A stretch of DNA of 64,000 nucleotides, from positions 30,158,099 through 30,222,098 of the forward strand of contig CM119263.1 of assembly GCA_051294375.1 (NCBI GenBank). The letters are read 5' to 3'. Shown here piece after piece: positions 1 to 64,000 of the stretch; positions within the stretch are counted from its first letter, which is position 1, and each line of letters opens with the position of its first letter. The position numbers and the translations under genes are program-made. The notes beneath the pieces were generated by a model, which ran no database searches, had not been told where the DNA came from, and worked only from the letters and a program-made list of their open reading frames with translations. Origin of the DNA: Paraspadella gotoi. Lineage: Eukaryota > Animalia > Chaetognatha.

Positions 1-827
1 AAAAAAGTTCTCTCGACCTTTTTAAGGTGAAAAAATATCGGGAGTCATTCGGATCTTCATTAAATTTTAATATATTCTTTTACACGAATAAGTCTTTTTA
101 AAAATAGGGTTAAAAAAGGTAAAAAAGTCGCTTAATAGATAAGTCCCTTAATAGATATATGTCTTTCGGAAGATAAGTCTTTTAGAAAGTAAGTCAGTTA
201 AAAATTAAAAAAACCGTTGGTTGAAAAATATTTTTATAGATAAGTCTATTTATAGATCTTTCAATAAATAAGTCATTCGAATAGATAAGACTTTTATAAG
301 AGAAGTCTATCTAAAGCTTCCCTAGTCGTCGCGAGTTTTTTCTGGTCTGACTTCACAACTTCGCAACCCGTATCGTCGCTCTATCTGTGATCGTGAATCA
401 ATTTTTTTGAGGTACGAGCAACCCTTTTCACAAAATAACAAAGTCCTTTTCGAGTTTCAAATTTTTTATGCTATTACAAAAAAAACTTTACACTGATGAC
501 TTATAAGATCACTATAAGCGACTATCAGCCTATCAGCGTCGTAAGGACGCATTGGGATATCGATTCATTTCAACTTAATATTTCCCTGTTCTAGCCCTGA
601 TCGGAAAGGTCTTTGCAAAAGACAGACCACCTGGTTAAACCACCGATTGTAAGCCTACCGCCGGATTCAAAGTTCTGGAAAGCAAGGTGACTGACGGAAA
701 ACAAATCTACTAGGGTCCACTTGGCACCACTAAATGTACTGGGCTATATCCAAACCGTGAGAGGGCTATAGCGACCCCTCCTTTCTTCTCTCGGTCACAT
801 CGAATCACATTCACTTTATCACCAAAC

Positions 828-2000
828 CTGCAATGCGGCCGTGTCTTTGATATAATCCAACACTTCCGGGACTCGATAATCAGCGATCTCTTTTCTCGCT
901 ACTCGATTCATCTCTTCCGCCTTTTCTCTCTCGTCCTCCACGCCCACCAACTCGGCGTCGATCCTAGATTCTAATTCTTCGCGAGATTTGAATTCGCTGC
1001 TCAGTCGGTCGCTCTCTTTGGTCAGGACCGAGAGACGTTTCTTGTATTGATTAAGGACCTGAGAGGGTAAGGCGGGAAAAGGGTTTTTAAATCTTTAATT
1101 TTATATAATTTATTATCAATTCTTAATCCCACTCTAACCCCACGATCTATTTCAACGTCTCCCCTCGCCAACCTGCAACGTGTTGCCGGCCATGAGCTTC
1201 AGCCTCAACAACTCTTGATTCTTCTCGTCAATTTTCTCCAAATATTGTTGATTTTCGATCTTGAGTTGATTGAAGTCAACTTCGTGCAAAACTTCGCCCA
1301 TCTCCTCTTTCTGCTTTATCTGGAATCAAACGGAAAGATGTGATTGGCTATGGAATAAGCTTCGGATGACGTGATTGGCTGAAGAGTCGCCTTTTGACGG
1401 ATAAGATTGATAATTTACAGTCAAGGATTAGCTAAAATGGTAAAAGAAAATAGAAATAACCCATAACTGATCGAAGCAAAATACAAAATACATAATCAAA
1501 TGAAAGTTTTTTTTTTTTTTTGTTTGCACAGACAATTTTCAAAAGAAAACGTACGTGCATGTTTCGGCTAATATGTTAACAGAGTCAGAGGGGAATTATA
1601 CGAAATAGTAAGAATTAATCAACGACTTTGTCATTTTTATCCAAACTTCACCCGTGAGCAACTTTTCCTTCCATTGACTCTTTACTCAATTCCTTTCAAA
1701 GAATTTCTCTTTAGCCCACCTCCTCCTTCTATTCCCCATCCAGCCAGTCACCCTCCTTCCAGACCCCACCTGCATCTCCAACTTCTTCTTCATGACCCTC
1801 AACGTGGAATTCTTGAGCCTCAACTTCCCGACGAGAGTGTCCTTTCCCCGCAACTTGTCGTCCACGTGACGAAGGAGCCTCTCGGCCACGACGCGCTCCG
1901 TGCGTTTGTTGACGGCGCCGCGTACGATGTCGCGCTCGAACTCGTATCTGTGCGGGGACGAGGAGAGAGAGAGAGAGATAGATAGATAGAGAGAGAGAGA

Positions 2001-2041
<41 letters not shown>

Positions 2042-4153
2042 AGAGAGAGAGAGAGAGGGGGGGGGGGTAAAAGTGGTTTGAGACCGAGGTTAAAGGACAA
2101 CAGAGAAAGAGTTTGGAAAAAAAAAAAGAGAGAAAAACGAGAGAAAAGAGACTGAGATAGATACAGAGAGAGAGAGGGAGAGAGAAAGGAGATTAAAAGA
2201 AGGCAAGAAAAGTGGGATTTAGTCTTTCTGACCTTACCTCGATTTCCTTACCTCGATTTCCTTATCTCATCGAGATGCACTTCAGCTTCCTCCACCGAAG
2301 CCTTCAACGAATCCTGAACCTTTTCCGCCTCAATTTGTCTTCTGCTCATTTCTTGTTTTAATTCTTCGATTTCTCGATTAGCGATTTCGCATTTTTGATC
2401 CAGAGTCAAACGGAGATGAACGCGATCGGGACCTATAAAACCTCAAACTTTAGTTTTAAAAATATAATTTGCATATTGCAGTTTATTTATGAAGAGATTG
2501 TTTTGCAAGTTTTTAATGACATATTTTGGACATCATTCAATTTTTGGTGGGCAATTTAAACATTTAAATCGAAATATCGTTTGGTTCTTTTTGATTCGAA
2601 ACTCGGTTCTCCTTACAAGGAATGTTAATAGGAATGTTTTGCATCCCAATGGCGGGAAAAAAGTTTTAAGATATTTAAGAACTTAGATGAATCATAGGTC
2701 AAATTACCCCATCGATCCATTCTTCAAACATTTAAACTACTTATCAGTTTTAGTACAATCAAACGTAATGAATATTATTCAAACGAGTATCTTCTGACGT
2801 TAATATTAATTACATTCAATTACATTCAATTTGGATATAATTATACCACATTTGTCAATACTGACATTGTTTTCAAAACTGAAGAAAAAAAATTTATAAT
2901 TCGATCAAATTAATTTTGCTTCCGGAAAAAAATTGCTACGAAATCGAAGCATTTATAGCTACTGAATCAGCAAAAAAGTAAATATTAATTCACTTCCTCC
3001 TCATTCTTTTAATCTACCAAACTATATCCCTCCTGCCAATCTCCACCTGCCTTCTACCTCCCCCCCCCCCGCACCGCTCTAACCCGGTCCGACGGTGCTG
3101 CTCTTAGACTTGCTCCGCCCGCGTTGCGACGGCAGCGACGTCTCGGGACTCGCGCTGCTCCCGGTCGCCGGCGGCGGCGCTAGCGGCGCTGTGGGCGTGG
3201 CCTCGGCGGCGTCTTTGGCTGCGGCTGATGTGGTGAGTTGAATGCCGACCGCCTTTTATTTGAAGGGTAAGGTTAATAAAGGGGAGAATGGTAAGGTGGA
3301 GATAAAAAGAGAAAGGAAAGATAAGGAAGAGACGAATGCCTGAATTTGGAATATTGTAACTTTAATATTTATTCGTTTGTCTATGGATTCTATTATTGAT
3401 TTACTGATTTTTTTAAAAAATTGTTATTTTTTAAATTTATTTATCTTGTGGCGGTATATTAACACCGACTCACATCCACATTTTAGAAAGAAAAACGTAC
3501 ATGTTAGCCTTCATCGGCGAAACACAATAAGTTTTTGAAAATAAAACAAATTCGTTTTCTGTCAGTAAAACAAAATTTTCATTTAATTCTAAATTATTTA
3601 TTAATTTATTTATTTTTATTTAACTACTTAAATTTTATTTACCTTTTTAATTATTTATTCAATTCTATATTTACTTATTAAAAGACTTATTGTTTATTTC
3701 CATTTTTTCATAATACAATTTTCTAGTTCTTACTTTCAAATCGAGTCGCCCCAAATATTTTTCGAACATGAGAATTTCTTTTTCGATTCCATCGTTGTGA
3801 TCGGCGATGTCGACGATGAGGTCCTTTTCAGATTTAATTTAATCAATTAATACTTAAAGATATTTAACTTAGTTATCGCCAAGTTAATAAATACAAGCTC
3901 CTCTATGGTTGAGAAGAGATAGCATTGCATTTTTTTAATTGAAAAGTTGAAACTTTATGTAAATAAGCTGGAGGCATATTTACAATGAATCATTACATTA
4001 TTTGTAATATTTCAATATTTGCGCATTATCGTCACAGACAAACCGACATTCTGCAATTTCTCTAACCTGAATCTGTTCGTCCGTCAAATGAGAGACGTCT
4101 TGAGGCAAAACATCTGAAGTCACTTCGCTGCTTTGAATGCTTTCCGTTTCCAT
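828..4153 (-). CDS. CCDC113: Coiled-coil domain-containing protein 113 (CFAP263), 3'-incomplete. Exons 4153-4067, 3823-3734, 3252-3084, 2432-2252, 1947-1770, 1319-1173, 1058-828
   Basis: Spliced translation METESIQSSEV...EKEILMFEKYLGRLD...LTLDQKCEIANREIEELK...KLRLKNSTLRVMKKKLEMQIKQKEEMGEVLHEVDFNQLKIENQQYLEKIDEKNQELLRLKLMAGNTLQVLNQYK...PEVLDYI matches CCDC113 family motifs. All GT-AG junctions are phase-consistent. The terminal exon (WERKVEIA-type) was not found and probably lies left of the window. Confidence 0.92.
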
Positions 4154-4264
4154 CTTTCGTTACAATTTGTTACAATACGTTATTGTAAATGTAGTATTGC
4201 AATTAAAGTCGTCTAATAACAAAAGTCATCGATTTTTGAGCGAAGAGAAAGTCGTCTTGGCGAC

Positions 4265-4326
<62 letters not shown>

Positions 4327-4341
4327 TCCTGACATGATTGG

Positions 4342-4355
4342 GTCGGCATAGCAAC
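4342..4355. promoter_or_regulatory. RFX X-box-like element upstream of CCDC113
   Basis: GTCGGCATAGCAAC (reverse complement GTTGCTATGCCGAC) fits the 14-bp X-box palindrome, ~190 bp upstream of a ciliary gene ATG. A second X-box-like site GTCGTCTTGGCGAC lies at 4251-4264. Confidence 0.6.
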
Positions 4356-4629
4356 GCTCAAACTAATGGCTGCCCTCTTCGCACTCGGAATTTCAGGGGA
4401 CGTATAATTTTAATTTGAAATACAAATTTAAGTTTTAAAGTGAAGAAGAATTACAGAAAACTACATTTACTCTGCGACTTTTGCACTTTTTACGATTTTA
4501 TTCATTACGGCATCGATTTTTCCAACATTCATTCTCCTATTCCTTTTAAAATTGGTTCAGCCAATATAAAATTATCTATTCATTCAATAAATAATTGATT
4601 TGGATAGACTATCATTTAGGGACCACGGA

Positions 4630-4905
4630 GAATTAAGGCCTCAATCTCTCTTCCAGTGGTTCTTTAATGCAGTTAAAAATGGTATACAACTTTATTGATA
4701 GGAAAGCCGGCTTCTCTTGGAGTTAATAAACTTGACGGTGAGAGTCTTGAGTGAAAGCTTGCAGGCTCCTGCTATGTTATTATCTTGTAAGAATGATAGA
4801 GGCCTTAACTTAAACCATCATGGCCTGTCCAAAGTCAGGGGCGAGATAGCGTATTTATTAAATGAATGGATAATTTTCATATTGGTTGTACCAATTTCAT
4901 AGTCG
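4630..4905 (-). repeat. Interspersed repeat family A (SINE-like or LINE 3' fragment), copy 1
   Basis: Reverse complement of the motif aaattggtacaaccaatat...gctatcttgcccctgactttggacaggc...gcaagctttcaatcaagactctc seen at ~13283, ~32043 and ~37062. Confidence 0.75.
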
Positions 4906-5871
4906 AACCTTGCAAGCTGGCTTTCCTTTCTAGGTATCAAATTGAATCAAGATCTTTTCTATATCTTAATCTTTTTTTTAAATGAAAGGTACTGCAGTAA
5001 ATTCAAATGCAACTTTATTTAGTATAATAAATCAAACTTCGGCAATAAAACTATTCATGAGGACAAGCAAATGTATTCAAGTGAAACATTTTCAAAATTC
5101 AGTCATATAATTCAAATATAATTTAAGGATAACTATCTGTTTCTTAAAAAAAATTTATAATAATTAAATACTCCTAACTACAGACACAAGTTTCAAATTG
5201 ACACATTTGTAATAAATACACTATTTAGCCTGTAAATCGCAATTTTTTTTGTTAAATAACATCTTCACATTTGATACAAAGCGAAGTTAAAAATCAATTC
5301 AAGTTCGTGATATTGAATTCAATTCAATTCAATTCAAGATATTCTAAGGAAAAAGCCATGCGTTCTTATACGCTTTCAAGGAATTTGTTATTTTATGCTC
5401 GAATATTTGAGACAATGACAAAAACTTCCGATCGTTTTAAAGTAAAATACTGAAGAGTGAAGAAAGGTTTACTTACTTCTGAAAAAAAATTTGATACTGT
5501 TTTTTAAGGGCTGTGAATTATAATTACAAAAAAAATGCATAATTTATGAAGTTAAACATCAAGATAAATTTTAAAAAAATAAGAAAATTTAATAGATACT
5601 CCACGGTCTAAATTGTTTTTAAATTCGTTGTTAAAAAATGTTGCCGCGTCAAACAAGGTGACCGAGATTCAAAAATGGGACTAGATGTAATTCATTTCGT
5701 AATGTTTACATTTTTGAAAACATTTTACCTAATAAAACCAAGAGAAAAGTTTTAGATTGAGTCCTACACAGTGGTCTACGATGGAAAAATAAAAAAATGA
5801 AAGCTTCCCGTTTTGGGCGCGATGAACGGACACGACTAATTCGTTCGTATCCGATGCCAAATTCTCAGATA

Positions 5872-6191
5872 CAATGGCGTGTAGAGAAATGTCGCGTCCC
5901 TCCTCAAATTTTTTAGCAGGCTCCGGGCCTCCCTGAAAGCCAGGCTTTGCAGGCTTAGCAAATCAAGACAGGCTTAGCAGGATTAAGTTTTGGGTCCTTT
6001 GAAAAATCACCTATTATTGTCATATTATGTTTATAATTTAAGATTTTCTCTTGGCACAAAAATATTTTATAAAATTAAATCTAGAATTTCTATTTTTTTA
6101 TATATTTGAATTTTCTTTAGTCCCATAAGCTTTCCCCAGAGCCCGGGCCCCTCGGCTTTGTGGAGGGAGTCTACCCCTCTATACGCCCGTG
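5872..6191. mobile_element. Small MITE-like element
   Basis: Imperfect terminal inverted repeats caatggcgtgtagag / ctctatacgcccgtg, with gggccc-type subterminal motifs. Confidence 0.35.
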
Positions 6192-6344
6192 TGTCATTCA
6201 GCATCAATTTTATAACGAGCATTTAGGAGACGCCTCGGAGGAGCTACTGGAGCTACTGAAGTCCGCTATAGTTTAGGCAAACGAACCGCTGTAGTTTTTT
6301 TTTTTCGAAGAAGGTGCATTTCTCGTCAGCCGCCGCCAACCATT

Positions 6345-9235
6345 TCAAACGATCCTACAAGTCGACTTCTTCTTCGGCACCTCCGCCGGCGCCGCGTTGG
6401 GATCAGGAAATGTGACGAAGTATTCGAAGTCGTCTTTCCAGACGCCGCCTTTCGGAGGACGCCAAGCGGCGCCGTCTCGTTTTAGGCGCCGAACGACGCC
6501 GTCTGAATCGCGGTAGGTGATGGAATCGGCGGCGGGGAAGGCGGACTGGAGAGAGAGAAGACGGGGTTGAGGGAGAGGGAAGGGGGTTTTAGATGGTGGG
6601 ATTGGTTGGTGGTGGTGAAGGGGGGTGGGTTGTGGTTGCTTGAAGAGAAATGAGGATGAAATACTTTGACTGAAATACTTAAACGTCTCTTGGAATCAGG
6701 ATAATATCCGAAGCCTTACGCAATTGCTTTAACACTGCATGAATGAATAAATTAATTTTCATTTTACTGGACCTGGTACTTTTTCTTTTTTTGAATTTGG
6801 ACTTTCGACATCTAGACCTTTTTAGTGTTTACCCTTTGCTGATCTGTGTTGTCCGACCTAATCCGTCCATAATTTGTAGTTGAGCAATGTGCACGTTGCT
6901 GACCAGTATTGCAACTTCGCTAAGACTATTTTTGTAAATAGCCTGCTCTGCCTAATATTCTTTTCGTGAGACGCTCCCTGACCTGCAATGCGGCGTGGTT
7001 GACGCATTTCACTTCCAATGCACCATCTGCTTCTTTCATTGATACCCACTGACCTGGCAAGCAGAGCATGGTTGAACGCATCGAGCCTCTAACTGCCACA
7101 ATCCTGCTCTTTAATTGAGAACCCTCTGAACGCCCAATGCTACATGGTTGACGTATCCAAGCCCAATCAACATCTGCCTTTTATTGACACCCACTGACCT
7201 GCAAGTGCAACATGGTTGACGCATCCAGCCTCCAATGACAACATCTGCTCTTTCATTGACACCCACTAACCTGCATTGCAACATGGTTGACGCATCAAAG
7301 CCTCCAATGCAACCATCTGCTCTTTCATTGACACCCACTGTATGGGAGGCTGGATGGTCAACCATCGTTCAGATGCCAGGTCAGTGGGGTATAATGATAA
7401 GAGCAGATGGTTGCATTGGAGGCTGGATGCGTCAACATGCTTGCATTGCGGGTTTAGTGGGTGTCAATGAAAGAGCAGATGGTTGCATGGAGGCTTGGAT
7501 GCGTCAACCATGTTCAATGCAGGTCAGTGGTGTCAATGAAAGAGCAGATGGTTGCATTGGAGCTTTTGATGCGTCAACCATGTTGCAATGCAGGTTAGTG
7601 GGTGTCAATGAAAGAGGCTATAGTTGTATTGGAGGCTGGATGCGTCAAAACCATGTTCTGCATTATGCAGGTCAGTGGGTGTCAATGAAAGAGCAGATGC
7701 TTTTGTATTGGAGGCTGGAATGCGTCAACCATGTTGCAATGGCAGTTAGTGGGTGTCAATGAAAGAGCAGATGGTGTATTGGAGGCTGGATGCGTCAACC
7801 ATGTTGCAATGCAGGTCAGTGGTGTCAGATGAAAGAGCAGGATGGTTGCATTGGAGGCTTTGATGCGTCAACCCATGTTTGCAATGCAGGTTAGTGGGTG
7901 TCAATGAAAGGCAGAATGGTTGTCATTGGAGTTGGATGCGTCAAAACCACTGTTCGACAACGCAGGTCATGGGTTTCAATAAAAGGCGGAGATGTATGTA
8001 TTGGAGCTTGGATAGACTGTTCCGGATTACCTGATGCGTTCACCCATGGTGGCATGCAAGTTCAGAGGGTGTCAAATGAAAGAGCAGATGGTGGCATTAG
8101 AGGCTCGATGCGTCAACCATGCTGCCCTTGCAGGTCAGTGGGTACAATGAAAGAGCAGATGGTTGCATTGGAGGCTCTGGATGCGTCAACCACATTTTGC
8201 ATTGCAGGTCAGGGGTGTCAATTGAAAGAGCAGATGGTTGCATTGGAAGTGAAATCGTCAACACGCACGCCGCATTGCACAGGTCAGGGGCACGTCTCAC
8301 GAAAAGATATAAGGAAGAGCAAGGCTATTTACAAAAATAGTCTTAGCGAAGTTGCAATACTGGTCAGCGCAACGTGCACATTGCTCAACTACAAAATTAT
8401 GGACGGATTAGGTCGGACACAAACAAGATCAGCAAAGGGTAAAACACTAAAAAGGTCTAGATGTCGAAAGTACAAATTCAAAAAANNNNNNNNNNNNNNN
8501 NNNNNNNNNNCCAATACAACCATCTGCTCTTTCATTGACACCCACTAACCCCGCAATGCAGCATGGTTGACGCATCCAGCCTCCAATGCAACCATCTGCT
8601 CTTTCATTGACACCCACTGACCTGCAATGCTGCATGGTTGACGCATCCAGCCTCCAACGCAACCATCTTCTCCAATATTTCTCCGTCTTCTTCGTTTTTC
8701 TTGCAGATTTTGATGACAGCTTCGTCGTCAACAGTTCGAATCAGTTTGCTCGCCCCTCCTGAATGGCGGGAAAATATCGATGACCCATGAAAGGCCTCAT
8801 ATTTTGGCAATAAGTTATTGTTAAACGATTGTCATGTGTCCGAGTACGAAATTATTATAATTATTACAGGTTCCTAAGAGGAATAGGTCTTTCCAAGGTC
8901 ACAAACAAACAAACAAACATCTCGATCGTTACTTTTTTTTCCCCTAAATCAAGACTAACGTTTCACCTAAATGTTTTGATGCAATATTATTTCATATTGA
9001 AAATAAAATACAAAAAAAAACCAGACGATCGAGGTTCGGGTCAAAAGGAATATTTCTTGAAAACAAACTTGACTTCTCCATGATCTTAAAAGTAAAAAAA
9101 AATATTTATTTCGCTATTCGTCATAATTAGTTTATATGCCTATTTTGTACTAAATTTAAAACTAAAACAAATAGTTAACGTTTATAACCGGATTTAATGA
9201 TTTTGACGTCATATTTTTTTTTTACCTGAAGCCAT
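6345..9235 (-). CDS. 115-aa protein: TDP-43 N-terminal-domain-like (ubiquitin/DIX-like) fold with polybasic CaaX tail. Exons 9235-9226, 8758-8622, 6545-6345
   Basis: ATG GCT TCA G|gtaaa ... cag|GA GGG...TTG CAG|gtcagt ... ctccag|TCC GCC...GTT TGA, phases 1 and 0 consistent. Protein MASGGASKLIRTVDDEAVIKICKKNEEDGEILEKMVALEAGCVNHAALQSAFPAADSITYRDSDGVVRRLKRDGAAWRPPKGGVWKDDFEYFVTFPDPNAAPAEVPKKKSTCRIV*. Confidence 0.75.
6990..8660. repeat. ~71-bp tandem repeat array (exon-2 3' end plus donor site), partly inverted
   Basis: Unit GAGCAGATGGTTGCATTGGAGGCTGGATGCGTCAACCATGTTGCAATGCAGGTCAGTGGGTGTCAATGAAA. Orientation flips near 7340-7370, with many single-base indels and an N-gap at 8486-8510. Confidence 0.9.
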
Positions 9236-10232
9236 TTTACTTTTCACAGTCGAATCAGATTATCACAGTTTTAGCCCGAGAAGAATAAATCTTTAGTTTT
9301 TTCGAGAAAAAAAATGAAATTTTTTGTCTTTCACATTTTCGCAAAATTCTCTGTCGTTTTGATTGAATCACTAATTGGTGTCTCTTTTATTGATGAGGAG
9401 GAATGGTAGAGATTCCGCCGCATCAACGAAAACTGGCGATTGGATTTTCTTGCAGCTGATTGCTGGCGGCGATGCCAATGAAGCTGATCGCTCAGTTTTG
9501 ACTGTCGAGTCTTTTCATTTCTGGTTAAGAATTCAAAGTTTAAGACGAAAGTAAAAATCCATTTTAAAATTTAAAGATTTTAGTTCCTTATTGATCAATT
9601 GAGTTTTGCAGTCATTCGGAGGCAACGAATCCAAAATGGTGGACCGTTATCGTCTTCGTCGTCGTCTTCGTCGTCGTTGTCGTCGTCGCCAACATGTCTG
9701 CAAAAAGAGGAGGGAGCGTTCAAGATTTAACACGCAAGACAAATCAAGTTGAGCATTGAGCATTGATTTTTTGAAGGAAAAAAAGAAAACTGGCCGAAGC
9801 AAAAACGTGGCAAGGTTGGAACGAAAGTTCAGAATGCAAACAAATTCCCCAAAATGCGAGCAGCTGCGGGGAAACAATGCGAACGTCAAAACAAACAAAA
9901 ATTCGTTTGTTCGATTTAAGGGAGAAAAAAACATTTTAAAAATTAAAATAGAAATTTCAAAAACGTTTAGAGTCGCGTTTTTAAAATTTATAGCTCTCAA
10001 AAATACAATTTAAAAGTTTTTTTTTTTTTTTTAATTCCAACGAGCATTATAAGCGGTATACCGAAATATAAAAAAGTATTTTCGCTAATTTACGAATATT
10101 CGTTAAACCGAAACAATGGATTCTTCGTTCGAAGCGGAACAGAGATAATCAGCACGTGAATTTGATTAAAATCTGTGAAATCGACGAGCGAAGCCAAGCG
10201 AAGCATCCGACGCTTAACATGGGCTTAGAGAG

Positions 10233-10316
<84 letters not shown>

Positions 10317-10410
10317 CAAGCGATGAACCGAGATAACGGGCGGTCGGTCGTGAGTTGGGGGGCGGTTAGAGAGATGAGAGATAACGAGGAGACAGAGGGA
10401 GGTAAGGATG

Positions 10411-10449
<39 letters not shown>

Positions 10450-10579
10450 CAGACAGACAGGACAGACATAGAGAGAGCGCTTGTCTCTTCGGCAGAGAGA
10501 AGAAATTTTTGAGTTACGAGTTAAAATGCGCGAGCGAGAATGGGTCAATCGACACGAGAGAAAGAGAGAGAGAGAGAGA

Positions 10580-10626
<47 letters not shown>

Positions 10627-12125
10627 GAAGACGAGAGAGAGAGAGAGATAAAAAAGGTTCAAAAAAGCAAATTCTTATTGACAGTGAAGAGTGAAGGATG
10701 AAATTATTAAAAATTATAATTAACAATATGCCCAGATTAAATTATTAAAATACGAATAAAAATATTGTTTTCATGATTCGAGTCTTTGAATCAAAAGTCG
10801 GCGATCTGTACCCTCATTTCATTTTTGAGTTCTGTCGTCGTCATCGTCGTCGTCGTCTTCGTCGTCGTTCGATTGACTCCGTAGTCATCGCTTACTCGAC
10901 GATGAGGGTTTGTTTTGATCGTAAATCGCAAATTGATATTTGACAAATAAAATAACATTTGACATCAGAAAAAAGTCATTCGATTAATGTAAAACAATTA
11001 ATTCAGTTGAATCGTTGAAAACTTTATGACATCATAACTACATTCTGAATGTAGAAGAGACATTCTGAATTAAGATTCCGATGTTTATTTGAGGCAGAAG
11101 AGGCCGATTCGGGATTTAATACTGAAGTTTGATAAACTAAGGATTTCACGCAAATTTAAAACAAAGAGAGCAGGTCTCCTTAGCTTAGGTCAGGCATTGG
11201 TGAACTTTTTACCGAATTTTCAGGGGTAAGTATTCTTTGGATACGTAAATTTTTTTTTCTATGTTGCAGTATGGTAATATTATTAAAATTTGATATGTGC
11301 ACGTATGTGCTATTCTAAGATTCTTTTCATAATTGTAGAATAATATCTTATTATCCTTAATCAATAAAAAAAAATGGATTTACATTTTAATTTAAACATT
11401 TCTATTCAATTGTATTAATCTAAAATATTTTAAAGATTTATTATGTTTATCCCAAACTGAATTACATTTAAATCAAAGAAAAATATTTTTCCCTAAAATT
11501 TGTGAGTCACGTTTTAATGAGTTTTTTTTCTTATTGAGAATTTAATTACAGGTTTTAGAATTTAAAATTCTAATTGTTTTTCAATTTTCTTATATATAGT
11601 ACGTTTCAGTCTTACCATTAATAAAATCATATATAATTTTGTTTAGAAACGTACAAAACGATTTAAAATAGCATTAAGATCATTTTTTTAAACTGCTGTC
11701 TCTTTTTAATTTATTTTAAAAATATTATTAATAAATAACAGAAACAAAATTGATAACAATGTATGGATTTTTTTTTAACTTCAAGATGTTACACGTAAAA
11801 TTCAATACCAGTAAATAAATGATCATAATTAATGTTGGCGATTTGGTTAAACAAAAACTTCGATATAGATAACATTCTTATGTTAACGTTATTAGGCTCA
11901 GAAAAACGATTGTAATAATTGTTATAATTGTTATAATTGTTATAAAATCTAGGCTTTCTCGAAGTCGCCTTGTTTGAGTCTTTACCCGAACGAAACTCAA
12001 TTCGAAAAGAGTCTAAATTCGAAAGAGAAGAAATCGAGAAAAAATCGACAAACATACAACAAAAACATAAACAAAAAACAAAAAACAAAACAATAAGAAC
12101 AACAACAGCTTTAAAACCCGCGAAA

Positions 12126-30195
<18,070 letters not shown>

Positions 30196-30860
30196 AAAAA
30201 ATGTTTAAATTGTAATTGTATTATGATTAATTGTTGATACGGTTAATATAAAAAAATTTTATGATTGAGTCAGTTAATGATAATCGCTTAAGAAAGCTAA
30301 TATTAGCTATTATCACATATAAAAAGATTTAACGGTTAGAGAATTCCTGAACAAATATTGTAGCGTGAATTCATGGAATTTTAGTAATATTTGGTACAAT
30401 TAAATATTATTTAGGATTTAGAGTAGAAGAATAAAAACATTTTCATTGGACAAAAATTATACGTAAATTTATAACAGAATAAGAAAGAATAGAAGAGACT
30501 AGGTAATACCTAGTAGGTATTTCATTATTCTGTACAAAAATCACAATAATTTGGTTTTTGACTTTGTAAAACTGTTACCTTCATCTTAGTTGTTCAAAGA
30601 AACAGATTTACATTTTAAACTGTCTTAATTAAGACAGTGACACAAGAAAGAAAATTTAACAAATCACAAAAGTAATAAATCAATTTACTTGATCTCGAGG
30701 ACTAAAAATAGTTGATGTATGCTACTGTGATATAAAATGATATGAAATAAAATTCTCATTAAGACGGCCTAAACTGAAACCGTTCGTAATTGTTTTAAGT
30801 TGAAACGGAGTAGAAATTGAGCTGACAGAGAATCTCCAAAGAATAGAGGCTAAAACTAAT

Positions 30861-30903
<43 letters not shown>

Positions 30904-31114
30904 CCCTTTTATCTTAATCGAATTAAGTTCCCTTTTTCCATCAGGGCTTTCAAAGAGTTTCAAAGACTCGTTCTTAATCTAAATTAACTTCGATTAATAG
31001 GACAGCAAATATCGATATTTTGTTACAAAATATTTTTTTAAAAAACGTGTCACATTAATTGCTTTTAATTTTGGCTTTTTAAAAAGTCTTGCATATGACT
31101 TTAAAAGCTGCACT

Positions 31115-34096
31115 ATGGATTCTTTCCGTCGCCTAATAAATTCCCCACGATTTCAAAAAAGCAAATTTGCGATTTCCTTAATATTTTCTTCGATCTTTTA
31201 TGTGGTTGACGTAGGATCTGATGTCGCATTGGGACTGGAGTATCTCAAAATCGAGTGAGTTATTGCAGTCGGGATTTGCAATAAGTTCACCCCTCCTGGT
31301 GACCCGGTGGCTCATTGAGCTCAAGAGTGAAGACCCTCAAGCACCGGGATCGATCCCCAATGGTACTTACCCGGCGGGAAGTTTGAGGACGGCCGTTAAC
31401 CGCCTTGAGGGCCTGGAAAACTCTCAAGCCTGGTTCCAAGTCCAAGACCCGTTCCATGGCTGCGTGAGTGGTGAGCTTTGGATCAGGCTGTAACACCATG
31501 TTACGAGCGGGTGATGAGCTCCGTCTCTCTTAACTGCTCGGCGACCACCGGTCTAGAACGCCTGGCTTGACTCTTGCACCAATGGCCTCTGGGAGGTGGA
31601 TTTTAGTCCACCATAGCTCGAACTTTTAGCTATCGCTCGCACTATTAATAATCGTATAAATATATAATATAATAATATAAACTATGGCCATTTTTCTCCT
31701 CCAGCCCAACCAAGATAGACGGATTCATAATCTATGTCGGCGTCTTTACTCTCATTTTCGCCTTCCTTCCTTTCGTCGCCTTCGTCCTTCTCTCTATCAT
31801 CTGGTGGAAGCGGCGCCGCTTCGTCGGCCGGCGGGCGGCGCTTCTGCTGCTGGCGTCCTTTGTCGGTCTCACGCCGGTCGTGATCAACATGATGGCGGTG
31901 AAAGAAAGGCTGATGGGGGGAGGGGAGGAGGAGGAAGAGGAGGATGAGGAGGAGGTGGAGAGGAAGAGGAAAATTAAAGCGGAGAAGATAAAGAAGGAAG
32001 TGAGTAGAGGAATTAAGAGTTTCTCGGAGAAAAATAGTATCAAATTGGTACAACCAATATAAAAATTATCCATTCATTTAATAAATAAGCTATCTTGCCC
32101 CTGACTTTGGACAGGCTTTGGTGGTTTAAGGCCTCCATCACTCTTACAAGATAATGACATAGCAGGTCCCTGCAAGCTTTCCTATAATAATTCTTATAAT
32201 AAAAATGTTCATAATCTACAGTATTTGTAAAAAAAACTTGGTGTACAATGAAGCAAAAACAACAACAGACTGTTTTTGTAAAATACCATATCCCTATCAG
32301 AACATACGATTCTCGTCAGTGATCTATTACAATAACAATAGCCAATTATACTCAAGTTAATCCTAAATTAAGTTACATTTTCCATCCATTTCTGTTTAGC
32401 CTTTTACATTTTCAATCTTGATAAATAACTTCATAGCAAGAACGATGTCTAATGACTTTAATGTCTCGTATTTCGTTTAATAAAAAATATGGTTAGTTAC
32501 TAAGCTTAAGATTATATAAATCTAACATTTATGTTCATAATATAATCTAATATAGACAAGAACGATTGACCGCTACACTGCTACTAGTATCATTTTATCA
32601 TTATATCTTGTTATCATTTTATCCTTTTATCATTTTATGCATATATCAGTTTATCAGCTTACAAGATAGAGGCTCACCCTATCGCCAGGGCCTTTCTCCC
32701 CCCCGATCTTCTCTCCCCCCTCTCAACGTCTCCTCCTCCTCCTCCCTTCGGCGTCCCCTCCTCTTCATCCCCGAGTCAAGGATCAGAGTCTTGGAGATCG
32801 GCAGTTCAACTTCTCCTCTCGGTCTCGGGGTCTGCAAACCTTCCCTCTCCCTTCTCTCCCTTTTATGTACCCTTGTTCCCATTGTTATAGCTACTTACCT
32901 ATTACCAATATATTCCTTACCCTACTTACCTCTTTTACCTGATGAGAGACTAGTCAGAACCTCCCTTTAGCTAGATACCCATATTCCCAGGCTTATAATT
33001 TTATTTATTTATTAACACCCTTACTTCTCCCTTTTTAAGGCTGAAGCGTTCCGCTTCTTCGAGACTCTCCTGGAGTCGACCCCTCAAGTCCTGCTCCAGT
33101 TCATAGCCATCTCTCTCTTTGACGAGGTCTTTCTGCTCCAGATCATCTCCATTTGCTCCTCTTTCTGGAGTCTAGGAGTCGGAATCGTCGACGGGTGGTT
33201 GGCGCTTGGAGGATGGGGAGTTCACAAGGTTGACAGTGATAGTGACAGTGAGAGTGACAGCGACACTGAGTCGACAAGGTTTACAGAGACTGTGATGCAG
33301 TTAGTGGCACTGAAAGTGGTAAAAGGTCGACAAGGTTGATAGAGACACTGACGTTAAAATTGACATTGACACAGACAGTGATACTGAAAGTGACAATGAT
33401 ACCGAGTCGACAAGGTTGGCGATAACAGTGAAAGTAACAGTGACTCTGAAAGTGACCACAACACTACGGTAGCATTTTCAAAGCTGATGCAACTGATTTA
33501 AACAATAAGATTGATATAGACAGTAATACTGTAGCTGACCCTGACCTGTGTAAGTGTGTAAGTTGACCTTGGCTGTGGTATTCATGGAGACAGATTTTGA
33601 CTTCGTCATTGACGTAAACCTTTATACCGACATTATCATTGTCATTAACTAAATAACACTGACCTTAAATCAATACTATCACCGACCTCTATCATTATTA
33701 GCGACACTGTCCTTTGCCCTTCATTTGAAAACTGACTGACTGACAAACATTGACAATGACAACAGGGTTGACAAGCGTATTTTACAAAGATTGCTATCGC
33801 TGACTCTTTCTTTCCTCATTCCTCTCTCAGCCTTCCTTTCCTCTTCCTCCTATTTTCCTCTATCCGTGGATGTTGCTGCGGTTCCTCACTTTCCTTCCTC
33901 CCCTCGTCCTCTACATCAACCGAACTACATCCCAGGACGATTATTACTGGGTCCTTGTTTATTTCGTCTTTCACATCGTCGTCGCTCTCACTTGTATCAC
34001 TAAAGGTGAGACAGAGAGATGGAGAGAGAGAGAGAGTTCTACTAGTTCCTTTATTTCGTCTTCCACATCGCCATTGCTCTTACTTGTATCACTAAA

Positions 34097-34154
<58 letters not shown>

Positions 34155-34898
34155 CTTCAATATTTTGTCTTTCACATCGCTGTCGCGCTAACTTGTATCA
34201 CGAAATGAGAGAGAGAGATAAAAGGTTGTTTGTTTGTATATTTGTTGAGAATCGGAATTAAATGGATTAAATTTAGCTAAATTTTTGATTAATTCGACCG
34301 ATAGTAAAAAAAGTAGCGACGTTTAAAAGTTGTTTACTTTTACATTTTTCTAATTTATAAGTACTTTTCTAATTGATTTTTTTTTTAATTTACAGAATAG
34401 CAGCAGCGTCACCGTTCGGTTTATCAGCAAAATCAGACTCCCACCTTACACCCCTCACACACCCTCTTCCTCCCTCTCCTCTCCCCTGAACTTCCTCCCT
34501 CTCTCCCCTCCTCTTCTTCCCTCTTTCCCTCTCTCCCCTCCTCTTCCTCCCTCTCTCCCCTCCTCTTCCTCCCTCTCTCCCTCTCTCCCCTCCTTCTCCT
34601 TTCCCAGGTTTTTCCCTTCGATCTCGCAAATCGCTCGTCGTCGTCGTCGTCGTCGTCGTCTTCGTCTTTCTCGAGATTTTCTTCGTCGTCGTCGGGAATT
34701 TGTTCGCCGCTAGATGGTTCGTCTCTCTCGCGCCGATGATACCATCGCTGAGATCGAGTGAGTGTCTTTGTCTCTGTTTGTCTGTCTCTTTCTCTCTCTC
34801 TCTCCTCTTTAACCCGAATTGTCTCTCTTCCCCCCTCTCCCTCCCTCTCTCTCTCTCCCTCTCTCTTCCCCTCTCTCCCTCCCTCTATCTCTCCCTCT

Positions 34899-34929
<31 letters not shown>

Positions 34930-36081
34930 ATTCTCACTCTCTCTCTCACTCTCTCTCTCTCTCACAGCTCCCCCTGCTTTCGTTCCCGATTTCATTTGGC
35001 CCGATCCGCTCGACACTTTGATTCCCTTTCGATCGTCCAGCATGAGATCCAAAATTTGGGTCACCTGCGTAGAAGAGGTAAGAATTTCGGCCTTATTTAC
35101 CCAGAAAGCCCCGGTTTATCCGTTTAGAGATGAAACAGACAGACTGACCGACGGTCTGATAGAAAGAGACGGACACTCAGATCGAATAAACTTTAGTTTT
35201 ATAAATCCCAGGATTTTTACTTGACCGGTCCTCGGCCCAGAAACTCTCCTCCTCTGCCCGACAATTTTCCGCCCTTCGACCCTTATCCCGACCCGGCCGA
35301 TTCTCTGCCTCCTTTGCCCGACCCTTGGATCGATGAATCACCATCTGCGCCCGATCCTTACCTTTTCCCAGATCCCGCTGATTCCTTATCCGATCGGCCC
35401 GACTCACCCGACGACAACGATTTCCCTGACCATTATTTTCCGCCGGACGGAGATCGCGAACCTTTTCCCAACACGGATCACCCCTTGCCCGACGATGCCG
35501 AAGATTTTCCTCCTTTGTCCGACTCTCCCGAGCCTTTCCCACCTTTGTCCGACTCCGCCAATCCTTTTTCAAATTATTTCCCTCCTCTGCCCGACGCCCC
35601 TCGCCCTCTCAACTCCTCCTCCGACTCCACGGCTTCGAACGGCAGACCCTCGAGCGTCCCGACCACTCGAGGCTACGTCTCATTCTCCGATTTCCTCGCG
35701 AGTCTCGACGAAGACGAACTTACTTTGAACTTACCCGATCCTTACGTCTACGGTTTCGGAGGCCCCGACCCTTTCGAGGAGGAAAACAAACCCACCCCGG
35801 CCACTTCGTTCCTCCGGCGGCCGCGATGTCTGGCTCCAGCGGTCGGTCACATTTACGGAGTCTTCTTCATCGGGTCCATCGTCAGTTTGGGATATTCGCT
35901 GGTGATGGTGATGTTGAGGTTGACGGTTTGGAGGGATAATGATGGAGAGAGGGAGGAGGGGGTGGAGGAAGGAGGGAGGGAAGAAGGGAAGGAAGGAAGG
36001 AGAGGGGAAGAAGAGAGAGCGGAGGAAGGAGGGAGGAGGAAGGGGAGAGAAGGGAACGGGAGAGAATGGAAGAGGGAATAG
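31115..36081 (+). CDS. XK-related (XKR, scramblase family) membrane protein. Exons approx. 31115-31254, 31705-31897, 32689-32829, 33040-33228, 33831-34005, (34395-?), ~34608-34757, 34967-35077, 35212-36081. The C-terminus may extend to 36981.
   Basis: TM1 IFYVVDVGSDVALGLEY, signature FETLLESTPQVLLQ, IISICSSFWSL, further hydrophobic exons. Middle exon boundaries and the E/R/G-rich tail are uncertain. Confidence 0.75.
31300..31628 (+). mobile_element. tRNA-headed SINE-like element in XKR intron 1
   Basis: GC-rich island with A-box-like tggctcattgag and B-box-like gggatcgatccc, a 3' hairpin ggtgga...tccacc and a T-run. Confidence 0.45.
32043..32182 (+). repeat. Interspersed repeat family A, copy 3
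   Basis: Same sequence as the 13283 and 37062 copies. Confidence 0.8.
33960..34220 (+). repeat. Three copies of an XKR exon end plus donor, separated by (AG)n
   Basis: tttcgtctttcacatcgtcgtcgctctcacttgtatcactaaag|gtgaga recurs degenerately at ~34052 and ~34161. Confidence 0.8.
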
Positions 36082-37061
36082 AGGAAGAAGAAGAGAGAAT
36101 GAAGGAAAGGGAGAGGGGGAAGGGGAGGAGGAGGAAAGAGGGAGGGAGGAAAGAGACGAGGAAGGAGGGAGGAGAGAGGAAGGGAAGAGAGTGGAGGAAA
36201 GAGGGAGAAGGGAAAAGGAGGAGGAAAGTAGACTGTTGGAAGGAGACGGAGAAAAAGGAGGGAAAATAGAGATAGGAGGAAAATCAATGGAAGAGGAGGT
36301 GGGAGAAGGAAAGAGAGAGGACAAGGAAAAGAATTATAGAAAAGAAGGGGAGAGGGAGGAAGAGGAAAGGGAGGAAGAGGAGAGGGAGGAAGGAGAGGAG
36401 GAAGAGGAGATGGAGGAGGAGGAAAGGGAGGAAGAGGGGAGGGGGAAAGAGGAGAGGGAGGAAGAGGAGAGGAAAAAGAGGAGGAGGAAGAGGAGAGGGA
36501 GGAAGAGGAGAAGGAGGAAGAGGATTGGGAGGAAGAGAAATCTGTCATTAAAGGAAAGAAAAGTAAAAATGAGTTGAGTGATGATAAAACTAAAGAAGAA
36601 ATGATAAGTGAAAAATCATTTATTGGGGAAAGAAATGATATGATAGATGATGATGATGATATGAGAGAGGAAGGAAGGGATGAGATTACAGAGAAGAGAA
36701 ATGAAGTGAGGAGTGATAGAGAGGAAATAAAAGAGAAAGAAGTTAATATAAAAATGGAAGAGCATGAAGAGACAGAGAGAGAGTCAAATGAAACTAATGA
36801 GATGAAGAGAAATGGGATAGAGATGGAGAAAAAAGGGATAGAGATGGAGAGAGAAGAAAGGAATGAAGTAAAAGACGAATTTATGTCAGGGGTACAGATG
36901 GAGGAAGATGGTGAGACAGATAAGAGAAACAGATGGGCTGATCTGAGGCAGATGTTGAAAGAAAATAAAAATAAACAATAATTATATTTGTATTAATTTA
37001 TTTAATAATCTGACTTTTTAAATCATATCCAGGATGATATGCCGTCCAGCGAAAAGTTATC

Positions 37062-37190
37062 CTTTCATTTAATAAATAAGCTGTCTTGCCCCTGACTTTG
37101 GACAGGCTTTGGTGGTTTAAGGCCTCCATCACTCTTACAAGATAATGACATAGCAGGTTTCTGCAAGCTTTCAATCAAGACTCTCTCAAG
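37062..37190 (+). repeat. Interspersed repeat family A, copy 4
   Basis: ttcatttaataaataagctgtcttgcccctgactttggacaggctttggtggtttaaggcctcc... Confidence 0.8.
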
Positions 37191-37324
37191 AGTCTTTTTC
37201 AAGATTTTCTGTGATAACGTATTTTAATTGTTATGGTATTGCATTATATTGTATTATGCCGAGTAAAATCCTACCAGATTAAAATATTGTTAAAGGATCA
37301 AACTTTGTTTTAATTTTCTCGATA

Positions 37325-38840
37325 TTATATTAGATTAGATTTATTCAAGAAGGACGGGCCGGGGGTAGGCCATGGGTCGCAGTTACAAATAATCACAGAC
37401 AGGTTTACAATTTAATCACAGCATAACGAAAACAATAGTTTCTAAATCCGTATCTTTTACTGGAGTCTGTAATTGAATCTTTTCATAACTCTTTTCAAAT
37501 ACAAACAGTATCCTATACAAAGAGAACATGGTTAAATCTTAAGTTTTAGAACAGAACAAAGATTTTTACAAAGGATAATTATTAGGTACTTCACTTAAAA
37601 ATTCAAAGGGACATATTGCCCTTCTGCTTACCCTAAAATCATTCATGTTTTCAATATATTTAGGTAAAAGGGGCGTTTTTTCAATCAAACCTCGCATTTG
37701 TAAATGTGCCCTCTTAATTATTCTAATACGCAATGGTTCTAAACCCAAATAATCCAAAACTAAGAAATTTGACATTGATCTTGGTACATTAGATATACTT
37801 TTTAAAAATCTAAACTCAACTGTCTCTAATTTATTCCATAGAGAGTTAGAAATAGTACAAAAACAGCACATGCTATACTCTAACAGTGAAATAACGAATA
37901 CCTTATAAAGTTCTAACATAATTTTACTACTCAGATATTTGTATTTAAATCGTAATTTGGACAATACTCCACATCTCTGTATCATACGTTTACATAAATT
38001 ATTAATGTGAATATTCCATTTTAATTTACTATCGAAGGTAACCCCTAAAAAAATTGCTTCCTGGACAATCCCAATTTTAACCCCAAATAATTCTAAGTCC
38101 AGACTACCGAACAACGCTCTTCGTCTCCTTGAAAAAATAATTAACTGACATTTATCTGGAGCTAATTTGAGGCGCCATTTACTGCACCACCTCTGGATTG
38201 CATCCATTGTCCTCTTCATTTCAAATTGGCACAACTCCAAGGACACTTCTGTAACCCAGTTTGCCGTATCATCCGCAAATTGACTATTCTCTACTATCTT
38301 TGGAACCTTATTGGTGATGTCGAATACGTAAATAGAGAAGAGGTCCGGTGATATAATTCCTCCTTGCGGACAACCACAAGACATGTAAATTTTTCTTGAG
38401 TTACAATCTCCGATCCTAACTGTAACAAATCTATTTGTAAGATACGAGTCAATTAGTCGAATGAGACTGTCCGGAAAACCCAGTTCCTTCATCTTTATAA
38501 TCAAACCATCATGCCAAACTCTGTTAAAGGCATCTTCCACATCATGAAAGATTGCAACTGTTATTTTATCTTTTTGAAACCCTCTCGTAATATCTTCCGA
38601 CAATCTAATCAAGTGTTCCTGAGTGGATCGACCTCGACAGAAACCTGCTTGAATAGGGTTTTTTATATTTTTGATATCCATATGCTTCAAGATTGAATCC
38701 CGGATAAAGTGTTCGTATAATTTACCGACGCAGCTCAAGAGACTAATTGGTCGAAATCCTTTCACGGAGTCTTGCGGTTTCCCCTTTTTCGGAATCATAT
38801 TTATGACGGCATTTCTCCATTTCTTAGGGAAATCTGCAAA
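37325..38840 (-). mobile_element. 5'-truncated non-LTR retrotransposon (Jockey/I-like LINE). RT ORF 37566-38798 is intact.
   Basis: FPKKWRNAVINMIPKKGK, FRPISLLSCVGKLYE, QAGFCRGRST, DVEDAFNRVWH, GCPQGGIISPDLF, FADD, FLGVTFDSKLKW. No endonuclease domain. Short (aatct)-like 3' tail near 37325-37340. Confidence 0.92.
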
Positions 38841-39147
38841 AGATAATCTTTTGTTTTTATTTTAATTTCCTTGTTTATGTCCAGAGGTCGCTCTTTGCAA
38901 AGAAACCGAGTCTTCCAGCTGAATTGAGTTTCGCTTTGAATATTAAACTGATTCCATATTTCGATTTTCGATTCTCTTGTGGAACTCGTGGCTTCGTCTC
39001 TCTCTCTCTCTCAATATTTCTCTGTCTCTCTCGCTCTCGCTTTCAACATTACTGATTATTTAGCATGCGTTTCGTGATACACGTTACAAACTTTTAGAAT
39101 GTATATCAAAATTTTTGGTTTGCTAATTTGAATCGATTTTTATTACT

Positions 39148-39215
<68 letters not shown>

Positions 39216-39651
39216 GCCTGCCTGTATTTCTCTCTCTCTCTGTCTCTCTTTTTTTCTTTTTTTTTTTTTGAATTCTTTTCTCACAGTTTTGATGTTAAAC
39301 GTTCGTATCTTTAAATACAATGTCCGAAATTAATTTATTAAAATTCTGATGATATAATGATGATTGTATTAGCAGTAATAACGATAATATTAATTAAAGA
39401 AATGAAAATTGTCGATCTCAACTATTAATTATGCTCTTTTTTTTGTAGATGTTTTCAGACGTCTGGTCCCAATTATTTCATCTGTAAAGATAGCTACGTT
39501 TTTAAGAAAACAAAAATAATCAGTAATTACCGTAAGATTAACAACAAATAGAAACTCGTGGCGAAAAACTTGGACTATTTAATGTTAACAAAATTTAATG
39601 TTAACAAACGTAAACAAATAAAAGGATCGATCGATCGGAAAATAAAAAAAA

Positions 39652-42600
39652 ATGAACGTCGCTCGATCTCCTGTGAGAAAAAAACGACGATGGATCGAAG
39701 AAGAGGAAGAGGAAGAGGAAGAGGAAACTCTTTCTAATTGCGTCTTCAAGAAAGAATCGGATCGAGTCTATGACCCTGTTGCAGATGTTGGGACGGGAAG
39801 CGATGAAAATCTCCGCAAAATCGCTAAAACGAATCGTACGGATATTGGGATGGATGGACTCATTGGCGATGACGCGGGTCAGAAGAGAGAGACGGACGAA
39901 TGGATCGAACATGGGATTAAATTGTGGAACGTGATGAATTTAAAGTGCGAGGACGGCGGCGGCGGTGGCGGCAGAGGCGGCTGCGGCAGCGGCGGCAGCG
40001 CCAGCGTCAAAAATGAAGAAATTTATGAGGAAATAATTGATTTAACGACGGAAACTGAAGATGAATCTCAGATTGAAAATAACTGGTACAAAATTGAGAA
40101 ATATGAAGCAGACAACTTCGTTACTGAGGATCAAATTGTCGACTTGACTGGAAGCGAAAGTGAAATGGAAAATGAAGAAGATGATGATAATGAAGAAGAA
40201 ATGAAACCAGAGACCAAAATACAAAGAAATTCACCCGTGAAAAAAAATGTAAATGTTGAAATGGACACGTCTCGGATAACAAGACGTATAAACGTCGACA
40301 TGAACGGCATCTCAATTGAAGAAATGAATCCAGAGACCGAAATACATAGAAATTCACTGGTAAAAAAAAATTTTAACGTTGAAATGGACACTTCTCGGAT
40401 AACAAGACGTAGAAACGTGAACTTTAACGACATCTCAGATGATGATGATTTTAGCTCAATGACAAGAGGCATACTGCAAATTCCCAATGAAAGCGAAATG
40501 AGATTTATTTTTTGCATAATATCCAGCATTAAACAATTTTCCGCGAGAACGGCAAGAATTCTATGTAATTATGAACCTCACTTGGAAGAAATTAAATACA
40601 ATGGGATTCGATTACCAGTTGATTCATTAAAAAAAATCGAGAGAATTGAAGATATGAACGGTGCCTTTTTTTCCCTTTACATTTATCAGTGCAAAAAAAT
40701 TGACAAAAAAGAATACCAACTTTGTCCCTATTACATTTCAAAAAAAAATAATACTCATGAAGTTTTTTTGTGGTTGGTTAACGAACAAAAATCGCAGTAC
40801 AAGGTGATTAAGTGTCTCTCTATATTCATGAGAAACTTTTTTATCCCAAAAGGTAGAAGAAAATATTATTGTCCAAAATGTGTGTCTCAGTTCAACAAAT
40901 CTGTTTTAAAAGATTCTCATCAAAGAGAATGTCGTAAAGAATTCAAGAGCATTAAATTTTTCTTGAAACCCAAAAAAAAGCACCATATTCGTGAAATTCA
41001 TAAAAACATTATAATGGGAAGAAGTAGTGGTAATTCCCCCAATGATGGTGAAATTCAAATTGATGACAAAATGAATAATAAAACTAATGATGATGACAAA
41101 ATGGAAGATCAAGCTAACAAAAAATTTGATATAGATATTGAATCAGATGAAAATGAGACAATTGAGTCTGAAGAGCAAATACAAGATAACAAGAAACTGG
41201 ATAATAAAGGAGAAAAAGAAGAAACAAACCGTAATAAAAATATTTATACTGATTTAAATAATGAAGTAATGATCAAAGCAAAAGACAGGCAAAGAAGGGC
41301 GAAGCACACAGATGAATCAATTGAAAATTCAAAACAATGCGTTGATGTGGATAATAGAATGGTTGAAAATGTTGAAGGAGAAAATCAAATGAATTCAAAT
41401 GAAAAACATTTTTCTAATCAAGTGGAAAAAAATTTGAAAAAAGAAAATGAAATGGAAAACGGCAATAATCTGAATGAATTAGATGAAGAATTTAATTCAA
41501 GCCATGATCAAGGTAATGTAATTAATCAAGATGAGGAAAGCAAGAAAGAGAATGATGAAATACCATTAAAACAAGAAAATGAAGCAAAATCTTCAATTGG
41601 ATTACAACCAGATGGCGATCATGTCTTTGGAAACAGTGCAGATGACTTCTCTGACATAAAGTCAACTGAAATAAAACTATCCAATAATGATCAAAAAAGT
41701 TCAAGCAAAGATGACAACTCAGGACACCTTTATTTTAATAAGGTCATTGTCAAAGAAAAACCCGATTTTGTTTTGCATCATTATGAAGCCGCATTGGGAC
41801 AAATATGTCAAAGTTACTACTTTATTCCTCAACAGGAATTGAGTGATTATGTGGAGTTGCTCAAGAAAGCAAGGCCATTATTCTGCGATATTGTTTCGGC
41901 CAATCTTAAGAGGCACAAATCACTCAAGTTAGTAATTCAAGTGAAGATGACATTTTTTGCTGAAGATAATAAAAACAAAAACAACAAGACTGATGAAAAT
42001 TATCTTTTTAATTATGAGCCAACGCTTGCTCCACTAACCATTGCCTACTCTAGCAATGTTAGCAAGTCGGTAAACTACTTGTTTGACCAAATATTTGTGA
42101 AAATTGAAGAGATCCTGACACTGAAATCTGACTTAGTCTACTTTTTTACTAATTTTTTGAAGCTGAACGTTATCCAATTTATGAGCATCAGCGCAGGAAG
42201 TCAAGCAAAACTCCCGACCATAATTGCTATGAAACGTGCTACAATCAATGTACCTGATGAGAGAAATATGTGCTTGGTTTACTGCATCATTGCAAGCATT
42301 TTTAATATCTCTGGTTCCTCTTCAATACGTTTTAAATCATATACTCCATATTTGAGCAAAATAAATTTTAATGGTATAAAATTTCCCATAACATCCATAG
42401 CTTCAATTAAAAATATTGAGAAAATAAATGATAAGTTGTTTTCCATTTATATTTATGCATATAGGCTAACCAAAAAAGGATGTGAATTTTACCCTTATTA
42501 TGTTTCTGATATAAATGAGGCTCGACATGAAGTGTATTTGTTGTTAGTCGGTGAAGAAAATTCACATTTTGTTGTAATAAAAAGTTTACAACGGCTCATG

Positions 42601-45600
42601 AAAGGTATTGCTAGTAAAAGTACCACTTCTAAATTCTTTTGTCCCAAGTGCCTTCATCATTTTGGAAAACGAGTCTTGAGAGATTCTCATAAAGCAACAT
42701 GTAACAAGGCATTAAAGAATCAATTAACTCTTCCGCCAAGAAGCACCTCAATAACATTTAATAATCATAAGCATCTTAGTAGAAATAGTTTTTTTATATG
42801 TTCACAAGGAGAAGCTTCATACCGAATAACCAGAACTGGAGTTCAATGTTCAAAACCTGAGAGTCAAACGAAAAAGTATTCTTGGGTCAAATACCGTTAT
42901 GAAGAAATTCACTGTCGGAAGTGTGAACGATGTACTGATGACTTACCCTGCGGGGATTTAATGAAAAAAAGCAACCTGTTCTGTAGTTTGGATCTGTCGG
43001 CCTTTGCCTACAACATCATTGCTACTCACGATGAAAATATTAGTATTCCACTAAGATCATACCGCGCCCAGAGTGAGCATGAGGTTAATGATCAAGTGGT
43101 AAAGCAAAAGTTTTTAGACTTTTTATGTGACGACGCGATTTTTCTCAAAGATTTGATGAAGAAAACACCTGGGGAGTCAATGACCAAGGAAATGGCTGAA
43201 GCGACGCAATGTTCCTTGTGCAAAGTAAAGTTTCCTCTGAACAAGTCGGATCCTTTGTTTCACAAACACAGAAAATGCATTTATCAGATTAATTCCCAAA
43301 CTGAGTCTAGTGACATTGCAAACGACAAGGTTCCTTCAAGATATACCTCCGTTTGTTTTTCTTGCAGCTCGTCTCTCAAGGAACGAAGGAAGACTCCTGT
43401 CTATTTTAATCAAGACTCAGTAAACTTGTGTCATTTAGTTATCAGCTGTGCGGGATCATTTCCTGAATATATTAAAAGACTTTACATATTTGGCGAGCAT
43501 GACGAAAAAAGTAAGTCGGTTTCTTTGCTGCTCAATTGCGTTGATTGCAGGAGATTGAAAAAAGAGAATATGGAAAAAGATAAAGCAGTAATTGTCAGTA
43601 GCACCAAAGATAGTACGGAAGATCAAAATAAGTCGCCAAGATTGGATGAGAATGAGCCAAGTCTCAGTCAAGAAACTGACAAAGTGGATCTTGACTCAAT
43701 GACGAATGCATCTGACAATGATGATGATGATTATGATGACAATGATGATGAAGTTGATGCCTCTGAGGATGATATTGATGGCAATGAATCAGATTCCAAC
43801 AAAGGGGGAAAAAGGGAAAAATGTTACATCAATAATGAGAGGCAAAAATCTTGCGCGTCTTGTAAGAAAATGATTGGTTTCAAGTTCATTAATTCTCGCA
43901 GTTTCCTAAATCTGAGCTTGGAGAAAATGGCCGAATCTTTGGGATCAAACTTTAGCCCAGTCACGTGCAAAGAATGTGGAGAGAACATGGAGAAGCAAAA
44001 ACATTGTGGTCGGTGTTTGCAGAAATGTAAAGCAACATTCAATCAGACTTTTCAGTACCTCTCAGAATGTAAAGAGGCGACACTGTTTCCCAAGAACATA
44101 AAGAAAAGCCAATTAATTCACGATTACGCGAGTCAACTCAGACACTGGAATGAGAGGCAATTCCCGAGTTACAAACAATTATATTCTGCAACAGATCAAA
44201 AATCTGCAATAGAATACAATGAAGCTATTTCGCTCTACAATCGATTGAACTGCCAGAACATTGGCGAATTTGTACTGCATCGATTAAGATTGGACGCAAC
44301 TTTGTTAACCGATGTGATGATAAACTTTCGAAACATTCTCTTCGATAATTTTGGTCTCGACATCATGGGCTATGGGAACATCAAAGATTTTGTTTATGAT
44401 GCTGCAAAAAAAGTATGCAATCTACAGATGGATTTTTCGCCATCGGTGGAGATGCACGAGGAGTTTCTAGATGGAATAAAAGGTAGATTTTCTAACATCT
44501 CTCACAAATTCTTTGCCAGCAATGACGAGGCCATCCCACCAATACCAAGAGAGTACGCCGCTCTCACTGACAGCCTTATTAGCATTGGTGAGAGAACTTA
44601 CAAATATAAACATCAGGTTCCTTCTCAGCAAACTCCTGGTTTAAGATCCTGTGAGAAGGACAACACTGAGACGTGGTCAGGTTTCTTTGACAGTTGCTTC
44701 AATCGGTGTAACCTTTTATCCTTGAGCATCAACGATTTTTATTCTTTCATCATGAAAAATTATCCACTTCCTTACAAAGATTTTCGATACTTGGAAGGAG
44801 ACGAATTGAAAAAATTGAGCGAGGAATTTTTCACTCAGCAGGGAAAAAATATCCAGAACTTTGGAGAAGATGGATTTTTATTGACTGTGGATCTTGAGTA
44901 TCCACCTGAAATCCAGGAAGAACTGGAAGCTTTTCCTCTTCTGCTGGAGAAGAGAAAAGTTAAAAGAGAAGAACTCTCTCTCTTCACGAAAAGTCAATTG
45001 CAGGAAACGGATGCAGAACCGGGCGACGCTGAAAGACTAATTGCCGATTTTAAGCCTAAGACGAAGTATCAAATTCATTTCGTTTATTTGAAGTTTGTGC
45101 TGAGCAAAGGTGTGCGCTTGTTAAAAATTCATTCGGCGATAGCGTTCAAGCAAAAGGTTTTGTTTCGTGATTTTTTCAAACTGACTTTTGAGTTGAGAGA
45201 GAAAAGTCGAACAGATCTTTTTTCATACAGTATATATGAAACACTATTGGATTCTTTATTGGCGAAACTGTTAGAAAGTGAGCACGACAAGTTTCAGTAC
45301 ACTTATGTCTCCCAACGAAGAAAGGCTTTCAAGTTTATCAGCGACTATTCATTTCTCGATTGCGCCGTCTTGTCCCCAAAAAGCTTGATTGTAAAGTCAT
45401 TTGCCGGCAAAGTACCTATGAAAAAACCAGTGTACCTGGCAAACGTCATAATGGATTTGGCCAAGTGTTTTTTGGTCCATAAAGTCCATGATTCTATTTT
45501 GTCAGCTTTTAAAATAGATGGGACCAAAAATTGTTTTGTCTTTTCCGCGGAATCAGATTCCGTTGGCGTCGCCTGTTTCTATGATTCCCGAATCCAAGGA

Positions 45601-46278
45601 AACGATTACTTCTATAAAAAGATGGCAACTTTGGCATCGGATCTGGACGTAAGCTCGTATGATCTACATCATCCCTACTTTGCTTTGAATCCCGACAATA
45701 AATCTGATCTGATTTCCCTGCAAAGGAAGAACGCGGGTCGACCGGGAAAATTCAAAGACTCGCTCGACTCGGACGAAATTTTAGCGCAATTCGTCGGCCT
45801 CAGGCCTAAAGTTTTCTCTTACTTGATTTACAACACGAGGACGGGAGTTTTTAGAGAAAGGGAGACGCCCAAATTTAAAAGGAATGACCTTCACTTCAAC
45901 TATGCCATTTCAACCAAGAATCAGTTTGTAAAAACCCCGGATTTAGTGAGCAATCAACATGCGACTTATCTTGGGGAATTAGCCAATCATTGCGCGAGGC
46001 ACAGCGACACAAAATTATATTGGTTGAATAGCTTGAAGAGTCTGCCGTTTCATCACAGAGACGTAGGCGAGATAGAGAAATTGATGGAGACACAAATTCC
46101 GCGTAGAATCAAAGAAAAAATAATTCTTGCGTCGATTGAGAGAGATGATGATGATGATGAGGATGATGACAACGACGTTGTCACCTCCAACCAGCCACCT
46201 CCATCCCAGACTCCAAACGCTGCTCCTTGTCAAGACAACCAATCCGGAAATGAATCACCCATTGGTGAAACAGTTTAA
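39652..46278 (+). CDS. 2208-aa intronless protein derived from a Polinton/Maverick/Adintovirus-type protein-primed DNA polymerase B, catalytic motifs degenerate
   Basis: Colinear remnants: LPTIIAMKRATINV..NMCLVYCI, INFNGIKFP, FYPYYVS, HEVYLLLV..SHFVVIKSLQRL, CPKC..H..C, FINSRSFLNLSLEKM, DATLLTDVMINFR, GIKGRFS, LPYKDF, GFLLTVDLEYPPE, YQIHFVYLKFVLSKGVRLLKIHSAIAFKQ, KPVYLANVIMDLAK, GKFKD, FVGLRPKVFSY. Confidence 0.88.
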   Translation: MNVARSPVRKKRRWIEEEEEEEEEETLSNCVFKKESDRVYDPVADVGTGSDENLRKIAKTNRTDIGMDGLIGDDAGQKRETDEWIEHGIKLWNVMNLKCEDGGGGGGRGGCGSGGSASVKNEEIYEEIIDLTTETEDESQIENNWYKIEKYEADNFVTEDQIVDLTGSESEMENEEDDDNEEEMKPETKIQRNSPVKKNVNVEMDTSRITRRINVDMNGISIEEMNPETEIHRNSLVKKNFNVEMDTSRITRRRNVNFNDISDDDDFSSMTRGILQIPNESEMRFIFCIISSIKQFSARTARILCNYEPHLEEIKYNGIRLPVDSLKKIERIEDMNGAFFSLYIYQCKKIDKKEYQLCPYYISKKNNTHEVFLWLVNEQKSQYKVIKCLSIFMRNFFIPKGRRKYYCPKCVSQFNKSVLKDSHQRECRKEFKSIKFFLKPKKKHHIREIHKNIIMGRSSGNSPNDGEIQIDDKMNNKTNDDDKMEDQANKKFDIDIESDENETIESEEQIQDNKKLDNKGEKEETNRNKNIYTDLNNEVMIKAKDRQRRAKHTDESIENSKQCVDVDNRMVENVEGENQMNSNEKHFSNQVEKNLKKENEMENGNNLNELDEEFNSSHDQGNVINQDEESKKENDEIPLKQENEAKSSIGLQPDGDHVFGNSADDFSDIKSTEIKLSNNDQKSSSKDDNSGHLYFNKVIVKEKPDFVLHHYEAALGQICQSYYFIPQQELSDYVELLKKARPLFCDIVSANLKRHKSLKLVIQVKMTFFAEDNKNKNNKTDENYLFNYEPTLAPLTIAYSSNVSKSVNYLFDQIFVKIEEILTLKSDLVYFFTNFLKLNVIQFMSISAGSQAKLPTIIAMKRATINVPDERNMCLVYCIIASIFNISGSSSIRFKSYTPYLSKINFNGIKFPITSIASIKNIEKINDKLFSIYIYAYRLTKKGCEFYPYYVSDINEARHEVYLLLVGEENSHFVVIKSLQRLMKGIASKSTTSKFFCPKCLHHFGKRVLRDSHKATCNKALKNQLTLPPRSTSITFNNHKHLSRNSFFICSQGEASYRITRTGVQCSKPESQTKKYSWVKYRYEEIHCRKCERCTDDLPCGDLMKKSNLFCSLDLSAFAYNIIATHDENISIPLRSYRAQSEHEVNDQVVKQKFLDFLCDDAIFLKDLMKKTPGESMTKEMAEATQCSLCKVKFPLNKSDPLFHKHRKCIYQINSQTESSDIANDKVPSRYTSVCFSCSSSLKERRKTPVYFNQDSVNLCHLVISCAGSFPEYIKRLYIFGEHDEKSKSVSLLLNCVDCRRLKKENMEKDKAVIVSSTKDSTEDQNKSPRLDENEPSLSQETDKVDLDSMTNASDNDDDDYDDNDDEVDASEDDIDGNESDSNKGGKREKCYINNERQKSCASCKKMIGFKFINSRSFLNLSLEKMAESLGSNFSPVTCKECGENMEKQKHCGRCLQKCKATFNQTFQYLSECKEATLFPKNIKKSQLIHDYASQLRHWNERQFPSYKQLYSATDQKSAIEYNEAISLYNRLNCQNIGEFVLHRLRLDATLLTDVMINFRNILFDNFGLDIMGYGNIKDFVYDAAKKVCNLQMDFSPSVEMHEEFLDGIKGRFSNISHKFFASNDEAIPPIPREYAALTDSLISIGERTYKYKHQVPSQQTPGLRSCEKDNTETWSGFFDSCFNRCNLLSLSINDFYSFIMKNYPLPYKDFRYLEGDELKKLSEEFFTQQGKNIQNFGEDGFLLTVDLEYPPEIQEELEAFPLLLEKRKVKREELSLFTKSQLQETDAEPGDAERLIADFKPKTKYQIHFVYLKFVLSKGVRLLKIHSAIAFKQKVLFRDFFKLTFELREKSRTDLFSYSIYETLLDSLLAKLLESEHDKFQYTYVSQRRKAFKFISDYSFLDCAVLSPKSLIVKSFAGKVPMKKPVYLANVIMDLAKCFLVHKVHDSILSAFKIDGTKNCFVFSAESDSVGVACFYDSRIQGNDYFYKKMATLASDLDVSSYDLHHPYFALNPDNKSDLISLQRKNAGRPGKFKDSLDSDEILAQFVGLRPKVFSYLIYNTRTGVFRERETPKFKRNDLHFNYAISTKNQFVKTPDLVSNQHATYLGELANHCARHSDTKLYWLNSLKSLPFHHRDVGEIEKLMETQIPRRIKEKIILASIERDDDDDEDDDNDVVTSNQPPPSQTPNAAPCQDNQSGNESPIGETV

Positions 46279-47036
46279 GCAAGCTCTTGAGACAAAAACT
46301 CTTGCTCGCCACAGTGTATTTAACTTTCTATTGCAATGTCAAAAAAGCTTTTTTTTCAAATTTGTTCATTTTTATTAATTTTTATTGCTGAAATTATTAG
46401 CAATAAAGATGTATAATTCTCTATGAACTTTAAGTTTACATAGTAATTTGTTATTTATAAAATTTCTTTTTTTTATCTTTCTAAGTATATAATATTAACC
46501 AAGTATTTATTATTTTACCTGAGTATTTTTTATTACAGGGGTTTTTTATCATGTGTTATATTGATAATAATTCTTAATAATAACTGTTGATAATCACTGA
46601 ATATTTTGCAGTCCTAATATTTAGTGTACCCTGAGTATTGAGAAGATCTTTATGATTTTTTGGCTATTAAGATAGTTACATTATTAATATTGAACATTCC
46701 GTTGATTGTTAACCATGTTTTTTATGTTTTACATTAAAACATTCTAAAGAATAACATGGATGAAATTAAATACTTTTGTTTTTTTGGAGATTTCGTCGAG
46801 TCGCGATTTCGTTGGCCAGTCAGTTTAGTGGTCTTCGCCGCAGTAGTTAGTAAATGAAAAGAAATATGTAGTTATTATTTATAGAAATTGGTTAAAATTA
46901 TATATAAAGCTAAATAATTTTTCTATTAACTATTGAAATATAATCTTTATGAATATTATATTATGAATGACCACTCATTAACTTGTTCGATTTAGCAGAG
47001 CAGATAAGAACCAAGAATCTGAGAACTCTCTTAGTA

Positions 47037-47109
47037 GCCCGGTTAGCTCAGTCGGTAGAGCACAGGACTCTTAATCCTGGGGTCGTGGGTTCGAGCCCCA
47101 CATTGGGCG
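47037..47109 (+). tRNA. tRNA-Lys(CTT)
   Basis: GCCCGGTTAGCTCAGTCGGTAGAGCA CAGGA CT CTT AA TCCTG ...GGTTCGAGCCCCACATTGGGCG followed by T6. Confidence 0.96.
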
Positions 47110-47622
47110 AGTTTTTTACCTTAGATTAAGCTGCTTGTTTTCGTCATTATAATTTTATATATTTTGGTTAACTTTCTGGTCTAAAAGCTCAGAAAGTTTT
47201 TTTTAGTTTTGCTACATTTTTCTGAATAAAAATTATAATCATCAATTTGTTATTGTAACTAACAATGCTGCTTGGAGTACCGTTTTAATTTTCCTACTTT
47301 TTTTAATAATTTCCAGTTAAAATTTTAATGGATTTTTCTTACACTTAATATTATTTCGTTTTAATTCACTTTTAATCATTTTTTGTTTGTATTCTCTCTT
47401 TCTTTCTTTATTCTTTTCTTCATATCATGCCCTTCTGTAACACTTTTTCTTCCTTTCCCAAATTATTTATTTTCAATTATCATTATTATTATTATTAGCA
47501 TTGTTATTATTGTCATTATATTTTTATTTTCAAGGAAGAGAGGCATCAACGAGTTGATCCAACATTTCTCAAATAAAACAGTGTGAATAAAATCGGTGAC
47601 GTCATCGATGCGACTCTCAAAC

Positions 47623-50199
47623 TCATTCCCCGCATTTTTTGTTCGTCCAATATTCCCACATATCATCGTACCACGACGGTACGAGCGTCTCATTGTTCAA
47701 GGCCGCGCAGAGTTTACAGAACTTGTTCTGAGAACCGTCCTTGCCCAACCGGATCCTGTAATCCTTTCGCCATCGACGATATCGTTCGTACAGCGTCGCG
47801 TTCTTGTCCAGCAGCCGCACGTACGCTGCGAGTTGCTGCGGCGTAAACTTTCGTGCGTCGATGAAAGAATCTGGGGGAGCGTCGGCGTCGTAATCTCCGC
47901 CGCCGTAGACGATCGGGACGAGATCCGTGTACATCAAGATCTTCCACAGTTTCTCAGTGATGTAGTCGCGACAAAGTGAGTTTTCAAAGGACAAATAAAA
48001 CTTGTACTTTTTCGAGATCATTTCGTAGCAATCCTTTTCTACAGATCGCGAGCACCGCAGAGGACCGCAGGCGCCGTAGACGTCTACAGCAACGTATCTT
48101 TGAAGGCGCCGCACGTAATCTTCGCGTTGACTGCTCGTCTGACAATGAGACACCATCCAAACGATCGATGGCCCGCCACTCGTTCGTGCCCGGCGGGGCG
48201 AAGACTGACGGTCGTCGAGGCTCCTACGTTCCGTCAGTCCGTACGGGCCGGGAAAGTCGCTGTCCTTTCTGTACGTCATAGTCCAGTTGAACCAACCGTT
48301 CAAGATTCGGGTGTCCAGACCAGCGTACGGAGGGGGCTCATAGAGGAAGAACACCCATCGCTGATGAGCCGGCTTGGCTCGGGGCATGTCGTAGCCAGGG
48401 ACCAGGGAATTCGTCGCCGATTTTCTTACTGATGGAAAGATACTAAAATTATATTATTTAATATTTTTTTTAAATATGAATTACGTCCCTTAGAAAAATT
48501 AACACTATTACCCGATTTCTGTTCCTAATGACTGATCTTAATTCAAACCTTAATATTTAACTCTAATATTTTACTAAATGCTTAAGAAAAAGGGTCATTC
48601 AAATCAACTTCAAAATAGGCAGATTCAAAATAGTACAGATTCAGAAAGCTGAGCTCCTGGCGATTCCGAAAATGTATTCACTTTAAACATTTGATGCATT
48701 CTATGCCATTTTATATCGGTTTTAATTATAAAATAAAAGAAATCTATCTGAAGAAAAAACTAAAAAAAAACGAAAAAGCCAATCTATATGATATTTTTTA
48801 TGAATTTTTTATTACTGAATTAGAAAAATGTAATAGAGAGACATTTTTAAATTTCAACTTGTATCCTTGAAAATGAAACGTTTTTAAACTTTTTAAACTT
48901 CCTAACTTGAATGTCTCTCTATTACATTTTTACAAATGTTTTTAAGATTGCTAATCTTTATAAATATTCACACTATTCCTTTAGATTGCTAATCAAATTT
49001 TTAAATCAATATTATTGCAGTAGTTTGGCCTGGAAATCTTCAAATTCAGTGTAGATTCATTGTAGCTCAAATTTCTTTACCATCTATTTAACTGAAGATT
49101 TTGTTCATGACTTGAAAACCAACAGAGTAACAAGATTAATTGTTTAATTCTCCCCTTCAAAATTTCCCTTAACCGTGTTTTAACTTCTTACCTAGAATTT
49201 TTTAACAACCAGATTGAAAAACAAATCTTTAAAAAATGTGCTTACCCATTTAACTTGACAATTTTGTTATTTACCGATTTAAAAAAAAATAATTGAAAAC
49301 AGAATGTTTACATATAAATAAAAACTTATTTTTTTGTAATTACTGATGACTATAATGTATTTCTCGATGTATTAGCTCTAATACATCCATGATTACACAT
49401 TGTAATGGTGAATGACCCTTCCTCTTAACCTAAATTTTAAATCTAATCCAGAACCAATTCCCTAACCTTATTCCTTAATATTTAACCTTAATCCCTAAAC
49501 CAAATCCCTAACCTTAATCCTTAATATTTAACCTTAATCCCTAAACCAAATCCCTAACCTTATTCCCTAATCCAGAACCCAATTTCTCATCAGATAATTA
49601 TCCTACCCCCAAAACCCCAAATCTTAATTCAGACCCTAACCCTTAATTCTAAATTCAATCTGAAATAAGGTTTTGGAAAATATGGCCTAAAAGTTATTTA
49701 AAATAGTAGTTGAAAAACCTTATGTACAGACAGAATGACAAACAAACAGACTGAAAGTTAGACAGAAAGACCGACAATAACCCCCCCCTTCATTACCGAT
49801 GTTCCGTATGTGAAAGACCACGGCGTCAGCCTCCATCAACCGACTTCTGTCAGTCGTCGTTTCACAATTTGTCTCCAAGCAACGATGATCCACAAAAGGT
49901 TGAGATCCTTGTCCGAACCCGTAGTATCGATTCTGATAAAAGGGGACCCAAAAGAGAATGACCCTTTTTTGTCGACCTCTCCGCGTCGTCTCGTGGACTT
50001 CTTTGTCGGTCTGTCGGCTCGTCGGTCGACGGATGAGGATCGAGGAGACGCTGGAGCCGATCCGGTCCACAATGATCCCTCCGTTTCTAGCGACGACGAC
50101 GTTGTATAAGATGCAAACGGTCGTCAAGGAAACGAAGAGGATGAGAAAGAATTTTTTGTCCTTAAATTGGGAGAAAACTGTTTCTTCGTTGGGCATCAT
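47623..50199 (-). CDS. Alpha-1,3-fucosyltransferase (GT10). Exons 50199-49797, 48428-47623
   Basis: Type II N-terminal TM, ILFW, C..T.DRS..ADAVVFH, QRWVFFLYEPP, FNWTMTYRKDSD, WMVSHC, VDVYGACG, alpha3-FucT motif YKFYLSFENSLCRDYITEKLW. Phase-1 intron is consistent. Confidence 0.95.
48585..49200 (+). repeat. Left arm of a ~600-bp inverted repeat (in FucT intron 1)
   Basis: aaaagggtcattcaaatcaacttcaaaatagg...gctgagctcctggcgat...gttcatgacttgaaaaccaacagagtaacaagattaattg...cttacctaga is the reverse complement of 50275-50910. Confidence 0.85.
49420..49688 (-). mobile_element. MITE-like family B copy (cctaa core)
   Basis: ccctaaccttaatcc repeats, end ggttttggaaaatatggcc. Confidence 0.5.
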
Positions 50200-50274
50200 T
50201 TTATGTTCATCAGTTGTGTTTTTGTTTTGTTTTTGTTTTGGTTGAATTTTGTTTTAATATTATTTGTTCTTTGG

Positions 50275-50910
50275 TTTTTTTCTAGGTAAGAGGTTAAAAC
50301 AAGGTAAAGGAAAATTTAGAAGGGAATAATTAAACAATTAATCTTGTTACTCTGTTTTTTTGGGTTTTTTTTGTTTGTTTGTTTTTTTTTGTTACTCTGT
50401 TGGTTTTCCAGTCATGAACAAAATCATCAGTTAAATAGATGGTAAAGAAATTCAAGCAACAATGAATCTACACTGAATTTGAAGAGTTGCAGCTTAAATG
50501 ACTGCAATAATATTGATTTAAAAATTTGATTAGCAATCTTAAAAACATTTGTAAAAATGTAATAGAAAGACATTTTGATAAACGCGTTCCAGCTAGGAAG
50601 AATTCAGGTTTAAAGTTTAAAAATGTTTAATTTTCAAGTTGAAATTTAAAAATTTCTCTTTATTACATTTTTCGAATTCACTAATAAAAAATTCATAAAA
50701 AACATCAGATGGATTGGCTTTTTCATTTGACCTGCAACTCTTCAGATAGGTTTCTTTTATTTTATATTATAATTAAAACCGATATAAAATGGTGTAGAAT
50801 GCATCAAATGTTTAAAGTGAATACATTTTCGAAATCGCCAGGAGCTCAGCTTTTTGAATCTGTACTATCTATTTTGGCCTATTTTGAAGTTGATTTGAAT
50901 GACCCTTTTT
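50275..50910 (-). repeat. Right arm of the ~600-bp inverted repeat (upstream of the FucT ATG)
   Basis: tctaggtaag...tgttactctgttggttttccagtcatgaac...atcgccaggagctcagc...gaagttgatttgaatgacccttttt. Confidence 0.85.
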
Positions 50911-51465
50911 CTTACTTAATGAGTGATGAGAAATGAGAAACGAATGAGAAAAGATTAAAAAGAAATTAATTTAAGTGAAGTCGACGCGCCTGTCGTTCAC
51001 ACGAGACTTGGTTTTGTTTTGTATCACGGTTGTTTTTATTTTTTGTTTTCTTTTTTTTTTTTTTTGACTTGATCTAAGACACGAGACTGAGAAAATAAAA
51101 GGAAATAGAATTTTTATAAAATTTCTTTTTTCACAAAAATAATTCATTATTTTTTTAAATTTGTCATTTAAAAAAATAAATCAATAAAAATCTTATATTG
51201 TAGTATGGTAATAATAATAACATTTAAGGAAAAACTCATGCAATGATAATAATGATGATGATAAATACAAATTATCAATCACGAAAAACGTTTCAGTTTT
51301 TTTTAGTTACTTTTTTTTGACAAAATCGGTTCGTTTGTCATTTGAACTCTTCCTATAATATTTCTCATTTATGCTTCAACCGTCAATTTCATCAATTAGA
51401 TTAAACGGGTTTCACTGCCCGCCAGTTTACAGTTATAATCTTCTATTTGTGACTGTGCTCGCTCG

Positions 51466-51509
<44 letters not shown>

Positions 51510-51691
51510 CTCTTCATTGTTTATAAATGGATTAAAAGTGTTACTCTGAAATCACGTTTCCCCGAGTTTCCGCCAGGAAAAATCTGGACTTTGGTCAACG
51601 TCCAGGTACAACCGAAAGTGGAGATATTGATTTTCTTTTACTTAACATTGACATAAGCAATTAAGCAATTGAGTTGTTGAAAGATCAAGAC

Positions 51692-52050
51692 TGGGCCTTA
51701 TTTTCACAGAACTCCCAATTTTATCTTAAATTCGGTATTTAGTTATTTTTTTATATTTAAAGTTTAAATAAAAGTTAAGATTATGATTATGTTAAGAATT
51801 AATTAAAGGAATAGGGTTAGGGACTTGGTTAATAAATAGGGTTAGGGATTACGGTTATAGCAAATTTAAGCATTAAGGGTTAGAGTTAGAGATTAGGGTT
51901 TAAGATTTAGGGTTAGGGTTAAAGATTAGGTTATGGGAGGTTAAGGATTAACAATTAAAAGTAAAGATTAGGTATAAGTTTAGTAATTATTTATGGTTTA
52001 TTTATAAATTTAGGTTTAAGGATAAAGGAACTGAATTTGAGAGCCATTTT
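51692..52050 (+). mobile_element. MITE-like family B copy
   Basis: gggccttattttcacagaactcccaattttatcttaaattcgg followed by an agggttaggg core. Confidence 0.55.
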
Positions 52051-52353
52051 AAGATGAAGAAATTAATAAATATTTTCACGTTTAATTCGAGTGTTAGTTT
52101 TTTTGCTCAAATTTCTTTTTTAAAAGAATGCTGGTTAGATTTATTCAAGGCATAATTAGTTTTCAAGCATTTTCATCTTCAAAAATTTCCCTTTTGACAT
52201 CGAATAAAAAATTTTTACTTTTTAGATTTTAGAAAGTTTACATCTAAATTTTAAGAGAAAAAAAATCGAATTGAAAGTTAAGCATCGAGAAGCATCGAGC
52301 ATCGAGAAAACAATAAAAATATTGATATTTCAATTTTCGAAAGCAAGATAATT

Positions 52354-52433
<80 letters not shown>

Positions 52434-52577
52434 GGGGAGGTTTCCCGTCACCAGCGCGAGCTGATATTTTAAAGTTACAAGTTTCAGCATTCGTCATTTA
52501 CCCCCTCTCTCTCTCTCTCTCTCTCTCTCCCTCTCCTCTCTCTCTCTCTCTCTCTCTCCCCCTCTCTCTCTCTCTCT

Positions 52578-52639
<62 letters not shown>

Positions 52640-55362
52640 GTGTTTACTCTTTAATCTACGAGACGATGGCAAGGTTTTATATATAATTAGAATCTATCGT
52701 GTGTAGACAATAAAAATTATATTTAAACATTCATTCGTCAAAATATTTATAAAAACTAAGATTAAACGACTTTTTCTTATTTGACATCTTCCGCCAACTA
52801 TCAATCAATTTTCTTGAGAATAAAAAAATATTATATTTTTATATATATATTCATATTGGTTGTACCAATTTCAAATATATATCTGGTTTTCAAGGAATTC
52901 TCTCGGTGGTTCTTCTTATTTTTATTTGTAAACTTCAATAATCCTTAAATATATAATCATTGCTACTTTTTTCTTTTCTTTGCGACTCGTTCTATTCTTC
53001 TTAAGGCCTGGGAATCATTCAAACAAGAATTGCATAAAGCTTGTACAAATCTATTATTATGTCAAAGAAAGTGTATTCCCTTCACGTTTCAAAAAGAAAA
53101 CTCATAAATTTGATTAAAGGTTCAGCTTCAAGAAGCAACTAAAAATCGGGCATTTTTTTATCAGTAAACTAAAAATTTTATCCACACGTAAAGTCCATTT
53201 TTAAACGCAATTTCTTTAATTTTTTTTTTCAATTAACAAGCACCTACCTCAAGTGTAATATAACTAACTAAAAACCAAGTCATTCCAATTATGTTATAAG
53301 AATCAATTAATGGATGAAAACATAAACGTTTATGTAGAGAGAGAGCCAGAACGCTTTTATATAAGGATGTCTAATTATCATTTTTAAATGAACAAAAAAG
53401 AAATGATTAAAAATTATAAAATTTGTAAAATTTCAAAGACTTCTCCACTGGCAGATCTGAAGTTGGGTCCACTTTGGATAACAACCCAATGTGCTAAGAC
53501 TGTGCACAGATCCCACAGACGGACCCAGCTCATGCTCTGCTTATGACATTTAGTTCTGTTCCCCATGTTCAATAACTGCGTCAAAGCTTGACCGAAGACT
53601 GGAAAGAAAAAATAAATAAACACTTTGCAGCATTCCTCCTGTTTTACTGACTGCGTTCCTCCCCAGCCACAGCCATTTGTTAATAAAAAAAAAAAAATTG
53701 GACAAAAATTTGGATAAAACTTTAAAGATCGGTAAAGCCATCAATTTAAACTAGAAATGAAAATAGATTGGAAAAGCGATCGATTTTAAAGTTTTTTTGC
53801 TCGACTTTAGTTCTGTAAAATCTAACAGAAAAAAAAATAAAAATAAAAAATAAATAAACAAAAAGAGTTTGAGCTAAAAACCGTTTTGAAATAAAAATAA
53901 CAAAAATTATTTTTTATAAGTATGGAAAGGTGGGAAGAAATCTATGAGAGGGATTTTGGGAAATGTTACTAAGTTTTCAAGAATATTTAGAAATTTAATC
54001 TAAATTTTTTTTATTTCTTTTTTTTTTCTTAATGAAGATAAAGTGAATTTGAAAAAATCCCTGTTTCTCATAGAAATTGGGACCCTAGTCCTCAAGTAAG
54101 ATTTATGTAAAATTTAATGAAAAATCCGCTAGACCGTTTGGCCGCCACACTCTTCCGAAAGGTTTCTTTTATTTCTATATAGTATTATAAAATTCAAAAA
54201 AACAGCACATGGATTCGAAGAGAAAGATAAAGTGAAATAACTCTTCAGATCACTGGACCTCTACTTTCCGAATACAAGCTTTATTTAAAATCCTAATTAA
54301 TAACTTTTGGCCATGATGGCCCAGCCTTAAATCATTTCTTAGCATATTCTATTTCCAATTTAGTTTAAATTCTTTTTTTAATCTCAAATCATTTTATCTC
54401 TTCTTTTAGTAATATTATTTAATACGTATATATTTTTTCCCAAATCTTTTCCTTTTTTACATAACATTGAAAACAATTACACATTGAAAATAAATTATTG
54501 AGTAATTGAGTAATTATTTTAAGTAAACGAACTGTTCAAGTAGAGATAAACGGAAAAGGGAATAGAATCATTAAGTGACAAAAATACTATATCAGTCTAA
54601 TTGTACCAAAAATTTATAACAAAAGACAATTAAAAAATAAAGAGACCCTGAAAGAAACACCATTAGACACAAAACAAGATCCTAACAAGTACATTAAATG
54701 CATTTAAAGACGGAAAAGTATCCAAAACATTCTAACAGAATGAAAAAATAAAAAAAGCACCCTACTAAAAATTCTAACAGTAATAATAATAAATGAATAA
54801 CAACGCTTTCTGTTTCAATTCTATACATGCACCCCATCTTCATCTTTGATCTTCATCTTTCTTAAAAAAATGGCCTCGCTTTGTCCTTTTGTTTCCCCGG
54901 ATTCTCACCTTTTTCTCTCATCAGCGCCACCTACTTATCCTCGACGCTGCTTAAATAACTACCTAAAACTCAGAGTTGAAGTTTAAAAATGTTTAAAAAA
55001 ATCAATGTTTAAAAATATTATTCAATACGGTAAGAGAACAAAGACAAAAAACTAACTAGCAAATATAAATTTAGCAATCGACGTTCAACATCACTAAGTA
55101 TAGCAAATAATTAGACACTCCATGTTTCTATTTCTAAATGTACATTTAATAAAACCTCCTAAAATAAGACCTCATTATTCAATACAAAATTACTTAAAAT
55201 CAATTAAACTTCGGTTTTCCATGACGAGACTGTAGAGATTACATTCTTCATCTTTCGCCTTTGAAGTTCACGAACTCAACCAAAGGATATCTTTGCACTC
55301 CGCAGTATTGTACTCCTTGCTCTTATTTAAAACTGTTTAAAGAAACAAGAGATAATGTCGTT

Positions 55363-55435
55363 GCCCGGTTAGCTCAGTCGGTAGAGCACAGGACTCTTAA
55401 TCCTGGGGTCGTGGGTTCGAGCCCCACATTGGGCG
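55363..55435 (+). tRNA. tRNA-Lys(CTT), identical to the 47037 copy
   Basis: Same 73-nt sequence, followed by a T-run. Confidence 0.96.
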
Positions 55436-56229
55436 AATACTTTTTTTTCTTCATTTAGTTTTTTTTGTGACTGAATAGCGGTGAGAGGGCGCGGAGGAAG
55501 TTTTTGAAGAGAGAGAGAGAGGTGATTGAAAAGAGAGGGTGTGGTGATTAAAAAAAGAGAGTGAGGTGAATGCAAATAGCGAGTGAGTAGATTAGAAAAA
55601 GGAGGGTGGTAAGATGAAAAATTTAAAGAGAGAGAGTGAGGTGATTGCAAGTAGAGGGTGTTGTGATTAAAGAGAGAGAGTTAGTTTATTTAAAACAGGG
55701 TGTGGGGATAAAAGATAAAGTGCGGTGACTTTGTAGAGAAAAAGAGTGATATGATTAAAAAGACAGGGTAAAGAGTAATAAGAGACATGGCGATTGCTTG
55801 ATCAATTGATTGGTCAATTGATTGGTTAATAGGGGGTCAATAGGTCAATATTCAATTGATTAAAATTAAAATTTGTCCCGGTCACAACCTTTTAAGTCCA
55901 TGTTCCATTTGCCCCACGCTGCTGACCTGGTGCATCTAAGGAAAAAGCGACGACGACGACGACGACGACGACGACGGACCACCGAAGCTTTTATTGGCGT
56001 TCGAACGACGACGCGAAAAACGACGACGACGACGACGACGAAACCAAAGCTTCTATTGTCGTTCGAAACGACGACGACGACGACGATGAGAACGACGACG
56101 GAAACGCGGTGCATTTAAACTTGCAATCGACGAACATCCTGTTGCCAAACACTCACCGGCACCAAACACATTTCCACTTTTAAAAATAACAAAAAACTTT
56201 ATTTTTAAAAAAATTAACCGGCAAACGCA

Positions 56230-59200
56230 ATGGTTGAAATGCGGTTTATCGTAACGTTGCTCGTTATAACAGGCAAGTATTGTATATTGTTAAATATAAA
56301 TTTTCGCGACTAATTTCGTTTAATACCCCCTTAATTTAATTTTAACCCACATATTGAATCCTAATCAGTAACCAAAAAAACACAACTCATTTGCTAATCC
56401 ATAACCAATTCACCATAATTCCTAACTCTAAACTTAATCCTTAACCATGAACCCTCATCCCGAAACTCTTAAACTTAATCCTAAACCCAGGTCCCCTAAC
56501 CTAATCCTTAATCCCTAACCCTAATCCATANNNNNNNNNNTATAACCTCATATTTTAACCTGAAAACTAAATTTAAAATTTAAAACGAAATGGGACGTTT
56601 CGGGGAAAAAGGCCCAAATTTTCATTATGTATTTTAACTGTTATAGTGTCGTCACTGTGAAATTTCATCACTAATATATCTTTTCTTTACGATGAATTAA
56701 AACGAATTTTAGTTATTCCTTTTCGTAGTGAATCCGTATAACAAAACAATAATACATGCGTTCCTTACAATTGTAGGCGCTAAAATATTTTTTTTTATTA
56801 AAAATTATAGTTTACAAACTCTAATTGTATTTATAATTTTTATCGTTTAAAATAACAAATAGAATTTGTTCACTTTAGTAAAAGTATTGAGTTTACTTAG
56901 AGTAGACGTTCCAGGCATCGGCGGACTCGGGGCGGAGAAGCACCTCGTCAACCGCTTGATGAGGGGCTACACTCGAAGCGGTCGTCCGGTAGAGAAAGCA
57001 AAGGACACGGTCGACCTGCAATTCGGAATGGCGTTGAGTCAGATCATTAAAATAGTGAGTTGGAGGGTGCTTGATTGTTTGATTGATGATTGATTAAATT
57101 GATTCAATGATGGACTTTATTTATTTTTTATTGATAGATTGATTAAATTTATTTATTTATTATTATTTAAGTTTATTTATGTATGTATATATTTATTGAT
57201 TTATTTAAGATATCACGGCATCTCCTCTTTTTCCGTTTTACACATTTTACAAAGTGACGCTTAAGCCTATTTTTTTACAGATTTTGCAGTTTATGTTTTT
57301 CCCTGGTATGACTCACACGAGCCGGTTTGTCTTTTGTTCGCAAAAAGTTCTGGCTTCTGAGCTTCTGGCTCGTTTCAAAATGGTTATACGGAGACGTCTT
57401 ACCAGCACAGGGGATGTAGCTCAGTGGTAGAGCGTTCGCTTTGCATGTGAAAGGTCCGGGGTTCGAACCCCCGCATCTCCATTTTCCATTCTTTTTACAA
57501 TGTATGTTTTAAAAAAAATCTATTTTATGGTTTTCTTTCGATTCTATAAATTCCTTCCTCAGTGTTTCAAAGCAGATACTGAGATATAAAACTTAAAAAG
57601 AGCTGATTCGTACGTGGGGATGTAGCTCAGTGGTAGAGCGCTCGCTTCGCATGTGAGAAGTCCGGGGTTCAATCCCCCGCATCTCCACTTTTTAGTTAAT
57701 ACGCAATAATTTTTAATGAATTCTATATAATTCGTTAGTTAGAGTGTCATTTATTTTCCTAAAAATTTTCATATGTTTTATTGATTGTTGATTAAAGTCA
57801 AACGTTTGAAAATTTAAATTTAAAAACTAACAGTTCATGAAATGACTAAAGTCGTTTTTGAAGCGGACAGGTGCAAATTAGTGTCGTATTTTTCTGTTGT
57901 GTCTATACAGGGGATGTAGCTCAGTGGTAGAGCGCTCGCTTCGCATGTGAGAAGTCCGGGGTTCAATCCCCCGCATCTCCATTTTTCATAATGTTTTCCT
58001 AATTTTTTCTTTTCCCCTCCCACTCGTTAATACGTATTTCTCCAAAAACCGACCCTTTTGTATTTAAAAACAATTTTATCGTCGACTGATATGTAATAAG
58101 CATAAATTTACAGGACGAACCGAATCAAATGTTAATCTCGGAAATTTGGCTTCGCTATCGATGGAAGGATTTTGATCTACGGTGGACGAGTGGAGAGGAA
58201 GACGACAACAATAACAACGGAACGAACTACAACAATAACAACGGAACGAACGACTACAACAATAACAACGGAACGAACGACCACAACAATAACAATGGAA
58301 CGAACGATAACAACAAGGGAACCAACGACAACAACAACGCCACCGACAAAGATCCTTCCCAACTGGAACGAGATGGAAAAGGCATCGACAAAATCTACGT
58401 CCCCGCCAGCACAATTTGGCTGCCGGATCTCACCCTCTACAATAAGTAATGTGATTTATGTATGCGACGTTGAGGCGAGCGGGTTGTGAGAGGTGTGGAT
58501 TGTGTGAGCCGTGATGTGTGAGAGGATCACAGGGAGAAACGTGAGATTTGTATCGAAGTTGACAGTAATCACGGGTGAGAGAGAAATTAGGTTGGACGAG
58601 AGTGTCGCTCTGATGGCGAAGGAAGAGAGAGAGAGTCGAAGCCAAGTCTAGGCAGGGGCTTGTGTACAATGTGTAGGGGTAGACACTTTCTACAAAGCCG
58701 AGAGACCCGTTCTCTTATACCTCATCGAACTAAAAAAGTTTATCTGAAAATAAAAGAAAGAAAGATAATTGTTTTGAATCTTACAAAATACAAATATTTT
58801 TGCACTAGTAGGAAATATTAAAATATAAACATGATAGGACCATACTGTGATTTTTAAAAGAACCCAATCTTTTATTGTACGGGGGTAGCATTAGTTTGGC
58901 TTTCAGGGGGGACCCTAGTCTGCAAAAGAAATTAGTGGAGGGGCTCGCCATTTCTCTGAACGCCCTCGGCCCTGCCATGCAAAGGATATACTATGTCATG
59001 CCATGGTCATTGGTCATTGGTATGAGAATACGAAGCCAATCTCAAATTATATTCCTACAAGTTTATAAAAATCAAATATTGGTCAACCCAATAAAAAAAT
59101 AACAATTTTAATTCACCCTGACCTGACCACTTATTCAGCGCGCATTCAGAGATGAAATTCATGCTGAACGATCCTTATGCGTCGGTAGCTTCGGACGGAA

Positions 59201-59614
59201 CCGTAACTTACCTCAACGCTGGTCTTTTTAAATCAACTTGCAAGATCGACGTGACTTACTTTCCCTTCGACCGACAGGTAGGGAATAGGTTTTTTTGTTT
59301 AACGCCATCGCGGTTTACTTTATTAATTGTTTTGATTTGTTTTTCGAATATTTTTTTATTTTAATGTTTTAATTAAATTTACTTTTTCTGAGTTTAAAAA
59401 GATCAGCTATATTTATTAGTGTTTATCAATGTTTTGATGGAGATTATGGGCTGTTGGTTGAATATTTATTATTCATAAATGTTTATGAATTAAAATGTAA
59501 ACAAAGTTAAAAATGAAATGAATAAAAGAGAAATTATTGACGCATCGCGTTTGCGACATAAAAACGTGAAAGGAATTCGATTGAGGGAAATTTTTCTCTC
59601 GCAGAACCGAAGGC

Positions 59615-59671
<57 letters not shown>

Positions 59672-60085
59672 GATTTTTTTATTTGATTTGATTTATTATG
59701 CTCAAAATGTGAAAATTTAACACAGTAACAATGCAATTGTTATATATGTATATGTATGTATATAATATATATGTATGTACACATTATTTAAAGAAATGTA
59801 AATAAATTTGTTTTTCGAATATTTTTTTATTTTAATGTTTTAATTAAATTTACTTTTTCTGAGTTTAAAAAGATCAGCTATATTTATTAGTGTTTATCAA
59901 TGTTTTGATGGAGATTATGGGCTGTTGGTTGAATATTTATTATTCATAAATGTTTATGAATTAAAATGTAAACAAAGTTAAAAATGAAATGAATAAAAGA
60001 GAAATTATTGACGCATCGCGTTTGCGACATAAAAACGTGAAAGGAATTCGATTGAGGGAAATTTTTCTCTCGCAGAACCGAAGGC

Positions 60086-60141
<56 letters not shown>

Positions 60142-60982
60142 TCAGATGTCCTGTCGCCTTAACTTTCCCGCAATAATATTCACTGATTGATAATCTAATA
60201 ACAGCCACTAGTTCTGTAGTTTATCAATGAACTATATAAAAACTTTATTTATTTATTTGTTTATTTATTTATCAGCGATGCAAACTGACAATGGCCTCAT
60301 GGGTCTACACAATGGACAAAGTCAACTTGTCTCTGATAGAAAATCCTGTTGATGTCAACAGTTATCAGGAGAACAGCGAATGGAGTCTCTTCAGGCGAGT
60401 CACCATGTATTTTTCGAGTTCATTAATTACAGGGTAAACGATTTCTAAAACAGCGTTTGCAAGGGAATGACAGTTATTTTTTAAAGTTATTTTAGAAGCA
60501 TCCATTTGAAACATTAGAAAAGGTACCTAGTTTAGCGTTCAAGTTTCAACAGTTTTACAATTTTTTTTTAATTAAAGAAAAATATCTATTAATAAATATG
60601 ACAATGTGGACGAAGAACTCTTACACGCAACCTCGGTCAAATCAATTGACCTTTGCTCCTTCTCTTTATGGTCAAATTTTGACCTTGTAAATATCATTGT
60701 TATAGACCTAGCATCTGAGCCTTTTAACTGTTATTGTCATTTACTTTGTTGAAGAATAAATTCATTCTTACTCTGAAACTTGTTGCGTCCACAACAATAT
60801 GTTTTTCAGCTTTGAAGTGAAACGAACCGAACAAAAATTCACTTGTTGCCCCGAATCTCCATTTGTGGTTCTGGATTTCGTCTTGACTCTGGATCGAAAA
60901 CCTCTCTACTTTGTCTTCAACCTCATCATGCCTTGTTGGTGAGAGAGAGAGTGAGAGAGAGTGAGAGAGAGTGAGAGAGAGT

Positions 60983-61032
<50 letters not shown>

Positions 61033-61868
61033 GAAAGATAGATTATATATATAGATAGATAAAGAGAAAACGTTTACACATCTCTCCCCCGCCCTGAATT
61101 CAGTTTCATCGGCGCCATTGTGGTCTTGGTCTTTTATCTTCCAACTGATTCCGGTGAGAAGATTTCACTCTGTCTCACGGTTCTTCTCGCTCTCACAGTC
61201 TTTATGTTGATGGTGAACGAAGCGATGCCCAGAACGAGCGACGTCGTCCCGCTGATTGGTGAGTTGAGATTTTTGGTTGATTGGTTTCGTTCACTGATTG
61301 CTGATATGTCTGTCAGTTTGTCTTTTCGTCTCTTGGGGGACATTATGTAAGCGAGCTAATGATATCACGAAGATAATGTAAGAGGCCTTAGCATAGCCTA
61401 TCCAGTATCCACAGTCACCGGAAGAGCTTTCAAATATATTGACTGGATAAAATCTTTAAGTATAACTATTTTAAAATAGTTTTTTATTAAATAAAATAGT
61501 TAAATAGTTTTTTAAAGTAAAATATAAAAAAACTTTAAAAAAAACTATTTTACTAACTATAACTACAAGTTATTACTTGAACTAAGTCAAAACTGAAAAA
61601 AAGAGGAAATAAAAAATTATTCTTTCCTTAATCCCAAATACTACAAAATTCGAATGTGATTAAAACCTCATCAGGCTACTACTTCCTCTCCTCCATCGTA
61701 CTCGTCCTCGTCTCCACGATCTTCACCGTTATCAACGTTCACACTTTCTACAAAGGCGCCGCCAATCCCAGGGCGCGCCTATCGCCAGGCGTCAGGCGGA
61801 CGCTCTTTCTTCGCCTGGCAAAGTGGTTGGGGATGCAAGACAGGCTGCCCACGGTGGTCGTCGAAGAG
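56230..61868 (+). CDS. Nicotinic acetylcholine receptor alpha-type subunit (Cys-loop cation channel), 3'-incomplete. Exons 56230-56272, ~56915-57054, 58114-58445, 59139-59277, 60276-60394, 60810-60938, 61104-61258, 61675-61868
   Basis: Signal peptide, [33 protein letters not shown], Cys-loop [19 protein letters not shown], vicinal CC in FTCCPE, M1 [15 protein letters not shown]2 [19 protein letters not shown]3. M4 was not located. Confidence 0.93.
56330..56615 (-). mobile_element. MITE-like family B copy
   Basis: cctaaccctaatcc core, end acgaaatgggacgtttcggggaaaaaggccc. Confidence 0.55.
57410..57481 (+). tRNA. tRNA-Ala(TGC), intronic in nAChR
   Basis: GGGGATGTAGCTCAGTGGTAGAGCG TTCGC TT TGC AT GTGAA ...CATCTCCA. 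Confidence 0.95.
57616..57687 (+). tRNA. tRNA-Ala(CGC), intronic in nAChR
   Basis: CTCGC TT CGC AT GTGAG anticodon arm, full cloverleaf, T-run terminator. Confidence 0.95.
57910..57981 (+). tRNA. tRNA-Ala(CGC), identical second copy
   Basis: Same 72-nt sequence as 57616-57687. Confidence 0.95.
59336..60140 (+). repeat. Near-identical direct duplication (~330 bp, period ~471 bp) in an nAChR intron
   Basis: tttgtttttcgaatatttttttatt...gaaccgaaggcagaaa(ga)n occurs at ~59336 and ~59807. Confidence 0.85.
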
Positions 61869-61901
61869 GTGAAGGGGGTAGGAGGGAGGAGGGTAGGGAC
61901 G

Positions 61902-61952
<51 letters not shown>

Positions 61953-62208
61953 AAACGCGGCTAATGGGTCTCAACTGGCGCCAGAGTTTTGAGAAGAAAA
62001 CTCGTCTGCGCCAACGAAAATGCAAACAAGAAAGTGCAAACACGAAAATGCAAACACAAAAATACAAATATTAAACATTTCCGATTCACGGATGCAAACG
62101 TGGAATTTGCGAGAGAAAAAAAACAACAAAGTAACAATATTTACTTATTCGATTTTTTATTTATTTATTTATATATTTACTTATTTATTTATTTGTTTAA
62201 TTATATAT

Positions 62209-62251
<43 letters not shown>

Positions 62252-62380
62252 CGTAATCCATTAGCGTCAGTTTTAAGTATGCAGTATTTGTAATTGGGAG
62301 AAAACAAAGTAATGAAAATACTGACCTCATCAAAAACAATAGAATAGAACTAACAAGTGACGATACTTTGTTATTAATTT

Positions 62381-62433
<53 letters not shown>

Positions 62434-62816
62434 TTTCCCGACTTTGCGAATCGTCAGTCGGAATTCGGTGAATGAGTTTATGACAAAATCTGTCAAGATG
62501 ACAAAAGGGTCATCACAACAAAACGTTTTTGTGACATCTTGTGACAGTTCTAAATGACTATCACAAAGCGAGAGCCATCGACCGACGACATAAAAAGTAT
62601 CTTCTTTAGAATTATTTGTTAATTTATAAATAAAATAAAATATAAAAATATCTATAAATTTATAAAGGGGACATTTTTTAAACTTTAACGGGTTATTTAT
62701 TTTTTATTTATTTTTTATGGTTTTTATGAAACTTTTATGATTTTTTCCATCAAGGAGAAAAAAAATAATGTTTGTTGGAAAAATTCATGGCTCTTCGCTC
62801 GTTTTGATTTGATTAT

Positions 62817-62852
<36 letters not shown>

Positions 62853-64000
62853 CTCTCTCTCTCTCCTCTCTTCTCTCTCATGAAAACCTAATCGCGTTCC
62901 AGGTTCCCTGGTTACCGAGTTTCCTGGTTCCCCTCTCTCTCTCTATCCCATCTCTCTCTCACTTTCTCTTTCCTCTCTCTCTCTCTATCAAGTATATCAA
63001 ATTGGACAAAACAAATAGAACAACAGTTGTTCACAGAGAGATTATCGCCTTTCTCTGCCGCGAGAATGGAAAGAGGAGGAGGAGTAGAAGGAGGAGGATG
63101 AGGAGGAGGAGGAGTAGAAGGAGGACGGATATACACAAACACAAACACAATCGATCTAGAGCAAAGATAGAGAGAAGGATAAAAAGAAAGAAAGAAAGAA
63201 AGACAGAAAGATAGAAATAAAGTCATACTTACAGACATACTGGTCGAAAAACCCTTTAACATCTCTCCCCATAGAAAAGCAGACATTTATAATTTATATT
63301 TTTATATATTTTTATAATTTATATCAATAAAAAAGAGCGATAGGCACTTTTCCCATACACCCCGTTGTCTACTTTTGTCATAACCTAGTATACATAAAAT
63401 TATACATACCACTGTACTGTAATTATTTTTAATTTTTTCAGCTGCGAAAATGCAATGTCGGAGAAACTTTGCAGTCAAAGGAAAATCATAGAGAAGGTAT
63501 TTCTGGGACATGAAATGATAATGATATAAGTATTAAAATTTCGTTTTATTATATTGTTATTAACTAAAAGAGTATTGTATAATATTCAAGAAGACAACTT
63601 TATTCCTTCGCGAACATAAAATATAAGTTTAAGTTAAAAAATTAAATAATTGTTTGTTAAAAAATAAAAAAATAATTAATTTATATAAATACTAAAAATT
63701 TAAATATTATCCTATTATATTAAATATTACATAGCCTTATAATAATTTTAAAAATATAAAAGAAGTAATCTTGCAATAATTTATTTAGAGATACTTGTTC
63801 CTTTGGCGCTGTTATTTACTGGCATTAACTTTACATTTTAAAATTTTTGCAGGAAATTCCATTTATATCGGAAACTTTATGAAAGCCACGACATCATTAG
63901 TAAGTGATGAATATTAATTTTCAGTTAATTCTTTTTTATAAAAATGCGGTCAATTTATTTTCTTTTATTTAGGAAAATCAAAGACGATTTTTAGTGGACG

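What the first reader, a model, noticed from the sequence alone, without database searches (positions are those of the whole stretch)
39652..46278. Solitary, intact but apparently catalytically dead Polinton-type DNA polymerase B: candidate domesticated viral/transposon gene
Seen: a 6.6-kb ORF with no stops or introns in a genome whose genes are split into small exons. It is colinear with Maverick/Adintovirus pPolB from the N-terminal module to FVGLRPK. The catalytic motifs are degenerate against the family consensus: ExoI YADFE->CSQGE; endonuclease VII DHCH->RKCI; ExoII HNLSGYD->NQDSVNL; Pol motif A YLDANNLY->SLSINDFY (~44716-44742, catalytic Asp lost); motif B KLMNNxxFGK->ETLLDSLLAK (~45238); motif C YTDTDS->SAESDS (~45544). 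No integrase, capsid, ATPase, adenoviral protease or TIRs were seen nearby; the flanks are a LINE, microsatellites, tRNA-Lys and a host FucT. Inference: keeping a full reading frame while losing the active sites points to selection for a non-enzymatic host function (DNA-binding scaffold, dominant-negative restriction of Polintons, genome maintenance) rather than neutral decay.
Basis: partly seen in the sequence, partly recalled or inferred. Interest (0 to 1): 0.9.

Follow-up and report, generated by a model that had tools for sequence, protein, structure and literature searches.

The report
Dead Polinton polymerase kept by host
An animal genome carries, alone between its own genes, an unbroken gene descended from the DNA-copying enzyme of a virus-like Polinton element that has lost most of its catalytic residues but kept its fold and the key residues of a built-in protease, so it is likely a viral gene repurposed by the host, possibly as a defence against such elements.

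Summary
Observation confirmed. Window 39652-46278 (+) is one stop-free 2208-codon ORF, colinear with Polinton/adintovirus protein-primed PolB (profile E 1e-129; fold hits to adintovirus PolB and phi29). It lost 10 of 13 scored catalytic residues; none of its 150 best database hits lost more than 3. No other Polinton gene or inverted repeat lies in the 64 kb. Selection on the protein is shown internally: fold-type residues are kept, motif residues are preferentially lost, and an internal duplicate has dN/dS about 0.33.

The terminal-protein domain (conserved Ser) and the OTU protease Cys/His pair are intact. A second, dead OTU-zinc-finger copy exists. The added N-terminus has an NLS-like and two SUMO-interaction-like motifs. 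The odd insertions are inherited from an active-looking PolB subfamily, not host inventions.

Not shown: expression, copy number, orthologues, or that the selection happened in the host; codon GC is un-host-like. Best reading: a domesticated pseudo-polymerase (about 0.7), most likely a SUMO-recruited nuclear decoy/protease against Polintons (about 0.4). No precedent was found in 9 literature searches.

The parts
39652..46278 (+). Single-exon ORF, 2208 aa (P0001): pPolB-derived pseudo-polymerase
   Evidence: HMM of 27 pPolB ORFs from viral contigs E 1e-129
39440..39458 (+). Two candidate splice acceptors (T-run + AG at 39447-48 and 39457-58) for a possible non-coding 5' exon; untested
   Evidence: sequence
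39676..39690 (+). RKKRR, NLS-like basic cluster (aa 9-13); motif class recalled
40033..40149 (+). Two SIMb-like motifs, IIDLT (aa 128-132) and IVDLT (aa 162-166), each followed by Ser/Thr/acidic residues
   Evidence: 0 of 31 relatives have one; two copies in 0 of 20000 shuffles of aa 1-700; 1 of 150 hits has one; VIDLT/VDLT cores in PMC3901395 passages
40195..40445 (+). Recent in-frame 123-nt (41-aa) tandem duplication, 85% identical
40444..40956 (+). vOTU-zinc-finger copy 1, protease-dead (Arg284 and Gln382 at the Cys and His positions; 4 of 4 zinc ligands kept; no TP in front)
   Evidence: (39% identity to copy 2, E 2e-42)
41737..42186 (+). Terminal-protein (LF/PAD-fold) domain; conserved loop Ser826 kept
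   Evidence: Z 9.0 to Pol kappa/eta little finger; Ser in 102 of 109 hits
42187..42741 (+). vOTU-zinc-finger copy 2 with Cys874 and His972 kept
   Evidence: OTU folds, Z up to 7.7; Cys 110 of 110, His 116 of 118 in hits
42742..44718 (+). Exonuclease region with inserted endonuclease-VII-like finger and subfamily-specific Cys-pair and acidic insertions; catalytic sites degenerate
44719..46071 (+). Palm/fingers/thumb; motifs A and B lost, motif C half kept
46402..46407 (+). AATAAA, 124 nt after the stop; candidate poly(A) signal
   Evidence: the only one before the tRNA

Best explanation
The gene is a Polinton-derived polymerase that has lost most of its polymerase and proofreading catalytic residues but kept its fold, and it is likely now a host gene whose product would act in the nucleus as a SUMO-recruited decoy and protease against resident Polintons. 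Shown: origin, domain order, loss of catalytic motifs, solitary position and purifying selection on the protein. Inferred step 1: the NLS-like motif takes it to the nucleus, and the tandem SIM-like motifs tether it to poly-SUMOylated chromatin or nuclear bodies. Inferred step 2: the dead polymerase body, with many conserved basic residues kept, and the terminal-protein domain still engage DNA ends or terminal-protein-capped linear DNA without extending them, blocking the active viral enzyme. Inferred step 3: the OTU domain that kept its Cys/His pair cleaves pPolB precursors or removes ubiquitin in trans, while the dead second OTU-zinc finger serves as an extra binding module. Odds: host-domesticated about 0.7; this particular anti-Polinton role about 0.4.
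For: Intact 2208-codon frame; under neutral substitution P(no stop) is 0.001 at only 2% divergence, while the branch is several substitutions per site long (quick trees). It keeps 62 of 122 near-invariant exo/pol columns, against 83-99% for each of 24 relatives, and 17 of 23 in TP-vOTU-ZnF. Motif residues are lost more often than others: 23 of 33 against 37 of 89, Fisher P 0.008 (I chose the motif set after seeing the table). Changed core positions stay hydrophobic: 93 of 126 and 22 of 26, above all three neutral nulls. Duplicated vOTU-ZnF: dS 1.65, dN 0.54; 20 of 1350 neutral simulations reached the observed pS-pN, mostly where alignments shrank. All 8 Cys of the insertion pairs match active-looking P0083. 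Near-invariant basic columns kept: Lys 8 of 14, Arg 2 of 3. No other Polinton gene: 244 ORFs by tblastn gave one marginal flank hit (E 0.048), and the 13 non-PolB family HMMs gave none. No flank inverted repeat bounds the ORF. Host genes lie close on both sides. NLS-like and SIM-like motifs sit in an N-terminal region about 700 aa long that the relatives lack.
Against: No orthologue among 1.84 billion cluster representatives (best hit 30% identical, with intact motifs), nor. Expression and copy number are untested. GC3 of 0.37 resembles the adjacent LINE (0.34), not three host exons (0.57-0.66). The insertions I first read as host novelties are shared with active-looking P0011 and P0083. Keeping Cys and His by chance is not unlikely (about 0.09-0.26 at the observed loss rates, my arithmetic). 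The Asp three residues before the Cys is Arg here (Asp in 77 of 110 hits). The basic residues are kept no better than other conserved columns. Both models were built on alignments of intact relatives, so they lean toward the family fold. Nothing here shows SUMO binding, DNA binding, proteolysis or an effect on Polintons.
Confidence: 0.4

Rival explanations
1. Domesticated, but for general host chromatin or genome maintenance: a SUMO-recruited deubiquitinase or protease on a DNA-binding scaffold, no longer aimed at Polintons.
For: The same evidence of selection and solitude. The SIM-like pair plus OTU fold is the toolkit of host nuclear regulators. Inactivated B-family domains are thought to play structural roles, e.g. 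in Pol epsilon (PMC5499653 passage).
Against: Retention of the whole viral architecture, including the terminal-protein Ser, is easier to explain if a viral partner or substrate is still the target (inference). No orthologues were found, so it is not a broadly conserved housekeeping factor.
Confidence: 0.3
2. The inactivation and the selection happened inside a virus or helper-dependent mobile element, and this copy is a young passenger insertion with no host role.
For: Viruses do keep inactivated PolBs (poxvirus F12, herpes UL8; PMC5499653 passage and references). GC3 is un-host-like. No orthologues. Unchecked earlier notes report polymerase-only Polinton derivatives in other genomes. An intact frame only requires that selection lasted until recently.
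Against: No element ends, mirror arm or companion gene in 64 kb. None of the 150 best hits is similarly dead, so no such viral lineage is on record. An element whose only gene is a dead polymerase has no evident way to spread.
Confidence: 0.23
3. It is still a (weak) polymerase, using Glu1967/Asp1969 or shifted acidic residues.
For: The second motif-C Asp, the motif-A Tyr and the KxY Lys are kept. Krupovic et al. reversed an earlier 'inactive' call for Tlr1-like palms (PMC11161782).
Against: That reversal rested on motifs A and B being conserved; here both are lost, including the motif-A Asp present in 24 of 24 relatives and the motif-B Lys. Total loss is 10 of 13 scored residues. I could not inspect model coordinates for compensating residues.
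Confidence: 0.05
4. A neutrally decaying Polinton relic or an assembly artefact.
For: 96% of vertebrate Maverick loci are eroded relics (PMC8097293 passage).
Against: Those relics carry stops and frameshifts. Here about 345 site-equivalents could mutate to stop and none has, and the constraint signals are present.
Confidence: 0.02

Closest known systems
Polinton/Maverick (adintovirus) pPolB, TP-vOTU-exo-pol type with an endonuclease-VII insert (probably Starrett's Beta class; inferred from the lack of a PF03175 hit)
   Same: Domain order TP, vOTU, zinc finger, exonuclease, palm; folds; 20-30% identity; vOTU Cys/His and TP Ser kept.
   Different: Polymerase and exonuclease motifs lost; about 700 extra N-terminal residues with NLS-like and SIM-like motifs and a dead second vOTU-ZnF; no integrase, capsid, ATPase, protease or TIRs.
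Unnamed insertion-bearing pPolB subfamily (P0011/P0164 and P0083, ENA fragments)
   Same: Shares the Cys-pair/acidic insertions, a longer stretch before motif A and the insertion after motif C.
   Different: Their covered catalytic motifs are intact; only fragments are known and their context could not be fetched. The tree join with P0011 is a long-branch join.
Inactivated B-family polymerases: Pol epsilon C-terminal module, the archaeal inactivated PolB family, poxvirus F12, herpesvirus UL8 (as cited in PMC5499653)
   Same: Polymerase fold kept without catalysis; presumed structural role.
   Different: None is described there as a Polinton protein-primed enzyme taken over by an animal host, and none carries TP and OTU modules.
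Adenovirus and bidnavirus pPolB (PMC11161782)
   Same: One module of the TP-vOTU-pPolB polyprotein is kept in dead form.
   Different: Mirror image: they keep the polymerase and lose the protease; this gene keeps the protease pair and loses the polymerase.
Endogenous-virus-derived restriction factors such as Fv1, and domesticated transposases (recalled, not from a call)
   Same: A single mobile-element gene kept intact after the element is gone; dominant-negative decoy logic.
   Different: Those derive from capsids, envelopes, integrases or transposases; here the source is the replicase. Function untested.

Membership tests
Polinton-type pPolB protein | N-terminal terminal-protein domain (LF/PAD fold) with a conserved loop Ser/Tyr | tested here: met
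   Z 9.0, rmsd 2.9, 104 aligned; Ser826 matches 102 of 109 hits. That this Ser is the linking residue is my inference from PMC11161782.
Polinton-type pPolB protein | vOTU domain with catalytic Cys and His | tested here: met
   (best OTU Z 7.7, rmsd 3.4, 95 aligned; many OTU rows); met for copy 2, not for copy 1
Polinton-type pPolB protein | Protein-primed B-family polymerase fold | tested here: met
   Foldseek: phi29 E 1.4e-10; adintovirus PolB E 1e-38; model built on an alignment of relatives
Polinton-type pPolB protein | Intact polymerase motifs A, B, C | tested here: not met
Polinton-type pPolB protein | Intact ExoI, II, III | tested here: not met
   only the ExoI Glu and the ExoIII Asp remain
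Polinton/Maverick element | rve integrase, capsid proteins, packaging ATPase and protease linked to PolB | tested here: not met
   over the whole window; the families used were identified
Polinton/Maverick element | Terminal inverted repeats | tested here: not met
   no flank-to-flank match bounds the ORF
Domesticated mobile-element gene | Intact frame under purifying selection | tested here: met
   internal evidence only, cannot be dated to the host phase
Domesticated mobile-element gene | Single or low copy number | not testable with these tools
   no genome held; one copy in the window
Domesticated mobile-element gene | Syntenic orthologues in related species | tested here: inconclusive
   none found, but the neighbouring FucT exon product was not in the collection by exact sequence either, so the lineage may be unsampled
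Domesticated mobile-element gene | Expression from a host promoter | not testable with these tools
   no read data obtained; only candidate acceptors and AATAAA
Poly-SUMO-binding protein | Tandem SIMs that bind SUMO chains | tested here: inconclusive
   motifs present and above chance; binding not tested

The most novel reading that the evidence does not exclude
An animal has turned the replicase of an endogenous DNA virus into a SUMO-targeted antiviral factor: the dead polymerase and terminal protein trap Polinton genome ends, and the still-active viral OTU protease cuts the virus's own polymerase precursor in trans. It would be the first restriction factor known against Polintons and the first host gene built from a protein-primed polymerase.
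Probability: 0.3. Interest if true: 0.9.

Novelty: new variant of a known kind. Interest (0 to 1): 0.7.

Why it matters
Domesticated viral and transposon genes are a known kind, but I found no described case built from a Polinton polymerase (9 full-text searches; 6 look-ups of earlier scan notes). A passage in PMC8097293 calls exaptation of Maverick sequence only theoretically possible. How animals hold Polintons in check is not addressed in the papers I read. A solitary gene that kept the terminal protein and the protease pair, dropped catalysis and gained SUMO-reader-like motifs gives a concrete candidate. It is also a natural test of the predicted, unproven role of the vOTU domain in cutting the terminal protein from pPolB.

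Tried and rejected
Pfam and PDB sequence searches on the whole protein found nothing; the origin came from homologue and fold searches.

Searches for orthologues or dead relatives:
- 7 distant pPolBs.
- (shorter proteins): none.
- (subfamily profile): 1 distant hit.
- 3453 hits; the best 150 were examined and none is an orthologue.
- Contig scans with the query and with P0011, P0083 and P0164: none.
- ESM Atlas: generic pPolB clusters for aa 691-2150 and nothing reliable for aa 1-700 (low recognition).

Ideas rejected:
- That the insertions and Cys pairs are host gains (shared with P0083 and P0011).
- That P0011 is an orthologue (motifs B, C and KxY intact).
- A palindromic polymerase-only element (no mirror arm).
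- PIP-box or PxVxL motifs (none).

Caveats on controls:
- The 24 viral loci were fetched with patterns that require intact motifs A and C, so their intactness is circular; the 150 hits are the unbiased control.
- Both trees are quick trees with the query on a long branch; I draw no donor from them. L001 was left out; one search used only the 30 hits closest to P0011.
- Foldseek on the TP-vOTU model gave no match at E <= 0.001; the wide structural search was used instead.

Rfam found only tRNA-Lys in 36000-48000. No complex prediction was run, as no SUMO or viral partner of this host was available. No supplements were read; they might list inactive pPolB copies.
Full report
The observation. The ORF is real: 39652-46278 on +, 2208 aa, no stop, no N inside it, with an in-frame stop six bases upstream. 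The window is animal host DNA, with small exons of CCDC113/96, TDP-43, BBS7, an XK-related gene, a fucosyltransferase and a ligand-gated channel. No whole genome was held and no read data were obtained, so copy number and expression are open.

What it descends from. Pfam and PDB sequence searches were blank. Residues 840-2150 found 7 proteins of 20-22% identity. An alignment of these fetched 24 viral loci, whose recurrent neighbours include rve integrase, A32 ATPase, double jelly-roll capsid and phospholipase A2 genes; those with such neighbours are Polinton-like. A profile of their polymerases matches the ORF at E 1e-129. The model of aa 1030-2160 (pLDDT 69.8, pTM 0.74) matches phi29 polymerase (E 1.4e-10) and adintovirus/MELD PolB (E 1e-38). 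The model of aa 690-1043 (pLDDT 79.6) splits into a little-finger/PAD fold (Z 9.0) and an OTU fold (Z up to 7.7, many OTU rows). This is the terminal protein + vOTU arrangement described in PMC11161782 (parts 1-3 of 6 read). Both models used alignments of intact relatives and so lean toward the family fold. The relatives tested did not hit PF03175 and carry an endonuclease-VII insert, which I infer places them in the Beta class of PMC8502044 (passages and sections 3.1, 3.3 read).

Is it dead? Against 24 relatives it keeps 62 of 122 near-invariant exo/pol columns, where each relative keeps 83-99%. Lost are the ExoI Asp, the ExoII His/Asn/Asp, the ExoIII Tyr, the motif-A Asp, the motif-B Lys/Asn/Gly, the first motif-C Asp and the KxY Tyr. 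Kept are the ExoI Glu, the ExoIII Asp, the second motif-C Asp and the KxY Lys. Because the viral loci were fetched with intact-motif patterns, the fair control is the 150 best of 3453 hits from a search with the ORF itself. Of 15 scored positions, 100 hits lost none, 43 lost one, 6 lost two and 1 lost three, while P0001 lost 10 of the 13 covered. PMC11161782 warns that loss of the first motif-C Asp alone is compatible with activity, but there motifs A and B were conserved; here they are not.

The TP loop Ser826 (Ser in 102 of 109 hits), vOTU Cys874 (110 of 110) and His972 (116 of 118) and all four zinc ligands are kept; TP-vOTU-ZnF keeps 17 of 23 near-invariant columns. A second vOTU-ZnF at aa 265-435 is 39% identical to the first, more than to the viral relatives (21-27%), so it arose in this lineage. 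It has Arg and Gln at the catalytic positions but all four zinc ligands. The added N-terminus carries RKKRR and two [VI][VI]DLT motifs followed by acidic residues. None of 31 relatives has such a motif, 1 of 150 hits has one, and two arose in 0 of 20000 shuffles. VIDLT and VDLT are the SIM cores of PIAS1 and RNF4 (PMC3901395 passages). Against over-reading: the dyad could survive by chance (about 0.09-0.26), and the Asp three residues before the Cys is Arg here, although it varies in the family (77 of 110).

A correction to my own first idea. P0001 has 233 residues of insertions against typical relatives, several with new Cys pairs. The best hit, P0011 (30% identity), and P0083 share them while keeping the catalytic motifs they cover; all 8 Cys of the four pairs align with P0083. 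The insertions are therefore inherited from an active-looking subfamily. Its context could not be found, and its tree join with the query is a long-branch join.

Selection. About 345 site-equivalents of the ORF can mutate to stop, so survival is 0.001 at 2% neutral divergence, against branch lengths of 4.8 and 6.0 per site in quick trees. Motif residues were lost more often than other conserved columns (23 of 33 against 37 of 89, P 0.008; set chosen from recalled motif definitions after seeing the table). Changed core columns stay hydrophobic (93 of 126; 22 of 26). The duplicated module has dS 1.65 and dN 0.54 over 164 codons; 20 of 1350 neutral simulations reached that gap, 3 of 900 at the two lower mutation loads. 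The recent 41-aa repeat points the same way (dS 0.31, dN 0.10), but its bootstrap interval touches zero. So the protein was constrained as a folded object while catalysis was abandoned. These tests cannot say whether that happened in the host or in a virus.

Solitary? tblastn of 244 ORFs from the viral loci gave one marginal hit outside the ORF (E 0.048, 27 aa). Profiles of 13 non-PolB families gave none in six frames. No inverted match bounds the ORF. FucT ends 1.3 kb downstream. XKR exons are Pfam-supported to 33336, and exon-like frames continue to 36981 (inferred), with a LINE fragment in between. There is no room for a 15-20-kb element. Two candidate splice acceptors lie about 200 nt upstream and one AATAAA 124 nt downstream. 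Against long residence: GC3 is 0.37, like the LINE (0.34) and unlike three host exons (0.57-0.66), and no orthologue was found. The lineage may simply be unsampled, since the neighbouring FucT exon product was not in the collection by exact sequence either (a weak test).

Mechanism. I put domestication at about 0.7. Within that, the most economical reading of what was kept (TP, protease pair, zinc fingers, polymerase body) and gained (NLS-like and SIM-like motifs, a dead second OTU) is a nuclear, SUMO-recruited decoy. It would occupy Polinton DNA ends without copying them and would cut pPolB precursors or ubiquitin in trans (0.4). A general host chromatin role is nearly as likely (0.3). A virus-borne dead polymerase recently dropped here gets 0.23, residual polymerase activity 0.05, and neutral relic or artefact 0.02. 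Every functional step is inferred.

Comparison with what is known. It works like other pseudo-polymerases (Pol epsilon C-terminal module, archaeal inactivated PolB, poxvirus F12, herpes UL8; PMC5499653 passages). It is the mirror image of adenovirus and bidnavirus pPolB, which keep the polymerase and lose the protease. It is pPolB-derived but fails membership as an active pPolB and as part of a Polinton. Nine full-text searches and passages of PMC11089739, PMC10175614 and PMC8097293 showed no host gene derived from a Polinton polymerase. The library lacks most subscription papers, and no supplements were read. Earlier scan notes hold nothing on this locus; their unchecked polymerase-only elements shaped one rival.

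Verdict: real and unusual, a new variant of a known kind.

Noticed in passing
window 48630-49197 and 50280-50868: Long inverted arms (segments 87-95% complementary) bracket the FucT N-terminal exon at 49723-50253; possibly a fold-back or MITE pair around a host exon.
   Followed up: no
window 14304-30192: BBS7 exons are spread over 16 kb; a 385-aa stop-free frame at 16923-18080 (-) with no Pfam hit lies within that span.
   Followed up: no
window 37052-37188: A small repeat with three more copies in the window (4740-4877, 13296-13432, 32061-32181; 86-96% identical), probably a short mobile element.
   Followed up: partly
window 47037-47109 and 55362-55436; 57410-57981: Two 99% identical tRNA-Lys(CTT) genes and a cluster of three tRNA-Ala genes.
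   Followed up: no
P0164/P0011 and P0083: These active-looking relatives begin or end abruptly at motif A or motif B with low-complexity, intron-like read-through, suggesting intron-split pPolB genes; DNA not available.
   Followed up: partly
P0047, P0172-P0176: Biomphalaria glabrata LOC106055486 is annotated as an uncharacterised gene with isoforms but encodes a pPolB with intact-looking motifs and a repeat insertion before motif A.
   Followed up: no
P0003: The Tetranychus T1JU36 record contains motif C twice in a tandem duplication; it may be an annotation artefact.
   Followed up: no
window 39652-46278: CpG observed/expected falls from 1.5 in the first 1.1 kb to 0.45-0.69 in the middle; could reflect a host-derived 5' end or methylation of the gene body.
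   Followed up: partly
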